This document shows, one piece after another, positions 1-64,000 of a stretch of 64,000 bases of DNA. Location of the stretch: IMG/VR virus record IMGVR_UViG_3300033142_000627, positions 13,280-77,279 of that record, one strand, 5' to 3'. The first letter of the stretch is position 1. Each line of letters starts with the position of its first letter. The DNA is from a virus (lineage: Duplodnaviria; Heunggongvirae; Uroviricota; Caudoviricetes). Made by a program: the position numbers and the translations under genes. The notes below the pieces were generated by a model. The model saw only the letters and a list, made by a program, of their open reading frames with translations. It made no database searches and was not told where the DNA came from.

Positions 1-765
1 ATAGTATTAAGAATCGGCGGCGCTATAGCAGGAGGCCTCGCTGGTCTCGGTGAAGGAATTCTTGATGCTTTCGGAATTGACCCAAAAATACTATCAGACT
101 TTGGCAGACTGGCGGGTTCAGCGGTGTTTGATTTCTTCACTTCTGTTGGAGTATGGTTTGATGAAGCCATGGTAGATGTTGGTGTAGTATTTGCAAACTT
201 AATACCATCCATTGGAAAAGGATTAACAGATATCCTTAGTTGGGTTGGAGATAAATTCTCTTCAATAGGCGATGACATAATGGGATATATTAACCAGGCA
301 ATACCTTGGGTTAGTAATATAGCTGGTTTTATTGGAGATAAGTTAACCAAATCAATAATGTCTATTGTTGGATTAGTAACAAATGTTCTAACAAACATAT
401 CAACATTTATATCCTCAGCGATGGATAACGTTCTTGCTAGTATTTCTACAATGGTGATTAATCCAATTACTGATGCAACTGTGGGTGATTACTTTGATTT
501 CTTTGGTGACGCTGCAAAACGTGTAGAACAGGCCAACCTTGACAAACAAGTTGCTGCTTCTTCTAAACCTTCTACAGCTGCTGGAGTTTATTCGGCACAA
601 CAAGGTCTAAATGAAAAACAAACCCAAAAAATCCAACAAACAACAATATCAGCGCCGACTGTTACCACTACAAAGAACACAACTATTAAAACTCAAGTTC
701 CTTCTGCAACATCACCAGAACAGTCACACATTGGCAACCAGATGTTACAGGCTGCCGGCGCATAA
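1..765 (+). CDS. C-terminal part of a large hypothetical protein (5' end outside window); Gly/Ile/Val/Ser-rich and low-complexity, possibly a virion or tape-measure-like protein
   Basis: Frame 1 is open from nt 1 to the stop at 763-765. The gene converges on the gp32 gene at a shared hairpin terminator. No catalytic motif recognised. Confidence 0.4.
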   Translation: MVLRIGGAIAGGLAGLGEGILDAFGIDPKILSDFGRLAGSAVFDFFTSVGVWFDEAMVDVGVVFANLIPSIGKGLTDILSWVGDKFSSIGDDIMGYINQAIPWVSNIAGFIGDKLTKSIMSIVGLVTNVLTNISTFISSAMDNVLASISTMVINPITDATVGDYFDFFGDAAKRVEQANLDKQVAASSKPSTAAGVYSAQQGLNEKQTQKIQQTTISAPTVTTTKNTTIKTQVPSATSPEQSHIGNQMLQAAGA

Positions 766-790
766 AAAAAGGGACCCGAAGGTCCCTTTA
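764..790. terminator. Bidirectional rho-independent terminator
   Basis: A-run, GGGACC-CGAA-GGTCCC hairpin, then T-rich tract, lying between convergent genes. Confidence 0.8.
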
Positions 791-812
791 ATAACAACAC
801 TACAGGTATTGT

Positions 813-1760
813 TTAACTTTCTGCTAGACTCGCAAAGTAAGATAGTGCGTCATCATCGTCATCATTACTTGATGCTTCGACAACTGGCGTCTCCTTAGGT
901 TCGTCTGCTTTATCTTTCTTGCCACCAAAGACTGGCTTCTCAGCAATCTTATCTACTGGTGCTGGTTCGTCAAGAGACTCATCAACACTAGGTTTAGCGG
1001 CAGTTGTGTTACCTTCAACACGGTTAAAGTTCTTTTGTAGGTCATCCATTTCCTTGAACTTATCTGCCGCAATCAGGTCAGAAAGGGTGTATTCTTGTTT
1101 GTACACTTTCTCCATTTCTTTGTCAGTAGGCAACAGTTGTGATGGGTCTTCAAAAGAAGACGAATCATAGTTGGTTTGACGGTCGACCTTACGAATCTTC
1201 AACTTGAAGTTAGCACCATCCCAAAAATCGAATGGTTGAATTGCTGTTTCGTCTTTGAACTCTGGAGCAGCTGCTGATTGCAACTTGTCCATAATCTTCT
1301 TACCATACTTGAATAAGAAGACCTTTCCTTCGTTCTCAGGTGTCTCAGGGTCGCTTACCACGTAAATGTTAGAGTAGTAGTTCATCTTACGCTTACGATT
1401 GCGGATAACGCCGTCCTTAACGTCCTTTGGTGTAGATTCCCAACCACCATGAGATTCTACAATCTCGCGGTTAGCTGCACACACAGGACAGTCATTGTTT
1501 AATGTAGTAGGACAGTTCTCAAAGTACCATTTACCGGTGCCACCTTTGAAACCATGCGCGTACATCTGTACAAATGGTAGTTCATCGTTCTCACTTGCTG
1601 GAAGGAAACGAATTACTGCATATCCATTACCGACATCATCTGTCTTTGGATACCATACACGTTCATCATCGTAGTTTTTACTGCCGCCTGACGCTTCATT
1701 TAGTTTTGATGATAGGTCATCGAAGGACATACGGTTTTTCTTCATGCTTGCAAAAGTCAT
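813..1760 (-). CDS. 32: Single-stranded DNA-binding protein gp32
   Basis: GNGYAVIRFLP and FENCP...CPVC zinc-binding core match T4 gp32. Acidic DDDDD C-terminal tail. Strong AGGAG SD 10 nt upstream of the ATG. Confidence 0.95.
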   Translation of the reverse strand: MTFASMKKNRMSFDDLSSKLNEASGGSKNYDDERVWYPKTDDVGNGYAVIRFLPASENDELPFVQMYAHGFKGGTGKWYFENCPTTLNNDCPVCAANREIVESHGGWESTPKDVKDGVIRNRKRKMNYYSNIYVVSDPETPENEGKVFLFKYGKKIMDKLQSAAAPEFKDETAIQPFDFWDGANFKLKIRKVDRQTNYDSSSFEDPSQLLPTDKEMEKVYKQEYTLSDLIAADKFKEMDDLQKNFNRVEGNTTAAKPSVDESLDEPAPVDKIAEKPVFGGKKDKADEPKETPVVEASSNDDDDDALSYFASLAES

Positions 1761-1839
1761 GTTTTTCTCCTAATTGTTGGCTTGCGGGATTCACCCTAGC
1801 GCCTAGTTAATTGTATTGCAGGACTTGCTCCTACAGTGG

Positions 1840-1846
1840 TATTTAT
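1840..1846 (-). promoter_or_regulatory. Possible T4-type late promoter core (ATAAATA) upstream of gene 32, inside the 3' end of gene 59
   Basis: Plus-strand TATTTAT is the reverse complement of ATAAATA, about 80 nt upstream of the gp32 start. T4 gene 32 has promoters inside gene 59. Confidence 0.25.
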
Positions 1847-2463
1847 CCTTTCTGGATATAAATTTCCTTCATAATATGCTTGAATTTCTCAACGTCCACA
1901 TACTTAAAGAAGTAATTATATTTTCTCATCCTTAAAGAAAAATCATTCCAAATATGATTGTGGTCTGATTGGTATATTTTATCAAATCCGGCAGAAAAGT
2001 GCAAGACTTTTTCCATAATAACGTATGTTTCAAAATGAACCTTCTTTTCCATCACTAATCTTGCAATGATAGGAAACTTGTGTTCATCTGTCTTGAATAG
2101 GTCATTAAAAGAAAGGTCCTTTGATTCCATGAACGCGAGAATGTTTTTGCTATCATCCCTAAAGATATAACTCAAACTCTCCATACGACCTTTCCAACGG
2201 TTGTAGGTGGAAACCGATAACTCAAGGTTATCCACCATATCGATGATGTACTTCTCACCTTCAACCATATTCGCAACAAAGAAAGATTTAATCTCCTTTG
2301 ATTTGAATTTTCTGCCTATATACTCAAAAAACTTACGGTCGTTTCTATTGTTATAATTATCTGGAGTAAATTTTACGCTAGCATACTTTGTGGCGTCAAA
2401 CTGGTCTTGTGTGAAGTGTAACTTTACAGATATGTATTGTTTACATACTTCATATCCATTCAT
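1843..2463 (-). CDS. 59: gp59-like helicase loading protein
   Basis: 206 aa and basic/aromatic-rich. Sits immediately upstream of gene 32 as in T4. Loose similarity to T4 gp59 (217 aa). Confidence 0.55.
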   Translation of the reverse strand: MNGYEVCKQYISVKLHFTQDQFDATKYASVKFTPDNYNNRNDRKFFEYIGRKFKSKEIKSFFVANMVEGEKYIIDMVDNLELSVSTYNRWKGRMESLSYIFRDDSKNILAFMESKDLSFNDLFKTDEHKFPIIARLVMEKKVHFETYVIMEKVLHFSAGFDKIYQSDHNHIWNDFSLRMRKYNYFFKYVDVEKFKHIMKEIYIQKG

Positions 2464-2709
2464 CTAAAACAGAGATTCGGGCAACTCGTTATCTTTCATC
2501 ATCCTTAAAGAACGTGCTTCGTACATAATCTTGTTCTTAACATTATCATCTAAGGCACCTTTCAAAGAATCCATCTCAACGCCTTCTTTGTCACAGATAT
2601 CGATAACAGCATCCATGTAGGTCGTTTTGTTCTTCAACACATACTTCTCTACCTCGATAGAGAAATTAGGTGCTATGATGTGTTCGTTGTTTTCAATTTC
2701 TTCTTTCAT
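2464..2709 (-). CDS. Hypothetical 81-aa protein in the gp33/DsbA-equivalent position
   Basis: ORF abutting gene 59 and ending in acidic ...NELPESLF. Identity not established. Confidence 0.45.
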   Translation of the reverse strand: MKEEIENNEHIIAPNFSIEVEKYVLKNKTTYMDAVIDICDKEGVEMDSLKGALDDNVKNKIMYEARSLRMMKDNELPESLF

Positions 2710-2719
2710 GATATTCTCC

Positions 2720-3685
2720 CTACCAAGGCAAATCGGTCATCAAAACTGATAACGTTTCTTTGTTGTATTTAAGTATCTCTTGAGGTGTAGTACCTTTAAC
2801 GAAAGATATACCACCTGCGGCCGCATGGCCACCAGCGCTGACAATCATATCATTGTTGTTCTCTTGAGAACGTAGGATATCATTCACATTGATGGTTGGT
2901 CTATTCTTAACTCTAACAGACTGTTTGTATTCATCATTGATTGAATCATGCATTATAATGAACAGCACTTCCATTTCAGGATGCACCAAACCAACCCAGT
3001 TCAGTTGTGAACCATCAGATACCATAATGGTCATACAAGTATCACCATGTTCCTCTAATGGCACCTCTTCAAGTTGTTCTCTGATAGAAAATTCTTGTTG
3101 TTCAAGGAATTCTGACTCCTCGGCCGAAAATCCTTCAAATCCATCAACAAATTTCTTCTCAAAGTCCCAGAACGAATATCTCCAGAATAGTTGATTCAGT
3201 TTGAATGCCTTGGTGAATAGTTTGTGTTCTTGTCTCCACACATCATAGACATCACACAACATGGCCAGTTCTGCCTCTTCCATTGAAGGTGTTGAATCGT
3301 GTTGAAGCTTCAGATACTTGATGTACTCTTTGAACATAATGCCAGTGGCACTCATTTCCTTTGTCCAAATACATTGTTTCATATTGGGATGGTCTTTGAA
3401 TTTCTCTACAACTTCATCTGAACCGTCATGGTGGTCATAGAAAAACACATTGTCGAAGTTATCAACAACTACTTGCATCTGTTCTACGGTAAAGTTTAAG
3501 TCTGTGATGACAATAGAATCGAATCCTTTGTCAATCATATGTTGAACATTCTGGTCGATTTTGCCATAACCAGAACATTTGTTATAGATGGTTTCTTGTC
3601 CTGATATAGGACCGAAAATCTTGTCTGCGAATATCTTACTGCCTACTCCGTCTAAATCGAAGTGAGTCATACTACATAATTTCAT
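2720..3685 (-). CDS. DHH/DHHA1 family phosphoesterase (NrnA/nanoRNase-like)
   Basis: Ordered motifs: DLDG, ITD, DHHDGS (DHH) and GGHAAAGG (the GGGH-type DHHA1 motif). Confidence 0.75.
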   Translation of the reverse strand: MKLCSMTHFDLDGVGSKIFADKIFGPISGQETIYNKCSGYGKIDQNVQHMIDKGFDSIVITDLNFTVEQMQVVVDNFDNVFFYDHHDGSDEVVEKFKDHPNMKQCIWTKEMSATGIMFKEYIKYLKLQHDSTPSMEEAELAMLCDVYDVWRQEHKLFTKAFKLNQLFWRYSFWDFEKKFVDGFEGFSAEESEFLEQQEFSIREQLEEVPLEEHGDTCMTIMVSDGSQLNWVGLVHPEMEVLFIIMHDSINDEYKQSVRVKNRPTINVNDILRSQENNNDMIVSAGGHAAAGGISFVKGTTPQEILKYNKETLSVLMTDLPW

Positions 3686-3712
3686 AATTTCTCCAAATTT
3701 TTAACCATTGTA

Positions 3713-3874
3713 CTACTTGTCGTTGGTAATGTCAATATCTTTGAAGTGAAACATATCTTTATACCACTCTTTCCAAGAACAATATACATATTTGCCACAT
3801 TCGTATAACATCACCACAGCAGTAGCGTAGGCGATAACCAACAGAACTACCACAGTGAACATAGTAATAGACAT
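3713..3874 (-). CDS. Small membrane protein (53 aa, one TM helix)
   Basis: Hand-translated ORF MSITMFTVVVLLVIAYATAVV.... Its start overlaps the upstream stop by TAATG. Confidence 0.4.
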   Translation of the reverse strand: MSITMFTVVVLLVIAYATAVVMLYECGKYVYCSWKEWYKDMFHFKDIDITNDK

Positions 3875-4257
3875 TATTCTTCCTCGGTATCAACCACAAC
3901 TACAGGCCAAGGAGACAGAGTTTCCATAAGAATCTCTGTTTTCTCTTCTATAGAATTCTTTTCACAAGATGTTAAACCATGGTTTCCTGTTTCGATGTGT
4001 TTAACTTCAACAACATTAAGGAATTCATAGTGGGTTGTTATCGTTACTGTGAAGTCATCCTTTTTCCAATCTTTGCCGGTAGTTTTTGCTTTCTTGGTGA
4101 CTCCATATTTGCCTCGGCCAACTTTATATGTTTCCCAGAATTCTCCAGGAATAATATATCCGTTGGTCTTGGCAATCGTCTTGATTTCTCCCCTGCTGTA
4201 TTGCACACCAGGAGAGAATAGACGTATGAACTCATGTAGAGGATGTTTCTTTGCCAT
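3874..4257 (-). CDS. Hypothetical protein (127 aa)
   Basis: Co-directional, tightly packed ORF. No motif recognised. Confidence 0.5.
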   Translation of the reverse strand: MAKKHPLHEFIRLFSPGVQYSRGEIKTIAKTNGYIIPGEFWETYKVGRGKYGVTKKAKTTGKDWKKDDFTVTITTHYEFLNVVEVKHIETGNHGLTSCEKNSIEEKTEILMETLSPWPVVVVDTEEE

Positions 4258-4445
4258 TACTTCAAAGGTTCCGTTTTGTGATAATCTACATGACTCTCAT
4301 AATACCAGATATGTTCCAGAGGATAATTTCTTGTTCGGCCACTGTCAAATATAACGACAAGTGTTGGACCTTCAAGAGCATATCCACTGACATTCTCTAA
4401 TATCATTTTGCAAAGATTATCTTTTGGACTTAGTATTAACTTCAT
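4257..4445 (-). CDS. Hypothetical protein (62 aa)
   Basis: Start-stop overlap with the neighbouring gene. No motif. Confidence 0.35.
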   Translation of the reverse strand: MKLILSPKDNLCKMILENVSGYALEGPTLVVIFDSGRTRNYPLEHIWYYESHVDYHKTEPLK

Positions 4446-4448
4446 AAT

Positions 4449-4658
4449 TTAATCCTTAAAAGGTTTAACTTCTAAACCAACAATTTCGTATGTTCCTGGC
4501 AAAGCGTCAAAGTAATGATGAAATTTTAAACCAAGAACTTCCCACCTTTCACAAAGAGGTTCGATTATATCTCCGACTTCCGGAATTTTATCGTCATAGA
4601 TATTTCTTCCGTGGTCTATATAATTTTCATCAATGAAATAGTGGTAGTTTCTGTTCAT
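4449..4658 (-). CDS. Hypothetical protein (69 aa)
   Basis: Packed ORF. No motif. Confidence 0.4.
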   Translation of the reverse strand: MNRNYHYFIDENYIDHGRNIYDDKIPEVGDIIEPLCERWEVLGLKFHHYFDALPGTYEIVGLEVKPFKD

Positions 4659-4909
4659 TACAGTTCGACAGTGTTACTTGGGTTCTGATAAGAAGCTTTC
4701 AACTTATGATACATTGCACGACCACACATTGGGTCTAGTTCACAGGACTTGCCTGGTTTTACCTTGATGTATCTGTCCATATCAGGAGACTCTCCTGGAA
4801 TCCTCATAAACTCAGGTGGATTCCAAGGCATGAATAGTTTCTCTGATGCGTCTGCATTGAAAAGTTCTTTTGTTGCCTTGCGTAAGGCTTTTGCTTTTTT
4901 TCCATTCAT
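4658..4909 (-). CDS. Hypothetical protein (83 aa)
   Basis: ATGA-type overlap with the downstream ORF. Confidence 0.4.
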   Translation of the reverse strand: MNGKKAKALRKATKELFNADASEKLFMPWNPPEFMRIPGESPDMDRYIKVKPGKSCELDPMCGRAMYHKLKASYQNPSNTVEL

Positions 4910-4921
4910 AGATAGTTTACC

Positions 4922-5215
4922 TTATTCTGATGCAGGGAAGATTGTTTCGTAAAGAGTCTCAAGGTCTTCATTCTGACCAAAAGTAACATCTTTGTTCTGC
5001 TTGTGATAGATACGAGCAATCTTGTTAATCATTGCTTTTGTAATACCATTAGACTTATAACCAAGTGCGATATCTTCAACGATAGTCTTAATCTGTTCTT
5101 TCTGGCCGTCGATATGGGTTAAGGCGACACTAATCTCCTTAACTGCGCCCATAATCTCCTTGCGAGATTTGTCGTCTGATGGTAATACGATTGATGTTGG
5201 TACTGTTGTTGCCAT
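4922..5215 (-). CDS. Hypothetical protein (97 aa)
   Basis: Packed ORF. No motif. Confidence 0.45.
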   Translation of the reverse strand: MATTVPTSIVLPSDDKSRKEIMGAVKEISVALTHIDGQKEQIKTIVEDIALGYKSNGITKAMINKIARIYHKQNKDVTFGQNEDLETLYETIFPASE

Positions 5216-5279
5216 GGTTGTTCTCCATAATATAGTTCAAGTGTCCATTATAGGACACCAAGGTTTACCTGTCAAGACA

Positions 5280-5561
5280 TTAGTGAAATGTCTCTGAGAT
5301 TTTAGTTATTTCGAATGTTTCAAAGTTATCGCCTGGATTCCAATAATCATTTAACTCGTTTATAGTAAGTGATAGTGTATTTGGTATACCTTCTATATCT
5401 TTCTTCACCCAAGCAAATGGTATAACATTAACTTTATCTAATGAAGCATCTTTCCATACTTCAAGAAATTCGCTGCCTTCTTTTATATACACACCTGTTT
5501 TTATAGGGATTTCTCCCTCTTTGTATGTTATAACAGGTATATGGGATAGGTCAAAGATCAA
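5280..5561 (-). CDS. Hypothetical protein (93 aa)
   Basis: Packed ORF. No motif. Confidence 0.45.
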   Translation of the reverse strand: MIFDLSHIPVITYKEGEIPIKTGVYIKEGSEFLEVWKDASLDKVNVIPFAWVKKDIEGIPNTLSLTINELNDYWNPGDNFETFEITKISETFH

Positions 5562-5917
5562 CTTAGTAGAATCTCTGATGAACCTGTCTTGATGCCGCCA
5601 TGATTAGGCGTCAAGATTTTACCTTCTTCTTTGCCAAACTTGTCTTCCATCATCTTGATCATGCCATCTGTAGGTTTGCCAGCGGTCACAACAAGTCGTT
5701 TGTTAATAGCAAGCACCTGTTCAAAGTCGCCTAACGCGAGAATTGGTGATAGAGACATAACCTTTTCTCTATTCGATGGCATACCATTAGCGGCGTTGAG
5801 GGATACATCTTCGTGTACCGAAACGCAATGTCTAACTGCGTAGACCTCATCTGTGTCTTCTACCAATTCAGCAAGGTACTCTTCGCCTGAAATTAGTTTG
5901 ATATCAATAATATCCAT
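5558..5917 (-). CDS. Hypothetical protein (119 aa)
   Basis: Overlaps the downstream ORF by 4 nt. Confidence 0.45.
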   Translation of the reverse strand: MDIIDIKLISGEEYLAELVEDTDEVYAVRHCVSVHEDVSLNAANGMPSNREKVMSLSPILALGDFEQVLAINKRLVVTAGKPTDGMIKMMEDKFGKEEGKILTPNHGGIKTGSSEILLS

Positions 5918-6255
5918 TATTTCTCCTGTTTTAGTTTTTCAAAACCTTCATCAATTAAGATTTGGGTCAAAGTGGTATCGTCAAGTATTACTTCTCCAAT
6001 CCAGCGACCATATTTGCCGGTCTTGTGGGAAATAACAATGATTCGTTTGTTTAGTATTAGTTCTGAGACTCTATCTTTTGCCAAGAGTCCGTGGGTTCTT
6101 TCTTCTTCTGATTTAGGACGGAAGATTTCTGATGTGTCGATTCCGGCCAATCTAAATTTGACATCTACCGAGACTGTGAATCCTAAATCTACCGATGCGT
6201 AGAATGTGTCGCCGTCAACAACTCTGTAAACGTCAGCTTTATATTTGTATTCCAT
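5917..6255 (-). CDS. Staphylococcal-nuclease (SNase/thermonuclease)-like protein
   Basis: VVDGDTFY...FRLAGIDTSE and GRWIGEV resemble the SNc motifs DGDT and R..GIDxPE. Confidence 0.55.
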   Translation of the reverse strand: MEYKYKADVYRVVDGDTFYASVDLGFTVSVDVKFRLAGIDTSEIFRPKSEEERTHGLLAKDRVSELILNKRIIVISHKTGKYGRWIGEVILDDTTLTQILIDEGFEKLKQEK

Positions 6256-6560
6256 TATGATACCTTGTGTGCGTAGTGTTCTATATTTATGTTGGCACCT
6301 ATCTCGTAGGTTTCTAATTTTGAGTTGTTGTCATAGACGAAGATTTTCATAGTATTGTTCACAAGATGAAACTCTCCGGAGTTAGCAAATTTAATCGCAG
6401 CGCAATAGTGATTCACCGCCCATTGTTTATATCCATCTCCGGCCTCATCCATTATATCAAATTCACGACAGTCGCAGTCTTGTGGTTCTCTATTTACGCC
6501 TGGTACATTATCAATCCAATGTTTGTCGCATTTGTTACATTTCCACATATCAATTACCAA
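6255..6560 (-). CDS. Hypothetical Cys-rich protein (101 aa)
   Basis: CNKCDKHW...CDC pattern suggests metal binding. Confidence 0.45.
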   Translation of the reverse strand: MVIDMWKCNKCDKHWIDNVPGVNREPQDCDCREFDIMDEAGDGYKQWAVNHYCAAIKFANSGEFHLVNNTMKIFVYDNNSKLETYEIGANINIEHYAHKVS

Positions 6561-6850
6561 ACGTTAGGCAAGCCAGCGATGATTAGGTCTTCACCAAGTA
6601 AAGGTGCTAATTTATTCTGTGCTTCATTGATATAACCAATCAATTTGCCGGCCTCGGAAATTGGTGTGTCTGGTATTGTCAAACCAATAAACCACTCCAT
6701 AGGTTCAGAATCGTAATAAGGAGATGCTGTACTCAGTTCATTATCTTCAACAAACTTCCATAATTCATCACCTGTCTCCAATTCAAGTTTTTCAGCAACA
6801 TCTTCAACCCATGCACCAACCATCATTTTACCATCAATATCAATACCCAT
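6554..6850 (-). CDS. Hypothetical acidic protein (98 aa)
   Basis: Packed ORF. Confidence 0.45.
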   Translation of the reverse strand: MGIDIDGKMMVGAWVEDVAEKLELETGDELWKFVEDNELSTASPYYDSEPMEWFIGLTIPDTPISEAGKLIGYINEAQNKLAPLLGEDLIIAGLPNVW

Positions 6851-6859
6851 AATAAACTC

Positions 6860-7252
6860 CTATAGTTTAACGAAACTAACCGACTCAGAATAATAACCAT
6901 TAGATTCTCCGTACCAACGAATGGTAACAGAACCTTTAAAGGTGCTCAATTTGTAGAATGTCCAAGTGAACGACTCTTGCCAATCTCTTGAGTATCCTTC
7001 TGGATTCTCATTGCTGGTAACTTCCTCAGCAAGAAGAATTGGCGTATCTACCAGATCACTAAAATCACCGCAGATATCCTCCACAGTGACAGACTCACAA
7101 CAATCTTGCGAGTGATACAGTTTATATCGATTTCCTTCAAGAGTGAGAAATGTGATTTCATCTCGCCCATCGTTAACCTGAATGTCTGTTAATATTACAC
7201 CTTTCAATGTCTCAAAAGGAACTGTTGAATCATAATAATCGTACATAATCAA
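6860..7252 (-). CDS. Hypothetical protein (130 aa)
   Basis: Packed ORF. Confidence 0.45.
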   Translation of the reverse strand: MIMYDYYDSTVPFETLKGVILTDIQVNDGRDEITFLTLEGNRYKLYHSQDCCESVTVEDICGDFSDLVDTPILLAEEVTSNENPEGYSRDWQESFTWTFYKLSTFKGSVTIRWYGESNGYYSESVSFVKL

Positions 7253-7605
7253 TCCTGTAATTTGTGTTTCTTTCTGCGAGTGTATTTGGTCTTGTCTCGT
7301 TCTACGCGCATCCTAAACAATGGCGTCCAAACCAAGTTCTTGCCCTTTTTTATTCGTTTCTTTTTCATCGCTCTCATTTTCCCAGACATATATTCTTCAT
7401 TGCTCACATAAGCGAGATAGATTAATGTTCTACTTCCCTTCGGAATCATCATCGGTCCCCATAGAAAAACAAAGAATGAAAATAACAGGCTTCGTAAAAA
7501 GAAACCCACAATGGTGTTTGCTTCTGGATTATAGGGACGGTGTGTTCTGTATGACACGTAGTTGGTTAACCCAACAGCCAGATAACACATAATAAAGATA
7601 GTCAT
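7249..7605 (-). CDS. Membrane protein (118 aa, two TM helices, basic C-terminus)
   Basis: Hydrophobic N-terminal segments. It is the first gene downstream of promoter cassette 1. Confidence 0.5.
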   Translation of the reverse strand: MTIFIMCYLAVGLTNYVSYRTHRPYNPEANTIVGFFLRSLLFSFFVFLWGPMMIPKGSRTLIYLAYVSNEEYMSGKMRAMKKKRIKKGKNLVWTPLFRMRVERDKTKYTRRKKHKLQD

Positions 7606-7638
7606 TCAATTACCTGTGAATATTTATACATAAGTGTA

Positions 7639-7670
7639 CCATTATACAGGTACCGGTGGGAAAATCAAGC
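7639..7670 (-). promoter_or_regulatory. Early sigma70-type promoter cassette 1 (minus strand TTGATT-16-TATAAT)
   Basis: Plus-strand ccATTATAcagg at 7639-7650 is the reverse complement of the -10 box; aatcaa at 7663-7668 gives the -35. Sits 34 nt upstream of the ORF start at 7605. Confidence 0.6.
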
Positions 7671-7671
7671 G

Positions 7672-7863
7672 TTATTCAGTCTCTTCCTCTGCATCACACG
7701 CCTCTAGGAACGCTTTCCATCGTTCAACCTCGCGGTTGTCAATATCTTTGTGTTCAAACACACCACACTCAATACAAGTAGCAAGGAACTGTTCATCCGA
7801 GATAGAATCGAAGTGTTCATCAATCAATCGTAGTGATTTTTCGTGTATATCTTCTTTACTCAT
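7672..7863 (-). CDS. Hypothetical protein (63 aa)
   Basis: Packed ORF. Confidence 0.35.
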   Translation of the reverse strand: MSKEDIHEKSLRLIDEHFDSISDEQFLATCIECGVFEHKDIDNREVERWKAFLEACDAEEETE

Positions 7864-8045
7864 ACAAATATGTCAACTCGTTTATAGATTGGTTCGGTGC
7901 CAGAAACCCGTTTATTTGGGTTCTTAGGACGATATTCATCAAGTTCAATTGGTGTGAAGTCTCCAGACTTGAACTCTATATATCTATTTAGTTCGAATAT
8001 TCTGGTTGTGTCGATTACATTATTGGTAGATGAAACTGTGGCCAT
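7860..8045 (-). CDS. Hypothetical protein (61 aa)
   Basis: Packed ORF. Confidence 0.35.
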   Translation of the reverse strand: MATVSSTNNVIDTTRIFELNRYIEFKSGDFTPIELDEYRPKNPNKRVSGTEPIYKRVDIFV

Positions 8046-8213
8046 TTGTGTTTCTCACTCTCTTGTATTTGATGCCTTTCCAACCTTTGCAAGGTGTTAT
8101 CTTACCTATCTTCACATCTGGTCCTGTACGGTAATCGTATTTGTCACATAGACCTCCACGAAACCTAGCACCAAGATGTTGATAGTATTTACAGCTGCCG
8201 CAGGATTTACTCA
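8020..8213 (-). CDS. Small Cys-rich protein (about 63 aa; start revised to MSKSCGSCKYY)
   Basis: As listed the ORF overlaps its upstream neighbour by 160 nt. The internal ATG at 8213 gives an ATGA overlap with the stop of 8207-8614. Confidence 0.4.
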
Positions 8214-8614
8214 TCGTTTTCTCTGTAGTAATATTCCCAGTCAAGATCGGCCGTTTGTATTTGTATAGATGTTCCCTCAATATCAGGAATGTCGTGTTTC
8301 TTTCTATTACAAATAACGATACCTTCGCCAACAATTCGCCACTGTTTACTAGGTCTATCACTCTCAATCAATCGATATTTGCACATCAATGGTTTAACAC
8401 ACTCGAATACATTTTTGATAACTTCATTTCTGAATTCAATGTTACTTTCGTGAACCCATATCTTGAAAAACCATCCTTTGTGTTCAATCCATAGATGAAT
8501 ATCTTCGTTGTGTGGAGTGGTCTCTAATTTCCATTTTCCTGTCGGCTTAAGAGGTTTCCAGTCATAACCATAATCAACATCAATTTTTCTGTAGGCTATT
8601 TGATTGATTTTCAT
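8207..8614 (-). CDS. Hypothetical protein (135 aa)
   Basis: Packed ORF. Confidence 0.5.
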   Translation of the reverse strand: MKINQIAYRKIDVDYGYDWKPLKPTGKWKLETTPHNEDIHLWIEHKGWFFKIWVHESNIEFRNEVIKNVFECVKPLMCKYRLIESDRPSKQWRIVGEGIVICNRKKHDIPDIEGTSIQIQTADLDWEYYYRENDE

Positions 8615-8997
8615 TCTACAATCTCTTCTTTAGCCTCTTTTATCTCGCGTACATTTGTTACAAGGGCATTATATCCAAGTATGTGTAACAAGAAGAAGAA
8701 TCCAGTTATAGGATATCCAACATAGGCAAGATAAACAACAATTACAATATCTACAACCACATCAACCCATATCGGCATTGAACGTTGATTGAGAATATCA
8801 TCAACATTCTTTTCCTTCTTTGATACTTCCTTGGCGAAACCCTGTGAGAATCCGAATAGGCCTATAATAATTGTGACCCAGATTGCCATGATTCCTAATA
8901 CTTCAAATCCTCCGATATCAAAGTATATACCCGCCGTAATCAATACTGGACCAAATGCGTTATATGCTGCCCATCTAAGTTTCTTAATAATCTTCAT
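8611..8997 (-). CDS. Integral membrane protein (128 aa, 3-4 TM helices)
   Basis: Long hydrophobic segments. Confidence 0.5.
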   Translation of the reverse strand: MKIIKKLRWAAYNAFGPVLITAGIYFDIGGFEVLGIMAIWVTIIIGLFGFSQGFAKEVSKKEKNVDDILNQRSMPIWVDVVVDIVIVVYLAYVGYPITGFFFLLHILGYNALVTNVREIKEAKEEIVE

Positions 8998-9020
8998 AGT
9001 AATTTCAAGTTTCCTGTGGT

Positions 9021-9428
9021 TTATACAGTAAGTAATTTGTCAAAATCTGTGTTGGTAACGTTCTCAATGTCGTTTCTCCACACAGTAATGAGTTCCAGTG
9101 TGTGATCTTTCTTCTTGTTCATGACGATATTCAATTGAGATTCCGCATCATACACAAGATATTTGACTCTTGGTGAACAACGGAACTCTTCATTATATGA
9201 TAAGAACATTCTTGTGAACATTCTTTCAAGTTCAGGAATACCAATCCAGTTACGGTGATTTCTTACATGATTCACCCGTTCTCTGAAATGCTTGGTCGCC
9301 ATGAACATAAAGTCCATCTTGCGACCAAAACCATTAATCAAGTCGATGAATTCTTGTTGATTCACATATTCATCTTTCCGACTTGGTCTGATTCTAAGAC
9401 TTGTCATCGATAAGGATATTCGTGTCAA
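9021..9428 (-). CDS. Hypothetical protein (135 aa)
   Basis: Packed ORF. Confidence 0.45.
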   Translation of the reverse strand: MTRISLSMTSLRIRPSRKDEYVNQQEFIDLINGFGRKMDFMFMATKHFRERVNHVRNHRNWIGIPELERMFTRMFLSYNEEFRCSPRVKYLVYDAESQLNIVMNKKKDHTLELITVWRNDIENVTNTDFDKLLTV

Positions 9429-9648
9429 AAGGAGGATTCATATTACCCAGACGCAAAAGGTGACCGAATGTGTTCATAAGGTCCCATCCTTGCCAGCGCG
9501 ACCAACCGTCCTTGTCTTCCTGTACAGGCACATACTCTCTATCGAACGGTAGTCCGGCATAAAGAATATCATGTTGTTTTTTATGTTCGGCACGACCAGC
9601 GTCAGTCAATCGAACCTTCACATAATTGTTGATATTAAAACTTAACAT
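9394..9648 (-). CDS. Hypothetical protein (84 aa)
   Basis: Start uncertain because it overlaps the downstream ORF by 35 nt. Confidence 0.4.
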   Translation of the reverse strand: MLSFNINNYVKVRLTDAGRAEHKKQHDILYAGLPFDREYVPVQEDKDGWSRWQGWDLMNTFGHLLRLGNMNPPFDTNILIDDKS

Positions 9649-10094
9649 TTCAATTCAGCCAAAGCACGTTTCAGGCGTAGATAAGATTTGTTGTATTTCT
9701 TGATACGCTCAAAGTCTTTGTCACGTACACCTTTCAAACGTGTGATATCTGAGTTGTGCTCGATGTCTGCCATTTTGATTTTCATGGCAGTTTTGTTACC
9801 AGATTCAATCAAACGATCAATAAAGTCTTCGTATGTCTCACCATCAAGTTTTGACAACAGTACAACAATCTCAACTTCGTCTTTCGTGAATCCTGCCTCG
9901 TTCAACATTAATGCTGTGTAGTGGGTGTCTTCAATGACATCATGCAGAACAGCGGAGATCATTGCAATCTCACCAAGATGTGAGACTTTGTTCATCACCG
10001 TGAGGCAATGCAAGATATATGGCTTTCCGCCGCGGTCTGTTACATCAACAAAGAGTGTCGATGTCAGTGCTATGGCGCGTGATAGTCGTTTCAT
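9642..10094 (-). CDS. HD-domain small alarmone hydrolase-like protein (SpoT/Mesh1-type (p)ppGpp hydrolase fold)
   Basis: H...LHDVIEDT motif (ILHCLTV ... AVLHDVIEDTHYT). About 150 aa from the ATG at 10094, which has an AAGAGAGAA SD. The listed start at 10115 is a GTG. Confidence 0.6.
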   Translation of the reverse strand: MKRLSRAIALTSTLFVDVTDRGGKPYILHCLTVMNKVSHLGEIAMISAVLHDVIEDTHYTALMLNEAGFTKDEVEIVVLLSKLDGETYEDFIDRLIESGNKTAMKIKMADIEHNSDITRLKGVRDKDFERIKKYNKSYLRLKRALAELKC

Positions 10095-10128
10095 TATTTT
10101 GTGTTCTCTCTTCACTCAATCTATGGTT

Positions 10129-10215
10129 CCATTATACAGGTATGGCCACCACCGGCAACCAGCTGACGTAAGTTATTGAAATGATTGTGCTTATATGGGT
10201 ATAAGCAGGGCTTAT
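10129..10215 (-). promoter_or_regulatory. PeSL-like cassette 2: stem-loop, 28-nt box and TTGCCG-16-TATAAT promoter
   Basis: -10 at 10131-10136, -35 at 10153-10158, conserved box at 10167-10194, ATAAGC-AGG-GCTTAT hairpin at 10201-10215. Confidence 0.6.
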
Positions 10216-10430
10216 TTTGCCACCAGAGAGCGGCCAGAATAATTAAATATTGCGCCGTTATTACAAATTGCGCTGAACAACCCACGATAACTAATGGCCT
10301 GAGAAGTAACTTTTCCCACTCCGTTGTTTGTGGAACATTTATCATCAGCATAGTTCCAAGCTTCGCCAGGAACACTCGCTGTACAACCGACCATAAACAG
10401 CAGTGGTACAACTAATAGTAACTTTTTCAT
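10212..10430 (-). CDS. Small lipoprotein (signal peptide MKKLLLVVPLLF, lipobox MVGC)
   Basis: Signal peptide and lipobox Cys. Confidence 0.55.
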   Translation of the reverse strand: MKKLLLVVPLLFMVGCTASVPGEAWNYADDKCSTNNGVGKVTSQAISYRGLFSAICNNGAIFNYSGRSLVAK

Positions 10431-10657
10431 TTGATGGTTTCCATTGTTCTGTGATTAAACTTGATATTGACTAAATTAATTAAAGTTCCGTCATGACAGG
10501 TAACCTCGGTCTGACCGGTCCAATATTCTGTCAGTGTCTTGATTCCCGACTTGTCTTTACAGAAGTATTCAGCCTTTGTATATGTTTCCATATCAATTGT
10601 CTGGTAAAAACAACCAGTTAAAAATAATAACGGTACAACTAATAACAACTTTTTCAT
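10427..10657 (-). CDS. Small lipoprotein paralogue (identical signal peptide, lipobox LTGC)
   Basis: N-terminal 12 aa identical to the adjacent lipoprotein. Confidence 0.55.
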   Translation of the reverse strand: MKKLLLVVPLLFLTGCFYQTIDMETYTKAEYFCKDKSGIKTLTEYWTGQTEVTCHDGTLINLVNIKFNHRTMETIK

Positions 10658-10869
10658 TTGTAATATTCCTCTTTTAGTTGTTGAACTTTATTCAATAAAG
10701 ACCTATATGGTTCATGTAAAATGGCCTTGGGATTATCATCAGATTCTATAATAAAATCTTCAATCTTGTCAAAGATTATTTCAACACATCTTTGTTGGTA
10801 ATCCCAAGCTTCTCTTGTTTCAGAATCAGGGATTATGCCGACCTTGGCACACCACTTTTCATAGGTCAT
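10654..10869 (-). CDS. Hypothetical protein (71 aa)
   Basis: Packed ORF. Confidence 0.4.
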   Translation of the reverse strand: MTYEKWCAKVGIIPDSETREAWDYQQRCVEIIFDKIEDFIIESDDNPKAILHEPYRSLLNKVQQLKEEYYK

Positions 10870-11201
10870 TCGATAACCTCATAACCTAGTGATTTTTGTT
10901 TTTTGTGAAGTTCTTTCCAGAACTCTTCAGCGAATAGTAACCCATCACCGTATGTCGGAACATTTCTGTTCATTATTCTCCGAGCATGAGAATCACAAAT
11001 CCTTTCCCGAATATCTGTGTCGTAACAACCCCATTTAAGAACTTCAAAGAATAAATCATCCATGTGACACGCTTCATCAATAAGTTGATTGTCTGTCAAT
11101 CGTACATTAAGATATTCTTGGTAGAATTCGTCCATTTCTGTAATGGTCTTTCCTGCCTCAGCAAGACTTAGAATTCCCAATATAAGTTTTCTATTTTCCA
11201 T
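10866..11201 (-). CDS. Hypothetical protein (start revised to the internal MENRKL)
   Basis: The listed start at 11270 overlaps the upstream ORF by 80 nt. Confidence 0.4.
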   Translation of the reverse strand: MENRKLILGILSLAEAGKTITEMDEFYQEYLNVRLTDNQLIDEACHMDDLFFEVLKWGCYDTDIRERICDSHARRIMNRNVPTYGDGLLFAEEFWKELHKKQKSLGYEVIE

Positions 11202-11385
11202 TTGATTCGGACTCTTCGTTAGTTTCTTCTTTGGAACCCCAAAATTCTTCGCCCATGCGGACATGACCAAATTCTTTTACATCTTCGCAAGCAGGACAGA
11301 CGCCAAAGTATTCGCCACCACAACCACACACATGAGGGGTTCCGTCACCGGAGAACATCTTAACTACTTCGTATTCTTCTTCCAT
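11191..11385 (-). CDS. Small Cys-rich acidic protein (64 aa)
   Basis: CGCGG...CPAC motif. It is the first gene after cassette 3. Confidence 0.4.
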   Translation of the reverse strand: MEEEYEVVKMFSGDGTPHVCGCGGEYFGVCPACEDVKEFGHVRMGEEFWGSKEETNEESESNGK

Positions 11386-11413
11386 AATCTCTCACTCAAC
11401 TCAATTTATGGTT

Positions 11414-11480
11414 CCATTATACGCAAAAAAAGGGGCCATGTAAAGCCCCTTTCGTAAGTATTTGAAATGATTGTGCTTAT
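11414..11480 (-). promoter_or_regulatory. Cassette 3: conserved 28-nt box, terminator hairpin in place of the -35, and TATAAT -10
   Basis: -10 at 11416-11421, box at 11453-11480. The leader is shared with the other cassettes. Confidence 0.5.
11425..11454. terminator. Rho-independent terminator (GGGGC-N8-GCCCC flanked by A and T runs)
   Basis: aaaaaaaGGGGCcatgtaaaGCCCCtttcg. On the minus strand it follows ORF 11498-12097 and directly abuts a TATAAT box. Confidence 0.7.
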
Positions 11481-11497
11481 GGGTACATCAGCCAGAT

Positions 11498-12097
11498 TTA
11501 TAGGTCTGAGATATCGACCTCATCGATGTGTTGAATCGAACGAATGTGTGTTGGACTATGGTCCAGTTTAGTCAGGATAGTACTTTCTTTAAACACAAAG
11601 GCACGTCCATTGACCTTAGAGAAACCGTCAAGACCAGACTTACCGAACACCGGTTTTCCCAGCTTCGCTGATTTGCGTAGTTTGCCGAATCCTGGCCACG
11701 CATCACCGCACTCGTTTGTGGAAATGGCGTAGTAGTCGCCTCCTTTATCCGCATAAGTGATAGCATCTTGTTCGAACTCAATACCAAGGACAATCAATTC
11801 CTTCTTGAGTTTGCCTGTGTTCTTGAGGTCTGTGACGAAAAATGACTCTTCGTTCACAAGTTTATCTCCAGATTCATACCACGAACCCTGTACCTTGGTG
11901 ACACCAAACCCTCGTTTAAGTAATTTCGCTTTCAGTACCGCATTTCTAGCTTTCTTTGACTTGGTAGTGTACTTCTCACCTGTACCACAATCTTTATTGT
12001 CTCTAAAGGCAGTGATAGTACCTGTGTCGTGTTCTGACCACTGGCGTTGCACCCGCGATAGTGACGACTCACTCAAAAATTCTTTCTTGGTCTTCAT
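11498..12097 (-). CDS. Hypothetical protein (199 aa, Lys/Gly-rich)
   Basis: First ORF after cassette 4. No motif. Confidence 0.5.
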   Translation of the reverse strand: MKTKKEFLSESSLSRVQRQWSEHDTGTITAFRDNKDCGTGEKYTTKSKKARNAVLKAKLLKRGFGVTKVQGSWYESGDKLVNEESFFVTDLKNTGKLKKELIVLGIEFEQDAITYADKGGDYYAISTNECGDAWPGFGKLRKSAKLGKPVFGKSGLDGFSKVNGRAFVFKESTILTKLDHSPTHIRSIQHIDEVDISDL

Positions 12098-12134
12098 ACG
12101 TGTCTCTCTATATAGATTATCTATATTTATTACT

Positions 12135-12211
12135 CCATTATACAGATACCATCCGTGGTGTCAAGACATTGATTATAAAGAGATTTTATTAGGGTATAAG
12201 AAGGACTTATA
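12135..12211 (-). promoter_or_regulatory. PeSL-like cassette 4 (TTGACA-16-TATAAT plus a TATAAG-N5-CTTATA stem-loop)
   Basis: -10 at 12137-12142, -35 at 12159-12164, hairpin at 12195-12211. Confidence 0.6.
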
Positions 12212-12401
12212 TCTCATATGCCCAATTGATAATTACCCAGTCTTCGATGCATCTCTCTTTCGAGATAAGCATTCCTTTGCCGACCATCACCATTTGTTTT
12301 TCCCAATATGGACCATAGATAGAAATAATTTCTTCTTCCGTGACGGTGACAAGAACATCATTACCGTCATCGTCTATCTCGCCGTATTGGAATTTTCTCA
12401 T
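12207..12401 (-). CDS. Hypothetical protein (64 aa)
   Basis: Packed ORF overlapping the ligase start. Confidence 0.35.
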   Translation of the reverse strand: MRKFQYGEIDDDGNDVLVTVTEEEIISIYGPYWEKQMVMVGKGMLISKERCIEDWVIINWAYEI

Positions 12402-13747
12402 CCTTTCTTCAATTCATTTAGAGTGTTTGCCTTATTCTTATCAGGACGCAACTTAACAAAGACCGGCAAGAAGAATGACATCTCATCTGCTTTCTCAGAG
12501 GCAATAACTTCATTGTACTTTACTTCGACAATGGTATCAACAAGGTCTTCTGTGAAATATTCTTTTCTCATCTCATCAGTAAATCCTGTACCAACGTTCA
12601 CAACTAATTGTCCGTCTGCCGACTCGCAAAGAAAGGAACCTAACATACCTCTGAACTTACCGGTGCCTCCTACTACCGCTTTAATAATCAGTTCGCCAGT
12701 AGACTCATTCTTCATCTTAACTTGGTGTGTAGCACGATTTGGTTTCCATTCACCATCAAGGTTCTTGATGATAGCACCTTCTTGTCCATCTGCCAACTTC
12801 TCTTCGAAGAATTGAACCGCAGCATCTTGGTCATCAACCATTCGACTCTCAATCATTTCAAGTCGTTCATAACCACCATCTTTCTGTAGACCTAAATTAA
12901 AGTGTTTGTTTATGAATTTAAGACGTTCGCCGTATGTGATTGTACAGAGTCCGTTTCTCCAATCGTCCACAGGAATGATATCCCAAATAACAGCGTAGAC
13001 ATTATCGAAGACTTCTTGCGGGGCGGTGCCTCGTTGAATCTTTGTAAGTAGACCATTGCCCTTTTTACGTGCCATTGGTTTACCTGAATCGGTACGCATC
13101 AACAGTTCACCATCGATTAGATAGTCTTGGTGCTGTGCAGGACGATACAACATCTTTGAGAGGTCTTTAAGGAACTTATTACCCAAGTCTAACTCTTTGC
13201 CGCTTCGTGCGAACACACGGACACCTTCGGTTTTACTCAGCAAGAAGTTAACCCTCATACCATCAGACTTTGCCTGAATGACAGCGGGATATTTAATCTT
13301 GGTCAAATTCTTTTCATTGTAACTGGCACAACGCATCACATCAAAGACAGGAATGAACTTCTCTCCGAGTGCCTTGTTAACAGTCGATGCGCCCATACCA
13401 CAACGTAGGTCTTTCTTGATGATACGAATAACAACTTCTCTATCATCAGGAGATAACATCGATAGTGTTGCTGACAACATCTTGATTGCTCTCTTTCCTG
13501 TCACATCACGATTAGACAACTGTTTTAGTTTCTCGACAATGGATGAGAACTTTAGTGTGGTCTTGTAACCTTTCTTGTGATCTGGAATCTTCTTGATGTT
13601 GAACTTGATGAATGGGTCCAATGCGTAACGCAAGGTCAATAGGAAGTCTTTGTATTTAATATTTGCTTTGATGATTTCAACTTTCTCATTTTTACTTGAG
13701 GTCGCTGCGATTTCATTCAAAATGTCTAGGGTGCTCTTACGTGCCAT
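12398..13747 (-). CDS. 30: ATP-dependent DNA ligase (T4 gp30-like)
   Basis: N-terminus ILNEIAATSSKNEKVEII matches T4 ligase ILNEIASIGSTKQKQAIL. Motif I KSDGMR. C-terminus LRPDKNKANT matches T4 LREDKTKANT. Confidence 0.9.
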   Translation of the reverse strand: MARKSTLDILNEIAATSSKNEKVEIIKANIKYKDFLLTLRYALDPFIKFNIKKIPDHKKGYKTTLKFSSIVEKLKQLSNRDVTGKRAIKMLSATLSMLSPDDREVVIRIIKKDLRCGMGASTVNKALGEKFIPVFDVMRCASYNEKNLTKIKYPAVIQAKSDGMRVNFLLSKTEGVRVFARSGKELDLGNKFLKDLSKMLYRPAQHQDYLIDGELLMRTDSGKPMARKKGNGLLTKIQRGTAPQEVFDNVYAVIWDIIPVDDWRNGLCTITYGERLKFINKHFNLGLQKDGGYERLEMIESRMVDDQDAAVQFFEEKLADGQEGAIIKNLDGEWKPNRATHQVKMKNESTGELIIKAVVGGTGKFRGMLGSFLCESADGQLVVNVGTGFTDEMRKEYFTEDLVDTIVEVKYNEVIASEKADEMSFFLPVFVKLRPDKNKANTLNELKKG

Positions 13748-13778
13748 AATGTATCTCTATGTTGGGTTATTGTTCTAT

Positions 13779-14639
13779 TTATACGAATGAATCTATATCA
13801 TCTATGAGTCTAGGAAGTCTATTGGCCATTAGATAGTCAAATATCTTTCCTTTTGATGTTGGTTCAACATGCACAGCATATTTCTCCATGATGTTCTTTG
13901 TCACAAAATCTGGTATAAAGTTGAAGTCTAATAGGAACTCATTCTGCTTGTATCGACCATATTCTTCCTTGGTCAACACATCTTTAGGGTCTTTGTACAT
14001 CACATTAGACAGAAACTTCTTGGTGATTGATTTCTGATTACCAATACCTTCTGTAATAAAATGGTCAGCGATTGACTTGCAGTTAGGTATGCCGTCCTTC
14101 TTATCACCAGAGATTTTCTTCTGTACTAACCACCAAGTAGGATCTTTCTCAATCACAAATTTGGAATGAATGCCGCTATATTGCTTGACGTTCTTTAGAC
14201 CTTGTAACTGTTTGAAGTCACCATCAGAGGACAAGATTAGAATCTTCTCATGTACGTGGAACTTCTTTGTAAGAATAGCGATAACATCATCAGCCTCTGC
14301 CCATTCAGCATTGATTGTTTTATAACCAAAGTGGTCAGGCAATACGGTCTCCATCTCTGTCATAATCTTGAAGAGAGTTTCCCAAGGCAACTCAGATTTA
14401 GCTCTGGCCTTCTTACGATTCGCTTTGTACGCTTTGAAGTACTTGCGTCTCCAATACTTACGGTTATCGATAGCAATAATCATATCACCATATGTAGGAC
14501 CAAACTTCTTCTTGTATGAACGGAGAATATTAAGAATGAAATGACGAATCAGTTCTTCATCTTCTTCAACACTTCGTCCCTTGGTAAGATATACCGAGGC
14601 CGCTGATACAACGGTTTGTGAAAAGTCAACTATAATCAT
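13779..14639 (-). CDS. rnh: RNase H / 5'-3' exonuclease (T4 rnh, FEN-1 family)
   Basis: ILILSSDGDFKQL and KKISGDKKDGIP match T4 RNase H ILIISSDGDFTQL and KILKGDKKDN. Confidence 0.9.
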   Translation of the reverse strand: MIIVDFSQTVVSAASVYLTKGRSVEEDEELIRHFILNILRSYKKKFGPTYGDMIIAIDNRKYWRRKYFKAYKANRKKARAKSELPWETLFKIMTEMETVLPDHFGYKTINAEWAEADDVIAILTKKFHVHEKILILSSDGDFKQLQGLKNVKQYSGIHSKFVIEKDPTWWLVQKKISGDKKDGIPNCKSIADHFITEGIGNQKSITKKFLSNVMYKDPKDVLTKEEYGRYKQNEFLLDFNFIPDFVTKNIMEKYAVHVEPTSKGKIFDYLMANRLPRLIDDIDSFV

Positions 14640-14772
14640 AATGGTGTTACTCTGGTTACCCGCTTAAATGGAAAGTAGGGTTTCTGATACGATTCTGCTC
14701 TTACTGTCCAATTTGATTTCTGACAGATCAGGTATAACCTAACTTGTTCATCAGTGCGTAAACAAGATATCA

Positions 14773-14979
14773 TTATTGCACTACCGTAATAGCCGATTGA
14801 ATTGAATCCATTTTTAACCATAATACAGCGCCAACAGAAAAAACATTGGAACAAATAAGACCGCCCCAAAAACCAACTTGGTTGTTCCAGTTGAGTAATC
14901 CAGCAATCAACATTAATCCTGATAAGGCCATATATACTAAACCTGTGTCCATAATATAAACTCCTCTATTATATTTCAA
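14773..14979 (-). CDS. Small membrane protein (68 aa)
   Basis: Two hydrophobic helices. Confidence 0.4.
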   Translation of the reverse strand: MKYNRGVYIMDTGLVYMALSGLMLIAGLLNWNNQVGFWGGLICSNVFSVGAVLWLKMDSIQSAITVVQ

Positions 14980-15787
14980 TTAAAAATCGTGGTTTATGGT
15001 ATTCGTTCTCAAGACCACCATAAACATTAGGATATCCCATAGGGTTACACATCAAACGGGTCTCGCCAATATTGAAGTCGTAACCATCGTGAGTATGTCC
15101 ACTAAACCATAGGTCAGGTTGATATTCACGAATGAATCCATCAAGGTGTGACGCATAAGCATAGTTAAGTGTAGCCATTTTCGTTGTCTTGTATCTTGGA
15201 TGAACACACTCAAACGAAGGAAGATGATGAGTAACCACAACCCGTTTCTTGTCTTTGTGTTCTTTCAGTGCGTTCCAAATTGCCTTGAGATGTTTCTTGT
15301 GAATCTCGTATGCATCAGCAGGACGAAACTTTCTGTAATGGTTGCTCTGTCTAATGGTGATTGCTTGATAGTCATTCATGAACAGTTTGGCATCGGCCAT
15401 CTCCAGAGGACTAAAGTTGTTGAAGTCTGTCCATAGGGTGCCACCGGTGAACAGAACACCATCAATAACTCTCCAATCTCCGTTAAGGAAATGGAAGTTC
15501 TCTACAGAGTCATCAAAGTTGATCATGAAGTTGTCAACTTTATCAATACGACCACCGTAGTATTCGTGGTTTCCATTAACAAAGACAACATGTTTGAATC
15601 GTTCACAGAAGTTATCAAGAAGTTCTTCAAGCATAGAGTTAATCATCTTACCATTGCCCGGTTTGCCGATGTCTCCAGCAAGCACCAGAACCGTTTCAGA
15701 ATCATCAGGCCCAATGAGGTCCAGACCGAGGAATGTTTTCGTACGGTAGAATTCTGAATGGATATCTGATAGTAGTTTGATTTTCAT
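14969..15787 (-). CDS. Calcineurin-like metallophosphoesterase (272 aa from the MKIKLLSDIH start)
   Basis: Motifs DIH, GDIG, GNHE and GHTH in order. The ATG at 15787 gives an ATGA overlap with the upstream ORF; the listed 15934 start is an N-terminal over-extension. Confidence 0.7.
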   Translation of the reverse strand: MKIKLLSDIHSEFYRTKTFLGLDLIGPDDSETVLVLAGDIGKPGNGKMINSMLEELLDNFCERFKHVVFVNGNHEYYGGRIDKVDNFMINFDDSVENFHFLNGDWRVIDGVLFTGGTLWTDFNNFSPLEMADAKLFMNDYQAITIRQSNHYRKFRPADAYEIHKKHLKAIWNALKEHKDKKRVVVTHHLPSFECVHPRYKTTKMATLNYAYASHLDGFIREYQPDLWFSGHTHDGYDFNIGETRLMCNPMGYPNVYGGLENEYHKPRFLIEI

Positions 15788-16095
15788 AATGTTTTTAGTA
15801 TTCTTTCTAATTCTTTGTCCATTTCCTGCAAGTCTTCGACAGGCATATGTCCAACAAATGGCCAAACACCATATTGTTCCATCTTGGTGATTGGTTCGAT
15901 CAATACGTTCTGACGAACACCTTTGTTTATCCAAGATACTATACGATATGGAAAATAATAATCTCTTTCTTCGCCAACAGCCGCGACCTTTTTCATTTTC
16001 TCAGAGTCACGAATCTCCATACGTTCCAGGCCATGGTGCCTTGCTAACATCTGGAGATGTTGGTTTTTTACTTTTGTGAATGTATTAGTATTCAT
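15784..16095 (-). CDS. Hypothetical protein (103 aa)
   Basis: First gene after cassette 5. Confidence 0.5.
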   Translation of the reverse strand: MNTNTFTKVKNQHLQMLARHHGLERMEIRDSEKMKKVAAVGEERDYYFPYRIVSWINKGVRQNVLIEPITKMEQYGVWPFVGHMPVEDLQEMDKELERILKTL

Positions 16096-16099
16096 TGTT

Positions 16100-16130
16100 C
16101 CATTATACAGGTCCGACCAGTGGAGTCAAG
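16100..16130 (-). promoter_or_regulatory. Early promoter cassette 5 (TTGACT-16-TATAAT)
   Basis: -10 at 16102-16107, -35 at 16124-16129, placed 7 nt upstream of the ORF start region. Confidence 0.6.
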
Positions 16131-16132
16131 AG

Positions 16133-16525
16133 TTATTCGTAGAATTTGGGTCTTGATACCTCTCCATCATACACCACCACAACAATCACCTGTAGACCTA
16201 GTTTATTTGCGGCCGAAATCATGTGTTGAGTGCCTCGACTCTTTCCGTCCCATACAGCAAATAGACCATCAGCATACTCGGCCATTTCTGTGTTTCTAAT
16301 AGGACCAGCACCTTTGCCGTATTTGTCCCAATCAGCAGGAAATTTCTTGAACTTGATATCAAAATACTCAGCAGTTTTCTCTGCGTATGTGTCAACGCCT
16401 CGAGCTCCACCAGAAACAATCTCAGATGGTGTACACCAATCAAAATATGTTTCTAGTGCTTTGGTATATTCTTCAACGGTAATATCTCTGCTGCCGGCAA
16501 TAATAACTTTGTCTGGGTCAAACAC
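16133..16525 (-). CDS. DUF2493 / SLOG (LOG/YspA-like) family protein
   Basis: VIIAGSRD...GGARGVDT...GPIRNTEM...VWDGKSRGT pattern. Confidence 0.55.
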   Translation of the reverse strand: MFDPDKVIIAGSRDITVEEYTKALETYFDWCTPSEIVSGGARGVDTYAEKTAEYFDIKFKKFPADWDKYGKGAGPIRNTEMAEYADGLFAVWDGKSRGTQHMISAANKLGLQVIVVVVYDGEVSRPKFYE

Positions 16526-17028
16526 TATGCTATCCTATTCAAGATTCGTTCTGCCTTGTAAATGTTTCTTGGAGTTAAACCAATGAAATTATCGACTACA
16601 ATGAAATTATCTTTCTGCCAGTAGAGCATATCACTATCGTCATCAAGGATAACATACTCTTTGAAATTGTAAGACTCTTCTATGTTATCTTTCATCCAAT
16701 CATAGATTTCATTTCCACGAAATACCGATTTCTGATCGAAACTTGGAGTCCTGTCGATGATATTACCAGTAACACCAGCAAAGCCAAGAACATCTCTCAG
16801 TTCATCAACGGTACGACCAAGGCGCCAGGTTGAGGACACAACAATATCCGCATTGGTGTTATCGGTTAGTTCATTAAGATTTGATACCGAACGAGGACAT
16901 AATCCATCGGTTAAATAACCATCTCCGTTGTCTACTCGCCATTGTTCTCTAGTCATACTCTGGTGATTCAATACACCATCAATATCTAGGAAAATAAGTT
17001 TATTCATCAATCCGTTCCCATTCATCAT
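16525..17028 (-). CDS. HAD-superfamily phosphatase (polynucleotide 3'-phosphatase-like)
   Basis: Motif I FLDIDGVLN (DxDGxL). ATGA overlap with the downstream gene. Confidence 0.55.
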   Translation of the reverse strand: MMNGNGLMNKLIFLDIDGVLNHQSMTREQWRVDNGDGYLTDGLCPRSVSNLNELTDNTNADIVVSSTWRLGRTVDELRDVLGFAGVTGNIIDRTPSFDQKSVFRGNEIYDWMKDNIEESYNFKEYVILDDDSDMLYWQKDNFIVVDNFIGLTPRNIYKAERILNRIA

Positions 17029-17215
17029 TAATCATCTTGTAGATTTCAATTGCGTATGTCTTTGCATTCCACATAGGTCCACTACCATATCTTTTGATAA
17101 CTCCGGGAGAATGGTCGTTGAATTTCTTGTCGCCAATATATTCCCATTTCTTATGTTGTTTGCCGGTGTCGATATCTCGGGCAATCACTTTGTATATGTT
17201 AGTCATCTTATCCAC
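17000..17215 (-). CDS. Hypothetical protein (71 aa)
   Basis: Packed ORF. Confidence 0.35.
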   Translation of the reverse strand: MDKMTNIYKVIARDIDTGKQHKKWEYIGDKKFNDHSPGVIKRYGSGPMWNAKTYAIEIYKMINDEWERIDE

Positions 17216-17391
17216 GACTCACTTTTATAGTAAATACCAAAACACAACCGATGATAATACTCTGTTGTGTCATTAACCATCTTACAATTTACATATTCTT
17301 TTCCACCGAACGAATACGAATTTACGCCATCAAATAACTTGGTAAACATTAATTCGAATCCAAATAAAGAAAACTTTCTACGACTCATCAA
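17203..17391 (-). CDS. Hypothetical protein (62 aa)
   Basis: Packed ORF. Confidence 0.3.
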   Translation of the reverse strand: MMSRRKFSLFGFELMFTKLFDGVNSYSFGGKEYVNCKMVNDTTEYYHRLCFGIYYKSESWIR

Positions 17392-17608
17392 GTTTCACCA
17401 AAAAGTGGTCGTCAATGTGTGCATGAACCCACCGCGAGGCATTAGGATTACCATTGTCGATTAACAACCAAGGTCCTTTCTTCTGACTGAATTGAATCTT
17501 ATCTTCAACCTTACGGACAACCCACTTGTCACCATCACGTTTGAGGCGTTGTTTTGCCTTGGCACTACGAGCACCAATGATAACTTTTTTATTTAGCCAG
17601 TCGGTCAT
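17378..17608 (-). CDS. Hypothetical protein (76 aa)
   Basis: Packed ORF. Confidence 0.4.
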   Translation of the reverse strand: MTDWLNKKVIIGARSAKAKQRLKRDGDKWVVRKVEDKIQFSQKKGPWLLIDNGNPNASRWVHAHIDDHFLVKLDES

Positions 17609-17924
17609 TTTGTTTCTTTTCCCATTTGTCCAGTTTTGTTTGGAACATCTCTACGGCCGCTTCTTCAAGAATATCATTATCCATTGTGACAGCGTTCATA
17701 ATATCCATAGCGACATTAATAACATCACAAGTTTCCTCGATAATATCAAAGGCGCTGCCAGAAGCTGATACTGAGGTATTCTTTGCGCCGTCATACTTTA
17801 GAAACGCTTGAGCAAGTTCTCCAGATTCTTCTTGTAGTTTGATAATCTTTTGATATAAAGGAACATCTTTGTCAGCGATACTTAGATAGTGAACCCTTTC
17901 TTCATCAATATAATCTCTATCCAT
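17589..17924 (-). CDS. MazG-like nucleotide pyrophosphohydrolase
   Basis: EESGELAQAF helix and an all-alpha acidic composition. Confidence 0.5.
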   Translation of the reverse strand: MDRDYIDEERVHYLSIADKDVPLYQKIIKLQEESGELAQAFLKYDGAKNTSVSASGSAFDIIEETCDVINVAMDIMNAVTMDNDILEEAAVEMFQTKLDKWEKKQNDRLAK

Positions 17925-18129
17925 CGTTTTTATCTCCTTTCCAGGCCGTGATTAGAATCTTTAAAGGCAACCAAAGCGGCGCAGTCAATAGACTCCATTT
18001 AATAAAAAAGAACATCAGATAGAACATGAACGGAATCAAGAATGGTATGTATAACCACGGACTAGAAAAGACCGCAACATCAAACAACCAAAAACTAACT
18101 AGTACATCTATTACTTCGTTCATTACCAA
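17917..18129 (-). CDS. Small membrane protein (70 aa)
   Basis: Two hydrophobic helices. Confidence 0.4.
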   Translation of the reverse strand: MVMNEVIDVLVSFWLFDVAVFSSPWLYIPFLIPFMFYLMFFFIKWSLLTAPLWLPLKILITAWKGDKNDG

Positions 18130-18656
18130 CTCACCTCGATACGATATTCTCCCTTAGGAAGAACACCAGCATTAACAAGATAATTCATATATGCTCGAGC
18201 CTTGTAATGCAACTTTGATACATCTTCGATTTCGCCAAGGTCGTATTGGTCCAAATGACCATCGCCTCTGAACATATGACTTGAATCGTTGCCCCATTCT
18301 TCATAGGCAATGACTTCATAATTTTTTACGCCAGGAACATGTTTGTTCACCAACATATCGAAATCGTCATAGTCGAGAACGAAACATTTTTCTTCTTCGA
18401 CATTAAAAGGAACGATCGGTTCAATGGCCTTCAAGAACGCAATCTCATGAATCATCTTTTCCAAGATTTCATCGTATGTAATGACACCGGTTCTGACAGC
18501 ATTATCAAATCCATCAGTACCTAGGTCTTCATCTTCCTTTCGGTCGTAATAGAATAGGTTACCGAATGAATCTCCGATAGTATCTAAAATGTGTTGTTTA
18601 AGGTTTTTTGACATTATTTCTTCTCCAGAAATGTTTCGATAAATTTTGTTTTCCAA
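18123..18656 (-). CDS. Hypothetical acidic protein (177 aa)
   Basis: Packed ORF. Confidence 0.5.
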   Translation of the reverse strand: MENKIYRNISGEEIMSKNLKQHILDTIGDSFGNLFYYDRKEDEDLGTDGFDNAVRTGVITYDEILEKMIHEIAFLKAIEPIVPFNVEEEKCFVLDYDDFDMLVNKHVPGVKNYEVIAYEEWGNDSSHMFRGDGHLDQYDLGEIEDVSKLHYKARAYMNYLVNAGVLPKGEYRIEVSW

Positions 18657-18856
18657 GTTCTCTTAAACTCGATAGAAATAACGTTCCGCGGATTGTAAAT
18701 CTTCGTACCTATTTTAATATGGGCCAATTCTGTGATACGATTGGCCATATCATAGAATGGGTCAGCTTCGTCAGAATCAACAACAACAGAAACAGAATTA
18801 TTGTTACCGAGAGCGACCAGTGTAATTTTGTAAGTCTTTTTCATTTTCTCTCTCAT
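18614..18856 (-). CDS. Hypothetical protein (80 aa)
   Basis: Packed ORF. Confidence 0.4.
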   Translation of the reverse strand: MREKMKKTYKITLVALGNNNSVSVVVDSDEADPFYDMANRITELAHIKIGTKIYNPRNVISIEFKRTWKTKFIETFLEKK

Positions 18857-19028
18857 TTCAATGTTTTAAATTTGCGGCGTGTACGGGTAAAGAATAGTGG
18901 TTTCTTGAACATCTTCCACTCTGTCTCTCCTCTACGCAGAAAACCGATAAGTCGTCCACCTCCATTCAACATGTAGGTATGGTTAGCGAATTCCCAATCA
19001 GTGATTTCTTGAATTACTTTGTTCATAT

Positions 19029-19310
19029 CTATTCTCTAGTACAGGCAATATATCCTGCTTCATCAACGGTTAACGTTCTTGTCACACCATCATAATCAAC
19101 CAACGAGAATCTATGATAGTTGTTGTATTTTATAACATCAAACAAAGTTTCCTCACTATAACCGAATGTGGTACCATCGTTGTTGTTAATACAATCCCAT
19201 CTATCGTATGCCGCTGGAGGCAATCTTGGAGGTTCAAACTCGGTCGGTTCATCAGTAGTACAACCCATTGTGATGGATATAATAACCGCCAGTAAAAGTT
19301 TAACCTTCAA
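19029..19310 (-). CDS. Small lipoprotein (93 aa; lipobox TMGC)
   Basis: Signal peptide and Cys lipobox. Confidence 0.5.
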   Translation of the reverse strand: MKVKLLLAVIISITMGCTTDEPTEFEPPRLPPAAYDRWDCINNNDGTTFGYSEETLFDVIKYNNYHRFSLVDYDGVTRTLTVDEAGYIACTRE

Positions 19311-19764
19311 TGGTCAATGGTCCAGTAAGAATCTGGGCACCGGTCTCGGAAAGTTCAATCTCTTCTTGATTGGTGACATCCGCAGCGTTGCATAGACGTA
19401 CCAATTTTTTCAGATTTTGTACACGTTCCTCTCGGTACATATAATCAGAACGCCAACCATTAATATTCCTTGCGTGATAGTGATGACCTTTTAGTTTGTC
19501 TTTACGGTCAAGCCACGCTACTGCTTCTTCATCAGTAACAGTGACATCTAACTCAGCAAGGGGAATCAACCACAACAGTTTAGCCCATTTTCTCATTTGA
19601 GTTTTTGCGCCGGCGATCATTGCTTCATCTACACCGGCCCGGACATCACGAATTCTATTCATTTCTTCCATGGCCTTCTCGCGCACATATCGAACTGGTA
19701 CTCTTGTTGTTGCTAACATATTAAACTCCACAAAAATATAAAATAGAAAAGAACACACAACCAA
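19300..19764 (-). CDS. Hypothetical protein (154 aa)
   Basis: Packed ORF. Confidence 0.45.
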   Translation of the reverse strand: MVVCSFLFYIFVEFNMLATTRVPVRYVREKAMEEMNRIRDVRAGVDEAMIAGAKTQMRKWAKLLWLIPLAELDVTVTDEEAVAWLDRKDKLKGHHYHARNINGWRSDYMYREERVQNLKKLVRLCNAADVTNQEEIELSETGAQILTGPLTIEG

Positions 19765-19830
19765 TCAGTATTGTCAATGACAACCACACGACTGGGTGTT
19801 TAACAGGTACTTCCAACAAATCATCAATAT

Positions 19831-20028
19831 TCATCGTGGAGTCCTTATCATATAAATCTTAGAAAATTCCAGAGCAAGTTTTTCGTCTTTAAGATCATAG
19901 ATGAAATAATCAATCATCTCTACCAACTGGTCTTGTGAGAATCCTTGAACCTGTCGAAACGCTTGGTCACGTTGACCGTTACGGATAGAATCACAAACAC
20001 CATCATACTCACTTCGCATCGAATACAT
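19831..20028 (-). CDS. Hypothetical protein (65 aa)
   Basis: Packed ORF. Confidence 0.4.
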   Translation of the reverse strand: MYSMRSEYDGVCDSIRNGQRDQAFRQVQGFSQDQLVEMIDYFIYDLKDEKLALEFSKIYMIRTPR

Positions 20029-20387
20029 TATTTCTTCTCCAATTTAGGTGTACGGTCATTGTCAATACGTTCTTGACAAGGCATAGACAAAACGCCGAGT
20101 TGGAACGATGCAGGCATCCCGGACGTTGATTCGCCAACAAAACAATCTTTGTACTCGGTACGTCCATCCTTATATGTGATTAACATTGTAGGAGTCGCCC
20201 AAATAGAACCATCGATTCCACCGATAAGCAAATCTTTATCATCAAAGTCTAATATGATTCGTGAATCTTCATAGGCGGATTCAGCAGTCCAAAACCAATC
20301 TTCAATCAAACCAATAGACACAGACTCTACTACATCCGAGTGCATCTGAATCCACTTCTTTATTGCTTTGTAATCATATGTTTTCAT
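20028..20387 (-). CDS. Hypothetical protein (119 aa)
   Basis: Packed ORF. Confidence 0.45.
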   Translation of the reverse strand: MKTYDYKAIKKWIQMHSDVVESVSIGLIEDWFWTAESAYEDSRIILDFDDKDLLIGGIDGSIWATPTMLITYKDGRTEYKDCFVGESTSGMPASFQLGVLSMPCQERIDNDRTPKLEKK

Positions 20388-20390
20388 AAT

Positions 20391-20588
20391 TCACATCCAA
20401 TATACATTCATTCGACCTTGAGTACTGGCCTGATAGTCAGCATTGTATTCATCACTAAGATGTTCCTTAATTGAACCAATAGTAGTAGAAACTTTCTCTT
20501 GTTTCGCCTCTGGGTACTCAAATAGTTTTTGACGCAGGCGCCTCTTGGTACTCTCAAGTTGTGCTCTACGTTTATTAGTAAAATACAT
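20391..20588 (-). CDS. Hypothetical protein (65 aa)
   Basis: Packed ORF. Confidence 0.4.
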   Translation of the reverse strand: MYFTNKRRAQLESTKRRLRQKLFEYPEAKQEKVSTTIGSIKEHLSDEYNADYQASTQGRMNVYWM

Positions 20589-20736
20589 TATTCTTTCTCC
20601 GCTAACGATTCAGCAAGATCATCAATAATATTGATAACACGATCTCTGATTTCTTCAACATCATTAACCTTATAGACATACTCAAAATAATCATCAATCT
20701 GATTGATTGCTTTGGCATATTTCTCAAGTTTAGTCA

Positions 20737-20931
20737 TTACTTGGCTTTCGCTTGTTTGATAAGACACTTTTTAGAGTTCTCTTTACAATCAGAAAGAGGA
20801 CATTTGAAACACAACTTTTCAAGGTCGGTCAACTCATAAGAAACATTATCACGAATCTTGTTACCATCTTCGTCATACTTAGGGTAGTTGCCGTAGATAG
20901 GGTCTGTTTGAATATTAATATAATCGTTCAT
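20737..20931 (-). CDS. Hypothetical protein (64 aa from the MNDYINIQ start)
   Basis: ATG at 20931 with a GAGAGA SD. The listed 20958 start is a TTG. Confidence 0.4.
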   Translation of the reverse strand: MNDYINIQTDPIYGNYPKYDEDGNKIRDNVSYELTDLEKLCFKCPLSDCKENSKKCLIKQAKAK

Positions 20932-20970
20932 GTTTTTAATCTCTCTCTCTTTTCTCAATCAATACGGATC

Positions 20971-21039
20971 ATTATACAGGTATCTCACCCAATGACAACC
21001 ATTATTTTCGATTTTACCACTGAATGTTTCTATAGTGGT
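20971..21039 (-). promoter_or_regulatory. PeSL-like cassette 6 (TTGTCA-16-TATAAT plus an ACCACT/AGTGGT stem-loop)
   Basis: -10 at 20971-20976, -35 at 20993-20998, hairpin at 21016-21039. Confidence 0.55.
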
Positions 21040-21050
21040 ATAAATTCTGC

Positions 21051-21509
21051 TTATGATTTGTTCTTGTAGAAAATATGGTCGCCAATCTGTATAGTTTTCA
21101 ACAACTTATGACGCCAGATTGGTTTTGAGTAGTAGGCGTGGTAGAACAGCGCTCCCTCGGTCTTATCTTCAACGTTGTAGTAGTTAATCAAAAAGACTTC
21201 CGCAACCGTCCTGGCGACAATCCAGTAAGTCTGATCCTTCGGAGTGTCAGATAATCCGTCCCAATACCATGAAAATTGCGCTGGTTGCTTCACCACACTA
21301 CAGATTGTGTTGGGAAACTTGCTGGAAACCATTCTATTGATGGTGACAGACGCTACCGCATACATTCCTTCTACTGGTTGATTTCTCGCCTCGAAATAGA
21401 TGTTCTTCGCTAGGCAGTCTAGTTCAGATGACCGAATCACCATTGACGGCTCTGCATAAGAATTTCCTATACCAGCCAAAATCAATAGTATTGCACCTAT
21501 TGACTTCAT
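21051..21509 (-). CDS. Secreted SleB-like cell-wall hydrolase (Hydrolase_2 domain)
   Basis: Signal peptide. NIYFEARNQPVEG...VASVTINR motif. Confidence 0.55.
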   Translation of the reverse strand: MKSIGAILLILAGIGNSYAEPSMVIRSSELDCLAKNIYFEARNQPVEGMYAVASVTINRMVSSKFPNTICSVVKQPAQFSWYWDGLSDTPKDQTYWIVARTVAEVFLINYYNVEDKTEGALFYHAYYSKPIWRHKLLKTIQIGDHIFYKNKS

Positions 21510-21667
21510 TCTTCCGTCTCAAAGTATACCAATACCACAGAACCGTCACGAACAGACAGGCTAGCATCTTCTCCGTACTCTTCCAAGAGTTCATTGAGGT
21601 CTTCTATCACATATTTTAGGTCTCCGGAGATGCGGATGAGTTTTTCTTTTCTAACTATGTTAGACAT
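21506..21667 (-). CDS. Small acidic protein (53 aa)
   Basis: Hand-translated ORF coupled by ATGA and TAATG overlaps on both sides. Confidence 0.35.
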   Translation of the reverse strand: MSNIVRKEKLIRISGDLKYVIEDLNELLEEYGEDASLSVRDGSVVLVYFETEE

Positions 21668-21873
21668 TACACATACTCCAAATCAACAGAAGGATCATTA
21701 GGAACAGTAACTAAAATTGTATCTTTTGTGAGGGTGTCCACCACAGTGGCCTCAAGTGAAGTGCCGTACTTAGCACGTACAGATTTGAATACGACTAAGG
21801 AGGTGAGACCGAAACGACTCAACCACAGTTTGGTACCTGATTTAAGGTTCCATAGTTCATTCATATCAATCAT
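21667..21873 (-). CDS. Hypothetical protein (68 aa)
   Basis: Packed ORF. Confidence 0.4.
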   Translation of the reverse strand: MIDMNELWNLKSGTKLWLSRFGLTSLVVFKSVRAKYGTSLEATVVDTLTKDTILVTVPNDPSVDLEYV

Positions 21874-21876
21874 TTC

Positions 21877-22038
21877 TTATCTCCCAAATACACTACCAAA
21901 TGCAGAATCAACGCCCATATTCCACGCATCTCTTTCGAAAGACGACCAGAAGGGACAACTCAATGGCCAGAATGGGTGCGAAGCAGCAGTACGACCTGCT
22001 TGAAACGCTCTGACTTCTCGACCAATTATTGGATTCAT
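21877..22038 (-). CDS. Small protein (53 aa)
   Basis: Hand-translated ORF. First gene after cassette 7. Confidence 0.35.
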   Translation of the reverse strand: MNPIIGREVRAFQAGRTAASHPFWPLSCPFWSSFERDAWNMGVDSAFGSVFGR

Positions 22039-22068
22039 CTTTTCTCTCACTCAACTCAATTTAGGTGT

Positions 22069-22155
22069 CCATTATACAGGTATGTGGAACACCGGCAACC
22101 AGCTAACGTAAGTATTTGAAATGATTGTGCTTATGGGCGTATAAGAAGAACTTAT
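22069..22155 (-). promoter_or_regulatory. PeSL-like cassette 7 (stem-loop, 28-nt box, TTGCCG-16-TATAAT)
   Basis: -10 at 22071-22076, -35 at 22093-22098, box at 22107-22134, ATAAG-N5-CTTAT hairpin at 22141-22155. Confidence 0.6.
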
Positions 22156-22376
22156 GTCTTCTCCCTGACATCATTCTGATTGACCACTCTCATTTCTGTA
22201 CGGTCAGAGATATCATCATAAAAACTTATGTAGTATTCATCTGGGTCGGTGTATGTATCAAGAATCTCACAGTCAACATAGAAAGAAGCGGCCATTACTG
22301 ACCATAGATATTCGTATTGTTTGTCCATATTATCTTCTCTTTGTTGGTTCAGTTTTGAAAGCATACTTGTGACCAA
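22152..22376 (-). CDS. Hypothetical acidic protein (74 aa)
   Basis: Packed ORF. Confidence 0.4.
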   Translation of the reverse strand: MVTSMLSKLNQQREDNMDKQYEYLWSVMAASFYVDCEILDTYTDPDEYYISFYDDISDRTEMRVVNQNDVREKT

Positions 22377-23094
22377 ATCCTTTTTGATTCTTCATATCAG
22401 CATCCGAGATTGTGGTCATTCTAGGGGATTTCCCACCCATAACACCAGAGATATACATATCAAGTTCTTGGTATGCGGAATATGGGTCCTTTGCTTGAGC
22501 GAATCCATAATCCTTTAACCTAGGATTCTTCACAACAGTTTTCTGATTGCCGCGGTATCCTCCAGTTTTACACTGACGACTAACAATCATGAATACAGGA
22601 GCATCAAGTTGAAAATGAATATCATCATCGGTCTTTTGTTCATTAAAGAAGTTTGTGATTCTCTCAAGCGTCTTGACAGAATTTCTCTTATATCCGTGTC
22701 TTCTTGCCCAACCGTTAAGATATTCTCTTTCTTCTTCGATATTTTTACTATCGATATAGTGGTCGAGTTCATCTAAAGAATAATGAGTCTTTAGTATAGG
22801 TCCGCCGAGTTGATGCGATGGCCTAGGAATAGATGTCAACAAACCATTGTATCTTTGTCCGCAGAAGAACACAGAGAAACCTTCTTCAATCTCTACGCCT
22901 CTATACTTGTCAACACCAGAAAGATAACCCACCGTATCTTCGCGCCAAGAACTGTAAGATGCCCGGCGATAGTAGTCATTGATGATTTTTTGGTCAACAA
23001 GTTCTTCTTCTTTTCTGATATAGACTACAGTTTGGTCCTGACCGTAGGCCTGAATCGAATCATAGTAATCTTGAAATTTTGAGATGATACGCAT
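22330..23094 (-). CDS. Hypothetical protein (254 aa)
   Basis: Long ORF with no recognised motif. Confidence 0.5.
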   Translation of the reverse strand: MRIISKFQDYYDSIQAYGQDQTVVYIRKEEELVDQKIINDYYRRASYSSWREDTVGYLSGVDKYRGVEIEEGFSVFFCGQRYNGLLTSIPRPSHQLGGPILKTHYSLDELDHYIDSKNIEEEREYLNGWARRHGYKRNSVKTLERITNFFNEQKTDDDIHFQLDAPVFMIVSRQCKTGGYRGNQKTVVKNPRLKDYGFAQAKDPYSAYQELDMYISGVMGGKSPRMTTISDADMKNQKGFGHKYAFKTEPTKRR

Positions 23095-23103
23095 TGTTAT
23101 TTC

Positions 23104-23361
23104 CTAATTAATGCAAACGACCTGTTCTGTTGTTGGGATTTCATACCCATCATTGTGCCACTCTTCGGCCATTTCGTTATAATTTTCTTCGCTTTCGTAT
23201 TCGCCATCGTCTTCCATCAGACGATACTTTGATGGTCCATAACCCACTTCTTGATAACCATTGCCCTCATCATCCCTTGAATAGATAACTTTCATATCTA
23301 ATGCCTCAGGATTCTCTTTGACAAACTCATTCAGTTGTTCAATATATTTACTCAGTTTCAT
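23104..23361 (-). CDS. Hypothetical acidic protein (85 aa)
   Basis: Packed ORF. Confidence 0.4.
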   Translation of the reverse strand: MKLSKYIEQLNEFVKENPEALDMKVIYSRDDEGNGYQEVGYGPSKYRLMEDDGEYESEENYNEMAEEWHNDGYEIPTTEQVVCIN

Positions 23362-23581
23362 CTTCTATTCTCTCTATGGTTTTAATCATGTGGGGCATAA
23401 TGTAATACTTACGCATACTGTCAATACTAGCCATGTCAAATTTGTCATCGACCCAAAAACCAGACAGAATGTATTCGATATCACCGGTATAGATTGCCCA
23501 TCCATGTTTGGTGTAAATAGTCTTTGCCCAACACTTCTCAATACCAAACGTAATTCTAAATCTTGATCTCATAATGGCCAA
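23348..23581 (-). CDS. Hypothetical protein (77 aa)
   Basis: Packed ORF. Confidence 0.4.
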   Translation of the reverse strand: MAIMRSRFRITFGIEKCWAKTIYTKHGWAIYTGDIEYILSGFWVDDKFDMASIDSMRKYYIMPHMIKTIERIEDETE

Positions 23582-23799
23582 AACCTCTTTATCTTTCTCA
23601 ATCTCTCGTCAGGAGAATCCTTCCAAGATTGTTCCATTGTAACTGGCCGAGCAAATAACCATTGTTCATGACCACACCATCTACAATACCGTTTGGCATA
23701 ATTGACACCATGTTCTTCCTCGCCTTCGTCACAGCGATGTTCATACTTGTGAACATGAGGTATCAAACGATTAAGTTTGTGCCATAGATTAGACATCAT
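23569..23799 (-). CDS. Hypothetical His/Cys-rich protein (76 aa)
   Basis: Packed ORF. Confidence 0.4.
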   Translation of the reverse strand: MMSNLWHKLNRLIPHVHKYEHRCDEGEEEHGVNYAKRYCRWCGHEQWLFARPVTMEQSWKDSPDERLRKIKRFWPL

Positions 23800-24001
23800 A
23801 GTATTTGATCGTTCTCTTAATAAAGTGTTTGTTAATCCACTCTTGCGCCGAAGATTCGCTGTAACTAATCATTGATGTTGGATTCTGTCCGGGTATATAT
23901 ACTACCTGAATATTTTCCCACCACCATAGAACTTTCTTTTGGGGGTAAAAACTACTGTCGCCGTTTCCATCAACAATCTTTTTAATTCTGTATTTACTCA
24001 T
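23789..24001 (-). CDS. Hypothetical protein (70 aa)
   Basis: Packed ORF. Confidence 0.4.
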   Translation of the reverse strand: MSKYRIKKIVDGNGDSSFYPQKKVLWWWENIQVVYIPGQNPTSMISYSESSAQEWINKHFIKRTIKYYDV

Positions 24002-24311
24002 CTTCGTATTTGATACTGATGTTGTAGTTCATTAAATCTGAATCAGGCATAGAAAATCCTGATGTCACCTCTGTGCCATCTCCGCACCAAATTGGTGTAG
24101 GCATTTCCCACGGCGCGGGTACCAGACCTGGTCCATAGAAATCGTTTTTAGGAGGATAATTAGGAAAGATTGGTGTATAGTCTTTCACAATTACAGGTTC
24201 AATCACCGGTTTCAATGCATAGAAGATTGTCTTCCACTCCTCATATGATAATGTAATCTCTTTACCATCATCATCAATGGTGATTGTAATTTCTTTAATG
24301 CCTTTATTCAT
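23994..24311 (-). CDS. Hypothetical protein (105 aa)
   Basis: Packed ORF. Confidence 0.45.
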   Translation of the reverse strand: MNKGIKEITITIDDDGKEITLSYEEWKTIFYALKPVIEPVIVKDYTPIFPNYPPKNDFYGPGLVPAPWEMPTPIWCGDGTEVTSGFSMPDSDLMNYNISIKYEDE

Positions 24312-24897
24312 TGGTAAACCTCTCGATATTTCCTAAACTGGTGATTTCATCGTCTGACAAGTTAAGTTCTACACAATCCAATGTTTCTAGTAGACTAGCA
24401 GAATCTTTAAAGTCTTTTATATTCTTTATGACATCATCGTATCTAACTAATCTTCTAATGATGTTTTGATATTGGTTATTATAGAAATATTCACCAGTAG
24501 GCAGACTCTCAATATCAAGTGTTCCTTGTATATATTGTTTTGTTGTGTTCCATTCTCTACGAAAATCTTCCTTATTCCGTTTTATAATGGCAACTTCATC
24601 TTCAATATTGCGAGCCGGCATATCATTCATATACATAGGAGTACAATTATGTAGGAACCGTTTAAATTTGTTCTTGAATTTCTTGTACTCAGGATTAGGT
24701 ATCCATGGTCTGTTGTAGTATGAACCCCGACTTTTAAGACCCTCAAATCTATCATAAGACCGGAAAACACGTCCATCCAATTCTCTACTCAAGAATGTAT
24801 TGTGTTGTTCTTTGAGTTCGTTGTATTCTTTTTCGATTTTGCTCAGATAGTAATTTGTAAACTCGAGCAACTTCTTTGATGATGTTATTGCTTCCAC
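24304..24897 (-). CDS. Hypothetical protein (197 aa)
   Basis: Packed ORF. Confidence 0.5.
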   Translation of the reverse strand: MEAITSSKKLLEFTNYYLSKIEKEYNELKEQHNTFLSRELDGRVFRSYDRFEGLKSRGSYYNRPWIPNPEYKKFKNKFKRFLHNCTPMYMNDMPARNIEDEVAIIKRNKEDFRREWNTTKQYIQGTLDIESLPTGEYFYNNQYQNIIRRLVRYDDVIKNIKDFKDSASLLETLDCVELNLSDDEITSLGNIERFTNE

Positions 24898-24984
24898 TAT
24901 TTTATCCTATGTAATGTTGTACTAATACAATTGATGTACCTACGGCAAAGCAGATACTACCGGCGAGATAGAACCAATAAGGCA

Positions 24985-25203
24985 TCATTTGAATGAATAC
25001 CACTCGGTCGTAGGTTTGTCCATATCACTTGGCTTTGGATTATTAATCAACCATTGTTCCCAATCTTCTCTTGAATATCCATTACTGGTTACTTTTCCAT
25101 TACAACAGCCCATGCAACCACATACACTTGCTGTACACCAGCGCCACTTAGATGACATAGGCACAGTCATCATCACATCGTTTATTGTCGGTCTCTTATC
25201 CAT
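24985..25203 (-). CDS. Hypothetical Cys-rich protein (72 aa)
   Basis: CTASVCGCMGCC cluster. Confidence 0.4.
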   Translation of the reverse strand: MDKRPTINDVMMTVPMSSKWRWCTASVCGCMGCCNGKVTSNGYSREDWEQWLINNPKPSDMDKPTTEWYSFK

Positions 25204-25478
25204 TAAGATTTTCCTTTCCTATATTCGATCTCACATAATTCTCCAGGCAACATCTTGTAACGTTTTGAACCGTCAAGAACAACACCGTTTTCAAGGCCAA
25301 TAGAATAACCTCTTGTCCATTCTGTAGTATAGTTGTCACAGACAATTCTCGATTCTCTTGAAATCATATCATCATAAACAACAACAGAGGACCACATCAT
25401 ATAGACAAGCATCGAAATTGTTCCAATAGAAAACGTTATCCAAAAAGTATCCCAGAATCGATCACTATTTGTTCTCAA
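25203..25478 (-). CDS. Small membrane protein (91 aa)
   Basis: N-terminal TM helix. Confidence 0.4.
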   Translation of the reverse strand: MRTNSDRFWDTFWITFSIGTISMLVYMMWSSVVVYDDMISRESRIVCDNYTTEWTRGYSIGLENGVVLDGSKRYKMLPGELCEIEYRKGKS

Positions 25479-26349
25479 GACTATTCTCCCAGTTCTCTTT
25501 CATACGTTCTTGAAGCATTGCAGCAACAACCTTGCTCAAAGGACCACAAATAGACCTACGGTTATCTTCTTGACCTTCGTTCTCTTTGATGAAATCTTCC
25601 CAAGCGTCTTCAATGATGCCTTTGATATAAACACCAAGTTGCTTCTTGTCCTCAATCTCACCTTCTTTTGAGATGAACGAAAGCATCCTATTCTCATTCA
25701 CGAATGGGAACATAGGATTGTCCTCGATAGGAGTGATAACCCTTGGCTTCTTCTTCGAGTTGTCCTTCTCGGAAAACTTCTTAGACTTCAGCTTGATGGT
25801 CATTGGATTACCAAAACGGTCAATCATCACATCATTGTAACCAGTGATAACAATTCCTTCGGCAGGATGTTTCTCATCAATCAACAGAGTGTCGAAATCC
25901 TCCACATCAAACTCAATAGCTTCTTTGAGAGTCATTCTTCCTATTTCCGAATGAACAAGTTCTGGGTATCCAATAGCGGTCATGTAGATAGCGAATTGTT
26001 GTTTGCTCTGTAGAACACCATCAATTGTCATGGCGTAGAAAAGTACCCGAGCATCTCCGTAGGGGATACGTTTCAGAATCTTACTAGAGAACACCTCCCC
26101 GTAGATATTGACGTTCTTGTGTAATGACATCACTTTGTTGATGAACTCTTGTGGTACAAGTTCACCAAGATTATTCCATGTTGGATCAACCTTCTGATTT
26201 CGTGACGCAAAACTCCAATCAGCATCTCTCACACAAAGAGACATATTAGAACCGTCGATCTTCTCAGAGATTGATACCATGGCGTTCATGTGTTCGTGTG
26301 ATAGAACTGTTGAATGTAGATTGTCCAAACTATTGAATTTAATAAACAA
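25465..26349 (-). CDS. rnlB: RNA ligase 2 (Rnl2-like)
   Basis: N-terminus MFIKFNSLDNLHS matches T4 Rnl2 MFKKYSSLENHYNS. Motif I EKIDGSN. Confidence 0.8.
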   Translation of the reverse strand: MFIKFNSLDNLHSTVLSHEHMNAMVSISEKIDGSNMSLCVRDADWSFASRNQKVDPTWNNLGELVPQEFINKVMSLHKNVNIYGEVFSSKILKRIPYGDARVLFYAMTIDGVLQSKQQFAIYMTAIGYPELVHSEIGRMTLKEAIEFDVEDFDTLLIDEKHPAEGIVITGYNDVMIDRFGNPMTIKLKSKKFSEKDNSKKKPRVITPIEDNPMFPFVNENRMLSFISKEGEIEDKKQLGVYIKGIIEDAWEDFIKENEGQEDNRRSICGPLSKVVAAMLQERMKENWENSLENK

Positions 26350-26361
26350 TGTTATAGTTCC

Positions 26362-26709
26362 TTAATATTTGAATGTAATGCCGAGTTGATAGTTATGTAA
26401 TACACCGACCAATTTAACAGATGCATTTATACCATACCACATATTCTTTTGGTTACCCATAAACTTTTCACCAATTATATTAGTTGCTAATAGAACCAAT
26501 ATGAAATGATTGTTAACTCTTCGTAATGTTGGGTCTTTTCCTATAAGAGGATTTGCTTCATAGTAATTGGGATTGTTCACGACTTGTCTAGTCTGAATCC
26601 AATCAGCAACTATTAGTGTATTTGCTGATACTCGATACCAGTTGATATCATCCTTTGCAAATGCCGAGGCCGACAAAAATAGACCAATTACAATAATGAG
26701 AACTCTCAT
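26362..26709 (-). CDS. Secreted protein (115 aa, signal peptide)
   Basis: N-terminal signal peptide ending in ASAFA. Confidence 0.5.
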   Translation of the reverse strand: MRVLIIVIGLFLSASAFAKDDINWYRVSANTLIVADWIQTRQVVNNPNYYEANPLIGKDPTLRRVNNHFILVLLATNIIGEKFMGNQKNMWYGINASVKLVGVLHNYQLGITFKY

Positions 26710-26736
26710 TCACTATCTCCAACTCAATTTATGGTC

Positions 26737-26766
26737 CCATTATACAGGTGTGACCAATGGAGTCAA
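26737..26766 (-). promoter_or_regulatory. Early promoter cassette 8 (TTGACT-16-TATAAT)
   Basis: -10 at 26739-26744, -35 at 26761-26766, with the conserved leader. Confidence 0.6.
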
Positions 26767-26935
26767 CCACTTATGCACAAAAGTTTTCTATATGGTCATT
26801 AAACTGGCTTATTGTCTTTCTGCCGTTGCTTTATGACTCTTCTGAGTGTTGCCAACTTCTCATCGATGATTGGGTCCATCTTTTTGAATATCTCAGCAAT
26901 CGCCTCTGATATTGATTGTTTTTCTTTATCGTTAC

Positions 26936-27238
26936 TCATAGATTTGCCGATAATCGCACAGCGAGTTTCATGCCTTCGTCACTTGGTTCGAATCGTGCGA
27001 TAGGAGATATACCAGTTTCGGAGAAATGAGGGTCAAGATTTGATTGTTCTGTATATTTACCTTTGTACACCATGATTTTCACACCTTCGTAGTTTGTACA
27101 GTCGTGGTACTTTACCTTCATCAGATAGGCATTGTTGAACTCAAGAAGTTTCAACAGAGTCCATCTATCGGGACTAGGATTAGGAGCAGGTTGGTCACAA
27201 TTCACTGAACAGGTACCGCCGAACATTCTCATTCCCAT
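26936..27238 (-). CDS. Hypothetical protein (100 aa)
   Basis: Packed ORF. Confidence 0.45.
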   Translation of the reverse strand: MGMRMFGGTCSVNCDQPAPNPSPDRWTLLKLLEFNNAYLMKVKYHDCTNYEGVKIMVYKGKYTEQSNLDPHFSETGISPIARFEPSDEGMKLAVRLSANL

Positions 27239-27282
27239 CTACTTTTCTCCTAGATATTCAAGAAGAGCATCTTTGTGGGTCA

Positions 27283-27678
27283 TTACTCTACCTCACAGAT
27301 ACCGGCGCAACCGCCGTTGTAGTAATAGAACACTTTTAATTTCCATTCGAAATGTTCTGGGTCAGCAAGAAATTTCTTTTCGAATTTCTTCAGCACATCA
27401 TCAACCATTTCTTTTGTGATGTCAATGTCTATGCCGCGGTCATCGGTATCATTAAACATATAGTCAATGTACATCACGTTATTAGGAAAGTTTACAGTGA
27501 AACCATCATTAAACTTTGGGTAGTAAACGAAATAATCTAGTTCGTAATCATCTCCACCATCAACCTCGTCGGCCGATTTCTTGAACCACTTCTGAGCAAT
27601 TTCATAGTGGTAACCTTTATCAGCAATCAGTCGTTCAATCTTGAATCTGACCGCGACCTGTAATTGCATTGAACTCAT
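27283..27678 (-). CDS. Hypothetical protein (131 aa)
   Basis: Packed ORF. Confidence 0.45.
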   Translation of the reverse strand: MSSMQLQVAVRFKIERLIADKGYHYEIAQKWFKKSADEVDGGDDYELDYFVYYPKFNDGFTVNFPNNVMYIDYMFNDTDDRGIDIDITKEMVDDVLKKFEKKFLADPEHFEWKLKVFYYYNGGCAGICEVE

Positions 27679-27823
27679 CTGATTTGTCTTCCTAGTGGGT
27701 CAACGGCGATTGCCATAAGTCGTTTCAGACTGGCAACTTCTTCCTGCAACTCTTTAACCTTTAAGTTTAGTGGATTTGTATATTTCTCCACAATATATCT
27801 TATTCGGATTTCTTCTGGTGTCA

Positions 27824-28081
27824 TTATGCCGGTCCAAATTTAACATCGGTGACACCATCCCAAGAAGAAGGTTTCTCACCAAACAGTTCTTGAACTTCCG
27901 TCATGCGTTCGCCGCCTGTAGAATTCAAAGGATGATCGTCATCCCATACTCCGATATCGGCCGTCTTTGAACTAAGAACAAATCCGGTCATTGCTCCGGA
28001 CTGTTCTATCATAGTTTCATATTCTTCGACTCCATAACCTTCAAAGTCAAGGACGATGATTTCAATCTTGTGTGCTTTCAT
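27824..28081 (-). CDS. Hypothetical protein (85 aa)
   Basis: Packed ORF. Confidence 0.4.
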   Translation of the reverse strand: MKAHKIEIIVLDFEGYGVEEYETMIEQSGAMTGFVLSSKTADIGVWDDDHPLNSTGGERMTEVQELFGEKPSSWDGVTDVKFGPA

Positions 28082-28284
28082 TATACAAATCCTGTTATCA
28101 GTGAAAATGGTCCAATAATAATACTCAGAGCTTTGTTCTTATTATCATCTTCCACAATGTGGATAGAGAACAACATTGTTCTAAATTCTCTATTTGATGT
28201 CATTGTCCATAAACCGGACTTAGCAAAACCGAGTTGTATGACAAATCTCCAAATGTTAAATATTTTCGTCATTTTGTTCCTCAA
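28081..28284 (-). CDS. Hypothetical protein (67 aa)
   Basis: Packed ORF. Confidence 0.35.
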   Translation of the reverse strand: MRNKMTKIFNIWRFVIQLGFAKSGLWTMTSNREFRTMLFSIHIVEDDNKNKALSIIIGPFSLITGFV

Positions 28285-28486
28285 AGTATTTCATATCATG
28301 GATGGTAAACCAACCATCGTCACCGATGATTCCTACTACCGGACTAGACCAGATTGGTGAATCAGTAGGAGAGACAGTGGTAACTTTATACAATTTTCCT
28401 AAAGTTATGTTCAGGTCATCTCCAACTTTGATACACTTTATAAAGTCTGTGGCCTTAATCACCTTTAACAATACCTTCATGAACAT
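28256..28486 (-). CDS. Hypothetical protein (76 aa)
   Basis: Packed ORF. Confidence 0.35.
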   Translation of the reverse strand: MFMKVLLKVIKATDFIKCIKVGDDLNITLGKLYKVTTVSPTDSPIWSSPVVGIIGDDGWFTIHDMKYFEEQNDENI

Positions 28487-29468
28487 CCCGCATCCACGCC
28501 CACCAAGGAGTCATATTTGCACGTTCAGGGTAGTCGCTGACTTCGGCAAGCATCATCACTTTATCAACAAGTTCTTCCAGAATAGGTTGAACCTCTGTTG
28601 TGTAGTCAAGTTCACCACGTTTTACAGCAAGGATAAAATTTGTCTCGCCAAGAGGGTATGAGAAACCACCATCTTCATAGATGTGTTTCGCTTGAACACC
28701 AGCACGAATCGCGTGACTCACTGCCTTCCAATCAACACCTTGGTTCTCTTTCGCTGCCTGAGCACGAGCACCGTAACTTGACCATAGGTTCTTTAGTTGT
28801 TGTCTAAAGATACCGATTTTCAGAGTCGATTGGTACTTGCGACCAAGAAGTTCGTAGAAAGTCTGAATCTCGCCTTTGGTTCCCACTGTAGCAGTAACAA
28901 TGCCAGAGTGTTCGCTGACAGGTAGACTATTCATAAATGAACCCAGTGTGGTAGGCACCATATGGCCACCATCACCGTCTTCTCTTGGACGGAACATCTC
29001 ATCAGAAATAAGGTCAACTTTCTTCATCGCCTCTTCAAGAACAGCAAGGCGTGAACCCTTCACGCCATACTTGGCAGCCTGCTTACGCACGTAACCAATG
29101 TATGACTTCATGTTCTTAGTGTAGAAACCTTCACGACCTTTCTTGAGATGGTCCCAAAGATACAGAGCGTCACCACCGACCACATTCTTTTCTTGTGAAT
29201 GAAGCATATCGATTGCAACAGTCTCGCCTTTGCCAATCAGCTCAAGGAACCGTTGAAGAGAGAAGTATTCGGTATCGATATCGCCTGCGCCATTCTTCGA
29301 ACCATCATCGCCAGTTGAATGACTGATATGAAAGGACGTATTTCCCATAAGGATATCTTCCTTTGAAGGAAGAACAATGCCTTTGTAATCACGGTCAGAA
29401 TCAGGTCCGGATAGACCATAAAGATGCGATCCAAACTCAAGTTTTACAATTAGTTTTCTTTCGGTCAT
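28455..29468 (-). CDS. Pol-beta superfamily nucleotidyltransferase (337 aa)
   Basis: GSHLYGLSGPDSDRDY fits the GS-x9-13-DxD NTase signature; a downstream Asp follows (VAIDML). Confidence 0.5.
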   Translation of the reverse strand: MTERKLIVKLEFGSHLYGLSGPDSDRDYKGIVLPSKEDILMGNTSFHISHSTGDDGSKNGAGDIDTEYFSLQRFLELIGKGETVAIDMLHSQEKNVVGGDALYLWDHLKKGREGFYTKNMKSYIGYVRKQAAKYGVKGSRLAVLEEAMKKVDLISDEMFRPREDGDGGHMVPTTLGSFMNSLPVSEHSGIVTATVGTKGEIQTFYELLGRKYQSTLKIGIFRQQLKNLWSSYGARAQAAKENQGVDWKAVSHAIRAGVQAKHIYEDGGFSYPLGETNFILAVKRGELDYTTEVQPILEELVDKVMMLAEVSDYPERANMTPWWAWMRDVHEGIVKGD

Positions 29469-29500
29469 TGTTCTCTCTCAGAATTTTGAGGTTGGTGCCA

Positions 29501-29525
29501 GAACGGCACCAACCAGATAGTTTAA
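29501..29525. terminator. Strong 10-bp stem-loop (GGTTGGTGCC-agaac-GGCACCAACC)
   Basis: Perfect inverted repeat between the HTH gene stop and the NTase start. The flanks are only weakly T-rich. Confidence 0.45.
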
Positions 29526-29531
29526 AGTCTA

Positions 29532-29768
29532 TTAAAGACTATAGGTTGTAGCGATGTTACCAGTTACTTTGCATTGGCGCTTATCTTCATAAGCCCATAC
29601 GCCGGTAGAATCATCAGTTGCTGTGTATTGCATTGTGCCAAGATTGTTACGTACAGTCTTGAGGCGTGACTTTGTGCCGCGAGCAATCTCGCCAGCGGTC
29701 ATTGGGTTCTTACAACGCTTCAAATACGTGCGAATCTTTTGTGCGGTTGATGCAGTCTTCTTTGCCAT
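29532..29768 (-). CDS. Small HTH DNA-binding protein (78 aa)
   Basis: PMTAGEIARGTKSRLKTVRNNL helix-turn-helix pattern. Confidence 0.45.
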   Translation of the reverse strand: MAKKTASTAQKIRTYLKRCKNPMTAGEIARGTKSRLKTVRNNLGTMQYTATDDSTGVWAYEDKRQCKVTGNIATTYSL

Positions 29769-29857
29769 AATATAGTTTTACCTTCTTTAATTTAAGTGAA
29801 TTTAAAGGCGTCACTTGTCACCTGTAGATACCATTATTACATATCAGATAGGTGATG

Positions 29858-30097
29858 TCAAGAGTTTCTTGTATCCTGTTTCTCATTCCAAGGATTGACG
29901 CCAGGACGTGTCACGGAACCATTATTCTTGATGTCCGCCCATGACCAATCCTCAGCGCCATTAACATGGAGTGTGAAGGAAATCTCTCCCTCAGGCAACT
30001 CAGGATGTTTCGTGTCGGCCAGAATCTTTTGGACCGCCTCTGATATTTCTCGTTTTTGTTGTATTGAAAACATTAGCAATACACCGCGTTTTCCCAC
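29858..30097 (-). CDS. Hypothetical protein (79 aa)
   Basis: Packed ORF. Confidence 0.4.
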   Translation of the reverse strand: MGKRGVLLMFSIQQKREISEAVQKILADTKHPELPEGEISFTLHVNGAEDWSWADIKNNGSVTRPGVNPWNEKQDTRNS

Positions 30098-30309
30098 CGG
30101 CCATTCTCCGGGTCAGCATATTGTGCTTCTTTGATATCTTCTAATGTATATGTACAACCCATTAGATAGATTTCTTCTGGCCAGTCCGGAATTATTCTAT
30201 CGTTGATCTCGGTGCCTAAAATCCTCACGGTGCCATTCGGTTGTCGATAACCACCCAAATCAAATCCGGCCATTTCGCCATTTCGAACTTCAAATTCTTC
30301 TTCCATCAT
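30073..30309 (-). CDS. Hypothetical protein (78 aa)
   Basis: Packed ORF. Confidence 0.4.
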   Translation of the reverse strand: MMEEEFEVRNGEMAGFDLGGYRQPNGTVRILGTEINDRIIPDWPEEIYLMGCTYTLEDIKEAQYADPENGRWENAVYC

Positions 30310-30521
30310 TATAGTAACTTAATCTCCTTTACTTTATAACTATTGTATTTGTCAAAACTTGTTCTAAAATTCTCTGCCTTTCTTTCTGAATCGAATGCTG
30401 GAGATGGTTCTCCTAAATCAAACCATTCTCCGTCTGTATGTAATGACAGATATGGCTCTCCGGGTTCACCGTGACCGTGAGGACCACGAACTTCTCGTAC
30501 AATTAAAAATATTGAGTTCAT
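30309..30521 (-). CDS. Hypothetical protein (70 aa)
   Basis: Packed ORF. Confidence 0.4.
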   Translation of the reverse strand: MNSIFLIVREVRGPHGHGEPGEPYLSLHTDGEWFDLGEPSPAFDSERKAENFRTSFDKYNSYKVKEIKLL

Positions 30522-30539
30522 AACAATAAATCTCCTAAA

Positions 30540-30755
30540 CTAGTTCAGTGATAAAAATACGCTTTCGTCAGGTTCAGCGGATACAATGACAATCTCATCC
30601 TCTGGCACCCAACCAACCTTTTCGCCATCTTCATCATACTCAAGATTACCAGCAAGATATTCATCAACCCGTTTTTCTGCCTTCTCTTCTGTAGAGAAGA
30701 TGCCGAGAACCACGGTATCAGGCGAACCACACACATTATGTATAACAACAAACAT
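30540..30755 (-). CDS. Small acidic protein, member of a 3-copy family (see 63503 and 63756)
   Basis: VVLGIFSTEEKAEKRVDEYL resembles LLLGIYSTERKAIEAKE and IYGVYSTNGLAEKAVEEL. Confidence 0.45.
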   Translation of the reverse strand: MFVVIHNVCGSPDTVVLGIFSTEEKAEKRVDEYLAGNLEYDEDGEKVGWVPEDEIVIVSAEPDESVFLSLN

Positions 30756-30759
30756 ACTA

Positions 30760-31080
30760 TTAACCTCTCAATGAATGTATAAACTCATCGCCTTTTGGAG
30801 ACAAGTACAATTTTTTAGTTTTTGTGTCATACTCTGTCCAACCCATTTTCGCAATCGCGCCAAACGTGTGTGACAAATATCCCGGACGATTCTCACGACC
30901 CAAGACATTTTTTAACAATTCTGTTTTACTTTGCGGACCCGACTCAAGGCCTTCGACCAGTCGAGCATAGATAGTTTTAGTACCATCAGATTTAACAGGA
31001 CTATTACAAGCATATCCTGACCATCTACATAGTGTATTTACACTCATTTGATTTCTCCATCTGTGTTCAGTACGTTCCAA
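30760..31080 (-). CDS. Hypothetical protein (106 aa)
   Basis: Packed ORF. Confidence 0.45.
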   Translation of the reverse strand: MERTEHRWRNQMSVNTLCRWSGYACNSPVKSDGTKTIYARLVEGLESGPQSKTELLKNVLGRENRPGYLSHTFGAIAKMGWTEYDTKTKKLYLSPKGDEFIHSLRG

Positions 31081-31340
31081 ACTTCATCACGTTCAGCGAC
31101 AAGTTCATCAATTCGGTCATCTAACCGTTCAAGTTGATCGAGAGCGTTCTTTTCGAATTTCTTAATCCATTTCGACCACTCGCCGACATCAGAGGTGCAA
31201 TTATTCTTACCAGCCAAACACTTACCGTTTTTAACCAAGTAATATCGAGCATGACGAATTCCATTATAAACAGAATAACCATCTTGTTCAAACACCAATT
31301 CATAATTCTCATTAGGAGTAAACGCGCCGAATTTACTCAT
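31044..31340 (-). CDS. Hypothetical protein (start revised to MSKFGAF)
   Basis: The listed start at 31352 is a GTG. An ATG lies at 31340. Confidence 0.4.
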   Translation of the reverse strand: MSKFGAFTPNENYELVFEQDGYSVYNGIRHARYYLVKNGKCLAGKNNCTSDVGEWSKWIKKFEKNALDQLERLDDRIDELVAERDEVWNVLNTDGEIK

Positions 31341-31342
31341 GA

Positions 31343-31495
31343 TTAAGCCCACCCAAACATAAATTTAAAACGGAAAATCTTAATACCGAAAAATGTATTA
31401 ACAGTACTACCCTTAATAAGGTTCATCTCCTCTAAACGCAAGTACTTCCAACCTATGAAGCTAGATTTCATTGTCACATCATTTAATGGTTGCAT
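31343..31495 (-). CDS. Small protein (about 50 aa)
   Basis: Hand-translated ORF. First gene after cassette 9. Confidence 0.3.
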   Translation of the reverse strand: MQPLNDVTMKSSFIGWKYLRLEEMNLIKGSTVNTFFGIKIFRFKFMFGWA

Positions 31496-31526
31496 CTCGT
31501 TTTCTCTCTCAACTCAATTTATACGT

Positions 31527-31592
31527 CCATTATACAGGTATTGGTACCACCGGCAACCAGCCAGCGTAAGTATTTGAAATGATTGTGCTTAT
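31527..31592 (-). promoter_or_regulatory. Cassette 9 (28-nt box plus TTGCCG-16-TATAAT)
   Basis: -10 at 31529-31534, -35 at 31551-31556, box at 31565-31592. Confidence 0.6.
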
Positions 31593-31672
31593 CTGCACAT
31601 TAGTCCAGTTTATGGAGCGCCAGACACTAAAATGACGCCACAAGGGCGCCACATTAGCGAGAGAGTCGTTAT

Positions 31673-32584
31673 CTACTTCTTGGTGTTGAACATGTTCACT
31701 TGAGCACCTACAGACGACAGGGCATCAAATGGGAGGTAGGTAGTGTTGTTAGTACCATTCTCCATGCCTACTGCAACTGCTTCGGCGTAAATCTCTTGAA
31801 TAGCGAGTTCACGTAGTCGAATGACCTGTGGTGTCGCTGAACTACCAAGTGCTACGTTCTGTGCAGCAAGCGATTCAGCATCAATCAGTTCTTTCTGAGC
31901 ACGTTTGGACGCCAATGCAATACGGTTATCAGACTTTGTTAAAGCGATTGCTTGTTTCGCATTTTCTTCAAACAATTTAAGTTCTCTATCCTTGTTTGTC
32001 TTGATTCTGTCCTTAATCAGTTTCGGCAATGCCATCGAAGGAACAGACACATCGCTGAAGGTGATAGGAAGCTTCTTTGCAGCAGCAACTACAGCATCAT
32101 TCAAAGCTTTGTTAACAACAGCACGATTAGCAAGCGCTTCTTCTGGCGTATACTGCGAAAGAATCTCGCGTGATTTTGTCTCGATGAGAATAGCACCATA
32201 CATTCCATAAATCGATTCAGCAGAAATAAACTTATTTTCTGGTAGTTTGATATCGTCAAACATTGCGTTAACTGTTGCAGGGTCATTCTTCAACTTGTAA
32301 CGGAATTTTACCGTGTGTTTCATATCAAGTCCAAACTTTGCCGAACCATCGGGATTTGAATCTTTCATTGTGACATCAAGCGGCATACGACCAAGTTTTG
32401 TTGAACCATCAAGGACAACCATCTCATCACGTCCCCATAGGGTGTATTTTCCGGTCGGCAAGATTTCAGGCAGATAACCATCTACGCCTACTACTTTACC
32501 ATAACTCACTGGCGGGATTGTCTCAAATGAACAACCAGTTACCATTGCGGTGGCCATTGCTAGTGCGATTAACTTCTTTTTCAT
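31673..32584 (-). CDS. Lipoprotein with a possible SPFH/band-7-like coiled-coil domain (303 aa)
   Basis: Signal peptide with lipobox VTGCS. Ala/Glu/Lys-rich helical C-terminal half. Confidence 0.45.
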   Translation of the reverse strand: MKKKLIALAMATAMVTGCSFETIPPVSYGKVVGVDGYLPEILPTGKYTLWGRDEMVVLDGSTKLGRMPLDVTMKDSNPDGSAKFGLDMKHTVKFRYKLKNDPATVNAMFDDIKLPENKFISAESIYGMYGAILIETKSREILSQYTPEEALANRAVVNKALNDAVVAAAKKLPITFSDVSVPSMALPKLIKDRIKTNKDRELKLFEENAKQAIALTKSDNRIALASKRAQKELIDAESLAAQNVALGSSATPQVIRLRELAIQEIYAEAVAVGMENGTNNTTYLPFDALSSVGAQVNMFNTKK

Positions 32585-32599
32585 AATATGTTTACTCTC

Positions 32600-32947
32600 T
32601 TACTTAGTTTTAGATTTAAAATCGTCAGCAGCATCAACTTTTGCGGCTTCACGTTTTTCTTTGGTGTAACGTTGGTCAACAGAAGGAACAAACTCTTTCT
32701 GTTCGGCCGGAACACTCTCAAAGGTAGAACGTTGGTAGTTTGTGGCGCGTGTATCAGTCAGTTTGATAGGCACAAACAATAGTAGTGCTACAGTGATACC
32801 AACAGCGATGAATTCCCAAGTCTTATAGGTTGGTGTTTCCATCTCAAAGATTGCTTCTTTGTTTCTACGGAAGAATGTGTAGAAAGCGACAAACATCGGC
32901 GATAGTTTCAGCAACTTAATTAAAATTGCTAGTCCTACGATTTCCAT
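32600..32947 (-). CDS. Membrane protein (115 aa)
   Basis: Two TM helices. Confidence 0.45.
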   Translation of the reverse strand: MEIVGLAILIKLLKLSPMFVAFYTFFRRNKEAIFEMETPTYKTWEFIAVGITVALLLFVPIKLTDTRATNYQRSTFESVPAEQKEFVPSVDQRYTKEKREAAKVDAADDFKSKTK

Positions 32948-33210
32948 TATTTGGTTTCTCCATTCAGAACAATGCCAATATCTTCCGCGATAACTCGTTG
33001 CGAGGCATCACGTACCAACATAGAACCGTCAAATACATTGACAATACTAACGCGGGAATCTTTTACAGTACTACAAACCATCCAGAATAGGTCCTCTTTG
33101 ATCGCATCTTCACGCGACATATGGGCAAATCTGAATGTGTTGCCTTGGTCTATCGTGTTAAGGGCGACAGAACTTTCAAGAACCTCGGTAGAGGATATTT
33201 GGCGTTTCAT
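32947..33210 (-). CDS. Hypothetical protein (87 aa)
   Basis: Packed ORF. Confidence 0.4.
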   Translation of the reverse strand: MKRQISSTEVLESSVALNTIDQGNTFRFAHMSREDAIKEDLFWMVCSTVKDSRVSIVNVFDGSMLVRDASQRVIAEDIGIVLNGETK

Positions 33211-33375
33211 AATATATGTTTTCTCTCTTTTTCAAATTAACAGACTCCATCATATCAACCCAGACTACGGATGTCAAGACAAATGGGAATATAGTTTTTA
33301 ATAAATAAAGGTACGAATACAGGAGATGCTGAAACATCTCCTCCACTCTAATCACAACTTAATGGTACTTAAGCA

Positions 33376-34038
33376 ATGACTACATCTATTTATACGCACT
33401 ATACATATTTAATAACCAATACAACTTCTAATAAAATGTATATTGGTCTACGTTCTTGTGTGGGTCCGGCCGAAGATGACCCATATATGGGATCATCCCA
33501 CGATAAAAAATTTAAAAAGCTTCTCTCAGATAAACCAAAAATATTCACAAAGATTATTATTGGATTATGGCCAAGTAGAAATCTGGCAGCTGCTCATGAG
33601 ATATGGTTACATGGTTATTATAATGTTGCGACAAACCCATTATATTACAATAAGTGTAACGCTATTGGTTCTGGGTTTAGTATGTTAGGTGTAAAAACAT
33701 CACCAGAGACAAAATTAAAACAAAGTTTATCCTCTATAGGACAAGAAAGAAGTGCTGAGTATAGAAAAAACATCAGCAAAGCTAAAATCGGTTCTCGTAA
33801 TCCGTTATTTAAAGGATGGTGTATACATAATGGAACAAAATATACACCTGTTGAATTATCTAAACATTTAGGTCACAAAATAACAAGAGGATGTTGTGAT
33901 AAATGGTGTAAAAATAACAATAGTGTTATATCAATTTATACGTATATCAACTCCCATTACCTACAATCATTAGGACCATCAGAATCATTGATAGGCAAAA
34001 CATTCGAACAGTTAGGATTTTCTTTCGAATTCGTTTAA
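33376..34038 (+). CDS. GIY-YIG homing endonuclease (Seg-like, with NUMOD-type DNA-binding repeats)
   Basis: YTYLITNTTSNKMYIG is a GIY-YIG motif. EYRKNISKAKIGSRNP is NUMOD3-like. It is the only plus-strand gene in a minus-strand array. Confidence 0.75.
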   Translation: MTTSIYTHYTYLITNTTSNKMYIGLRSCVGPAEDDPYMGSSHDKKFKKLLSDKPKIFTKIIIGLWPSRNLAAAHEIWLHGYYNVATNPLYYNKCNAIGSGFSMLGVKTSPETKLKQSLSSIGQERSAEYRKNISKAKIGSRNPLFKGWCIHNGTKYTPVELSKHLGHKITRGCCDKWCKNNNSVISIYTYINSHYLQSLGPSESLIGKTFEQLGFSFEFV

Positions 34039-34040
34039 CG

Positions 34041-34442
34041 TCAAGATTTTTTCTGAGAGTCTCCAAAAACAAGTTGGTCGTCACTCATAATCTGTTCAAG
34101 GGTAGCGCCATCATAGTCGTCTGTGTATGGTTTGAATCCTTTTCCGTTGTTATTAGAATCAAAAAGGCCAAAGATGTTGTTCAACTCTTTAGCAATATCT
34201 TCTAATTCGGGAACTTTCCGTTCGACACCAAATATCTCAGTTTCCAATATACATTCATTTTGTTTTGAAATCAAAGCATCCATAGGAGTCTTTCCTGTTG
34301 GTATACCATTCTTATCAATGAATGTTACAGCACTCAATCCTCTAAGTCCCTTTTCGTTAATCTCTTTATTCATGTACTTGATGAATTTGTCAATCTCGCT
34401 CATAATGATTCCTTTAATAATAAAATTTTCTCTTTGTTGCAT
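34041..34442 (-). CDS. Hypothetical protein (133 aa)
   Basis: Packed ORF. Confidence 0.45.
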   Translation of the reverse strand: MQQRENFIIKGIIMSEIDKFIKYMNKEINEKGLRGLSAVTFIDKNGIPTGKTPMDALISKQNECILETEIFGVERKVPELEDIAKELNNIFGLFDSNNNGKGFKPYTDDYDGATLEQIMSDDQLVFGDSQKKS

Positions 34443-34696
34443 TGTTTTCGTATTGAATTATACTCGGCATTTGTCAACTTGTCTCCGGAGGAAATCATTT
34501 CAGACAATACCGGTTTCAAACTAGGACAATCTGCCTTAGCCCTGTCAATGATATATTCGTATGATGCAACATTTACTTCTTTTGATCTTTGGTTCTCGAC
34601 TATAGCTGCGGTGACTTGCCATAAAACAATCATCACAACAATGAGAACCAAAGTGGGCCATGTAGCATCAAAGAACATCTTTAATTTTCTTATCAT
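34400..34696 (-). CDS. Membrane protein (98 aa)
   Basis: TM helix near the N-terminus. Confidence 0.4.
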   Translation of the reverse strand: MIRKLKMFFDATWPTLVLIVVMIVLWQVTAAIVENQRSKEVNVASYEYIIDRAKADCPSLKPVLSEMISSGDKLTNAEYNSIRKQCNKEKILLLKESL

Positions 34697-34902
34697 TTTT
34701 GTAATCCTCCATAATAAATTGTACTAGACATCACTCTATAATTAAACTCAGTCCGACCAATAGGTTCGTTAAAGTCTTTTGGACCATAGGTATTATAAAG
34801 GTCTCCTCCGCGCCAACCGTCTGGGTCCATTATGATAATGCCTCGTTCAGTTGCCCATTCGGTTGGTGTCTTTAGTTCTTCATCGGTCATTCTATTCTCC
34901 AT
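34693..34902 (-). CDS. Hypothetical protein (69 aa)
   Basis: Packed ORF. Confidence 0.4.
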   Translation of the reverse strand: MENRMTDEELKTPTEWATERGIIIMDPDGWRGGDLYNTYGPKDFNEPIGRTEFNYRVMSSTIYYGGLQK

Positions 34903-35173
34903 GATACTGCCATAGAACAGCGTTACAATAGTTGTGTACTGCGCCGATTGTCATGCCGGTACGGTGGTCATGATGTAGGTGCACCGGCCATTTAAAGAAC
35001 CCAGTTGGGAATAGTTTTCTATTCACCGGCATATCAGTTATCTTTTTAGGCGGATGACCACCAAGAGGCGAACCACAGTGACAACAGTTGCCATCTTGTA
35101 TCTTCGCATACTCTTCGCGTATAAGACGCCTTTGGTATTGAGGCACCTCGTTGTAATTAACAGGTAATTTCAT
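34892..35173 (-). CDS. Endonuclease VII-domain protein (short, gp49-like nuclease core)
   Basis: DGNCCHCGSPL ... HLHHDHRTGMTIGAVHNYCNAVL matches T4 endo VII NGKCLICQREL ... HLDHDHELNG...GLLCNLCNAAEG. Confidence 0.65.
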   Translation of the reverse strand: MKLPVNYNEVPQYQRRLIREEYAKIQDGNCCHCGSPLGGHPPKKITDMPVNRKLFPTGFFKWPVHLHHDHRTGMTIGAVHNYCNAVLWQYHGE

Positions 35174-35184
35174 TGTTCGTTCCG

Positions 35185-35619
35185 TTAAATGTGTTTGTCC
35201 ATTTTCCCAAAGAACTTTTCCACATCAAGATATTTGTTCAAATTTGGAACATAGAATTGTTTCTCTTTGTCCCTAAAATCCAAATATTCTGAGTATGCAA
35301 CAACATCAATGAGATTTGTTCTTCTGTTGTCCATCATCATTGGATTCCATACCGAAATCTTTTTGATACGTGTGTTGATAAATTTATTATCTTGTAACGC
35401 ATCAATAGATTTAAGATACTCTTCGCATCCTTCTTGAATTATCCATAGACCATTCTGTATCTTTGGTTCAAGACCATTCCAGAAGAGATCTACAGAGAAC
35501 TTGTTTGTGGTGTCTCCACATATAATGCCTTCATCCGCTTTACTAAAAACAGTTCCAATAGCACTAAAGTAGTCATTTCTACAAAATTCTATTCTATTGA
35601 TTCTCGCATCTAGTTTCAT
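35185..35619 (-). CDS. Hypothetical protein (144 aa)
   Basis: Packed ORF. Confidence 0.45.
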   Translation of the reverse strand: MKLDARINRIEFCRNDYFSAIGTVFSKADEGIICGDTTNKFSVDLFWNGLEPKIQNGLWIIQEGCEEYLKSIDALQDNKFINTRIKKISVWNPMMMDNRRTNLIDVVAYSEYLDFRDKEKQFYVPNLNKYLDVEKFFGKMDKHI

Positions 35620-35825
35620 TCTTCAAAAACCTTCGCTCCGAATACAGGCACACAATGTTTGTCTCTTGGTAATGATTTTTCACATTCTACAATAGACTGA
35701 TTTGTTTGTGTGCCATATTCATATACAGGCGTTTTTTTCATTATCCACATTCCAAAAAACATTGAAATGATAACCGCCCAGACAAAAGCGAGAAGGATTC
35801 CATTGTTGTTCATTGTACTCTCCAA
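35616..35825 (-). CDS. Small membrane protein (69 aa)
   Basis: TM helix. Confidence 0.4.
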   Translation of the reverse strand: MESTMNNNGILLAFVWAVIISMFFGMWIMKKTPVYEYGTQTNQSIVECEKSLPRDKHCVPVFGAKVFEE

Positions 35826-36913
35826 TTAACATCTTTAAAAATAAACTCACGGTTCTTAAACACGAAAGTCTTGTAGTTAACATCTTTGCCTAACCACTTC
35901 TGCATCACCAAGGAGAACACATCAGACATATCCTTTTGACCTTTGATAGCAAAGTCCTTACGTTCAAGTTCTTTGTTGTTCTCTACGAACTCTTCCACTC
36001 TAGCAACAATATGATTGTACTTGTGGAATACCATTTCTTCAAAGTCGTCAATGATCTTGATAGTCAATGGGTCATCATGGAACAATGAACGTAGGTCATC
36101 AGAACCTTCCTCAAGAACACAACCAAGAAGTCTCTTTGGATGATTCACATCGTCCTTAGCATGATGCAACTCAACGTAACGGTCAGTCTTGCACTTCACC
36201 TTGTGTTGTGACACAGGATGTTGGAATACAAAACCTTCGATAACAGTACCATCTTCGCCTTTCATAGCGGCAACATCTTCCATCTTGATATCTGTTTCGT
36301 ATTTTACCCAATACTTTTTTAGACTAGGAGATGGATCTCTCAAATATTTCGCCGGCATGTAATCGCCATATTTTCGATTACGCACATTCAAGATAACAAG
36401 TTTTGTTTCTGGATAAAGAATGACGATACGGTTATTAGGAGATACAATCTCCATATTAATGGTGTAACCTTCTTCTTCAATCTCTAATAAGATAGCTTTG
36501 AATTTTGGTTGTGTGTTTAACCAAATCTCAGCAAGATGTACTTGGTCAGAGTGTAGAGAACCTTTAGTCTTCAATCGAAGATTTCCTTTAACGTCAAGAT
36601 AGGTAGAGATAAGAGAGCCATCCTCTTTAACCATAATCTCGGTGTATTCGTCCCAGTTAGTCTCTTCATGTTCAGGCCATTGATTGCACTCACCATGATT
36701 CCAAAACTTTTCCATCGGGCGAGATACAATCTCTCCGTCACGGAACATAATACCACGCGCCTCTATTGCGCCTGGTTCTTGGAAGTCGGTGTATGATGCA
36801 AGACGATACAAAAAGATTTCGTATGTCGAACCATCATCACCAGATTGGGTGGACTTGTAGAACGCCTCGTTGTTTTCAACAAGGTCGTTTAAATTTTCGT
36901 ATAACGTTTTCAT
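35810..36913 (-). CDS. rnlA: RNA ligase 1 (T4 gp63 / Rnl1-like)
   Basis: VSRPMEKFWNHG and KEDGSLISTYLDVKG match T4 Rnl1 ASRPMEKFFNL and KEDGSLVSTYLDG. Confidence 0.85.
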   Translation of the reverse strand: MKTLYENLNDLVENNEAFYKSTQSGDDGSTYEIFLYRLASYTDFQEPGAIEARGIMFRDGEIVSRPMEKFWNHGECNQWPEHEETNWDEYTEIMVKEDGSLISTYLDVKGNLRLKTKGSLHSDQVHLAEIWLNTQPKFKAILLEIEEEGYTINMEIVSPNNRIVILYPETKLVILNVRNRKYGDYMPAKYLRDPSPSLKKYWVKYETDIKMEDVAAMKGEDGTVIEGFVFQHPVSQHKVKCKTDRYVELHHAKDDVNHPKRLLGCVLEEGSDDLRSLFHDDPLTIKIIDDFEEMVFHKYNHIVARVEEFVENNKELERKDFAIKGQKDMSDVFSLVMQKWLGKDVNYKTFVFKNREFIFKDVNWRVQ

Positions 36914-37082
36914 AGGTCCCTCTCAAGTACCTCTAATCTCTTCTCTACTAACCAGAACGAATCCCAGTCAAGCAATTTTGCCTTCTGTGCCAGAACTATA
37001 TAGTTCAATGCTACATCACATTGTTCTTTTGTGATACAACTATCAACAACAGCAAGACATCTAATATATACCGATTGAGTCA

Positions 37083-37322
37083 TTATTCTAATACCACCGG
37101 GAATTTTTTATGAGTCAACATATACATAGGATAACTGATATGTTCAAGTTTCATAACAATATCATTATCATCATAACCAAGATTTTCCATCATGGCATAC
37201 AGGTCGATTCGTGCCTTCTCAAGGTCTTTCAACAATCGAACAGGTACACAAACCTCTGTATTCCCATCCGTTCCATCAGTATAATCTTCTACGCCATTAA
37301 GTGTTTTTGATACGTAGCTCAT
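37083..37322 (-). CDS. Hypothetical acidic protein (79 aa)
   Basis: Packed ORF. Confidence 0.4.
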   Translation of the reverse strand: MSYVSKTLNGVEDYTDGTDGNTEVCVPVRLLKDLEKARIDLYAMMENLGYDDNDIVMKLEHISYPMYMLTHKKFPVVLE

Positions 37323-37591
37323 CGTGTGACTCGGATGCTGGTGCTGGTCATCATTGCAATACCCAGCCAGAAACCGAAGTCATACCAACCGCCATTGTTA
37401 TAGATTGCGTAGACCGCGATTGAATCCCAGAACAGTGAACCGAACCAAGCGAATCCAAATGTGACTCCGTGCCATAGTCCATACCAGAATCCTACAGGTT
37501 CCATTGTTGCAGCGCCAGCGAATGTTACGGTGTCTGCACAACCTGTCATTAGTAATAGTGCGCCCACTAGGGCAAGAATTTTGAATTTCAT
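37319..37591 (-). CDS. Membrane protein (90 aa, signal peptide and Trp/Gly-rich TM segments)
   Basis: Hydrophobic profile. First gene after cassette 10. Confidence 0.45.
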   Translation of the reverse strand: MKFKILALVGALLLMTGCADTVTFAGAATMEPVGFWYGLWHGVTFGFAWFGSLFWDSIAVYAIYNNGGWYDFGFWLGIAMMTSTSIRVTR

Positions 37592-37621
37592 AATCTCTCT
37601 CTGTTTATTAGTCGATATACA

Positions 37622-37695
37622 CCATTATACAGGTATCATTGGGAGAGTCAAGAGTTTACGTAAGTGGTTGATTTTGCATAGTATTTCTATGCAAA
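37622..37695 (-). promoter_or_regulatory. PeSL-like cassette 10 (TTGACT-16-TATAAT plus a 9-bp stem-loop TTTGCATAG/CTATGCAAA)
   Basis: -10 at 37624-37629, -35 at 37646-37651, hairpin at 37673-37695 that contains the stop codon of the upstream gene. Confidence 0.6.
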
Positions 37696-38487
37696 CAAGT
37701 CTTCCAGTGAACCTTCTTTTGTCTGATTTATGTTCTTGAGGTTGTATTTTGCGTCTTCAAACGTGAACGGCGGTTGGTCAATCTGAATCTTAGGTCGTTC
37801 TGTCTTGTCGAACCATGCTAGATCCTTCTCTTTAGGATAGTTCAATCCCCAAGTCATAGTAGAACCACGTTTCATCAGCTTCTTCGCCTTCTTATTCAGA
37901 GGCCAAATATATCTGAACATATAACCCTCAATGAACTTGATGTTTTTGGACTTCATAAAGGGTCTGGTCATCCAGAACAACTTCTCTTTGCCTTCAAAGA
38001 TAGCGTTCTCTTTGAGTAATCCCTTTGTGCTTCTTGGATGCAACTTCTCGCCATTCTCCATCATATAGACTTGAGTGAGATATTTTTCACCAAAGTAGGC
38101 ATTAGAGGCCTGATAGACATAACCTACCTTGCCCATGATTCCATCCGCCATGGTGTATAGGAATAACTTCTCTGGATATTCTTTCTTCAACCACTTGATG
38201 GTCTGAGAGACCATCTGCGATTCACTATTGCGCGGCATATCATCATCCATGCACATCTTGCCGATTTCAAAATAAGATTCTGTGCCCAATCCGGGAAACA
38301 TCTTATTGATAGTCTGTCGTGGTTGAGTTCCCCATCCTAAGGTAAGGACACCAACAAGTTCATCTTCAAGATAGAAACCAAGAAAATGTTTTGTGATTGA
38401 GGGGAATACAGGAGAATAGTGGTACTTCTGCACAAACTCCATGGCCTTCCATTTAGGAAGGTCACGAATTAAGAAGTTATACTTCAC
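37687..38487 (-). CDS. Hypothetical protein (266 aa)
   Basis: Long ORF. No confident motif. Confidence 0.5.
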   Translation of the reverse strand: MKYNFLIRDLPKWKAMEFVQKYHYSPVFPSITKHFLGFYLEDELVGVLTLGWGTQPRQTINKMFPGLGTESYFEIGKMCMDDDMPRNSESQMVSQTIKWLKKEYPEKLFLYTMADGIMGKVGYVYQASNAYFGEKYLTQVYMMENGEKLHPRSTKGLLKENAIFEGKEKLFWMTRPFMKSKNIKFIEGYMFRYIWPLNKKAKKLMKRGSTMTWGLNYPKEKDLAWFDKTERPKIQIDQPPFTFEDAKYNLKNINQTKEGSLEDLFA

Positions 38488-38768
38488 TCTTTATTCGCGA
38501 ACTCTTCGTATGCTTTGATGAAACGTGGGTCATTTCCGTCTGCCATTTCATATGAAATGATGTTATCATTCAACATCGAACGGAATCCATCTGCGACCAA
38601 GTCATACGCGACTGTTACATCTGGGTTTGGTTTTCTGTCTGTGCCTTCTTTCTTCTCAGGCAGCAAGTCAGAGTTTAGTGTACAGAACATTTCACGTTCA
38701 TCGCCGTTCTTCTTAACGAATACGGCACGCACTGGTCCTTCGACCAACATCTCTTTCAATGATTTCAT
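38484..38768 (-). CDS. Hypothetical protein (94 aa)
   Basis: Packed ORF. Confidence 0.45.
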   Translation of the reverse strand: MKSLKEMLVEGPVRAVFVKKNGDEREMFCTLNSDLLPEKKEGTDRKPNPDVTVAYDLVADGFRSMLNDNIISYEMADGNDPRFIKAYEEFANKE

Positions 38769-38844
38769 AATCTTTCTCCAAGTTCATAATATAATGTATT
38801 TCATCAACGACCATTATCACATATCATGGCACTTTTGTCAAGAC

Positions 38845-38872
38845 AATAAAAAAGGGACCGAAGTCCCTTTCT
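38845..38872. terminator. Rho-independent terminator (GGGAC-CGAA-GTCCC with A and T flanks)
   Basis: aaaaaagggaccgaagtccctttct. Same hairpin family as the terminator at 764-790. Confidence 0.75.
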
Positions 38873-38890
38873 AAGTTATTGATTTACTTA

Positions 38891-39358
38891 TTAAAAATAA
38901 GCTTTATCGATTGCTGCGTAGTCATTGAACTTCATTGCCTCAGCAATATCTGCATCATCAACAGTCCTATTAGACATTTGGCTAGCAAGTCGCGCATACT
39001 TGGCACCTTTAAGACGCATTTTCTTAATCTTGTTCATTCTCGATGGAACACCTTTTTGAACAACCGCTGGAGCAGGTTCTTCTGTCTTTTCATTTGGAGC
39101 GCCGGTTTCGGTGGTTGTATCCTCGGTGATGTCTTCTTCCGTTTTAACCTCTTCGTCAACAGGTGTTGCAACTTCCGGTCCATCTGTTAAATCAGTATCT
39201 TCTGTTATTGGGTCTTCATCTTGAGTTTCTTCTACAGCAGTCTCTTCAACTACTGGAGTTTCTTCTACAACAGTCTCTTCAACCACTGGAGTCTCTACAA
39301 CTTCTTTCTTAACGGCAGCCTTAGTTGCCGATTTCTTTGTGCTTTTTCTTGCTGCCAT
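38891..39358 (-). CDS. Lys-rich N-terminus / acidic-repeat protein (155 aa), possibly histone-like or an internal protein
   Basis: KKSATKAAVKK N-terminus followed by repeats of the form PVVEETVVEET. Confidence 0.5.
   Translation of the reverse strand: MAARKSTKKSATKAAVKKEVVETPVVEETVVEETPVVEETAVEETQDEDPITEDTDLTDGPEVATPVDEEVKTEEDITEDTTTETGAPNEKTEEPAPAVVQKGVPSRMNKIKKMRLKGAKYARLASQMSNRTVDDADIAEAMKFNDYAAIDKAYF
39223..39304. repeat. 33-bp tandem repeat (about 2.5 copies) encoding the 11-aa unit PVVEET(V/A)VEET
   Basis: Adjacent near-identical 33-nt units inside ORF 38891-39358. Confidence 0.6.
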
Positions 39359-39359
39359 T

Positions 39360-39608
39360 TTACTTTCCTATATGTGTTTTAATTTCAGTCTCAAAATAGT
39401 TGTTGACGAACTCTACGTTTGTCTTTCCTATCTTGCCGATTAATCTATTTATGTCGCCAGTATATTTATATATAGCGGACATACGTTGGATATACTTAGG
39501 TAGAGAGTATCTTAATTCTTCTGCCTGCTTTACCAATTTGTGTACTTCTACAAGATGTGCATCAGGTAGAGACTCTACTTTGGTACTTCTTTTCTTTCTT
39601 GCAACCAT
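39360..39608 (-). CDS. Hypothetical basic protein (82 aa)
   Basis: Packed ORF. Confidence 0.4.
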   Translation of the reverse strand: MVARKKRSTKVESLPDAHLVEVHKLVKQAEELRYSLPKYIQRMSAIYKYTGDINRLIGKIGKTNVEFVNNYFETEIKTHIGK

Positions 39609-39609
39609 T

Positions 39610-40038
39610 TTAATCTACCAACTCAAAGTGTATGCCATCGAAGAATCCATTGCGGTCAAATGCAAACTTCGCGTCTGCCTCTGTGGACCAATTTCCTCCC
39701 CAACGCAACAAGTGACTAATCTTGCCATCAACGTACAATTGGTGTGCCACAGCCATAACGATGCCCGCGAAATACAATACATTCTCCATATCATATGGGT
39801 CGTCACCTTTCTTGTATGGCGCAATGTCTATTCCCATTGAAGGAAGAGTATTGTGTGTGCCGTCTGGAAACTTAACCTGTGAAGTGCCGTTTGAATAGTA
39901 CTCATTCTGTTTCTGTTCACCACGGTGTCCTTCTAATACAGAACAGTCGTGAATTTCTAATACCGTATTTGCGATTAGTTGGATGTCTGAGTGACAAGTA
40001 TCCAGTTTTGCTTGTGATTTAGATGACCATTTTGCCAT
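39610..40038 (-). CDS. L-alanyl-D-glutamate peptidase endolysin (peptidase M15 / VanY fold, T5-lysin-like)
   Basis: GHRGEQ, GIDIAPY and GGNW...DGIHFELV match T5 endolysin GIRTVAQ, AIDFAPY and GADW...DGGHVELV. Confidence 0.75.
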   Translation of the reverse strand: MAKWSSKSQAKLDTCHSDIQLIANTVLEIHDCSVLEGHRGEQKQNEYYSNGTSQVKFPDGTHNTLPSMGIDIAPYKKGDDPYDMENVLYFAGIVMAVAHQLYVDGKISHLLRWGGNWSTEADAKFAFDRNGFFDGIHFELVD

Positions 40039-40067
40039 AATATTTGCCTCTTTGCTTAATCGGTCTA

Positions 40068-40628
40068 TTATTTATCTTGGTTGTATTGTTCAAAACCAAG
40101 TTTGCATATCCAGTATGCATCAACATAGTCGGAGATAGGGTTGCCGTGGGCAATCATACCAAACCTCTCGGAGATGTTGTCCTTTGTGTCCTCAACGAAC
40201 GACTCATACATCTTGTCTTTCTTTGAGTTTCCCTTACCTGTAGCATATTTCTTAATGACTGTAGGTGGGATTGCCTCAAGAGAGTAGTAATCTTTCCATA
40301 TGAGATGTTTTATTAGTCCAGCGTTCTCAGCAATGTGAAACACTTTTCCTGTTGAACCAAACGAATAGTCCTCTATGAACACCTTGTCTGGTTGCACGTC
40401 CTTGATTACATCCATAAAATACACAGCAAGATTATAGAACCTTTCTTGTGCCACTGTCCAATCAGGTATGGTTGACATATTGAACTTGCCTGTCGGGTCT
40501 TGTAGTGGTCGTTTCTTTGTACTGTAACAATAGAATTTACAATTGTCGTATGACCATTCATCGCCATCATGTACACACATCGCTGGTGATGACATACTAT
40601 AATCTATACCAGCTATAATCAAATCCAA
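40068..40628 (-). CDS. Possible RuvC-like Holliday-junction resolvase / RNase H-fold nuclease
   Basis: N-terminus LIIAGIDYSMSSPAMCV resembles RuvC IxGIDPG. VFIEDYSF supplies an acidic residue; the C-terminus SDYVDAYWICKLG resembles the RuvC DxxDAxAIA tail. Confidence 0.4.
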   Translation of the reverse strand: MDLIIAGIDYSMSSPAMCVHDGDEWSYDNCKFYCYSTKKRPLQDPTGKFNMSTIPDWTVAQERFYNLAVYFMDVIKDVQPDKVFIEDYSFGSTGKVFHIAENAGLIKHLIWKDYYSLEAIPPTVIKKYATGKGNSKKDKMYESFVEDTKDNISERFGMIAHGNPISDYVDAYWICKLGFEQYNQDK

Positions 40629-40819
40629 TTCTCCAACTTTCTATCCTTGTCATAGTTACCTGTACCAACAACAATCCAGTTATTATATCCTTCTTCGCCA
40701 CAGACAGGACAATCATATCTAGCGACATCATCCATATTATATTCTCTTGAACTCATGTATAGTTTATGATTACACTTTCTACACAAGAAAATGTTATCAA
40801 CATTTGTTAAAATACTCAA
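40619..40819 (-). CDS. Small zinc-ribbon protein (66 aa)
   Basis: CRKCN...CPVCG motif. Confidence 0.4.
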   Translation of the reverse strand: MSILTNVDNIFLCRKCNHKLYMSSREYNMDDVARYDCPVCGEEGYNNWIVVGTGNYDKDRKLENWI

Positions 40820-41055
40820 CTAAACGCCGGTACCTTCTTTAAAAGATGATCCATAACCACCAGGCATTTTCATTGTTTCTGTACTACTCATCTTCGTCTT
40901 CTCCTACATCAGGTAATTCTTGACCTTGTACTTCGATAGACTCACTACCACAAAAGGAACAGGTTGTTACCGTATATTGTGTGGTGTCCATCTCTGTGAC
41001 TATCTCATACGAAGCATCACAGTCCAAACAGACCACCTCTAAACTATTCTCCACG

Positions 41056-41487
41056 TTATTCTCCGTTATCTAATTTGGTGTACTTATCCACAATAATGCC
41101 TTGGGATTTAAGAAATTCTTCATCGGTCTGCGATTCAATATGTTCATAAACGATTCTGATAATGCCTGATTGTACAATCATCTTAGAACATTCGATATTC
41201 GGATAGTTGGTAGTGTATAATGTTGAACCATCAGATGATTCGCCGGTCATGGCCAATCGCAGAATAGCATTGGTAGTAGAGTGTATAACGGTGTCCTTTA
41301 GATTGCCGCGTTCGTCTTCACAATCGTTTACCATACCTTTCGGTTGGCCATTGTATCCCGCAGCAACAATGTTTCTGTCTCTAACAATTACAGAACCATG
41401 TTTGTACTCCTCACAATAAGACATTTCTGCGAATCTCTCAGCAATGTCCATAAAGAGGTCGTCATATCGTTGTCTAGTTTCCATCAT
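41056..41487 (-). CDS. dCMP deaminase-like protein with a degenerate active site
   Basis: VIVRDRNIVAAGYNGQPKG aligns to dCMP deaminase. The HAE motif reads HST and PCxxC reads PNIEC; both were re-translated from the DNA by hand. Confidence 0.65.
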   Translation of the reverse strand: MMETRQRYDDLFMDIAERFAEMSYCEEYKHGSVIVRDRNIVAAGYNGQPKGMVNDCEDERGNLKDTVIHSTTNAILRLAMTGESSDGSTLYTTNYPNIECSKMIVQSGIIRIVYEHIESQTDEEFLKSQGIIVDKYTKLDNGE

Positions 41488-41975
41488 TTACTCCACGAAA
41501 GATCAAGGTCTTCCATATATTCTTTTCTTAGTTGTATAAAGGCAGCGAATCTAGGCAGTGTTGTGATATCAAAGTCACCAACGTTATATGATAACGTCAC
41601 ATGAGGTTTATATTCATCAAAGTCATAGGTTGCGCCATGAGCATCCATCAGTTCTTGGTGTCTGTCAGTCATCCATTGTGACTCAACCTCCATCACCAGT
41701 GCGTTCTCCCCGTCTTTATTAGGCCACACATCAAATCCCTTGAAGACTGCTTGTTCTTCGATAGGACCTAAAGGGACGTAATTTTGGAGATGTTTTCTTG
41801 AGAACAACAATGTAGAATGAAAGTCATCAACACCCATAGTAGATGGAATCTTGTGTGTCTTAATGAACCATATCAAATCCTTTATAGTATCCCATGAGAA
41901 TCTAATACCTGCGTATGTTCCTTTCTGTTCCTCTGTGAGGAATTCCTTTACTGTCTTCATATTTACTAGTACCAA
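41484..41975 (-). CDS. 2H phosphoesterase (LigT / cyclic phosphodiesterase-like; candidate Acb1-like)
   Basis: Two H-x-T-x motifs, HSTLLF and HVTLSY, spaced about 70 aa apart in a 163-aa protein. Confidence 0.6.
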   Translation of the reverse strand: MVLVNMKTVKEFLTEEQKGTYAGIRFSWDTIKDLIWFIKTHKIPSTMGVDDFHSTLLFSRKHLQNYVPLGPIEEQAVFKGFDVWPNKDGENALVMEVESQWMTDRHQELMDAHGATYDFDEYKPHVTLSYNVGDFDITTLPRFAAFIQLRKEYMEDLDLSWSK

Positions 41976-42301
41976 ATTCTATGTTCTTCGTGGACACTTT
42001 CTTGACCACATTCGTTTTCAAATATGTACCAGTCTATATCGTCCGGCACCTCTACAATCTTTAGCTCACACCTTCTACTTATGTTATCTATACCAAGTTC
42101 GTCAACAACTCGCATTAGGTCTGAGTCGTTCCGCTTAATGTAACATAATGAATAATAATCAAACGGAGATCCATCAGACATAATATCATTGATAACGGCC
42201 ATTTCTTCAATCGCAGCTGGATTACCTAGTTCGATGAGTCTATCAAAGGCTTCTTTGGTTACACCGAACCCTCCAATAGATGTGTTAATCAATACTCTCA
42301 T
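41966..42301 (-). CDS. Hypothetical protein (111 aa)
   Basis: Packed ORF. Confidence 0.45.
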   Translation of the reverse strand: MRVLINTSIGGFGVTKEAFDRLIELGNPAAIEEMAVINDIMSDGSPFDYYSLCYIKRNDSDLMRVVDELGIDNISRRCELKIVEVPDDIDWYIFENECGQESVHEEHRIWY

Positions 42302-42621
42302 TGTTCTGTGTTTATCTCCATCATAGCGTCAAGTACATCGTGTGGTATATTGCTCCACTCTTTCAATTTGGTTAGTTTATTGTTTATTCCTCTGAAAAGT
42401 TTATCCTCATCCAGTTCATAAATGCCAGAGATAATGACCATCATTGCCATCAAATCAGCCATTTCCTTTCCTAAATTTTCTCTATTGGTCACTTTATCAG
42501 CAGGATTAGTGTCATCTATACCAAATCGTTTAATCTTGGATGCAACTTGAATCACCTCAGCACACTCCTCTTGGAGTATATCAAGTGCTTCATTTATTTC
42601 TTTATCTTTTAATGTTCTCAT
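42298..42621 (-). CDS. MazG-like / all-alpha NTP pyrophosphohydrolase (second copy)
   Basis: EECAEVIQVASKIKRFG helix and an acidic helical composition. Confidence 0.45.
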   Translation of the reverse strand: MRTLKDKEINEALDILQEECAEVIQVASKIKRFGIDDTNPADKVTNRENLGKEMADLMAMMVIISGIYELDEDKLFRGINNKLTKLKEWSNIPHDVLDAMMEINTEQ

Positions 42622-42848
42622 CGTATCTGTCCTGTGCTTAGGTTTATTTCAACCGGTGCATGTTTCCTTTCATATTCAAGAGCCTTTCTAATCTCATCAC
42701 CAAGTCGTTTGTATCTGGCAACCTTCTCTTCATAGGTTTCGTTGACATAGAAATCTTCAAGTTTCTTGACCAGTTTTTCTTGTTCTGGGTTTAACATAAT
42801 ATCACCATTGATGAGCAGCATTGGCAACAATTGCCACAATGGCAACAA
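42618..42848 (-). CDS. Hypothetical protein (76 aa)
   Basis: Packed ORF. Confidence 0.4.
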   Translation of the reverse strand: MLPLWQLLPMLLINGDIMLNPEQEKLVKKLEDFYVNETYEEKVARYKRLGDEIRKALEYERKHAPVEINLSTGQIR

Positions 42849-42947
42849 GTTCCAATCCCATCCATATTAATCTAATGTAACAACAGGTATCCGCTGTCTT
42901 CTTATCATCGGCACACTTAGGCGCCAGAGACTTACAGATTAGTCGTT

Positions 42948-43349
42948 TCAATGTTTGTTCTTAGGAAGATTCTCCATCTTCTCGTCCCACGCATCATCAA
43001 GTTTCATATCTCTAACGATAGGATATTGTGGCTGTAGATTATCCTTATAACAAATCCACTTGATAGAACCCCATTTCTTCGACGCTCTTGTGAGTTTATA
43101 TAGGTCGAACATCTCATCAAGGTCAGCACAATCAAAATTGGAATATCCCCACGCGAACACATCACTGGTGTTAACATATAAGGCGGTCGTGACAATACCA
43201 GTTTCATCATCTTTAACCGCATGAGGAACAAGATGTTCCTCGATAAGGAGAATCGCCAGCATCATGTTCTCGTCCGGTTCTTCTACTCCCTTATATTCGA
43301 ACATTACCTCATCTTCGTCTACACAATGTTTCACTCTACAATCTCCCAC
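42948..43349 (-). CDS. Hypothetical acidic protein (133 aa)
   Basis: Packed ORF. Confidence 0.45.
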   Translation of the reverse strand: MGDCRVKHCVDEDEVMFEYKGVEEPDENMMLAILLIEEHLVPHAVKDDETGIVTTALYVNTSDVFAWGYSNFDCADLDEMFDLYKLTRASKKWGSIKWICYKDNLQPQYPIVRDMKLDDAWDEKMENLPKNKH

Positions 43350-43603
43350 TCATCCCAAAGCATATCAAGTTGCGATGGTGTCCAAGGCACAATAGAACCA
43401 TCAGCAGTACGCATATCGATATGACCGTTGTATGTAATCTCAGTATCAGCAGGATAGATGCCCAATAGAGGTGCTCTATTTACCTTAAAAGTGGAACCAT
43501 CGACAAGGAAGACAAACATTCCAGTTCCGTTCCACGCTCGACTGGTTACTTTCTTGCCGGCTTTAATCTGTTTAATCGCCCATGCAAAATCTTTAAATTC
43601 CAT
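43331..43603 (-). CDS. DUF2829-like protein (Tad2-like candidate), 90 aa from the MEFKDF start
   Basis: MEFKDFAWAIKQIKAGKKVTSRAWNGTGMFVFL matches the DUF2829 N-terminal signature. The ATG at 43603 is TAATG-coupled to the upstream stop. Confidence 0.55.
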   Translation of the reverse strand: MEFKDFAWAIKQIKAGKKVTSRAWNGTGMFVFLVDGSTFKVNRAPLLGIYPADTEITYNGHIDMRTADGSIVPWTPSQLDMLWDEWEIVE

Positions 43604-44022
43604 TATTTTCTCCTGTTCCAAATATCTTTGGCTTCTTGTTCTGTGTAATAACTTCCTGTATGCACACAACCTCTTGTACAGGCAACATAATATTCCATAT
43701 CGCCTCCGTTCATCGTGGTCTTTATTGCGCCTTTAGCACCACACATAGGACACGATTCGAGTTCCTTTGGTATCCAACCGGCAATCCTACCACATCCTTC
43801 ACAAGGATGTGTCACATGACTTAAACATCCCGGATGACCACAAGGAAGACCGTCTCTTAATTCCTGATCACCATAGGCACAATCTGCACAATGACCAGCA
43901 CGTTTATCGCCAACAAAATAATCTCCACATTGCAGACACTTGTTTGAATAACCTCCAGGCGCCCACCAACCTCTAGCAGGTCGGCGGTCTTCTTTCATAT
44001 TGTCCCAATCTTCTTTATTCAT
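43603..44022 (-). CDS. Cys-rich zinc-binding protein with a Lar-like (restriction alleviation) C-terminus
   Basis: Multiple CxxC pairs. The C-terminus YYVACTRGCVHTGSYYTEQEAKDIWNRR resembles the Lar family ending ...EA...WN.R. Confidence 0.35.
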   Translation of the reverse strand: MNKEDWDNMKEDRRPARGWWAPGGYSNKCLQCGDYFVGDKRAGHCADCAYGDQELRDGLPCGHPGCLSHVTHPCEGCGRIAGWIPKELESCPMCGAKGAIKTTMNGGDMEYYVACTRGCVHTGSYYTEQEAKDIWNRRK

Positions 44023-44178
44023 AATTAATATCCATCATCAAAATCGATTTGTTCTAAAAGAAAGTGAGAATAGTCTACTAGACCTTTTATCTTCTCTTCT
44101 TCCTCTTTAGGAACAGTTATATAACCATACTCCAACAAAACGGTCAATGTGTCCATCATATCTTGAATCTTTTCATTA

Positions 44179-44355
44179 TCAAGATTCAAGACTCTTCTCC
44201 ATTATCTTTCCTGCAGCCTCAAGTTGTTCTTTAATCTTACCACATAGTATCAACTCATTAGAATCAAGAGCGATGTTTCCATGCTTAAGAATCTCTATAC
44301 GAGAATGACAATGTTTTCTATTAAGAGAACAAGTACATTCTCTCTTAATCTTCAT
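44179..44355 (-). CDS. Hypothetical Cys-rich protein (start revised to MKIKRE)
   Basis: The listed start overlaps the upstream ORF by 62 nt. Confidence 0.35.
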   Translation of the reverse strand: MKIKRECTCSLNRKHCHSRIEILKHGNIALDSNELILCGKIKEQLEAAGKIMEKSLES

Positions 44356-44362
44356 TGCGCCA

Positions 44363-44686
44363 TTACATCCAGCGATAAGTTTTTTCAAAGATTTCTTTAT
44401 CACAGATATATAGTTCATCATCAATTCCTCTCATAAGATAATCTCCAGGTTTGCCCTGTTTGTAATCGCCCTCAAGACTGTTAACTCTAAAATGTTCCTC
44501 AACTTGCATTGCATGAACCTCGATTGGTCTCTTCATACAAGTTGACATATCATCAACGACTTCAAATGTTTCAAATGTTTTCATACTATTTTCCTTTTCT
44601 GGGTAACAACAAGCAGAGAAATGGGTTATACCTTCTGTCGAATGACAAGAACATGTACAACCGTTATATGCGGGAGGAAGTGCCAT
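44363..44686 (-). CDS. Hypothetical Cys-rich protein (107 aa)
   Basis: CTCSCH...CC motif. Confidence 0.45.
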   Translation of the reverse strand: MALPPAYNGCTCSCHSTEGITHFSACCYPEKENSMKTFETFEVVDDMSTCMKRPIEVHAMQVEEHFRVNSLEGDYKQGKPGDYLMRGIDDELYICDKEIFEKTYRWM

Positions 44687-45273
44687 TAACTACACTTCGA
44701 GTAGTCACACTCACCATTCACACATTCCTCACAACCATCACTCTTAATAAGTGACTTCTCGCCACATACATGACACATCACAGCGTTAGGTGGGTATATA
44801 ACCTCTTTCTTCTCTGTATCTCTTAGATGTTCTTCTAAAGTGATACCAATTTCAGAGACAATAGACTTAATGTATTTGCCTTTTGACCAATAACCTCCAT
44901 TTGGGTCGACCACTGACTTGAGTTCATCAACAAGGAATTTGATATCTTCCTTATCCTCTTTACGCATCACAGCGGAGATAACTCTAGTGATAGCAGTTGT
45001 CCACTGGAAGTGAGTCGTGTCCTTTGAGTTAATAAAAATCTCAAAAGGATTTCCATCAACATCATCATTGATGGTGATATATGCTGATGCTGAACCCGGT
45101 GGTTTAATCTTATAAGTATAACCCTGTAGTTTTTCTTCTCTAACCTTTAGTACAGGTTTTACACGTTCGGCCGGTGCTGCCTCAGGCAACACCTCCACTG
45201 GTCTTAGTTTGGATTCGTCTGCATTTACTTTTAGAGAGACAATCTTTCCACTTAGTTTTTTAATTTCTGGCAT
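44686..45273 (-). CDS. nrdJ: Possible NrdJb-like C-terminal subunit of a split class II RNR (195 aa, C-terminal Cys cluster)
   Basis: Immediately downstream of NrdJa. The C-terminus CHVCGEKSLIKSDGCEECVNGECDYSKCS resembles the RNR C-terminal redox/zinc tail. Confidence 0.45.
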   Translation of the reverse strand: MPEIKKLSGKIVSLKVNADESKLRPVEVLPEAAPAERVKPVLKVREEKLQGYTYKIKPPGSASAYITINDDVDGNPFEIFINSKDTTHFQWTTAITRVISAVMRKEDKEDIKFLVDELKSVVDPNGGYWSKGKYIKSIVSEIGITLEEHLRDTEKKEVIYPPNAVMCHVCGEKSLIKSDGCEECVNGECDYSKCS

Positions 45274-45275
45274 TG

Positions 45276-47339
45276 TTATAGTTTCCCGTAGTATCCTTCT
45301 TTGATGGCGTCATATAGATTCGCCGCGGTGGTTTCTTCGCCTTCATACTCAATGATGTCATCACCTTGGAAAGTGTGTTCTTCGCCATCATCCATAACAA
45401 ATGTATATCCTGTATTCGCAAGGTCTTCTTTCTTTACCAATACCCCTTGGAAGTTTTCTGGATTGAATCTGAATGTTGTGCAACCCTTTAGATTCTGGTC
45501 ATAAGCATCCATGTAGATATCTTTAAATTCATCATAGTTAAAATCGGTTGGGATATTAACAGTCTTACTAATAGAGCTATCAATCCATTTCTGTGAAGCG
45601 GCCTGTACAGCGATGTGCTGTCTAGGAGAAATGTTGTCTGTTTCTCCCCATGTATCAGGAAGTTCTACAGATTCTCCAAACGTATGACGATACAGCAATG
45701 CTTCATAACTCCACACATCAACATTTTCCTTTGTCTTCTTTCCAGGTTTGATGATGTTACGGGTGTAGTGATGTGCAAAAGATGGTTCGATTCCATTAGA
45801 ACAGTTATTGTTAATAGATAACGCGATTGTACCTGTAGGAGCAATTGATGAGTGATGAGTGAAACGACAACCATCTTTACGAATATTGTCCCATAATTCA
45901 GGATTGGCCTTGCGAATCTTCAACATATAGTAAGAGAATACGAATAGTTCCTTACCCTTTAGTTTGTCTCCAATCTTAACTTTCTTATCACCGCCGCGAG
46001 TCTGATACTCTTCAAGCATTTTATGGTCAAGAACAAAGTCTTCTTCCATAATAGGCGCAGCACCTTTCTCAATAGCAAGTTCGTGACCAATCTTATAACC
46101 AGTCATGGCAATAATCTTAGAAACTTTCTCGGTGAATCTAACAGAAGCAGCATCACCATATGCCATACCCATCATGTTCATTGCTGAACCGAGTCCGAGA
46201 TATCCCATACCATGACGGCGTTTATGTGTGATTTCGTGTCGTTGACTCTTCAAAGGAAGACCATTGAATTCTACAACGTTGTCTAGCATACGTGTGAAGA
46301 TAGCAACAATCTCTTCAAATGCTTTCCAATCAAATGATGCGCGGGATGTAAATGCGTCTTTGATGAATCTTGTCAAGTTGACAGAACCAAGTAGACAAGA
46401 ACCGTCTTCTGGTAGAGGTTGTTCGCCGCATGGATTGGTTGCGCGGATGTTCTCACAGAACCAGTTGTTGTTCATCTTGTTCACTTCATCAATCAGAATG
46501 AATCCAGGTTCAGCAAAATCATATGTAGATTGCATGATGATATCCCACACATCTTTAGCCTTCATTGTGTCAAAGATGCGGTGTGCTACAAGATTAGTTT
46601 TCTCATCTCGTATAACATCACCTTCAACAACAGGCCAGTTTGGTTCTTTCCAAACATAGGCATCGTTCTCATCATATTCTTTCTTGTGTACAGGGAATAC
46701 AAAGTTCCAATCTTTGTTATCTTTAACGGCGTCCATGAACTCTTTGGTGATCAATAGAGATAGGTTGAATTGTCTGAATCGACCATCTTCGCGTTTCGCC
46801 TTGATAAAGTTGATTGCGTCAGGATGTGAGATATCAAATGTTCCCATCTGAGCACCTCTACGGCCGCCGGCAGAACTTACAGTGAAACACATCTTGTCAT
46901 AGATGTCCATGAACGACAATGAACCGGATGTTGTTGCGCCGACACCACCAACATGAGCGCCGCCTGGACGTAACACAGAGAATTCATATCCAATACCACA
47001 ACCCGCAGCGAGTGTAATGCCTGCTTGTTTGACACCTTCGAGAATTCCTGGCATCGAGTCTTCGATTGTAGATGATACTGTACAGTTGATTAATGATGTT
47101 GCTGGTTTATATTTTGATGCACCAGCGTTTGAGATGATGCGCCCAGCCGGTGTCGCGCCGCTTCGCAAGGCATATAAAAATGCTTCTTGCCAGGTGTCCT
47201 TTGACTTCTCGTTGGAAGCTAATGCAGCTGCAACTCTTAGAAAGGTTGCTTCGATATCTTTATCGATAATGTTTTCGTCTTTGTCTTTTAGTCTATACTT
47301 TTTATCGTATATGTCAAATGATGCTGGTTGTAAATCCAT
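45276..47339 (-). CDS. nrdJ: Class II (B12-dependent) ribonucleotide reductase large fragment NrdJa
   Basis: ATNPCGEQPL...CLLGSVNL active-site signature. Length 687 aa from the ATG at 47339; the listed 47438 start overlaps the upstream gene by 91 nt. Confidence 0.8.
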   Translation of the reverse strand: MDLQPASFDIYDKKYRLKDKDENIIDKDIEATFLRVAAALASNEKSKDTWQEAFLYALRSGATPAGRIISNAGASKYKPATSLINCTVSSTIEDSMPGILEGVKQAGITLAAGCGIGYEFSVLRPGGAHVGGVGATTSGSLSFMDIYDKMCFTVSSAGGRRGAQMGTFDISHPDAINFIKAKREDGRFRQFNLSLLITKEFMDAVKDNKDWNFVFPVHKKEYDENDAYVWKEPNWPVVEGDVIRDEKTNLVAHRIFDTMKAKDVWDIIMQSTYDFAEPGFILIDEVNKMNNNWFCENIRATNPCGEQPLPEDGSCLLGSVNLTRFIKDAFTSRASFDWKAFEEIVAIFTRMLDNVVEFNGLPLKSQRHEITHKRRHGMGYLGLGSAMNMMGMAYGDAASVRFTEKVSKIIAMTGYKIGHELAIEKGAAPIMEEDFVLDHKMLEEYQTRGGDKKVKIGDKLKGKELFVFSYYMLKIRKANPELWDNIRKDGCRFTHHSSIAPTGTIALSINNNCSNGIEPSFAHHYTRNIIKPGKKTKENVDVWSYEALLYRHTFGESVELPDTWGETDNISPRQHIAVQAASQKWIDSSISKTVNIPTDFNYDEFKDIYMDAYDQNLKGCTTFRFNPENFQGVLVKKEDLANTGYTFVMDDGEEHTFQGDDIIEYEGEETTAANLYDAIKEGYYGKL

Positions 47340-47347
47340 GCGGGCTC

Positions 47348-47701
47348 CTATTTTTGGTTCCAATATTTGGGTTTCTTTAAACAATTTTGAACAACTTCCC
47401 ATCCGCCCAATTCGTGCGTCAAGGTACATTGTGAACAATCTTTTCTTTTTACTCCTATCGGAGATTCAATAACTTCATAGTTTCCTGGACATTGTAGAAA
47501 TGCCAGAGGACAGTAACACATCAAACAATTCTGTTCTTGTCCTTCTTTTACATTGTGACAAGGATAGAACTCACACTCCTTATGAGAGAACCATTTATAC
47601 TTCTCAGTTTCAACGGTGTCTTTGGGTTCTACTCTTATCTTCATATATGGTACATTATATAGGTTGATGGGCGGGAATGTAAGGTCCGGCCAATTAACCA
47701 T
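47348..47701 (-). CDS. Cys-rich metal-binding protein (117 aa)
   Basis: FYPCHN...CLMCYCP...CPG...CSQC motif. Confidence 0.45.
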   Translation of the reverse strand: MVNWPDLTFPPINLYNVPYMKIRVEPKDTVETEKYKWFSHKECEFYPCHNVKEGQEQNCLMCYCPLAFLQCPGNYEVIESPIGVKRKDCSQCTLTHELGGWEVVQNCLKKPKYWNQK

Positions 47702-47894
47702 TGTTACTAGGGTTGTTTCTTTCTATCAGACCTACTTCATAAATGTCTAGTCGAGCTCTTGCTTCGGTTCTAGTTTCACAGGTCATTAAGTATTCTCCAA
47801 CTTCGTCATAACAATCATAACAGTTATTTTCTTCGTCATAATGAATATGAGCATCTTGCCAGAACTCATAATCGCGTTCTCTATTTATACCCAA
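47694..47894 (-). CDS. Hypothetical acidic protein (66 aa)
   Basis: Packed ORF. Confidence 0.4.
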   Translation of the reverse strand: MGINRERDYEFWQDAHIHYDEENNCYDCYDEVGEYLMTCETRTEARARLDIYEVGLIERNNPSNNG

Positions 47895-48959
47895 CTAAAC
47901 CTTTCTCCACTGATTAAATTTAGATAATCCCATTAAACCACTGAAAGCATTAGAGATTAAATATTCTGTTATTTTTTCTGGCGACCAATGATGATTCAAT
48001 ACAATATCATTGATATCTTCTCCAGTCTTAAATTTCTTGTTCCATAGTACTACTTTATGGCCGGATTGTAAAGACTTTTTCACTTTATCTACGATTGCCG
48101 TGTTTCTGGCGTCATTATCATACACCATGATGGCATCAGGGAACAAATCCATATACGACTCCAGATTGGAACCAGTGGCAGCGATGGCATTGTTCACGAA
48201 TAGAGAGTTGAGTGGTCCTTCGAGAAGGAGGATTGGTTTGGATTCGTCCACGGTGTCTAATCCGTAGATTTTAGGCATCTCATCATCAATTTTGATAGTG
48301 ATATACTTTGCTTTTGATTTAGGATTGAATGAACGACCTTGCATTGCGAACATCTTACCTTCCTTATCAAAGAACGGTATGACCAGTCTTGGTGTGTCGT
48401 ACTTTGTTGATTCAAAGGAACCACGTTTACAGAAGTTTGCGTAATCTTTGAACTTGTTTGTGTAGTATAGTCTATCGAGATATGGTTCAAGGCCTCTTTC
48501 ACGACAATATATTTTTGCTGGGTGATTATCATCAAGTCCAGATACTTTACGAACAAAGTTGTCTACCAGTAGATGATTGTATGTCTTATCAGATGTGAAG
48601 TCTAGGGCATGAGACACAAATGTTGGTTTCTGGTTCGCGAATACAGAATCATCGTCTTCTTTTATTGTTACTCTTTTCTTTGGAGCTCCGAATGACTCCT
48701 TGACGTATTCATTATATAGTGTATGGTCAATCTTCTTTAGGAAGGCACCAAACGGTAGAGATTCATTACATCTATAACAACCAGAGAACACCTGTCCTTT
48801 ATATATTTGGAAGTTGCCTCTAGTTACGTCAAGTTTATCCTTAGAGTCCCCACATATAGGGCATCGAAATGCCCATACGTCTTTCTTGACCTTATGGAAC
48901 TTCTCCAGTTTATGCGAAATCTTGTGTATATACTGGGTGTCTAGGAAAATGTCGCTCAT
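47895..48959 (-). CDS. 61: DNA primase gp61
   Basis: N-terminal zinc ribbon FRCPICGDSKDK. TOPRIM LLEGPLNSLFV...AIAATGS. About 354 aa, as in T4 gp61. Confidence 0.9.
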   Translation of the reverse strand: MSDIFLDTQYIHKISHKLEKFHKVKKDVWAFRCPICGDSKDKLDVTRGNFQIYKGQVFSGCYRCNESLPFGAFLKKIDHTLYNEYVKESFGAPKKRVTIKEDDDSVFANQKPTFVSHALDFTSDKTYNHLLVDNFVRKVSGLDDNHPAKIYCRERGLEPYLDRLYYTNKFKDYANFCKRGSFESTKYDTPRLVIPFFDKEGKMFAMQGRSFNPKSKAKYITIKIDDEMPKIYGLDTVDESKPILLLEGPLNSLFVNNAIAATGSNLESYMDLFPDAIMVYDNDARNTAIVDKVKKSLQSGHKVVLWNKKFKTGEDINDIVLNHHWSPEKITEYLISNAFSGLMGLSKFNQWRKV

Positions 48960-48988
48960 AATGTAGTAATAAATAAATTCAAGTAGTA

Positions 48989-49192
48989 TTAGTTATGTTT
49001 GGAGTAATTGCTTAATCGCGCTCCATCTTGAAACCCAGAGGATTTAAAATGAAGATGTTCTATATATTTTGTGTGGCCACATTTGTTACACTTAACTACA
49101 TGGTGGGACTCAGTTTTGATAATGTTTCCACACTCACAAATAACAGTGTTAGTTATAACACCCTTATCAACACCAATAGACTTTAATATCAT
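48989..49192 (-). CDS. Small zinc-ribbon protein (start revised to MILKSIG)
   Basis: CECG...CNKCGH motif. The listed start would overlap the plus-strand gene by 44 nt. Confidence 0.4.
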   Translation of the reverse strand: MILKSIGVDKGVITNTVICECGNIIKTESHHVVKCNKCGHTKYIEHLHFKSSGFQDGARLSNYSKHN

Positions 49193-49589
49193 GTTTAACT
49201 CCGATAATTTTGAAAAACCATTAAACAGTAACACATATCTTATATATGCCGCGAAGAACTATCACAATAAGTTTTGTAACGGCCTTGATGAATTCACACA
49301 GGATATCAAAACTCTATCTTCAATCAAAAGATCGTTGAGAAAGTATTCTAAAACTGGTGACATTAAGTTACAATTGACACTTAATCACATCATTACGTTC
49401 AGGAACCTCTTTGGTTCAATACAAGCTGGACGTATATTATTCTATTATTGTGACACTTTTACATATCCGGCGCTCAAGACACTGCTTACTTATCTTGAAT
49501 GCTGTCCTGCGGATATTCCAGAGGTAGATATAGCTAACATCAAGTATGATGATCATTTGATAGACATAATTCGGACTTACAATAAATAA
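49191..49589 (+). CDS. Hypothetical protein (132 aa), first gene of the plus-strand operon
   Basis: ATG at 49191 (MFNSDNFEKPL). Opposite strand to its neighbours. Confidence 0.45.
   Translation: MFNSDNFEKPLNSNTYLIYAAKNYHNKFCNGLDEFTQDIKTLSSIKRSLRKYSKTGDIKLQLTLNHIITFRNLFGSIQAGRILFYYCDTFTYPALKTLLTYLECCPADIPEVDIANIKYDDHLIDIIRTYNK
49582..49588 (+). promoter_or_regulatory. Late-promoter-like ATAAATA core
   Basis: caATAAATAataac sits 40 nt upstream of the ATG at 49628. Confidence 0.3.
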
Positions 49590-49627
49590 TAACATTATCA
49601 AACACTTTAGTCAAGAGAATATCTAAA

Positions 49628-50146
49628 ATGGGTCTACTTCAATCACTCGCAGCATATAAAATCATAAAAGCTCTTGCCACGCCGTTTCCTAAATGGCCTG
49701 CATACAAGCTTGGTTTGATTGACGACAAAGGACGTACACTCAGAGAACCAAAGACCAAAGAAGAGAAAGATTCTCTATCTCTATTCGACAGGGTCATCAA
49801 AAACGTAAAGAAACTCATCATGAGAGCTCCTATGGGTTCATTTGCTGTTGGTTCACTCATTGTTGCACTAAAGATTCTCAAAGAAGATGCCGGGCATGAT
49901 GTTACTGATATTGTACTTGAATACCTAGATGATAATGGTATTGTTTTACAACTGAATGAGGATGATAACTCAAAAGAACCTTTCTGTCAAGGCAAATACA
50001 TAGATAATCTATCAGAGAAGATGTTTATTGTCAAGGAAGAGTTATTCCCTTGTGATATCATCATGGGATGCCCAGTTTACGAGGTTACAGATGTGGTTGG
50101 TAAAGACGTATTATTCGTCACAAGAGATAATGTAAGAATGGTATGA
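49628..50146 (+). CDS. Hypothetical protein (172 aa)
   Basis: Plus-strand operon ORF. Confidence 0.5.
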   Translation: MGLLQSLAAYKIIKALATPFPKWPAYKLGLIDDKGRTLREPKTKEEKDSLSLFDRVIKNVKKLIMRAPMGSFAVGSLIVALKILKEDAGHDVTDIVLEYLDDNGIVLQLNEDDNSKEPFCQGKYIDNLSEKMFIVKEELFPCDIIMGCPVYEVTDVVGKDVLFVTRDNVRMV

Positions 50147-50167
50147 CAAGATCCGTACCATAATTTG

Positions 50168-50174
50168 ATAAATA
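50168..50174 (+). promoter_or_regulatory. Late-promoter-like ATAAATA core
   Basis: tgATAAATAataat sits 27 nt upstream of the ATG at 50201. Confidence 0.3.
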
Positions 50175-50200
50175 ATAATAAGATTTAATAGGAATAGTAA

Positions 50201-50791
50201 ATGAAGTCGTTTAAAGATTTTGGCAATCACCAAGAATTCTCTCTGGAGTTGAATAACATTATTGAATTAATGGAATTTGAGAAGATGGGAGTAGATACCC
50301 TAACAGAGGAAACACTGGACGAATTTAAGATGCCTGATATAACCGGCGCATTGAAGACCGCTGGGTTCCATGTAAAGAAGGGACGAGGCCTAATGCAAAT
50401 CATTGCTGCTTCTGGTACCCATATGGCGAAGATTCTATACCATGCTGTGAAGGCAGCGAAAGGTGATGAAGCTTCCGTCGCAGAATTAAAGAAATTACTA
50501 GCAAAGAAAATAACCAAAGAGGACATCATTGATGTTCTTTTAAAGATTGACCAATTAACATTACACGCATTGACTGGTCCTATTCATGCGATTGAGGCGA
50601 TTACAGGTTGGCATATTGCAGCTGCGATTAAGAATGTAAGAAAGGTCAGTGATGATATCAAGCAGAAGGTTGTTAATGTCATTGATACCTTAAAGACACT
50701 CGCAAAGAAGGTTGATAAGGCCATCGCGGCAAAGGTGACCTCTTTGACAACCGATATTTCAAACACATTCAAAGATTATACGGTAGCATAA
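50201..50791 (+). CDS. Candidate head internal protein with a capsid-targeting-like N-terminus (196 aa)
   Basis: N-terminus MKSFKDFGNHQEF resembles the T4 internal-protein leader MKTYQEFIAE. Ala/Lys-rich helical body. Confidence 0.4.
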   Translation: MKSFKDFGNHQEFSLELNNIIELMEFEKMGVDTLTEETLDEFKMPDITGALKTAGFHVKKGRGLMQIIAASGTHMAKILYHAVKAAKGDEASVAELKKLLAKKITKEDIIDVLLKIDQLTLHALTGPIHAIEAITGWHIAAAIKNVRKVSDDIKQKVVNVIDTLKTLAKKVDKAIAAKVTSLTTDISNTFKDYTVA

Positions 50792-51282
50792 TGAGATCAT
50801 TTAAGAAATGGGTAGATGATAATGTCATCGGCAATATTGTTTATTATATCGACAAGGGCGATAATGTAGATAAGATTGTTAAAAATATTAATAGTCATAC
50901 TGGTACCAATATGAAGAAGATGTTGAAAAAGTCTTTCTCAAGGATGAAACCAGAAGAGGTTTCAAAAACAACATATGATAAACTAAAACGTATCGTATCA
51001 TTGGTAGAAGAAGCATCAACAACCGTCGCAGGAGTCTCAGGAGGACCCGGTGGTTCGTTTGAACCTCACGGCATGGCATTCGGTAAGCCTTACTTTGATG
51101 TATGTCAGGACACCTTCTCAGCATGTTACAAAGGTGGCAAAGAACATCGTAAACATTGGTTAAAGAAACTAGGCAATACGGAATCATCACATCTGATTCG
51201 TAGATGGACGGCAAAGAATCCCGGCAAACAGTTTCTATTGAAGTTGAAAGACCAGAATCAATGGGTTAACGGTAGAGCATAA
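50791..51282 (+). CDS. Candidate internal protein (163 aa) with a similar MRSFKKW N-terminus
   Basis: Same M-[KR]-S-F-K N-terminal pattern as the preceding gene. ATGA coupling. Confidence 0.4.
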   Translation: MRSFKKWVDDNVIGNIVYYIDKGDNVDKIVKNINSHTGTNMKKMLKKSFSRMKPEEVSKTTYDKLKRIVSLVEEASTTVAGVSGGPGGSFEPHGMAFGKPYFDVCQDTFSACYKGGKEHRKHWLKKLGNTESSHLIRRWTAKNPGKQFLLKLKDQNQWVNGRA

Positions 51283-51605
51283 TGATACTAAAACCTAAAA
51301 CGACCATTTTACTATCAGAGATAGGCATTAGCGCTCTGATGATTGCAAGTTGTTACATATTCCTTGTGGATTACATTAGTCTCAGAGAAGACAACGAAAT
51401 AGCCATGGAATATATTGAAAATTTCAGAACTGACCACGGTTCAATGAAAATAGAACTTCAAAATAAAATTAAGATAGTTGAACACAGCTCAACGAAATTA
51501 AAAAATAGTAAATTACTATACGATGGAAGAATAAGTCGAATCAAGGAACTAGAAGAAAGAATAAAATCACTTGAGAAGACGGCACTTTCTAATGACGGAA
51601 CTTAA
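51282..51605 (+). CDS. Membrane-anchored coiled-coil protein (107 aa)
   Basis: N-terminal TM helix then a heptad-like region. Confidence 0.45.
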   Translation: MILKPKTTILLSEIGISALMIASCYIFLVDYISLREDNEIAMEYIENFRTDHGSMKIELQNKIKIVEHSSTKLKNSKLLYDGRISRIKELEERIKSLEKTALSNDGT

Positions 51606-52170
51606 TAAAAACGATAAAGCGAACGACAACAATCAACAAAATATTTTCAATGACTTGCAAAAGCAAATTAAAGTATTAGAAGATGAACTCGTTGCGGTCT
51701 CAAAAGGAGATAGCGTATCAACCAAAGATGTTGTGAAAATAAATCGTCTTGTTAAATCTATATGGTCTCTGGCCAGTATCTTTCTCGCCTTGGTGTCCTC
51801 AACATCCTATATATACATAGAATCAAAAAGAGCACTAGATGCGATTGAAGAAAATAACACAGCAATCGTTGAAATAAGAAAAGAAGACAAAAAGGTATTA
51901 GAACTTGTCAAAAAAGCTTTAGAAAAGAACGACGAAGAATTATCAAAAATAATCAATATCAAAGTTGATGATAGATTATCAGATTTGGTAAAGATAACAA
52001 AAGAGGCCGCCGACGATGCGAAGGATTCCAGAGAGTTGGTTGAGGAATCTGCTCAGGCAATGGCAGGAATGAATGACTCTGTGAGAGCTAACTATAAAGA
52101 ACTTCTTAGATATAAGAAAGAGGTTACTGTTAGACTACAAAGAATCGAAAAGAAGTTAAAAGCTAAATAA
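51589..52170 (+). CDS. Coiled-coil protein with a central TM segment (start revised to MTELNK)
   Basis: Heptad repeats. Hydrophobic stretch IWSLASIFLALVSSTSYIYI. Confidence 0.45.
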   Translation, partial: LMTELNKNDKANDNNQQNIFNDLQKQIKVLEDELVAVSKGDSVSTKDVVKINRLVKSIWSLASIFLALVSSTSYIYIESKRALDAIEENNTAIVEIRKEDKKVLELVKKALEKNDEELSKIINIKVDDRLSDLVKITKEAADDAKDSRELVEESAQAMAGMNDSVRANYKELLRYKKEVTVRLQRIEKKLKAK

Positions 52171-52173
52171 ATA
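52167..52173 (+). promoter_or_regulatory. Late-promoter-like ATAAATA core
   Basis: aaATAAATAcac sits 34 nt upstream of the ATG at 52207. Confidence 0.3.
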
Positions 52174-52206
52174 CACAAAATAAGAATCGACAAATGAGAA
52201 TCGAGA

Positions 52207-52662
52207 ATGAATTTATTAAAAGCAATAACTTTATGTTTTGTGATAAGTTTAGCTGGCAAACCATCAATAACACAGGCCGAGTTTTCCATACAACAGAACG
52301 AACTGGTAGGACCAGTACCTACTAAAGATACAAATTCATTCATCACTCAATATGAACTATATAACATATTCAGTTTTAATGAGACAGAAAGTTGGAACGG
52401 AGGTCGTATTGTGGTTGTAATGTTCGACATACACTCTAGGGAACACAAGAATTTTGTAAAAGATACCATTCTGTATCCTTGGAAGTCCTATATGAAGTAC
52501 GCTGAACGTAGATACAAGTCAGCTGATACTATTATTGTTAAGAACTATAGCGAGATGATAGAAGCAATCACATACAACTTGGGTGCTATTGGTTACTTGC
52601 CAAAAGGTAGTGTGTTGTACAATAGCAAACATAACGGAATTGTAGAGGTGAAGATTAGATAA
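52207..52662 (+). CDS. Secreted protein (151 aa, signal peptide)
   Basis: Signal peptide MNLLKAITLCFVISLAGKPSITQA. Confidence 0.5.
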   Translation: MNLLKAITLCFVISLAGKPSITQAEFSIQQNELVGPVPTKDTNSFITQYELYNIFSFNETESWNGGRIVVVMFDIHSREHKNFVKDTILYPWKSYMKYAERRYKSADTIIVKNYSEMIEAITYNLGAIGYLPKGSVLYNSKHNGIVEVKIR

Positions 52663-53363
52663 TGCCCGATTCATACATATATAAAATGGCGGATAAACAC
52701 AACGTAACTGTGGACAGAACAGAAGAGTTGTGGTTCAAAGCAAGAAAACTTGCTGCAGAGGCAGGTCACAAAGACGAATATGATTACATTACAGGAATAT
52801 TTAAGAAAATGATAGGCGAAGAGATGAACGAAGATTACTGGTCAGACTTTCCAGAAAAGATTGACGATAAGAAAGTACAACTATTCTTGGGTCGTATGCA
52901 ACCTATCCATAAGGGACACGATGCAATCATTAAGATGATGAAGAATCCAGTCGTTGTTCTTGTAAAAGGAAAGGAGTCTTCAAAGGACAAGTCAAGGAAT
53001 CCACTGGACGCGAAGTATCAGACCAAGTTGATACACAAACTCAACCCTAGAGCGATGGTCATTGTGGCGAAAACTGGTTACATTCCAGACACTATCTCAT
53101 TACTACGTGACCAAGGACTTGATGTTGATTTAGTATTAGCAGGCAACGACCGCATTGGTTCATATAAGAAACAGATTGATTCAGCGAATAAGAAACTTGA
53201 TGACTGGCAACAAATGGAAGTTAAGTATAAGGAAACGCCTAGAATTACATCAGCTACAGATGTTCGTAACGCTATTAAGAGTGATGACAGAGAGACATTT
53301 GAAAAGCTTGTCCCTAAGAAACTTCATTCTGAATGGGACAAACTACGCAAACTGGTTAAGTAA
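52662..53363 (+). CDS. NadM-type nicotinamide-mononucleotide adenylyltransferase-like protein (HxGH cytidylyltransferase fold)
   Basis: LFLGRMQPIHKGHDAII matches archaeal-type NMNAT GRFQPFHKGH. C-terminal ITSATDVRNAI matches the ISSTxIR motif. Confidence 0.6.
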   Translation: MPDSYIYKMADKHNVTVDRTEELWFKARKLAAEAGHKDEYDYITGIFKKMIGEEMNEDYWSDFPEKIDDKKVQLFLGRMQPIHKGHDAIIKMMKNPVVVLVKGKESSKDKSRNPLDAKYQTKLIHKLNPRAMVIVAKTGYIPDTISLLRDQGLDVDLVLAGNDRIGSYKKQIDSANKKLDDWQQMEVKYKETPRITSATDVRNAIKSDDRETFEKLVPKKLHSEWDKLRKLVK

Positions 53364-54416
53364 TTAGAACTTAATATTGTTATCGAAAGAAACTAAAGGT
53401 TCTACTTGTAGAAAGTCCATAAGGTTCTTGTAACTTTTCTTTACCCAAGATATAATCTTCATTATAATGGACTTAATGAATGATTTTGCCTTGTTGAATA
53501 TATCTGCGATTACGCCTTCTGTTAATGCATACTCTGGAATATCATCGATATCTTCTTGGAGTTTATCCACAATAAGACCTACAACAGACCAGTAACGGTA
53601 GTTCCCTGTCTTCTGTTTCTTTCCATCAATAACTTTCTTCTCTGAACCAGACTTGAAGCGTACAGACACCTTCATCTTCTTTGCGATAGATGAAACGTAT
53701 GCCTTATCATTAACAGGTACGTGATGAATCTTTGAACCATCCCATGTTACAACAAGGAAACTTGAACAAGCACCATCGTTGCCACCAAACTTAACATCTC
53801 CTGACATTGCTTCATACGCAAATGCATCTCTGAACGATTGGTTGGTTGAGAAAACCTTGGTCAACTCTCTCATCAGGTCTTTATGTACAGCATCGGCCTG
53901 TTTAACAAGTTCGTCTTTGCCGCTTTTTATTGCTGCGCGTAGATTCCCTTTTGTTACTCCTGCTGGAGACAACTGGTCAAATCCTTTTCTCAAGGTATCA
54001 GAAACTTTCTTATCGACACCCTTTAATTGATTCGCAGCGGCGTAGAATGTTGCGCGGGCCTCATTACGACCACCTGACATTAATTGTGCTGCTTGTCCCG
54101 TCTTGAGAGATATCTTATCCGAGCCGATGACGATATCAGTCTTAGGAGTCTTTGTGCCGCCTGGAACCTTACCTTCTGGCCAGTATGTTGACCACTCTTT
54201 AGTAACAGGCATAGTGGAGGCGCCAAGAGAAGAGGCTTTGCCTGACTCGCCTTTACTCTTCAACTCAGCAACAATCTTTTCAACGTTCTCTTGTGTGATA
54301 CGTTTATCTGTTATATCACTAGGAATCTCTTGACCATTCCATACCGCGATAATGGCATTCTCCATCTGTATACCAGGAGATGCTGCTTCGTTAATATATT
54401 CTTTGAAACCTTTCAT
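53364..54416 (-). CDS. Hypothetical protein (350 aa, Lys/Gly-rich)
   Basis: Long ORF with no recognised motif. Confidence 0.5.
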   Translation of the reverse strand: MKGFKEYINEAASPGIQMENAIIAVWNGQEIPSDITDKRITQENVEKIVAELKSKGESGKASSLGASTMPVTKEWSTYWPEGKVPGGTKTPKTDIVIGSDKISLKTGQAAQLMSGGRNEARATFYAAANQLKGVDKKVSDTLRKGFDQLSPAGVTKGNLRAAIKSGKDELVKQADAVHKDLMRELTKVFSTNQSFRDAFAYEAMSGDVKFGGNDGACSSFLVVTWDGSKIHHVPVNDKAYVSSIAKKMKVSVRFKSGSEKKVIDGKKQKTGNYRYWSVVGLIVDKLQEDIDDIPEYALTEGVIADIFNKAKSFIKSIIMKIISWVKKSYKNLMDFLQVEPLVSFDNNIKF

Positions 54417-54700
54417 TATTTACCAACTTTTTTAATGTTCTTATCAATGAATTTTTTAACATCTTGGCGTTTAACTTTGTCTTTGAAAGCAGGTTCAAAA
54501 TCATGTTCACCAGTTTTCATATCCAAATATACTGTCCAAATATTGTAATGATTTCCGTTCTCGGCCTTGGCACCTACCAAGTATATATCTCCCTTCACTT
54601 GTCGAACATACTCAACAACATCTGTATCAAATACATTTGACTCAAACCATTTTACATCTTTCTTTATGGATTCGTTCAAGAGTTGTTTTACTGTTTTCAT
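54416..54700 (-). CDS. Hypothetical protein (94 aa)
   Basis: ATGA-coupled to both neighbours. Confidence 0.45.
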   Translation of the reverse strand: MKTVKQLLNESIKKDVKWFESNVFDTDVVEYVRQVKGDIYLVGAKAENGNHYNIWTVYLDMKTGEHDFEPAFKDKVKRQDVKKFIDKNIKKVGK

Positions 54701-55941
54701 TATAGTCTCCAGACCAGATTTGTTATTTGGTTAACAGGCGCGAATACACCAGTGAATTTGAGTAGTTCGCCTTTGTAGAAGAATGTAATGCCTTCTGTAG
54801 GCATAAGATTCTTTATTCCACCAAGAGCATCTAATTTCTTTAGTTGTGCATCAAGCGTCTTTTTCAGACCTTCGTTATCCGAGGCCTTAATCTTGTTAAC
54901 CGAATTCCACATATTGTCAGCAATCTTCTGCATAGACTTATCAGGATTAACGGTCATCATTGAAGAGATGGTCTTCATCAACTCTGTACCAACACCAAGA
55001 AATACATTCTCGATAGGGTGCATCATCTCTTTCCATACCTTCTGCATAGACTTGTCAATCTTTTGAATCCAAGACTTCAACTCTGGTACCAGTTTATAGA
55101 TACTAGTGATGGTCACAGACTTGTCGCCATGCGCCCATCTGTTAACCAATGAGGTATGTACATCATCAGGCAACGATGTCTTCTTGATCACGTTGTTGAT
55201 TATGTAGTTTCGTTTATATGTAGAAAGTTTATCTGAATTCTTTACACCTTGAGACTTCATAATCTTATTGAGTTTGACAAGGTACTTGTCTGTACGTTTC
55301 TTGTGGTCTTTCATTGCACCAACTTTGACCTTAGATAGACCTTTCATTTCGAAACGCTTTCCTTTGTCCAGACCTTTACCACGTAGAATCTTCTCAAGAT
55401 ATCTGCCGTCTGATTGGTTCAACTTAGAAATAGGGTTGCCGTCTTCGTCCAGTTCGATAGTGCCGTGGAAACGAATCTCTGATACACCGTAGTGTACGAT
55501 GTTCTCATTCTCTGGTACCATAACCTCAATAGAAATCCACTTGTGACCTTCATTGAAGAAATATTCTTTGTCGGCCGGACTAAGTTGTGACATTGCATGT
55601 GATAGTTCATTCATCACATCAGAGTATGCTGTAAGTAATGCACCACGACCGGAGAACTTGGCAACAATTCCTGCTTTATCCAGTGCGTTCTCACCAAAGT
55701 TCTTTTGATGACCCTTATTACGAGAGGCGATTAACTTATTGTTTTTCCAAGAGAACATCAGGTTTTGGCCATCGGTTTTCTCTGTGACTTGTTCAAGTCT
55801 ACCTTGAAATGCTCTTACAATGATGCCTTTGATTTCGTTGAATGTGAAATCAATATCATATGGATGCGAAAGGTGACCGAAACCACCGCCTTCTGATAAG
55901 GTATGGGTTTCATTGTATTCTTTGAATCTAAGCACACACAA
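54700..55941 (-). CDS. Covalent nucleotidyltransferase of the ligase superfamily (third ligase-like protein; KxDG motif I)
   Basis: EKTDGQNLMFSW is a ligase/capping-type motif I. Downstream ISIEVMVP and FEMKGLSKVK resemble motifs III/IV and V. Confidence 0.5.
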   Translation of the reverse strand: MCVLRFKEYNETHTLSEGGGFGHLSHPYDIDFTFNEIKGIIVRAFQGRLEQVTEKTDGQNLMFSWKNNKLIASRNKGHQKNFGENALDKAGIVAKFSGRGALLTAYSDVMNELSHAMSQLSPADKEYFFNEGHKWISIEVMVPENENIVHYGVSEIRFHGTIELDEDGNPISKLNQSDGRYLEKILRGKGLDKGKRFEMKGLSKVKVGAMKDHKKRTDKYLVKLNKIMKSQGVKNSDKLSTYKRNYIINNVIKKTSLPDDVHTSLVNRWAHGDKSVTITSIYKLVPELKSWIQKIDKSMQKVWKEMMHPIENVFLGVGTELMKTISSMMTVNPDKSMQKIADNMWNSVNKIKASDNEGLKKTLDAQLKKLDALGGIKNLMPTEGITFFYKGELLKFTGVFAPVNQITNLVWRL

Positions 55942-56023
55942 CTCCTATAAATGAATAAAGGCATCGGGGTGGTGGCAACCCCTGAGTACCTTCCTAATAT
56001 AGTTATTTATGTTATCTTACCGT

Positions 56024-56275
56024 TTACCAACTCGGTCTACACTCATACAACGCTCTTCTAAGTTCTTCTTTGAAGTGTTGTAGTTTATATTCTTCTACTT
56101 CTGTACGGTATTCTGGGTCAATAATCTCATAGTTGTATACCTGTTCGTCATAATAGTCAATTTTTCTATCACATAATTCTCGGCTCAGTGGCGCGTTACG
56201 AACCAGTTCCTTCATCTCTCCAGCAGAGGATGTGTATGAGGTAAATAATAAGATGAATATTGCAATATATTTCAT
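56024..56275 (-). CDS. Small secreted protein (83 aa)
   Basis: Signal peptide MKYIAIFILLFTSYTSSA. Confidence 0.45.
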   Translation of the reverse strand: MKYIAIFILLFTSYTSSAGEMKELVRNAPLSRELCDRKIDYYDEQVYNYEIIDPEYRTEVEEYKLQHFKEELRRALYECRPSW

Positions 56276-56277
56276 GA

Positions 56278-56652
56278 TTAATGGTCGCCTTGTAGTCGTT
56301 CTATCCTTTTATTTAGTGTTTGTATTTGTAGTTTATACAATTCTACCTCACCAATGGTATCTGCACTACCTAAAAGGGTGTTCAACTTTGAGATTTGTGA
56401 AGTGAGGTCTTCTATATATGTGGTACGAATAGTCACCGCCTCTTTTTCGAACCTCTCGGTGATGCGTGTTTCCATTGCGGACAGGTCTTTATGAGTCACC
56501 AACACAGAATCAACAGCTGTAATCATTTTACTACCAAAACCTAAAATGGTAAAGAGAGCTCCTATCACCGCAGCAGTTGTTAGTATAGTTTTTACTGGGT
56601 TTTCTTTGACCTTGGCCAAGAACCCTTCTTTTTCTTGTGTCTTATTAGGCAT
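56278..56652 (-). CDS. Membrane-anchored coiled-coil protein (124 aa)
   Basis: TM helix then heptad repeats. Confidence 0.45.
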   Translation of the reverse strand: MPNKTQEKEGFLAKVKENPVKTILTTAAVIGALFTILGFGSKMITAVDSVLVTHKDLSAMETRITERFEKEAVTIRTTYIEDLTSQISKLNTLLGSADTIGEVELYKLQIQTLNKRIERLQGDH

Positions 56653-56666
56653 AAGACTATTTATGT

Positions 56667-56936
56667 TTATCTAATGAAATCCCAGTAATCCATAGGTTCT
56701 ATACCTCTTGGCATATCATCAATCCAATCATCAAACGCCTGCATTTCCTTTTTAGATGCATGGTCATAAACAATATCCGTAGCTTCTCCCCACTCACCAT
56801 CCTCAAGAGCAACAGATAATTCATGTGAGTCATTTGTTTTCTTAATCTTTTTGATTAGATTAAAAATAATCTTTGGTATATCTTTTTTATCAGCGCGCTT
56901 AACGGCCTCGTTAAGGAATTCTTTTGTTGTTTTCAT
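56667..56936 (-). CDS. Hypothetical acidic protein (89 aa)
   Basis: Packed ORF. Confidence 0.45.
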   Translation of the reverse strand: MKTTKEFLNEAVKRADKKDIPKIIFNLIKKIKKTNDSHELSVALEDGEWGEATDIVYDHASKKEMQAFDDWIDDMPRGIEPMDYWDFIR

Positions 56937-56940
56937 TTAT

Positions 56941-58023
56941 CTACCTTATCATTTGTATGTCGTCTGTATGTATATTATCCAAAGACCATACTTCAAGGTC
57001 CTTTTTTAATCTATCCTCAGAACGAAGTTTTTCCCAACGCTTTACAGATTTCTTTTTCCATATCGATATCATCTCTTCGCTAGATTTACTGATATTGTTA
57101 CAGTAATAGTAATTCTTCTTGGTTGTTATATTAGACTTCGTTTTTATCATATTAGAGAATTCATGGTATTTATCTATATCATGATGTTTTAATGAATTCT
57201 TTATTGTCCTGATAAGGCCATTAAATCTCTTTGTCTTTACTGAACTTGAGTTGACCGTTATGTTGACAACATGATTACCTTCATTCTCGGATTTGATGAT
57301 AATTGTTAACTTTTTGATAACATCATCAGAAGGGTACATCATCAGGTTTGAATCAGTTCTTACCTTAGACCTCTTTATAATGGGTTTAAGTCCATCGTAT
57401 TGAGAAGACTGTTTAATGGAACCATATAGACTGGTCGTTTCGAAGTATTGTATATCAGTGTCATACTTGTTGTTGAAACGGTCTCTTATGTCTGTAGATG
57501 CCGCTATTAGTGCAAGTAGTTTGCCGCCGAGATAGTTAAAACCAAACGGTTGAACCGGCACGATTACGATGCCATTATAGAAGGTACGGTTCAATTCTTC
57601 TGGTTTTATGACATAATCCAACATCGTGTTACGAGGTTTCATATTGATTGTCGGGGAAGACATCTTAATAAAACCTAATAACTTTTTCGTGTTGTTCTCC
57701 CACACCTTAACACACAATGACCGACCCGGAGTGGGCCCGACGACAAACGACGAAACGTATTGTAACTGATTATAATACTCTCTGTTCTCTGGTGTATACT
57801 CTAATCTAATGTCCATATCCATTGGAGACATATCATAATCATTAAAATATATATCAGAATACATGTGATTACCAAAAATGTCATAGGATTCCATATCTAA
57901 TAACTTGATTCCTTTTCTAATTCTTTGGTATTGTTCTATATCAGTAATATCAGCGTAAGCATCCATTAATATATCATAACACCTAAGTGTGTTACGTTCG
58001 GACAATATTAGTTTATCTACCAT
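56941..58023 (-). CDS. Unknown-function protein, paralogue A of a tandem pair (360 aa)
   Basis: About 60% identical by eye to ORF 58344-59570 over the whole length. Confidence 0.55.
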   Translation of the reverse strand: MVDKLILSERNTLRCYDILMDAYADITDIEQYQRIRKGIKLLDMESYDIFGNHMYSDIYFNDYDMSPMDMDIRLEYTPENREYYNQLQYVSSFVVGPTPGRSLCVKVWENNTKKLLGFIKMSSPTINMKPRNTMLDYVIKPEELNRTFYNGIVIVPVQPFGFNYLGGKLLALIAASTDIRDRFNNKYDTDIQYFETTSLYGSIKQSSQYDGLKPIIKRSKVRTDSNLMMYPSDDVIKKLTIIIKSENEGNHVVNITVNSSSVKTKRFNGLIRTIKNSLKHHDIDKYHEFSNMIKTKSNITTKKNYYYCNNISKSSEEMISIWKKKSVKRWEKLRSEDRLKKDLEVWSLDNIHTDDIQMIR

Positions 58024-58024
58024 A

Positions 58025-58339
58025 TTAGTAATCAGTGTGTTCTAGGTACCGTTCTTTATGTACTCTTTCGCTAATGATAGTTCCGTCGGTAACTCTTGTT
58101 ATAACAACTTTCTGTTCTTCCTCGACCCATTTTGTATTCAATTGGTAGTATTTCAGTTTGGCCTGTAGTTCTTTCAAGATTTGGTTATAGGTCTCATCTT
58201 CCATATAGTCAGGATAACTTTCAGCAATACGAATCAGGTAGTCGGTAACCTCTTGAAATTCATCATTCTCTTGTGATGTGTATTCCGATATCTGTTTGCA
58301 CATCTCATACACATCATCTCTGTTCATTATATCTTTCAT
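58025..58339 (-). CDS. Hypothetical acidic protein (104 aa) between the paralogues
   Basis: Packed ORF. Confidence 0.45.
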   Translation of the reverse strand: MKDIMNRDDVYEMCKQISEYTSQENDEFQEVTDYLIRIAESYPDYMEDETYNQILKELQAKLKYYQLNTKWVEEEQKVVITRVTDGTIISERVHKERYLEHTDY

Positions 58340-58343
58340 AGTA

Positions 58344-59570
58344 TTACCTTATCATCTGAATTTTGTCACCAAGAACCGTATCTAGATCCCAAATCTCAAG
58401 TTCTGTACGAATTCTATCATCGGCTGCAAGATTGTCATATCGTCTTTGTGCCTTGCGTTTCCACCAAACAACCATTTCTTCAACGCTCTTATTAATGTTG
58501 TTGCAGTAATAGTAATTCTTTTTGGTAGTAATCTCCTTCTTCACAGCAAGGAACTCTTTCAAGTGGTCGTGTTTCTCCATATCATGTACCTTTAGAGAAG
58601 CATATAGACGCGAGAACATACCGTTCATTCGTTTCAACTTGACAGAACCACTATTTGCCTCTACGGCGTGTTGACCATTATTCTCGCTCTTGAAGATTAA
58701 CGCCATCTTTCCGAGAACTTCATCGGATGGGTACATCATAAGATTTGAATCTGTTTGTGCCTTACAACGGCGAATCATAGGTTTCAGACCGTCATACTGT
58801 GAAGACTGTTTGATTGATCCATATAAGCTGGTTGTTTCAAATGTCTGAATGTCAGTACCATATTTCTTATTGAACATATCACGTACATCAGTTGAAGCAG
58901 CGATTAACGCCATCAGTTTACCACCAAGGGCATTATAACCGAATGGTTGTACAGGTACAAGAATGATACCGTTATAGAACGTGCGATTCAATTCTTCGGG
59001 TTCAACGATTCTATCCATCATCACATTACGAGGTTTCATATTGAGAGTAGGTGAACCCAACTTCATAAATCCAAGTGTCTTGCCTGTGTTCGCCTCAACA
59101 GCGCGTAGGTGCAAGGTACGACCCGGTGACGGTACAATCGCCATAGAGGACACTACTTGTATCTGTTCATAGAAATCTCTTGAGGAGAGTTCTTCCACGC
59201 GGATTTCCATATCATCTGGACGCATATCATAGTCATTAAACAGAATATCGTCATACCATTCCGTACCATCGATAGACTGTGAAGAACCGGTCTTCATCAA
59301 CATCTCAAGTTTACGGAATCTCTGATATGATTCAATGTCGTGAAAGTTTGAGTAGTAGTCAATAAGAAGTTTATAACAGGCAATTGCCTTATCCTTAGGG
59401 AGAATCAACATCTCGCCTTCTTTTCTATCAGATTCGAATAACGCCTGTGGTTTTTCTGGTTGGTCCGGTTCTTTGTCCGGACGTTTGAACTTTCCTACTG
59501 TACTCTCTTTCTCAACGGCAAGGTCTTCGCCGAATAAATCTTGTGAACTCATAATATTTCCCATAATCAA
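58344..59570 (-). CDS. Unknown-function protein, paralogue B of the tandem pair (408 aa)
   Basis: Shares the blocks NRTFYNGI..VPVQPFG.N.LGGKL.ALIAAST and TKKNYYYCNNI with paralogue A. Extra 48-aa N-terminus. Confidence 0.55.
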   Translation of the reverse strand: MIMGNIMSSQDLFGEDLAVEKESTVGKFKRPDKEPDQPEKPQALFESDRKEGEMLILPKDKAIACYKLLIDYYSNFHDIESYQRFRKLEMLMKTGSSQSIDGTEWYDDILFNDYDMRPDDMEIRVEELSSRDFYEQIQVVSSMAIVPSPGRTLHLRAVEANTGKTLGFMKLGSPTLNMKPRNVMMDRIVEPEELNRTFYNGIILVPVQPFGYNALGGKLMALIAASTDVRDMFNKKYGTDIQTFETTSLYGSIKQSSQYDGLKPMIRRCKAQTDSNLMMYPSDEVLGKMALIFKSENNGQHAVEANSGSVKLKRMNGMFSRLYASLKVHDMEKHDHLKEFLAVKKEITTKKNYYYCNNINKSVEEMVVWWKRKAQRRYDNLAADDRIRTELEIWDLDTVLGDKIQMIR

Positions 59571-59603
59571 TTTATACCATTATATAGTAAGCGAACGTAT
59601 TTA

Positions 59604-59858
59604 TCAAGACATTCTTCGTTCAAACTCTGGAAAAGATGTTTTTCCGAAACCAGTAAACTTGTAATCTCTATGAAATGCGATCTTTGCTCTTTTGGTCATA
59701 GGTATAACAAGTTTCTCCATATGAAACGCCGGATTGAATCCTGGTTCCTCGGATGTGAACTCCTGTTCGGCCTCATTAGGTCGTAACAAATAAAATGCCA
59801 CGACCGGAACCGTGTGGAGTTGATTAATCTGTTTTTTAAACATATCATATAGTGTCAT
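59604..59858 (-). CDS. Hypothetical protein (84 aa)
   Basis: Packed ORF. Confidence 0.4.
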   Translation of the reverse strand: MTLYDMFKKQINQLHTVPVVAFYLLRPNEAEQEFTSEEPGFNPAFHMEKLVIPMTKRAKIAFHRDYKFTGFGKTSFPEFERRMS

Positions 59859-59866
59859 AATATCTC

Positions 59867-61300
59867 CTAAACTATAAAGTCATCAAAAGGATTTCCGTCC
59901 TTCTTATTATCACCGAACATCAATTCCTGTCCAGCACCAAATGTTGGTTTATCCGCTATGGTTTTCCCATCAGTAGTTGAGGCACCCATCATCGTACCGG
60001 CAGTATCATCAAGGTCATAGAATCGCATCTGTTTGAAATCAACACCACACATAAACTTATTGGTGCTGGATATATCATAGAAACGGTTCTTCAACTGTTT
60101 GAACATCACCTTGCCCTGTTCGCGTAGCTCTTCTGTAGAAATCATACCAAAGAAAGTATCAACAGTATGTAATAGACCGGCTGATTCTGATACATCAGAC
60201 ATTTCCATATCAGAGGCATTTAGTCCACCACGATTAACCTGTGTAGCACTAACAATAGGACAATTATTCTCAATTGCGAATCCACGAAGTTCTTCTGCGA
60301 TACTCTTAACAAGTGTGTACGAGTTTGCGCCTTTTGCTGCACGACTTGAAGAACAAATATTAAGGTAATCGATAAAGATAATATCAGGCACAAAGTTCTG
60401 TTTGGTCTTTAGTTCTCTAACAAGATGTCTAAAGTGACCAACATGTGCCGATGTGGTAGGATATTCCTTAATCATCAATCGACCAGCGCACTTCTCTTTT
60501 ACATCTTCGACCTGTTTGAGATACTTGTCTCTATCGATGCCGTGTAGTTTATTAAGGTCGACCTCTAAGAGATTGGCGTCGATACGTTCACCAATTCTTT
60601 CTTCGGCCAACTCTAATGAGATGTATAGAACATTCTTGCCCTGTAAATACAACTGACTACCGATATGAATCATAATGGCAGACTTACCAGAACCGGCTCC
60701 GCCCATGAAAACATTCAATGTCTTGTCAACAAAACCACCACGGGTTACCTTATCAAGATAGTGTAGACCAGTGGCCAATCTATCTTCTTTCAGGTGTAAC
60801 AAATCGTAACGCGCATCAGCATCATTGATATAGTCGTGACCTACAGAACTATCAAACGAAACACTCAAGGCATCTTGTAGCAGTTCAGGTATGGCACCTT
60901 TGTCCATATCTTTCTTCTCACCATTGATAATGGCGATAGCAGTTTCAACAGACCTGTGAACGGCACGTTCAGAACAGAATTTCTCCGTTTCGTCCCTTAA
61001 CCATTCTGAATTAGGTTTTTCTTCCGTAATGATTCTATACGAATCGAGTCTTGTTACTATTTCTTTGTATTCATCTTCGGTAATATTTTTACGGTCACCT
61101 ACCTGTACAATGATAGACTCTATTGTAGGTACATCATTATACTTTTCAAAGAAGCCTTTGTATTCTTCAAAGATAACCCTATATTGATCATCAGAGTAAT
61201 ATTCATCCTTTAGATACGGTAGAACATCTCTTACATAGGCGCTATCAACGAATAGATTCTTGAATAGTACATCTTCAAAATCTATATCAATCAATAACAC
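59867..61300 (-). CDS. 41: Replicative DNA helicase gp41 (DnaB family)
   Basis: Walker A GGAGSGKS. The N-terminus aligns with T4 gp41. GTG start preceded by an AAGGAGA SD. Confidence 0.9.
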   Translation of the reverse strand: MLLIDIDFEDVLFKNLFVDSAYVRDVLPYLKDEYYSDDQYRVIFEEYKGFFEKYNDVPTIESIIVQVGDRKNITEDEYKEIVTRLDSYRIITEEKPNSEWLRDETEKFCSERAVHRSVETAIAIINGEKKDMDKGAIPELLQDALSVSFDSSVGHDYINDADARYDLLHLKEDRLATGLHYLDKVTRGGFVDKTLNVFMGGAGSGKSAIMIHIGSQLYLQGKNVLYISLELAEERIGERIDANLLEVDLNKLHGIDRDKYLKQVEDVKEKCAGRLMIKEYPTTSAHVGHFRHLVRELKTKQNFVPDIIFIDYLNICSSSRAAKGANSYTLVKSIAEELRGFAIENNCPIVSATQVNRGGLNASDMEMSDVSESAGLLHTVDTFFGMISTEELREQGKVMFKQLKNRFYDISSTNKFMCGVDFKQMRFYDLDDTAGTMMGASTTDGKTIADKPTFGAGQELMFGDNKKDGNPFDDFIV

Positions 61301-61556
61301 TCTCCTTGGTCATAGATTCTAACTCAGAGATTATTCCGTTTGTGAAATTTGTTACAATCTCGCTGACCTCTTCTTTAATATTTTCGGGGATTTCAATCGC
61401 AATAGATTTGTCCCTCTCTACTAGTCCGTATTCGGCATTAACCGCGTACTGGCCAGTTTCGTCAGGTTCCTCGGAGAAGGACACATTAGTAATAACAACA
61501 TCAAAGTCATCACCAAATGCAATAACAACTTGTTTCATTTTATCACTCATCGTCAT
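61287..61556 (-). CDS. Small acidic protein in the gene-40-equivalent position
   Basis: Lies between uvsX and 41 as T4 gene 40 does. No motif; start uncertain. Confidence 0.35.
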   Translation of the reverse strand: MTMSDKMKQVVIAFGDDFDVVITNVSFSEEPDETGQYAVNAEYGLVERDKSIAIEIPENIKEEVSEIVTNFTNGIISELESMTKESVID

Positions 61557-62586
61557 CCTCCTGCAACATTTTGATTTGTGCAACCTTGTATTTTTCTTCT
61601 ATCGCCTTGGTGAAGTTTGTCTTCTCTAAGATAGGCATCCAGAAATCGGGAGTGTTCGTGTCCTTTGCGCGCCAGTTTTTGTCCTCTTGAACAACTCCAT
61701 CAGCATCAGGAATAATTCTTGTATACCAACCAACTTTTGGTTTCTCCACAAATCCCATTTCGGTAGCAATATCTAATAGACCAGACCATTTAGAGATGCC
61801 GCCTTCATATGTAACGGTGATAGGCAGTTTTGATTTCTCTTTAACGAAACGTGACTTCTCGATATTGATTGTAAAGTTATAACCAACAATTTCTTTGCCT
61901 TCTTTCTGTTGAGACTTGCCTACCATCAATACAGTATTGGCAGAGTACATTGCACCAGTACCACCAGACATCACCTGTTTACTGAACATCTCAATCGTTT
62001 GATATGAGTGGTTCACAGCAACCATTGGGATATCAAGCTTGGTTAGATATGGAGTCACCATTCTGAATAGAGACTTCAATTGTTTTGCGCGGGTCATATC
62101 GGCAACGGACTTTCCTTCAAGAGCATCATCAACTTCTTTCTTAGATGCAAGGTTACCGATAGAGTCAATGAAGATGAATACATTATCACTCTTCTTGAGA
62201 CTATCAAGTTGTTTCATAATGTCCTGTTTCAGTTCTTCGATGTTCATAATAGGAACATGGATAACTCGGTCAGAGTCGATACCGAATGAATCAAAATAGT
62301 CCTTAGATGCACCAAACTCTGAATCATAGAATAGAATAACAGAGTCTTTCACTTCATCAAGATAGGCCTTTGCCATGATGAGCGCGTATGCAGTTTTAAA
62401 GTGACGGGAAGGTCCTACAACGAATGTTAAGCCAGATGACAGACCTCCGTCAAGGGAACCACTAAGGGCAACATTCAATAACGGTACAGATGTTCGTACC
62501 ACGGTAGTTTTCATAAATGACGAATGAGTTAGCAACTCGGATTCTTTGATGGTACTATTTTTGATCAGTTGTTCCAATATACTCAT
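61543..62586 (-). CDS. uvsX: UvsX recombinase (RecA-like)
   Basis: PLLNVALSGSLDGGLSSGL, FYDSEFG, FIDSIGNLASKKE and DMTRAKQLKSLFR are near-identical to T4 UvsX blocks. Confidence 0.95.
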   Translation of the reverse strand: MSILEQLIKNSTIKESELLTHSSFMKTTVVRTSVPLLNVALSGSLDGGLSSGLTFVVGPSRHFKTAYALIMAKAYLDEVKDSVILFYDSEFGASKDYFDSFGIDSDRVIHVPIMNIEELKQDIMKQLDSLKKSDNVFIFIDSIGNLASKKEVDDALEGKSVADMTRAKQLKSLFRMVTPYLTKLDIPMVAVNHSYQTIEMFSKQVMSGGTGAMYSANTVLMVGKSQQKEGKEIVGYNFTINIEKSRFVKEKSKLPITVTYEGGISKWSGLLDIATEMGFVEKPKVGWYTRIIPDADGVVQEDKNWRAKDTNTPDFWMPILEKTNFTKAIEEKYKVAQIKMLQEDDDE

Positions 62587-62623
62587 AGATTCTCCTGGCG
62601 TTAAGTATTAGTTTCGTTTGTCC

Positions 62624-62652
62624 ATTATAAGGTACCAGACCTTGAAAGTCAA
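62624..62652 (-). promoter_or_regulatory. Early promoter cassette 11 upstream of uvsX (TTGACT-17-TATAAT)
   Basis: -10 at 62624-62629, -35 at 62647-62652, placed 38 nt upstream of the uvsX ATG. Confidence 0.6.
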
Positions 62653-62663
62653 GACATTGAAAC

Positions 62664-62688
62664 CGAAAAACCCTGCCGAAGCAGGGTT
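62664..62688 (-). terminator. Rho-independent terminator for the upstream minus-strand transcript
   Basis: CCCTGC-CGAA-GCAGGG stem followed, on the minus strand, by TTTTTCGGTTT. Confidence 0.65.
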
Positions 62689-62738
62689 GGTGGTGTAGCT
62701 CAGCCGGGAGAGGTCTACAGTAAACTACTTATCCAATA

Positions 62739-62899
62739 ATATAGGTCTTGCCTGTTCCTACCATTACATTAACACCATTCTTTGATAACAATGCCTCGAC
62801 TTCATTATCATAGTTGATATTATTTGATACATACTTGTAGTCAAAATCACAATCATTGATAGAGACTACTACACCGTTTTGTTCATATAGTTCTAACAT
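62739..62899 (-). CDS. Small protein (about 55 aa)
   Basis: Hand-translated MLELYEQNGVVVSIND.... TAATG-coupled to the upstream ORF. Confidence 0.3.
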
Positions 62900-63114
62900 T
62901 AAAATGGCCTCCCAAGGTCATCAATTATTTCATTGAGTCTTTTATTCTCTTTCTCAAGTTCTTCAATACGTATGGCGGCCTCATATGAAATTGGAGGAAT
63001 AAAGTCTGAGAATCCGCGCTGGCCGAATTCACCATTTCCGTTCTCATCGATAGGACCAACTTGGTAAATGCCGCGAAGGCGATCAACCAAGGTGTTTCTA
63101 CGTTCTTCAAACAT
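62899..63114 (-). CDS. Hypothetical protein (71 aa)
   Basis: Packed ORF. Confidence 0.4.
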   Translation of the reverse strand: MFEERRNTLVDRLRGIYQVGPIDENGNGEFGQRGFSDFIPPISYEAAIRIEELEKENKRLNEIIDDLGRPF

Positions 63115-63292
63115 TAGATAGTTACGCCGCGTTGCGCCAACACTTTCTTTGCTTTGGCACGGAACCTGTTAGGTTGTTTACTATCAACAAAAGAAATCAA
63201 TTCTTTGTTGGACATTTGATTCGCATCGACAGAACCTTTTGCTTTGTTGCGGGTTTTTGATATTCTAAATTTCATTTCTTTCTCCAAGTTTG

Positions 63293-63490
63293 TTATGAAT
63301 GTTCTCTCGCGATTTCCGTTACGAAGTAATAATTCTTGTGATTCATATTACGAATATGTCCAGACCTAAGGAACCAACGAAGGTTCTCTGGTGTTGGTTG
63401 TTTCCTTTCATTAGGGATAACCATATCTTTTGTTAATCTTTTCCAACGGTCAACATAGTTGTCTCGTTGGTGTTTCTTGTGTGCGTCCAT
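63293..63490 (-). CDS. Hypothetical basic protein (65 aa)
   Basis: Packed ORF. Confidence 0.4.
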   Translation of the reverse strand: MDAHKKHQRDNYVDRWKRLTKDMVIPNERKQPTPENLRWFLRSGHIRNMNHKNYYFVTEIAREHS

Positions 63491-63502
63491 GTGACACCTC
63501 TT

Positions 63503-63751
63503 TTATAATTCATCACCAGTTTTAATCATTACGAATTTATCTGGCAACAATCTACCTTCTTTGCCGGTGATTCCTTCAATACCATTGTCAATTTCGACTT
63601 CAAGTATAAAGCTTCTACTTCTAGGAAACACACCTTTATTTTTTTCTTTGGCCTCAATAGCCTTCCTTTCTGTTGAATAGATGCCAAGTAAGAGTCTTCC
63701 ATTGCGATAATCTTTTCCATCATATGATTCAAGTAGATATACTTTGGTCAT
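63503..63751 (-). CDS. Small protein, family member (82 aa)
   Basis: VYLLESYDG...LLLGIYSTERKAIEAKE motif shared with 63756-63992 and 30540-30755. Confidence 0.45.
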   Translation of the reverse strand: MTKVYLLESYDGKDYRNGRLLLGIYSTERKAIEAKEKNKGVFPRSRSFILEVEIDNGIEGITGKEGRLLPDKFVMIKTGDEL

Positions 63752-63755
63752 TATA

Positions 63756-63992
63756 CTAGAAATCTAAATACTCGGAACGGATGTCGATTGTTCCTTCTTC
63801 ATTCATATTCCGACCATACTCATTGTCTTCTGACTCAAGTTCTTCAACTGCTTTCTCAGCAAGTCCATTGGTAGAATAAACACCATAGATTGTTGAACCA
63901 GCATCAGGAGTATAATCGTCCATTACTATATAAACTTTTTTTCTATCTTTCATTATTATTTTTCCATTTGACACACATTGTATAACCTTCAA
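63756..63992 (-). CDS. Small protein, family member (78 aa), tandem to 63503
   Basis: VYIVMDDYT...IYGVYSTNGLAEKAVEEL motif. Confidence 0.45.
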   Translation of the reverse strand: MKVIQCVSNGKIIMKDRKKVYIVMDDYTPDAGSTIYGVYSTNGLAEKAVEELESEDNEYGRNMNEEGTIDIRSEYLDF

Positions 63993-64000
63993 TTAACTTC

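Follow-up and report, generated by a model that had tools for sequence, protein, structure and literature searches.

The internal proteins of phage T4 carry a capsid-targeting sequence (CTS), defined in PMC8442874; in the T4 record the N-terminus reads MKTFKEF...ITE↓A in IPI and MKTYQEFIAE↓A in IPII and IPIII (here and below, arrows mark the end of a leader). The prohead protease gp21 cuts after Glu, for example at ITE-6 and LTE-619 in Alt, and fragments gp22, gp67 and gp68 (PMC5694885), and the IP loci of T-even phages hold variable small leader-bearing ORFs (PMC3012670, PMC12373910). LC-MS of CsCl-purified virions of cyanophage S-SZBM1 detected proteins encoded in its helicase-primase interval, among them a cytidylyltransferase of the g8 family discussed below (PMC9146016).

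The locus described here belongs to an uncultured marine T4-like phage, represented by a 64-kb window (the whole stretch of DNA analysed). What we observed directly are the gene content, conservation, motif statistics, family-wide sequence features and gene context in relatives of a block of eight genes, g1 to g8 (Table 1).

Gene content and conservation of the block

The ORF map confirms the eight co-directional plus-strand genes that an earlier note on this DNA had placed between primase and helicase at 49191-53363, amid minus-strand genes. The block takes up only 4.2 kb of the 10.9-kb primase-helicase interval; to its right, accessory genes on the minus strand extend over 6.5 kb as far as helicase gp41, beyond which lies UvsX. 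The sign of both AT and GC skew switches exactly over the block, and its GC content is ordinary, with no anomaly. At the left edge the ATG codons of the Zn-ribbon ORF and g1 overlap head-to-head (CATG), an arrangement shared by contig L004, where the Zn-ribbon orthologue is 68% identical.

Table 1. Features of the block and its surroundings (window coordinates)
Feature	Position	Strand	Description
DNA primase gp61	47895-48959	-	left-flank context
ATAAATA core, AATAAATA	48969-48975	+	candidate late promoter of g1; primase/Zn-ribbon intergenic gap
Zn-ribbon ORF	48989-49192	-	67 aa; left edge of block
g1	49191-49589	+	DUF7207 / phrog_407 (cyanophage T4-GC198); Pfam 91 bits, cut-off 27
ATAAATA core	49582-49588	+	39 nt 5' of g2
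g2	49628-50146	+	T4-type gene 61.1 family homologue (phrog_18642/2086); PHROG match
ATAAATA core, GATAAATA	50168-50174	+	26 nt 5' of g3
g3	50201-50791	+	large unannotated all-alpha family; candidate prohead-core or internal head protein
g3 predicted propeptide	50201-50308	+	residues 1-36, ends L-T-E
g4	50791-51282	+	basic, 163 aa; MRSFKKW leader; candidate small internal protein
g5	51282-51605	+	small protein; clear N-terminal TM segment (residues 9-29), charged helical tail
g6	51592 (or TTG 51571)-52170	+	charged helical protein; marginal central hydrophobic segment (residues 53-76)
ATAAATA core	52167-52173	+	33 nt 5' of g7
g7	52207-52662	+	signal-peptide-like N-terminus; predicted exported
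g8	52662-53363	+	N-terminal module (1-57) and HxGH nucleotidyltransferase domain (~70-233); phrog_3041/395, PF01467
m350	53364-54416	-	convergent neighbour; canonical 10-residue leader MKGFKEYINE↓A
m94	54416-54700	-	small ORF; starts MKTVKQLLNE↓S
ATAAATA core, CATAAATA	56004-56010	-	5' of m413-m94-m350 operon
Replicative helicase gp41	59867-61300	-	right context
UvsX	61543-62586	-	right flank beyond gp41

The earlier note regarded this operon as inserted, a description that does not survive comparison with relatives. The order primase (minus strand) followed by g1, g2, g3, g4 and further genes (plus strand) recurs in L003, L004, L005/L006 and L011 at 40-74% amino-acid identity; five related metagenomic contigs share the block architecture, L004 with all eight genes, and no relative was found with an intact primase-helicase junction but no block. 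Furthermore, g1 (DUF7207) and g2 (gp61.1 family) are, by their matches, conserved T4-like genes and ordinary neighbours of primase: the g1 family occurs in 487 phage records, mostly of cyanophages, g2 has tblastn matches in 574 (including RB43 '61.1', KVP40 and HTVC008M AGE60475), and both run in the same direction as primase in HTVC008M and P-SSM2. Judged by gene order and homology, the block is not a foreign insertion.

Two membrane or coiled-coil proteins and a secreted protein had also been proposed. The transmembrane segment of g5 is clear and accompanied by a weak phrog_22697 'membrane protein' match, and g7 has orthologues in L004, L005 and L006 that likewise begin with hydrophobic leaders, but the g6 segment, flanked by charged helices, is marginal (its L004 orthologue is 49% identical). 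We would place g5 to g7 among envelope-directed proteins on these predictions.

Late-type promoter cores

The ATAAATA cores previously noted at 49582, 50168 and 52167 are exact matches, and a fourth plus-strand core lies at 48969, from which a transcript would cross the Zn-ribbon ORF antisense. Neither the motif (19 copies in the window against 20.3 expected) nor the full T4 late-promoter octamer TATAAATA (5 against 4.85) exceeds chance in total number. Placement is another matter: 14 of the 19 ATAAATA have a same-strand ATG 5-90 nt downstream, compared with 17% for 20 other 7-mers of equal composition (p = 9e-8).

Four relatives keep the cores in front of their g2 and g3 orthologues. At a similar distance from g2 the element reads AATAAATA in L004 and L005 and CATAAATA in L003; the sites orthologous to the g3 core are TATAAATA in L003 and L011 and CATAAATA in L004 and L005. 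A plus-strand ATAAATA precedes g1 in all four relatives with enough upstream sequence (L004 at -220, L003 at -186 as TATAAATA, L005 at -38, L035 at -35); L011 retains just 83 nt 5' of g1, without the motif. The g7 core is not kept in L004 or L005. Across the g3 family, NATAAATA occurs within 110 nt 5' of 18 of 37 genes, eleven of them with a perfect TATAAATA, compared with 21% of other ORFs at the same loci (Fisher p = 3e-4), so an upstream ATAAATA already has a background of about one ORF in five in these phages.

In the window ATAAATA also stands 5' of gp32, DNA ligase, endolysin and homing endonuclease genes. Many minus-strand genes share this feature, which the earlier note missed, and the motif is therefore not peculiar to the plus-strand block. 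Like the gp55-dependent late promoters of T4, these elements have the 7-bp core, here 26-39 nt 5' of start codons, and they precede homologues of T4 genes with late promoters (gene 32, lysozyme e, homing endonuclease); T4 gene e itself has two TATAAATA under the same upstream test. Unlike them, they begin the octamer with A or G, never T, at all four block cores. Neither gp55 nor gp33 is encoded in the 64-kb window. Non-random placement and conservation before g2 and g3 indicate real upstream elements in this phage and make T4-type late promoters credible.

Leader-bearing genes g3, g4 and m350

The earlier note had drawn attention to internal-protein-like leaders on the consecutive genes g3 (MKSFKDF) and g4 (MRSFKKW). 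Both starts are confirmed, and the resemblance of g3 to T4 capsid-targeting leaders, closest for IPI (MKSFKDF and MKTFKEF, within a shared pattern M-K-(S/T)-(F/Y)-(K/Q)-(E/D)-F), extends family-wide, with an N-terminal consensus M-K-(S/T/K)-F-K-(E/Q/D)-(Y/F)-(I/L) in a family of 259 clusters at 50% identity. A bare xFK(D/E)F start is, however, not diagnostic, as T4 Acb1 starts MMEFKDF and is not known to be packaged; in L004 the matching stretch of an Acb1 homologue lies within a fusion protein. A strict leader pattern was matched by just 35 of 158 scanned proteins (representatives of the g3 family and the g4 self-hit); the L007 homologue has no such leader.

The g3 leader has no L/I-x-E at positions 8-10. 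A near-invariant (L/I)-x-E↓(G/A/S) does lie about 35 residues into the family: at residues 34-36, L or I is found in 88% and E in 97%, followed by G, A or S in 70%, although g3 itself has Glu after its L-T-E. This residue-36 Glu is the sole near-invariant position among the first 50, and the first 36 residues hold two conserved (L/I/V)-x-E motifs. In the AF2 model (pLDDT 79, no fold match) residues 4-28 form a confident helix and the conserved Glu falls in a lower-confidence part, and the conserved N-terminal motifs could be structural. The 160-residue C-terminal domain is well conserved and modelled as compact, with H122, H129, W137 and D117 invariant or near-invariant.

Gene context points towards the head. 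In the cultured Paraglaciecola phage PANV1 the family member GD1_8, which starts MKSYQEFLVE, lies in the order portal, gp67-like, gp68-like, GD1_8, gp21 protease, gp22, gp23, and the IMG/VR contigs L045 and L047 keep the same order; most phages carry the gene outside the head operon. It thus shares an operon with genes of the T4 prohead core, but it is an addition to gp67 and gp68, not a replacement; g3 has a conserved globular all-alpha domain and no sequence or profile similarity to gp68, nor was similarity to gp61.2 detected. No prohead protease is encoded in the 64-kb window. Compared with T4 internal proteins, g3 and g4 are alike in their leaders, in an (L/I)-x-E site such as the prohead protease cuts and in their basic products. 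The g3 family differs in being conserved and widespread and not hypervariable, in a putative propeptide of 36 residues against 10 (IPII, IPIII) or 19 (IPI), and in its position beside primase on the opposite strand. Taken together, these features point to a probable role of g3 in the prohead core or as an internal protein of the head.

The start of g4 overlaps the g3 stop (ATAATG), and its leader is followed by a ~65-residue insert and a conserved C-terminal domain. In alignment, the short forms of L011 (MKSFKDHLEE↓DV) and L003 (MMKTFKKFNEE↓V) place a leader of 10-11 residues directly before that domain, and the L005 form begins at the domain without a leader; by these comparisons the leader behaves as a separable module ending at Glu. 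Its translational coupling to g3 and a leader of the same kind make g4 a probable internal protein, small and basic. Additional small leader-bearing ORFs follow g3 in L003 (MMKTVQEFLSE) and L011 (MKTITEYLKE), a variability that recalls T-even IP loci.

Adjacent minus-strand genes carry the best leaders of 10 residues (MKGFKEYINE↓A, MKTVKQLLNE↓S and MKTTKEFLNE↓A), which had been overlooked. In the family of m350, which has a restriction-endonuclease-like predicted fold, the leader is exactly 10 residues long, ends (I/L)-x-E↓(G/A) and is modelled as disordered, and this supports the use of such leaders in this phage.

The g8 nucleotidyltransferase and competing readings

The product of g8 had been assigned as a NadM-type NMN adenylyltransferase (NMNAT). 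Its motifs (HxGH in GRMQPIHKGH, TSATDVR) and PF01467 match identify an HxGH nucleotidyltransferase; NMNAT identity is not established. Archaeal and NadM-type NMNAT are its best-scoring named models, and it shares with them HxGH, an ISxT-like motif and a domain of compact size (~165 residues), yet its scores of 28 and 24.5 bits fall far short of the cut-offs (127 and 181) and cover only ~55 residues, the N-terminal third, whereas phosphopantetheine adenylyltransferases (PPAT) match along the entire length (E ~4e-7) with similar E-values. The cyanophage 'cytidylyltransferases' (S-SZBM1_140, Syn9 gp184, P-SSM2 T4-GC190) share the PHROGs of the g8 catalytic domain (phrog_395/3041) and lie in the same helicase-primase interval, but begin with leaders (MRFRQFIIE↓A, MKKFSAFLSE↓A and MKSFSQFLTE↓T) and are extended at length at the C-terminus. 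The leaderless g8 has another module at its N-terminus.

The view that an inserted late operon supplies anti-restriction internal proteins for injection, along with a NadM-type enzyme making NAD, draws on the late-type cores, the leaders and the g8 motifs and best models. It seems improbable to us, given the conserved architecture, the native g1 and g2, the poor NMNAT scores and the leaderless g8, whose L005/L006 orthologue is minus-strand and outside the block; nor do the large ORFs of the window include a Nudix domain or a NadV-sized partner. Slighter still is the likelihood of an early or middle operon whose ATAAATA matches merely reflect AT-rich intergenic sequence: the chance-level total, the first octamer base and sigma-70-like matches at background level would suit it, but placement is strongly non-random, orthologous cores persist although the proteins are only 40-60% identical, and T4 late genes usually lie on the opposite strand, as here.

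Two further readings concern the leaders and the fate of g3. The leaders might be translation-friendly, helix-forming N-termini common in AT-rich phages, with no targeting role, the L-x-E being structural and the block encoding late cytoplasmic or envelope proteins. Acb1 and its homologues, the fair model confidence of the g3 N-terminal helix and the predicted membrane or exported g5 to g7 (for example with lysis or superinfection-exclusion functions, T4 periplasmic Spackle being encoded in the same interval) accord with this. We nevertheless think it unlikely, since the leader-bearing genes differ in DNA and the likeness is therefore selected at the peptide level, and since the precise m350-family leaders, the separable g4 leader, the PANV1 context and a leader-bearing cyanophage enzyme in virions all argue for targeting. 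A minority possibility of somewhat greater weight is that g3 is a disposable scaffold component like gp67 and gp68, fragmented and expelled at maturation and not retained or ejected. Its position between gp68-like and gp21 genes in PANV1, L045 and L047, the paired (L/I/V)-x-E motifs and the cleavage of the T4 core proteins by gp21 favour this; the compact conserved domain, in contrast to gp67 and gp68 with their acidic or basic low-complexity sequence, and the gene's usual location outside the head operon do not.

The best explanation, which we hold to be moderately probable, is a conserved inverted part of the gp41-gp61 region with late promoters, encoding in g3 a core-targeted, gp21-trimmed head protein and probably another in g4. 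From the observations above we infer timing, targeting, cleavage and virion presence as follows. The block, a lineage-conserved inverted part of the gp41-gp61 accessory region of marine T4-like myoviruses, would be transcribed from T4-type late promoters with cores at 48969, 49582, 50168 and 52167. The g3 protein would be made late and directed by its MKSFKDF... leader to the prohead scaffolding core, where a gp21-type protease would trim it after the L-x-E at residues 34-36, and its His/Trp-rich all-alpha domain would stay in the head, as a core component or ejected with the DNA. The block thus appears to be expressed late, and for one or more of its products loading into the head in the manner of T4 internal proteins is probable.

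Organisation and origin of the plus-strand block

The source of the window is an uncultured, divergent T4-like myovirus, whose primase reaches no more than 38% identity to those of cyanophages and some of whose genes are nearest to those of pelagiphage HTVC008M (the minus-strand gene m350, for example, at 51%). A megablast search of 47-56 kb against GenBank phages found no nucleotide-level relative. The ORF listing bears out the eight co-directional plus-strand genes, g1 to g8, at 49191-53363, and both AT and GC skew invert exactly at this block, the GC content of which is ordinary.

The earlier note had read the block as an operon inserted into the replisome genes, and this was not borne out. 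The first two genes are native to T4-like phages: g1 belongs to DUF7207 (PF23837; 91 bits against a Pfam gathering threshold of 27) and to phrog_407, cyanophage T4-GC198, and g2 is homologous to the gp61.1 family that T4-type phages carry (phrog_18642, E = 5e-26; phrog_2086, E = 2e-20) that also matches RB43 '61.1' among 574 records. T4's own 61.1 has only 54 aa, and the assignment of g2 rests on the other 61.1 homologues. Homologues of both in HTVC008M and P-SSM2 immediately precede primase and point in its direction, and in T4 the entire uvsX-40-41-...-61.1-61 stretch occupies a single strand. The divergent order, with primase on the minus strand and g1, g2, g3, g4 and further genes on the plus strand, is seen again, with proteins 40-74% identical, in five related contigs from metagenomes. 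This recurrence, together with the position of g1 and g2 beside primase elsewhere, argues that the block arose long ago by inversion of native accessory genes and that its distal end varies. Among these relatives, L004 has all eight genes and a ninth; in L003 and L011, five plus-strand genes stand immediately ahead of helicase; and L005/L006 keep g1 to g4 and g7 and encode their g8 orthologue on the minus strand.

At the left end of the block, g1 and the Zn-ribbon ORF have start codons that overlap head-to-head in CATG (49190-49193), leaving zero intergenic room for a promoter, and this overlap is kept in L004 (at about 9015). At 53361-53366 the convergent operons meet without a spacer: right after TAA, the stop of g8, comes the m350 stop in complement, and no terminator-like hairpin is present at the junction. 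Scans for sigma-70 promoters and terminators gave background levels only, and 47.5-57.5 kb had no match to structured RNAs in Rfam. In L011, a 242-aa homing-endonuclease-like ORF with repeated Cys-pair motifs (456-1184, minus strand) separates g1 from g2 as an insertion on the opposite strand.

Elsewhere in the window, a ribonucleotide reductase (RNR) large subunit of 720 aa precedes a distinct ORF of 195 aa (44686-47438, minus strand), the L004 orthologue of which has a TSCPD-domain match. This RNR is not nrdA/nrdB-like, unlike those of cyanophages, and the relatives L003 and L005 carry nrdA and nrdB. Two paralogues (56941-58023 and 58344-59570, both minus strand) match phrog_19197, and their L004 orthologue has a precomputed Pfam match to DruA (PF14236), a domain whose name comes from a Druantia defence protein.

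Features of the plus-strand block and its flanks (a slash in a leader marks the junction)
Feature	Position	Strand	Remark
Primase	47895-48959	minus	left flank of block
Zn-ribbon ORF	48989-49192	minus	left flank of block
g1	49191-49589	plus	DUF7207
g2	49628-50146	plus	gp61.1 family
g3	50201-50791	plus
g4	50791-51282	plus
g5	51282-51605	plus
g6	51592-52170	plus
g7	52207-52662	plus
g8	52662-53363	plus	nucleotidyltransferase
Accessory genes, 6.5 kb	right flank of block	minus
m350	53364-54416	minus	leader MKGFKEYINE/A
m94	54416-54700	minus	leader MKTVKQLLNE/S
m413 (413-aa ORF upstream of m94)	54700-55941	minus	GTG start probable, giving MLRFKEYNE
m89	56667-56936	minus	leader MKTTKEFLNE/A
Helicase gp41	59867-61300	minus	beyond right accessory genes
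UvsX	61543-62586	minus	beyond right accessory genes

Late-type promoter cores

The late-promoter core ATAAATA is present exactly at 49582, 50168 and 52167, as had been noted, and a fourth plus-strand copy lies at 48969. The base ahead of the 7-bp core at these four sites is A, A, G and A, and the T4 octamer TATAAATA is matched there in all but its first base; the same test on T4 gene e returned two TATAAATA. While the total count of ATAAATA in the window is at chance level, its placement is non-random, with 14 of 19 copies lying 5-90 nt upstream of a same-strand start codon as against 17% for 20 other 7-mers of identical composition in the window (p = 9e-8). The genes so preceded include homologues of gp32, DNA ligase, endolysin and a homing endonuclease. 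Furthermore, L003-L005 and L011 keep the core ahead of their g2 and g3 orthologues although the proteins have diverged by about 50%, and a plus-strand copy precedes g1 in all four relatives with enough upstream sequence.

Placement and conservation thus favour functional cores and make late transcription of the block plausible. Of the 14 well-placed copies, 10 lie on the minus strand, and the motif is accordingly not peculiar to the block. Neither gp55 nor gp33 was identified within the 64-kb window. Late transcription from 48969 would run through the Zn-ribbon gene in antisense. Outside the block, the one sizeable plus-strand gene (33376-34038) is homing-endonuclease-like (phrog_314) and has ATAAATA 68 nt upstream, recalling the T4 homing endonucleases, which are driven by late promoters.

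A family of probable head-interior proteins

For g3, a word-indexed search gave eight orthologues and an exhaustive profile search at least 259 clusters at 50% identity, all of them unannotated and most of 180-200 aa. Scanning IMG/VR for peptide patterns from g3 alone returned nothing; the family alignment did recover members. The likening of its MKSFKDF start to the leader of T4 internal proteins stands, as it matches the MKTFKEF of T4 IPI, and 91 aligned members share the N-terminal consensus M-K-(S/T/K)-F-K-(E/Q/D)-(Y/F)-(I/L). In the T4 record, IPII and IPIII begin MKTYQEFIAE/A and IPI begins MKTFKEF...ITE/A; this capsid-targeting leader and its removal by the prohead protease gp21 have been described (PMC8442874, PMC5694885), and the cleavage sites of Alt include ITE and LTE (PMC5694885). 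A protease motif L/I-x-E after the leader, which the earlier note had suggested seeking, is absent from residues 8-10 of g3, but a family-wide candidate site lies further on, at residues 34-36 (L-T-E). The single near-invariant residue in the first 50 of the 91 aligned members is a Glu, and the site reads L/I in 88%, any residue, E in 97%, then G/A/S in 70%.

Gene context points the same way in Paraglaciecola Antarctic GD virus 1 (PANV1), the sole cultured phage that has a family member, where GD1_8 begins MKSYQEFLVE and the order is portal, gp67-like, gp68-like, GD1_8, gp21 protease, gp22, gp23, an order common to two IMG/VR contigs (L045, L047). In other phages the gene adjoins uvsX, primase or DUF7207/61.1. 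A NATAAATA of its own lies 23-47 nt upstream of the family gene in 18 of 37 cases, eleven of these being a perfect TATAAATA, as compared with 21% of the other ORFs in the same loci (p = 3e-4). It could be supposed that GD1_8 merely occupies the gp68 slot; PHROG typing rules this out, with GD1_6 gp67-like, GD1_7 gp68-like and GD1_8 an extra gene. The equation of g3 with T4 gp68 or gp61.2 was likewise rejected (hhalign probability about 0.1% for both), and a fold search with its all-alpha AF2 model (pLDDT 79) gave no informative match. Head genes (a gp21-type protease or scaffold core) are absent from the 64-kb window and present in the carriers PANV1, L045 and L047. Most likely, judging from these features, g3 is a late, leader-targeted, protease-trimmed head-interior protein, either a core component or an ejected effector.

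The start codon of g4 overlaps the g3 stop. Its MRSFKKW start, also proposed as an internal-protein leader, is a weaker case than that of g3, with orthologues reading MKSFKDHLEE and MMKTFKKFNEE. A word-indexed search for g4 found only itself, and homologues were recovered instead from the relatives' loci; the family has a conserved basic C-terminal domain, which also forms the N-terminus of HTVC008M AGE60477. In L011 (MKSFKDHLEE/DV) and L003 (MMKTFKKFNEE/V) a leader of 10-11 residues stands right before this domain. In the window and L004 an insert of roughly 65 residues separates it from an L-(V/I)-E junction, which in g4 is L-V-E at residues 72-74, a putative gp21-type site just ahead of the domain, and the L005 form begins at the domain with no leader. 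The leader thus appears to behave as a separable module. A repeated DNA cassette as the source of the shared leaders was rejected, as upstream regions and codons differ. Further small ORFs follow g3 in L003 (MMKTVQEFLSE) and L011 (MKTITEYLKE), and such variability recalls the T-even internal-protein loci (PMC3012670, PMC12373910), the comparison that the earlier note had proposed.

Of the remaining products, described earlier as membrane or coiled-coil and secreted proteins, g5 has a predicted N-terminal TM segment and g7 a predicted signal-peptide-like start, while the central segment of g6 is marginal. No family matched g5 to g7, and Pfam gave no informative match for g4 to g7 even at E = 1. 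T4 gp40 as the counterpart of g5 was rejected, there being no alignment; in T4, periplasmic Spackle is encoded in the same interval.

The nucleotidyltransferase, neighbouring leaders and possible head cargo

The assignment of g8 as a NadM-type NMN adenylyltransferase (NMNAT) is not supported. The protein matches PF01467 and phrog_3041/395, and its HxGH (GRMQPIHKGH) and ISxTxxR-type (TSATDVR) motifs are conserved in the family alignment; both are common to the whole superfamily and do not define substrate. NMNAT models are the top named matches but fall below their cut-offs (NF002243, 28.4 bits against 127; TIGR01527, 24.5 against 181), with alignment confined to residues 74-128 (about 55). Against the family profile, phosphopantetheine adenylyltransferase aligns full length, over about 150 residues, about as well as NMNAT does over only 55-60. 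Phage homologues are inconsistently annotated, and residues 1-57 of g8 form a separate module. The S-SZBM1 homologue, a 'cytidylyltransferase', was detected in CsCl-purified virions (PMC9146016); it has the same PHROGs, lies between helicase and primase and begins MRFRQFIIE/A, and those of Syn9 and P-SSM2 begin MKKFSAFLSE and MKSFSQFLTE. Packaging of g8 itself is not supported, because the window protein has no such cyanophage-type leader. The observation of the block was sound and its interpretation only partly so: the block is probably a conserved late module holding a new family of probable head-interior proteins, and not an inserted NAD-biosynthetic operon.

The most canonical leaders sit on minus-strand genes outside the block (see table). 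Among these neighbours, m413 has a KxDG-like motif (EKTDGQN) and no family match, and is preceded by CATAAATA at 56004 and a GC-rich hairpin. A homologue of the anti-CBASS 2H phosphodiesterase Acb1 (41484-41960, minus strand; PDB 7T26, E = 1.5e-21) is extended at its N-terminus by 13 residues, MKTVKEFLTEEQK, that the crystallised chain lacks. Relatives begin similarly, T4 57B starting MMEFKDF, and L004 has the segment in the interior of a fusion protein. Because Acb1 homologues, T4 57B included, also carry such starts, a bare xFK(D/E)F start alone is not diagnostic of head targeting.

A wider reading, which we consider possible but rather doubtful, is that pelagiphage-like marine T4-like phages use the capsid-targeting and prohead-protease system far more than T4 does, loading pre-made enzymes into the head for co-injection, with the primase-helicase interval as a hyperplastic 'internal-protein locus'. 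The cargo may then include the m350 family (a predicted restriction-endonuclease fold with leader M-K-x-F-K-x-Y-I-x-E/G-R-S-R), the HxGH nucleotidyltransferase, g3, g4 and possibly Acb1. 

T4 injects its internal proteins as a first line against host defences, and such proteins are, to our knowledge, known almost only from T-even coliphages; the literature yielded no paper linking HTVC008M or cyanophages to capsid-targeting sequences. If the head-interior interpretation of the block is right, the targeting and trimming logic of T4 would be conserved in marine T4-like phages that are distant and ecologically dominant (relatives of HTVC008M and of cyanophages), and entire protein families without annotation would be marked as cargo of the head: that of g3, with at least 259 clusters, and that of m350, with more than 413. 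It would also provide a simple sequence rule by which metagenomes could be mined for injected effectors, namely MK-x-F-K-x-(F/Y) and then (L/I)-x-E, and would explain the enzymes in cyanophage virion proteomes.

Follow-up and report, generated by a model that had tools for sequence, protein, structure and literature searches.

By its sequence, the open reading frame at positions 52662–53363 of the window (the whole 64-kb stretch of DNA analyzed here) encodes a nucleotidyltransferase (NTase) of the HIGH superfamily that is related to the NMN adenylyltransferases (NMNATs) and belongs to a separate family found only in phages. A fitting description is that of a phage-specific, NMNAT-related nucleotidyltransferase that has a leader of the capsid-targeting type and an RNA-ligase-like partner; it is probably not a simple NAD-salvage gene. 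The reading that we favor, with a probability of roughly 0.55, is that of an NMNAT-like enzyme that would be made late, targeted to the capsid, injected, and used together with an RNA-ligase-like enzyme. The first-pass annotation had proposed a stand-alone NadM-type NMNAT serving NAD salvage. Its assignment to the neighborhood of the NMNATs stands, and its NadM and NAD-salvage labels probably do not. The features concerned are the following.

11498–12097: leader-bearing protein of the S-AdoMet-lyase family
41484–41975: leader-bearing Acb1 anti-CBASS protein
49071–52170, plus strand: other genes of the plus-strand block; related phages keep them together with the NTase
50201–50791: leader-bearing protein
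52167–52173, plus strand: late-promoter-like ATAAATA, 33 nt upstream of the gene at 52207
52207–52662, plus strand: upstream co-transcribed gene, 151 aa, with a hydrophobic N-terminus; same position in contig L001
52662–53363, plus strand: complete NTase ORF, 233 aa, ATG start; leader domain, linker, and HIGH-superfamily nucleotidyltransferase domain (AF2 mean pLDDT 93)
52662–52817, plus strand: portable leader domain, aa 1–52, MPDSYIYKMADKH...YDYITGIFKKMIGE; three predicted helices and a terminal I-x-E site fitting the T4 gp21 rule
52818–52871, plus strand: linker, aa 53–70, EMNEDYWSDFPEKIDDKK, delimited by the alignment of homologues
52872–53360, plus strand: catalytic HIGH nucleotidyltransferase domain, aa 71–233, identified by PF01467, phrog_3041/phrog_395, invariant columns, fold searches, and hhalign to NadM
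53364–54416, minus strand: leader-bearing 350-aa protein (MKGFKEYINE, then A), convergent with the NTase
54416–54700, minus strand: leader-bearing 94-aa protein (MKTVKQLLNE), sharing an operon with the ligase-like gene
54700–55941, minus strand: RNA-ligase-like covalent nucleotidyltransferase, 413 aa (K55xD57G, E139, E383-G384, K395)
56004–56010, minus strand: late-promoter-like ATAAATA, preceding by 62 nt the operon that holds the ligase-like, 94-aa, and 350-aa genes
56667–56936: leader-bearing 89-aa protein

The source of the window is an uncultured T4-like phage; P0055, from a JGI metagenome, represents this phage too. The genes present include those for gp32, gp59, DNA ligase, a gp46/47-type exonuclease, Rnl1, and Rnl2, as well as RNR, a gp61-like primase, a gp41-like helicase, and UvsX, and RNA-repair genes are abundant in it (Rnl1, Rnl2, RlaP, and HAD_SAK_2). 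The helicase is at most 48% identical to that of any cultured phage, and megablast of the NTase region against cultured phages gave no match at the nucleotide level. Most genes of the window lie on the minus strand. The NTase is the last gene of a short plus-strand block (49071–53363) that is fully syntenic with the 22-kb metagenomic contig L001. Genes for a prohead protease or a scaffold are absent from the 64 kb.

The ORF has the start, strand, and length first reported for it, and the two motifs said to mark it as an NMNAT are present, GRMQPIHKGH at residues 77–86 (nt 52890–52919) and TSATDVR at residues 196–202 (nt 53247–53267). The catalytic domain further contains SSKDKSRNPL, TGYIPD, AGNDR..Y, and TPRITSATDVR. 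It scores above the gathering threshold of the Pfam family CTP_transf_like (PF01467; 28 bits vs 21, aa 74–203), and it has the Rossmann-like α/β fold of the HIGH superfamily, with HxGH ending the first strand. Among PHROG profiles it matches phrog_3041 (E = 1.1e-19) and phrog_395 (1.4e-10). Both motifs are invariant in its 53 metagenomic homologues (50–69% identity), and GRMQPIHKGH and TSATDVR are likewise invariant across 49 sequences of the family, which has additional invariant residues of its own (G139, Y140, P142, R149, D163, R164, and Y168). A tblastn search with the NTase matched 104 phage records. Nearly all T4-like cyanophages carry the family (557 phage records), and it is also found in phages of Campylobacter, Stenotrophomonas, and Xanthomonas and in jumbo enterobacterial phages. 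One homologue attributed to the bacterium "Ghiorsea" was rejected as a sign of cellular origin, the contig being that of a T4-like phage. Pipelines and papers give the family varying labels: cytidyltransferase, NMNAT, PPAT, FAD synthase, and even ADP-ribosyltransferase. The catalytic motifs are intact; the protein is very probably an active HIGH NTase and most likely an ATP-using adenylyltransferase.

The resemblance is to NadM and the archaeal NMNATs, such as M. jannaschii MJ0541, the M. thermautotrophicus NMNAT, the Francisella and Synechocystis NadM, and NatV of Vibrio phage KVP40. The proteins share the HIGH Rossmann-like fold, the motif GR(F/M)QPxHxGH, a C-terminal SxTxxR, and a loop of equal length ending in NP(F/L), and the profile–profile probability is 97% across the whole catalytic domain; identity, however, is only about 19%. 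The curated NMNAT models TIGR01527, PRK01153, and the PRK05379 series do not reach their cut-offs (24.5 bits vs 181, 28.4 vs 127, and at most 20 vs 340–450, respectively), and the matches are mostly confined to aa 74–128, the ATP-binding stretch from HIGH to NPL. Asp78 and Trp85 (KVP40 NatV numbering), in the β3-loop/helix, are invariant in six of six true phage NadMs; in hhalign they lie opposite Tyr140 and Ile145 of the family, i.e., they are replaced. Trp85 of NadM is presumably the residue that stacks on the nicotinamide ring. True phage NadMs are 341–405 aa long and carry Nudix motifs, whereas PF01467 is the sole Pfam domain in the 233 aa of the NTase and no Nudix domain is present. Hence, the claim of a NadM-type NMNAT holds for motifs, fold, and ancestry and fails at the curated cut-offs and at the two NadM-invariant residues. 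By these sequence criteria the NTase is a diverged sister of the NadM/archaeal NMNATs with an apparently remodeled acceptor site, and NMN is doubtful as its main physiological acceptor.

The distribution of the two families points the same way. In the closest cultured carriers, the canonical NadM cluster is separate from the family member: Xanthomonas phage X1 has a 47% identical family member at 82.5 kb and NadM, Nampt, and NAD synthase at 107–113 kb, and Stenotrophomonas phage YB07 has its family member at 49.6 kb and NadM and Nampt at 67–70 kb. T4-like cyanophages are absent among the 403 phage records that match a NadM probe. This coexistence with NadM clusters, the spread among cyanophages, and the invariants of its own indicate that the family is a paralogous offshoot with its own role. 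It has been reported that every phage with NadM also has NadV (PMC9503650). The early observation that no Nampt adjoins the gene extends to the whole 64-kb window: a Pfam search of essentially every ORF of at least 55 aa found no Nampt/NadV, PRPP synthetase/Adps, Namat, PnuC, NadR/NR kinase, or Nudix protein. Similarly, no NAD partner occurs among the recurrent neighbors within 10 kb on either side of 66 non-identical related loci.

What most homologues do share is a short leader. In about 40 of the 53, the N-terminus is MK[ST]F..[FYH][IL]xE and the next residue is A, E, or K (MKSFKTFINE before AIDP or MKSFKNFLAE before ALDP, for instance). The T4 capsid-targeting sequence (CTS), MKTYQEFIAE, suffices to bring whatever protein it is fused to into the head, and it is afterwards removed. 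Its residues 4 and 7 set targeting, residues 8 and 10 set processing, and the prohead protease gp21 cuts after L/I-x-E (PMC9026906). The leader of the family agrees with the T4 CTS at those exact positions and at up to eight of ten residues overall. In all collected loci (428,000 residues), a strict ten-residue version was counted 61 times among the first 12 residues of an ORF and 17 times internally; no fewer than 24 unrelated families of cargo carry it at their head, and its variants include MKTYIEFITE, MKTYNEFITE, and MKTYTEFIKE. The decapeptide heads the six window proteins listed above as leader-bearing. The NTase homologues of phages BUDD and Moby are without any leader. To our knowledge, CTS function is proven only in T-even phages.

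The NTase of the window carries a longer leader. The 60-aa N-terminal extension of the first description is real and conserved, and can be refined into a leader of about 52 aa ending in MIGE, an 18-aa linker, and a catalytic domain that starts near aa 71. AF2 places helices at residues 3–12, 17–33, and 40–61 of the N-terminus. The linker EMNEDYWSDFPEKIDDKK corresponds in the alignment to the stretch behind the short CTS-like leader of the closest homologues; in P0002, for example, MKSFIDYTNALILE precedes DFAADFPEK. The leader module recurs on other proteins: it heads P0054, an unrelated protein of 136 aa (56% identity over the module); in P0006 (45–50% identity, as in L008) it is followed by MSFKSYIEE and then by an NTase; and in L008 (10796–11257) it is followed by MKTYAEFINE, which is identical to the T4 CTS at eight of ten residues, and then by a different cargo. 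Further cargoes bear it in L014 and L030. An exhaustive phmmer/HMMER search of 1.84 billion representatives retrieved 380 module clusters, 24 of them at E ≤ 1e-10, and nearly all the matches lie at residues 1–55 in proteins of 65–961 aa. Among the best 150 of the 380, 139 start with MP, and an [ILVM]xE site (MGE, IGE, VGE, or LGE) is present in 85, with its last residue at a median position of 53; the 115 cargoes of at least 120 aa in this set of 150 form 76 clusters unrelated to one another, and most have no Pfam domain. The consensus is MP..Y(I/V)KK...W.KAK...DYITGIFKKM.GE. A pattern scan of IMG/VR for the module found one contig only. Because the module is portable across cargoes, it is a leader domain and not a part of the enzyme; we read it as a long-form propeptide that ends in a putative protease site, MIGE, at aa 49–52. 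The module sequence did not appear in the published literature searched, and we could not find an earlier description of either this domain or the pairing of the NTase with an RNA-ligase-like protein described below.

Homologues of the enzyme have been detected in virions. Mass spectrometry of purified virions of cyanophage S-CREM2 detected a "cytidylyltransferase," gp154, together with a SAM hydrolase; the authors note that cytidyltransferases turn up often in cyanophage virion proteomes, and they caution that abundant soluble proteins may co-purify (PMC10665884). S-CREM2 gp154 starts with MKNFSSFLTE and matches the profile of our family with 95.7% probability (E = 1e-8), versus 15% for true NadM. 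In S-SZBM1, the cytidylyltransferase S-SZBM1_140 is the only enzyme among 30 virion proteins (PMC9146016). It is a homologue of Syn9 gp184, which starts with MKKFSAFLSE and is encoded just upstream of the head genes. Genome context is similar in other groups: in Campylobacter phage CP220 the NTase domain is the C-terminus of a 503-aa protein encoded beside a virion structural protein and the portal, and in Moby and BUDD the homologue is flanked by a Hoc-like protein and the baseplate hub. Delivery of the window NTase by the virion appears somewhat more probable than not.

The immediate surroundings of the NTase are compatible with late expression. The stop codon of the upstream gene overlaps the ATG of the NTase (TAATG), which indicates that the two are translationally coupled. 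The remainder of the block encodes a DUF7207 protein, an "AYKLGLID" protein (phrog_18642), proteins starting with MKSFKDF and MRSFKKW, and two small coiled-coil/membrane proteins. Among the 66 NTase loci, the DUF7207 protein is found in 18 and the LGLID protein in 16. Homologues of the convergent 350-aa protein lie beside the NTase in L016 and L035 and are fused with it in a 1681-aa protein of L083. Almost all the immediate neighbors are without a match in PHROG, Pfam, or the PDB. Of the 19 occurrences of the heptamer ATAAATA, 12 are followed within 80 nt by a start on the same strand (P = 1e-8; such upstream zones make up 9.3% of positions), and four of its six plus-strand copies are inside the NTase block (48969, 49582, 50168, and 52167). 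The description of a "late operon" is borne out to the extent that this core is enriched upstream of starts; on the other side, the exact T4 late promoter consensus TATAAATA occurs in the window at chance level, and the block is set among RNR, primase, helicase, and UvsX. For sigma-70-type promoters and terminators, the block does not exceed the number expected after shuffling. The placement of ATAAATA makes a late operon plausible despite the surrounding genes of replication and nucleotide metabolism.

The proposed functional partner is the RNA-ligase-like protein of the convergent operon, which has no significant sequence match in Pfam, PHROG, or the PDB. It is seen in 9 of the 24 close loci, within the available sequence, and many phages encode it as a fusion with a HIGH NTase domain, in proteins of 637 aa such as P0172. 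The NTase domain of these fusions is about 20% identical to that of the window, and its functional equivalence is inferred from profile matches and a common Y-x-P signature. Syn9 gp185 was considered as a partner of this kind and rejected, as it is not ligase-like; the NTase–ligase pairing is therefore not universal. Clusters of injected proteins and polyvalent fusions may also join unrelated effectors, so that a fusion need not mean a common pathway. On balance, fusion and neighborhood make a functional coupling of the NTase to the ligase-like protein probable.

The favored reading can be put as a series of steps. The NTase would be synthesized late in infection, and its N-terminal propeptide would steer it into the prohead core, like the T4 internal proteins. 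The prohead protease would trim the propeptide after (I/L/V/M)-x-E, here MIGE, and the enzyme would be ejected into the host cell along with the DNA. There it would work with the divergent RNA-ligase-like enzyme, transferring AMP from ATP to an acceptor bearing a 5′-phosphate. This acceptor might be NMN, giving NAD+ and in this way perhaps providing the ligase-like partner with its cofactor or recycling it, or else a 5′-phosphorylated nucleotide or RNA end, giving an App-intermediate. A broader proposal, which we consider less likely than not, is that several T4-like lineages inject a NadM-derived adenylyltransferase together with a divergent RNA ligase, sometimes as a single 637-aa protein. 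This module would act in the first moments of infection, perhaps in sealing or re-activating RNA cut by host defense nucleases or in the local regeneration of NAD+ or an NAD-like cofactor in NAD-depleted cells, and the 52-aa domain would be a widespread capsid-targeting propeptide of at least 76 cargo families.

Other explanations deserve consideration. The protein could be a stand-alone cytoplasmic NadM-type NMNAT, making NAD+ from NMN and ATP for salvage or counter-defense, with the Nampt step provided by the host or by a gene in another part of the genome. The scores far below every curated NMNAT cut-off, the replacement of the Asp and Trp of the six true NadMs, and the lack of a Nudix domain speak against it. 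Moreover, X1 and YB07 keep an intact NadM and Nampt (with NAD synthase in X1) apart from the family member, and the family is near-universal in T4-like cyanophages, which are missing from the 403 NadM-carrying phages. A lone NMNAT cannot remake NAD+ from ADPR and nicotinamide, the products of NADase defenses, and the conserved partners of the family, leader-bearing proteins and an enzyme of RNA-ligase type, are not NAD enzymes. We consider this explanation unlikely. Still farther from our view is the assignment, made in many database annotations, to those enzymes of envelope or cofactor metabolism that resemble cytidylyltransferases or PPAT (the type of glycerol-3-phosphate cytidylyltransferase [GCT], ADP-heptose synthase, or phosphopantetheine adenylyltransferase [PPAT]). 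Grouping with GCT or PPAT had been named, together with a lack of NMNAT activity, as the outcome that would overturn the NMNAT assignment, and the family profile is nearer to NadM: against the PDB it gives E = 2.5e-6 for NadM and 5.8e-3 for PPAT, and GCT is not matched. The GRxQP context of HxGH and the NPL loop are NMNAT-like, and the 66 loci are without teichoic-acid, LPS, or CoA genes. Since NMNAT and PPAT structures are equally close to the NTase model, fold alone does not decide between them; with profiles and gene context taken together, such an enzyme is very improbable.

A further alternative is an ordinary intracellular partner of the ligase-like enzyme in RNA repair or modification, the leaders being recombination or translation-initiation cassettes or short helices that have nothing to do with packaging, and the virion detections contamination. 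The fusion to and neighborhood with the ligase-like protein, the wealth of RNA-repair genes in the window, the leaderless homologues of BUDD and Moby, and the co-purification caveat of the mass spectrometry authors all fit it. Yet the leader matches the T4 CTS where function has been mapped, it is strictly N-terminal and stands on dozens of unrelated cargoes, the enzyme was found in two independent virion proteomes, and packaging is in keeping with the late-promoter-like motifs and with the location, in four groups of phages, next to genes for head, portal, or baseplate. Such an intracellular role is in our estimate a little less likely still than a cytoplasmic NadM, and capsid targeting followed by injection remains the preferred reading.

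Counting this family as an NAD-salvage or counter-defense gene is unsafe. If the packaging model is true, it would account for the recurrence of a "metabolic" enzyme in cyanophage virion proteomes, and T4 capsid targeting would reach distant marine and environmental T4-like phages. A simple sequence rule would then predict injected proteins, including Acb1 and the SAM-lyase-family protein in the window, and the 52-aa leader would be a new tool to load cargo into phage heads. The fusion of NTase and RNA ligase offers a concrete biochemical hypothesis, testable with two recombinant proteins.

Three known pathways of NAD reconstitution invite comparison: NARP1 (Adps and Namat), NARP2 (Nampt and NadM-Nudix), and NARP3 (PnuC and a NadR-like protein). 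As in NARP2 and NARP3, whose last step is NMN adenylyl transfer by a HIGH-superfamily domain, the enzyme belongs to this superfamily. All three, however, are two-gene systems in which the partner gives the precursor, and no such partner is present in the window or in the 66 related loci; the conserved partner here is the RNA-ligase-like enzyme. NARP3 itself was rejected as a match, as its NMNAT is of another class and PnuC is absent from the window. The ligase-like protein, compared with NgrRnl/Rnl5, T4 Rnl1 and Rnl2, and the ligase domain of Trl1, differs from these ATP-dependent RNA ligases by a large helical insertion, a conserved N-terminal GG.FGHL..P.D motif, a CTS-like leader, and its frequent fusion to a HIGH NTase.

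The closest parallels are in T4-like phages. The cyanophage "cytidyl(yl)transferases" (Syn9 gp184, S-CREM2 gp154, and S-SZBM1_140) are of the same family at the profile level and have an N-terminal CTS-like leader, but they are only about 27% identical to the window NTase. At 286–382 aa they contain an extra linker and C-terminal β-rich domains, whereas the window NTase has no C-terminal extension, and their leader is the decapeptide rather than a domain of 52 aa. The internal proteins of T4 (IPI, IPII, IPIII) and Alt share with the present set an N-terminal MK(T/S)(Y/F)x(E/Q)(F/Y)(I/L)xE on unrelated cargoes with predicted cleavage at L/I-x-E, late expression (putative here), and anti-defense cargoes, represented here by the leader-bearing Acb1 and SAM-lyase-family proteins. 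They differ in that the cargo here is a HIGH-superfamily enzyme and that the phage is only distantly related to T4. In the window NTase a 52-aa helical domain ending in GIFKKMIGE replaces the decapeptide of the T4 CTS, and in other proteins the same domain stands upstream of it.

In the window, ATAAATA, and not the full T4 TATAAATA, behaves in its sequence distribution as the late-promoter core of the phage. Of its 19 copies, 12 precede a start codon on the same strand by no more than 80 nt (P = 1e-8). Copies of the motif occur, for example, at 1840, 6284, 12124, 13776, 49582, 50168, 52167, 56004, and 59598. The following genes of the window are considered here.

Genes for modification, anti-defence, and RNA repair in the window (coordinates, strand, product)
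11498-12097, minus, S-AdoMet-lyase-family protein (PF23780)
16133-17028, 25465-26349, 28455-29468, and 35810-36913, all minus, YAcAr SLOG domain, HAD_SAK_2, Rnl2, RlaP Pol-beta nucleotidyltransferase, and Rnl1
33376-34038, plus (opposite to its neighbours), GIY-YIG/NUMOD3 homing-endonuclease-like gene
37687-38487, minus, Mom-family protein (PF25680, 4.6e-53)
41056-41487, minus, dCMP deaminase
41484-41975, minus, Acb1 anti-CBASS nuclease (PF23474, 6.8e-36)
43603-44022, minus, Lar-type restriction-alleviation protein
56941-58023 and 58344-59570, both minus, two phrog_19197 paralogues, downstream of the helicase

The Mom-family protein hints at a Mom-type adenine modification of DNA in this T4-like genome. 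The GIY-YIG/NUMOD3 gene is probably a mobile insertion. The second phrog_19197 paralogue has ATAAATA 27 nt upstream, and PF14236 (DruA, a domain of the Druantia defence protein) is flagged on the ortholog of these paralogues in L001, a 22-kb syntenic metagenomic contig.

The set of RNA-repair and nucleotide-signalling genes, including HAD_SAK_2 (the "Swiss army knife" RNA-repair HAD), is unusually rich, and the divergent RNA-ligase-like gene at 54700-55941 comes on top of it. Over its 260 aa, a protein encoded on a 4.9-kb JGI metagenome contig (P0055) matches a portion of this ligase-like protein at 100% identity; hence the same phage occurs in a public metagenome, and the contig could aid recovery of the rest of its genome.

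The 350-aa leader-bearing protein at 53364-54416 (minus strand) has no match in Pfam, PHROG, or PDB. By eye, its pattern KTDIVIG...ISLKTG is reminiscent of PD-(D/E)xK nucleases. In the related locus L083, a single ORF of 1681 aa (3645-8690) joins an NMNAT-related nucleotidyltransferase domain to a domain homologous to this 350-aa protein and also contains an HNH motif and a SET domain, a polyvalent-protein-like architecture.

Acb1 starts with MKTVKEFLTE, a decapeptide resembling the T4 capsid-targeting sequence and placed directly ahead of the Acb1 domain, so this anti-defence enzyme may be packaged into the head and injected. Its gene lies close to those for the Lar-type protein and the dCMP deaminase, and the three make up a small cluster that combines anti-defence functions with nucleotide metabolism. 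The S-AdoMet-lyase-family protein starts with MKTKKEFLSE, and its gene has ATAAATA 26 nt upstream. It may be a further injected anti-restriction enzyme, by analogy with the SAM hydrolase reported in virions of the T4-like cyanophage S-CREM2 (PMC10665884).

Follow-up and report, generated by a model that had tools for sequence, protein, structure and literature searches.

The 64,000-nucleotide stretch of viral DNA analyzed here (IMGVR_UViG_3300033142_000627:13280-77279; hereafter, the window) carries in its replisome gene block two adjacent genes, copies A and B, that are old, diverged copies of the phage branch of the DruA/DUF4338 family. In the structural model, each is predicted to have a GNAT acyl/aminoacyl-transferase core between an N-terminal helical hairpin and a basic C-terminal helical domain. 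Most plausibly, the DruA-like family chemically modifies DNA, and we tentatively propose that copies A and B are orphan DNA-modifying acyl/aminoacyl-transferases for counter-defense, with two copies that differ in specificity; this full proposal is a fair way from probable but well within the possible. The family itself (Pfam DruA, PHROG 19197) and its resemblance to DruA in cyanophages are already known. What is new here is the adjacent pair, which has no counterpart in the 98 related loci that were fetched, the presence of a true Mom gene in the same phage, the ParB_N and UDG fusions of relatives, and the placement of family members beside paralogues of Mom, beside DNA methyltransferases and beside a conserved, glycosyltransferase-like partner of ∼450 aa.

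Layout of the Locus

The first-pass annotation had described two ORFs homologous along their full length, separated by an acidic ORF and lying inside the replisome block between genes 41 and 61, and all of this was confirmed. Copy B (58344–59552, 402 aa), the acidic ORF (58025–58339, 104 aa) and copy A (56941–58023, 360 aa) follow one another on the minus strand with spacings of only 4 and 1 nt, and form a single tightly packed unit just downstream of the gene for the gp41-type helicase (59867–61300). Between the helicase gene and copy B is an 84-aa ORF (59604–59858), which matched no family in Pfam, PHROG, PADLOC or NCBIfam and is also kept in the nearest relative, locus L004, where the ORF after gp41 is 38% identical to it. 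The gene for UvsX (61543–62586) lies beyond that of the helicase, and that for the gp61-type primase (47895–48959) lies on the downstream side of copy A, with approximately 8 kb of other genes in between; all of these are likewise on the minus strand. When the 9.6-kb region was compared with GenBank phages by megablast, no match was obtained.

Directly upstream of copy B is a candidate sigma70-like (early-type) promoter, TTGATA-17-TATAAT (59579–59607, minus strand). It is the best match in positions 56000–61400 (11/12) and is a consensus match only, from a scan that gave 26 sigma70-like sites where chance alone predicts 19.8. The open frame of copy B extends to a TTG codon at 59570, which would give 408 aa, but the start is most likely the ATG at 59552, because the identical database gene call (P0001, a 100% match to copy B) is 402 aa long and the promoter match ends at 59579.

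The acidic ORF (pI 4.54; 24 D+E vs. 13 K+R) belongs to no family in Pfam, PHROG, PADLOC or NCBIfam, and a search of 5.8 billion proteins found only the protein itself. Its sole relative is an 87-aa homologue in L004, where it immediately follows the one DruA-like gene present (45% identity, phmmer 3.5e-20), and judging from these searches the ORF appears to be lineage-restricted. Its predicted structure consists of three helices and a beta-hairpin (AlphaFold2 from the single sequence, pLDDT 68, moderate confidence). We also considered whether a small acidic ORF is a consistent companion of the family; this was ruled out, as such an ORF was downstream in 14 of the 98 loci and these ORFs were not mutually homologous.

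Family Membership and Predicted Fold

The first-pass annotation recognized no catalytic motif and regarded the function of the pair as unknown, a view that profile searches and modeling did not support. Pfam DruA (PF14236, formerly DUF4338) matched copy A with 43.9 bits and copy B with 44.7 bits, both above the GA of 27, the direct alignments covering only profile positions ∼27–180 of 297. PADLOC DruA1 matched both copies (A, E 4e-8; B, E 3.5e-7), and PHROG 19197, labeled “unknown function,” was matched end to end (A, E 1e-76; B, E 1e-80). NCBIfam gave nothing for either copy, and a profile of the DruA-like phage family had no significant match among PDB sequences. The DUF4338 domain has been classed as a GNAT domain by the Aravind lab (PMC10853773).

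The AlphaFold2 model of copy A, built from a 27-sequence alignment (pLDDT 85, pTM 0.83), contains the N-terminal helical hairpin, a beta-alpha core (residues ∼72–222 plus a strand at 304–309) and a helical, net-basic C-terminal domain. In a Foldseek search of the PDB, the best matches were N-terminal or histone acetyltransferases, e.g., NatD and Naa80. Both copies are predicted on this basis to have a GNAT fold, with a mixed beta-sheet and a beta4-alpha3-beta5 core. The conserved loop Q158-P-F-G161-F-N163, followed by LGGK, resembles motif A (Q/R-x-x-G-x-G/A), the last position here being N, not G/A. In copy B, an acidic and probably disordered N-terminal extension of ∼50 aa (pI 4.5) precedes the conserved core (pI 8.2); copy A (pI 9.0) has no such extension. 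The first-pass annotation had allowed that the pair might prove to be ordinary conserved T4-family proteins, for example Alt or Dda. That identity was ruled out, as no ADP-ribosyltransferase or SF1 helicase match was found in Pfam, PHROG or NCBIfam, but the pair does belong to a widespread, catalogued family of marine T4-like phages.

An exhaustive profile search with the phage family collected 1141 sequence clusters (cut-off, E ≤ 1e-3). Ranking after the close-knit phage family was a second tier of proteins, 360–740 aa long, which the phage profile matched over ∼20–360 at 120–165 bits and which also matched Pfam DruA over positions 5/23–297 at 66–108 bits, as well as PADLOC DruA1. The joint alignment contains shared blocks that run from the N-terminal hairpin to the C-terminal helix: PGR, S[DP]x6R[DN], VPxQPFGxNxLGGKL (the motif-A-like loop after beta4), TTSLYG...SQYxG (after beta5), RGVY/KKxYY and WWKxKAxKR (a basic helix). 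The blocks after beta4 and beta5 are both conserved across the superfamily. On the strength of the bridging second-tier proteins and the joint alignment, the homology to DruA is therefore full-length.

DruA of Druantia type I is the first gene of its anti-phage system. Copies A and B share with it the family by Pfam cut-off, the same GNAT-type core, and the blocks PGR, VPxQPFGxNxLGGKL, TTSLYG..SQYxG and WWKxKAxKR. In contrast to DruA, the window genes lie in the replisome block of a lytic, uncultured marine T4-like phage and form an adjacent, diverged pair. Neither druB, druC, druD nor the gene for the large DruE helicase was found near them, and no PADLOC Druantia match was obtained among the neighbors (gp41, UvsX and the small ORFs). 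Membership of a Druantia type I defense operon was ruled out, given that druB–E are missing and that the related loci carry replisome genes instead.

Distribution and Gene Neighborhoods of the Phage Family

A tblastn search of GenBank phages retrieved 31 records with a family member, at 33–38% identity, and every one is from a marine T4-like myovirus: 25 are Synechococcus phage records, and the others are that of Pelagibacter phage HTVC008M and those of single-cell “marine virus” contigs. The gene is accessory, because 377 Synechococcus phage records carry gp41 and 25 carry the family. Among uncultured viral contigs, at least 600 stretches match it, and in 185,579 prokaryotic species genomes it occurred in 14 MAG contigs only, which look like binned phage DNA. 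DruA-like CDSs have been reported in six Synechococcus phages, with a TM-score of 0.73 to DruA (Phold preprint, 10.1101/2025.08.05.668817). In the 98 related loci, the nearest recognized upstream neighbor was most often gp44 (26 loci), gp43 (24) or gp41 (6), and the nearest downstream neighbor gp62 (24) or UvsX (17); the replisome module is thus the usual location of the family.

The pair resembles the DruA-like proteins of other marine T4-like phages (PHROG 19197) end to end, at 33–43% identity, and shares their location in the replisome module. Whereas those phages have one copy, or a second, distant copy as in the HTVC008M-like contig L086, where it lies ∼6 kb away, the window phage has two adjacent copies, and it adds the lineage-specific acidic ORF and a Mom gene. 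In HTVC008M, a 352-aa gene after gp41 was examined as a possible second copy and rejected, being a homologue of the window ORF at 53364–54416; the second place indicated by tblastn in this phage was not located within 84–107 kb.

Several relatives are associated with proteins that act on DNA. ParB_N is fused N-terminally to the second-tier relatives P0185 and P0189 (above GA) and P0199 (below it, 23.2 vs. 26.3 bits), and a further relative (P0212) is fused to a uracil-DNA-glycosylase (UDG)-superfamily domain, above GA. Both ParB_N and the UDG superfamily work on DNA, and orphan DNA methyltransferases of phages often begin with a ParB_N module. The relatives thus share with these methyltransferases a ParB_N module placed before the catalytic domain, and an orphan modifier used in counter-defense is the same idea as that proposed for copies A and B. 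They differ in that the catalytic domain here is a GNAT rather than a SAM methyltransferase, and copies A and B themselves lack ParB_N. In gene neighborhoods, two loci (L023 and L024) contain, in order, gp44, a Mom gene (69% identical to that of the window), the DruA-like gene, a 457-aa gene and two more Mom-family genes. In two others (L029 and L012), Mom is one or two genes from the DruA-like gene. Immediately upstream of the DruA-like gene, one locus (L064) has a DNA N6/N4 methyltransferase (142 bits), and another T4-like phage (L101) has a weak methyltransferase-like match. Overall, Mom occurs within the flanks of the DruA-like gene in only 5 of the 98 loci.

In 16 of the 75 phage loci with enough downstream sequence, the gene right after the DruA-like gene is a conserved one of ∼450 aa. 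It also follows a ParB_N-DruA fusion in a bacterial chromosome, within a small island that bears a recombinase (29–32% identity, E ∼1e-51). This partner gave repeated matches to GT-B glycosyltransferases, all below Pfam thresholds, and a profile of its family had no significant match among PDB sequences. We rejected its identification as DruB, since PADLOC gave no match. The window does not contain it.

Comparison With Mom

The window encodes a true Mom (37687–38487, minus strand), which matched Pfam Mom with 180 bits, is 31% identical to Mom of phage Mu, and lies 19 kb from the pair. Mom (PF25680, PDB 8BV8) is a GNAT that aminoacylates the N6 of adenine in double-stranded DNA with glycine from Gly-tRNA (PMC13219725). 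Copies A and B have no sequence-level link to it: Pfam Mom did not match either copy at E ≤ 0.1, and HHalign found no similarity between the DruA-like family and the Mom of the window (probability 0.3%). What they share with Mom is the predicted GNAT fold, and the fold match to Mom is weak. The labels “methylcarbamoylase mom” and “iron-binding protein” on two cyanophage homologues look like transfers from this weak match and were not taken to indicate function.

Age and Divergence of the Two Copies

Copies A and B align by BLASTP over 357 aa with 58% identity, 74% positives and 4 gaps (E 5e-154), and all of the motif blocks quoted in the first-pass annotation are visible in the alignment. In a neighbor-joining tree, copy A branches outside the group formed by copy B and database protein P0002. 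Locus L004 (78% identical) has a B-type gene followed by the homologue of the acidic ORF, and has no copy A. From the tree and the content of L004, copy B and the acidic ORF therefore make up the more ancient unit, and the duplication took place before that split.

The dS between the copies is saturated (third-position identity 38%; NG86 undefined) and dN is ∼0.37. The dN/dS comparison that the first-pass annotation recommended was carried out, and the LWL85 ratio of 0.22 is unreliable and has no meaning here because dS is saturated. In the 27-sequence alignment, which includes both copies, each keeps all 47 of the 47 invariant columns. Compared with the other 25 members, copy A departs at 7 and copy B at 3 of the 71 columns conserved at ≥ 90%, and at the 49 invariant columns the departures number 2 and 0, respectively. 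The two departures of copy A at invariant columns are both outside the shared catalytic-type motifs of the DruA family, and its changes all lie in beta6 and the C-terminal domain. These results fit an old duplication under long-term purifying selection, with some specialization of copy A, the paralogue that is more derived C-terminally. They do not fit decay of the pair or the diversifying selection that had been suggested for it. The counter-defense role that the first-pass annotation suggested is a reasonable guess.

Possible Function of the Pair

If the proposal is correct, copies A and B would attach acyl or aminoacyl groups to DNA, after the manner of Mu Mom, with acyl-CoA or aminoacyl-tRNA as the candidate donor, and the mark on replicating phage DNA would keep host restriction and modification-sensing defenses from attacking it. 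The two copies may differ in target sequence or base, because the changes of copy A concentrate in the putative substrate-binding C-terminal domain; alternatively, they might act as a heteromer, in line with the two-component enzyme that the first-pass annotation offered as an option, and the acidic ORF may serve as their partner or regulator. DNA as the substrate is suggested by the ParB_N and UDG-superfamily fusions, the Mom and DNA methyltransferase neighbors, the replisome neighbors and the window's own Mom. Conservation of the kind seen in enzymes is indicated by the two blocks after beta4 and beta5, which persist across the superfamily, and by the invariant columns kept in both copies. 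Besides Mom, a precedent comes from Druantia type I, which has no methylase domain and gave a PacBio adenine-modification signal at CAGCTGNC (10.1101/2024.04.14.589459, a single preprint); a 2026 preprint repeats the claim. We infer that the PacBio “m6A” label would cover any bulky N6-adenine adduct.

However, several points weigh against modification of DNA by the pair. HHalign does not link the family to the Mom of the window, nor does Pfam Mom match the pair. The phage already has a Mom, and a second and third adenine modifier need a separate rationale. The gene neighborhood lends weak support, since the genes occupy variable slots of the replisome module, Mom is seldom in their flanks, and the Mom of the window is far from the pair. 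The “m6A” finding comes from one preprint and is not tied to a particular Druantia gene.

The main rival is that copies A and B are acetyl-CoA-dependent protein or small-molecule acetyltransferases for host take-over, whose early targets would be host or phage replication or transcription proteins, in a role like that of the T4 Alt/Mod ADP-ribosyltransferases. Proteins or small molecules are what most GNATs acetylate, the best Foldseek matches include NatD and Naa80, and the Q-x-x-G loop that follows beta4 is similar to motif A, which binds the CoA pyrophosphate; the early-type promoter candidate and the position beside replisome proteins also agree with such a role. Nevertheless, the domain fusions and the adjacency to Mom and DNA methyltransferases point to DNA, and the basic C-terminal domain is conserved, so that we regard this explanation as unlikely, though it deserves serious attention. 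Alternatively, the glycosyltransferase-like matches of the ∼450-aa partner, which are below every Pfam threshold, could direct the target away from DNA and toward sugar or nucleotide-sugar chemistry, e.g., an N-acylated amino sugar attached to DNA or the cell envelope, with the window phage having lost or replaced the partner. The recurrence of this gene behind DruA-like genes in phages, and behind the ParB_N-DruA fusion in the bacterial island, speaks for such chemistry, but the partner is absent from the window and from most loci and has no sequence match in the PDB, and the GNAT family stays conserved where the partner is missing. We consider this quite improbable.

Two further explanations start from the relationship to a defense system. 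Phages often carry homologues of defense components as inhibitors, and the pair might be decoys or mimics of host DruA that act on a Druantia type I-like complex by poisoning or titrating it, with no need for catalysis of their own. This is very improbable, because the enzyme-type motifs are strictly conserved over > 1000 sequence clusters, Druantia partner genes are not found nearby, and the family is far commoner in phage contigs than in prokaryotic genomes. The other possibility, which we rate lowest of all, if only slightly, is phage-carried defense or superinfection exclusion directed against competing phages or mobile elements. DruA is a member of a defense system, and the ParB_N-DruA fusion with its partner lies in a recombinase-bearing chromosomal island; against this, no DruE-type helicase or nuclease effector accompanies the pair, the largest ORF in the window being the 720-aa NrdA, and the genes are in an early replication block and not in a moron or lysogeny region.

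Extending the DNA-modification proposal to the whole family gives a broader and more doubtful scheme, in which DruA-family GNATs would join Mom as a second class of acyl/aminoacyl-transferases that act on DNA bases. DruA of Druantia type I would write the CAGCTGNC self mark, the orphan phage enzymes would write protective marks, sometimes elaborated by the glycosyltransferase-like partner, and the pair would provide two specificities beyond that of Mom.

The phage branch is compact and abundant, and occurs without the other Druantia genes, which makes it a convenient system for finding the role of the DruA GNAT. The duplication lets two specificities be compared as they occur in nature, and the pair, together with the acidic ORF, the co-resident Mom, and the evidence from fusions and neighborhoods, is a useful entry point to this question. 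If the family acetylates proteins instead, marine phages would have in it a new enzyme for host take-over. If DNA is modified, ocean T4-like phages that infect cyanobacteria and SAR11-type hosts would carry a widespread DNA modification that has gone unrecognized, and this would also explain the self/non-self discrimination of Druantia type I.

Mom Gene and Replisome Block of the Window

The window carries a Mom-family DNA-modification gene at 37687-38487 on the minus strand (Pfam Mom, 180 bits), and immediately upstream of it lies an ORF of 94 aa with a WYL_2 (Sm-like SH3) domain (38484-38768, minus strand). Its product, a true member of the Mom family, was 31% identical to Mom of phage Mu and 46% identical to the homologue in Methylophilales phage Melnitz. 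Mom appears to be uncommon in T4-like phages: among the 211 records positive for Mom, the ten leading organism groups did not include any Synechococcus phage.

A 350-aa minus-strand ORF at 53364-54416 was 51% identical to the 352-aa gene that follows the gp41 helicase gene in Pelagibacter phage HTVC008M, and it is a conserved replisome-block gene of this phage group. Between the primase and helicase genes, a block at 49071-53363 lies on the plus strand, the surrounding genes otherwise being on the minus strand; within it, 49071-49589 encodes a DUF7207 protein and 52662-53363 one that is cytidylyltransferase-like. In L004, the closest relative (gp41 proteins 74% identical), the gene between gp41 and the DruA-like gene (1340-1879) codes for 179 aa and contains the peptide-chain release factor domains PCRF and RF-1; the window lacks an equivalent there.

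Partners, Fusions, and Structural Relatives of the DruA-Like Proteins

Directly 3′ of DruA-family genes, in phages and in one bacterial genomic island, lies a gene for a conserved partner protein of about 450 aa (7110-8453 in locus L007, 9890-11260 in locus L099, and 15 other loci). In the alignment of this family (A2), 53 residues are invariant, among them those of the motifs HLPE, GYxHW, and NHR. Pfam, PHROG, PADLOC, and PDB gave no assignment, and all matches to GT-B glycosyltransferases were sub-threshold.

In uncultured marine sequences, the DruA domain is fused to domains that target DNA, either ParB_N (P0185, P0189, and P0199, the last at 23.2 bits, below the gathering threshold of 26.3) or a UDG superfamily domain (P0212). 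A ParB_N-DruA fusion gene (L099/L100, 8001-9887) occurs in a small bacterial island that also carries the partner gene and a serine recombinase gene, surrounded by the housekeeping genes groEL/ES, secG, and lptE.

Structural matches to the DruA-like protein in BFVD were A0A3G4ZXG3, A0A5K0UAJ3, A0A3G4ZRA1, and A0A8S5SJK3. The giant viruses Faunusvirus, Yasminevirus, and Dasosvirus have full-length structural relatives of up to 1,260 aa, and another relative is fused within a siphovirus protein of 695 aa that carries an amidoligase annotation.

In locus L023 (1304-6070), three Mom-family paralogues (281, 239, and 223 aa) cluster with a DruA-like gene and a glycosyltransferase-like gene of about 455 aa, flanked by clamp-loader gene 44 and endonuclease VII; this type of cluster also occurs in L024, L029, L041, and L005. 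The cluster looks like a cassette of several enzymes for DNA hypermodification in uncultured marine T4-like phages.
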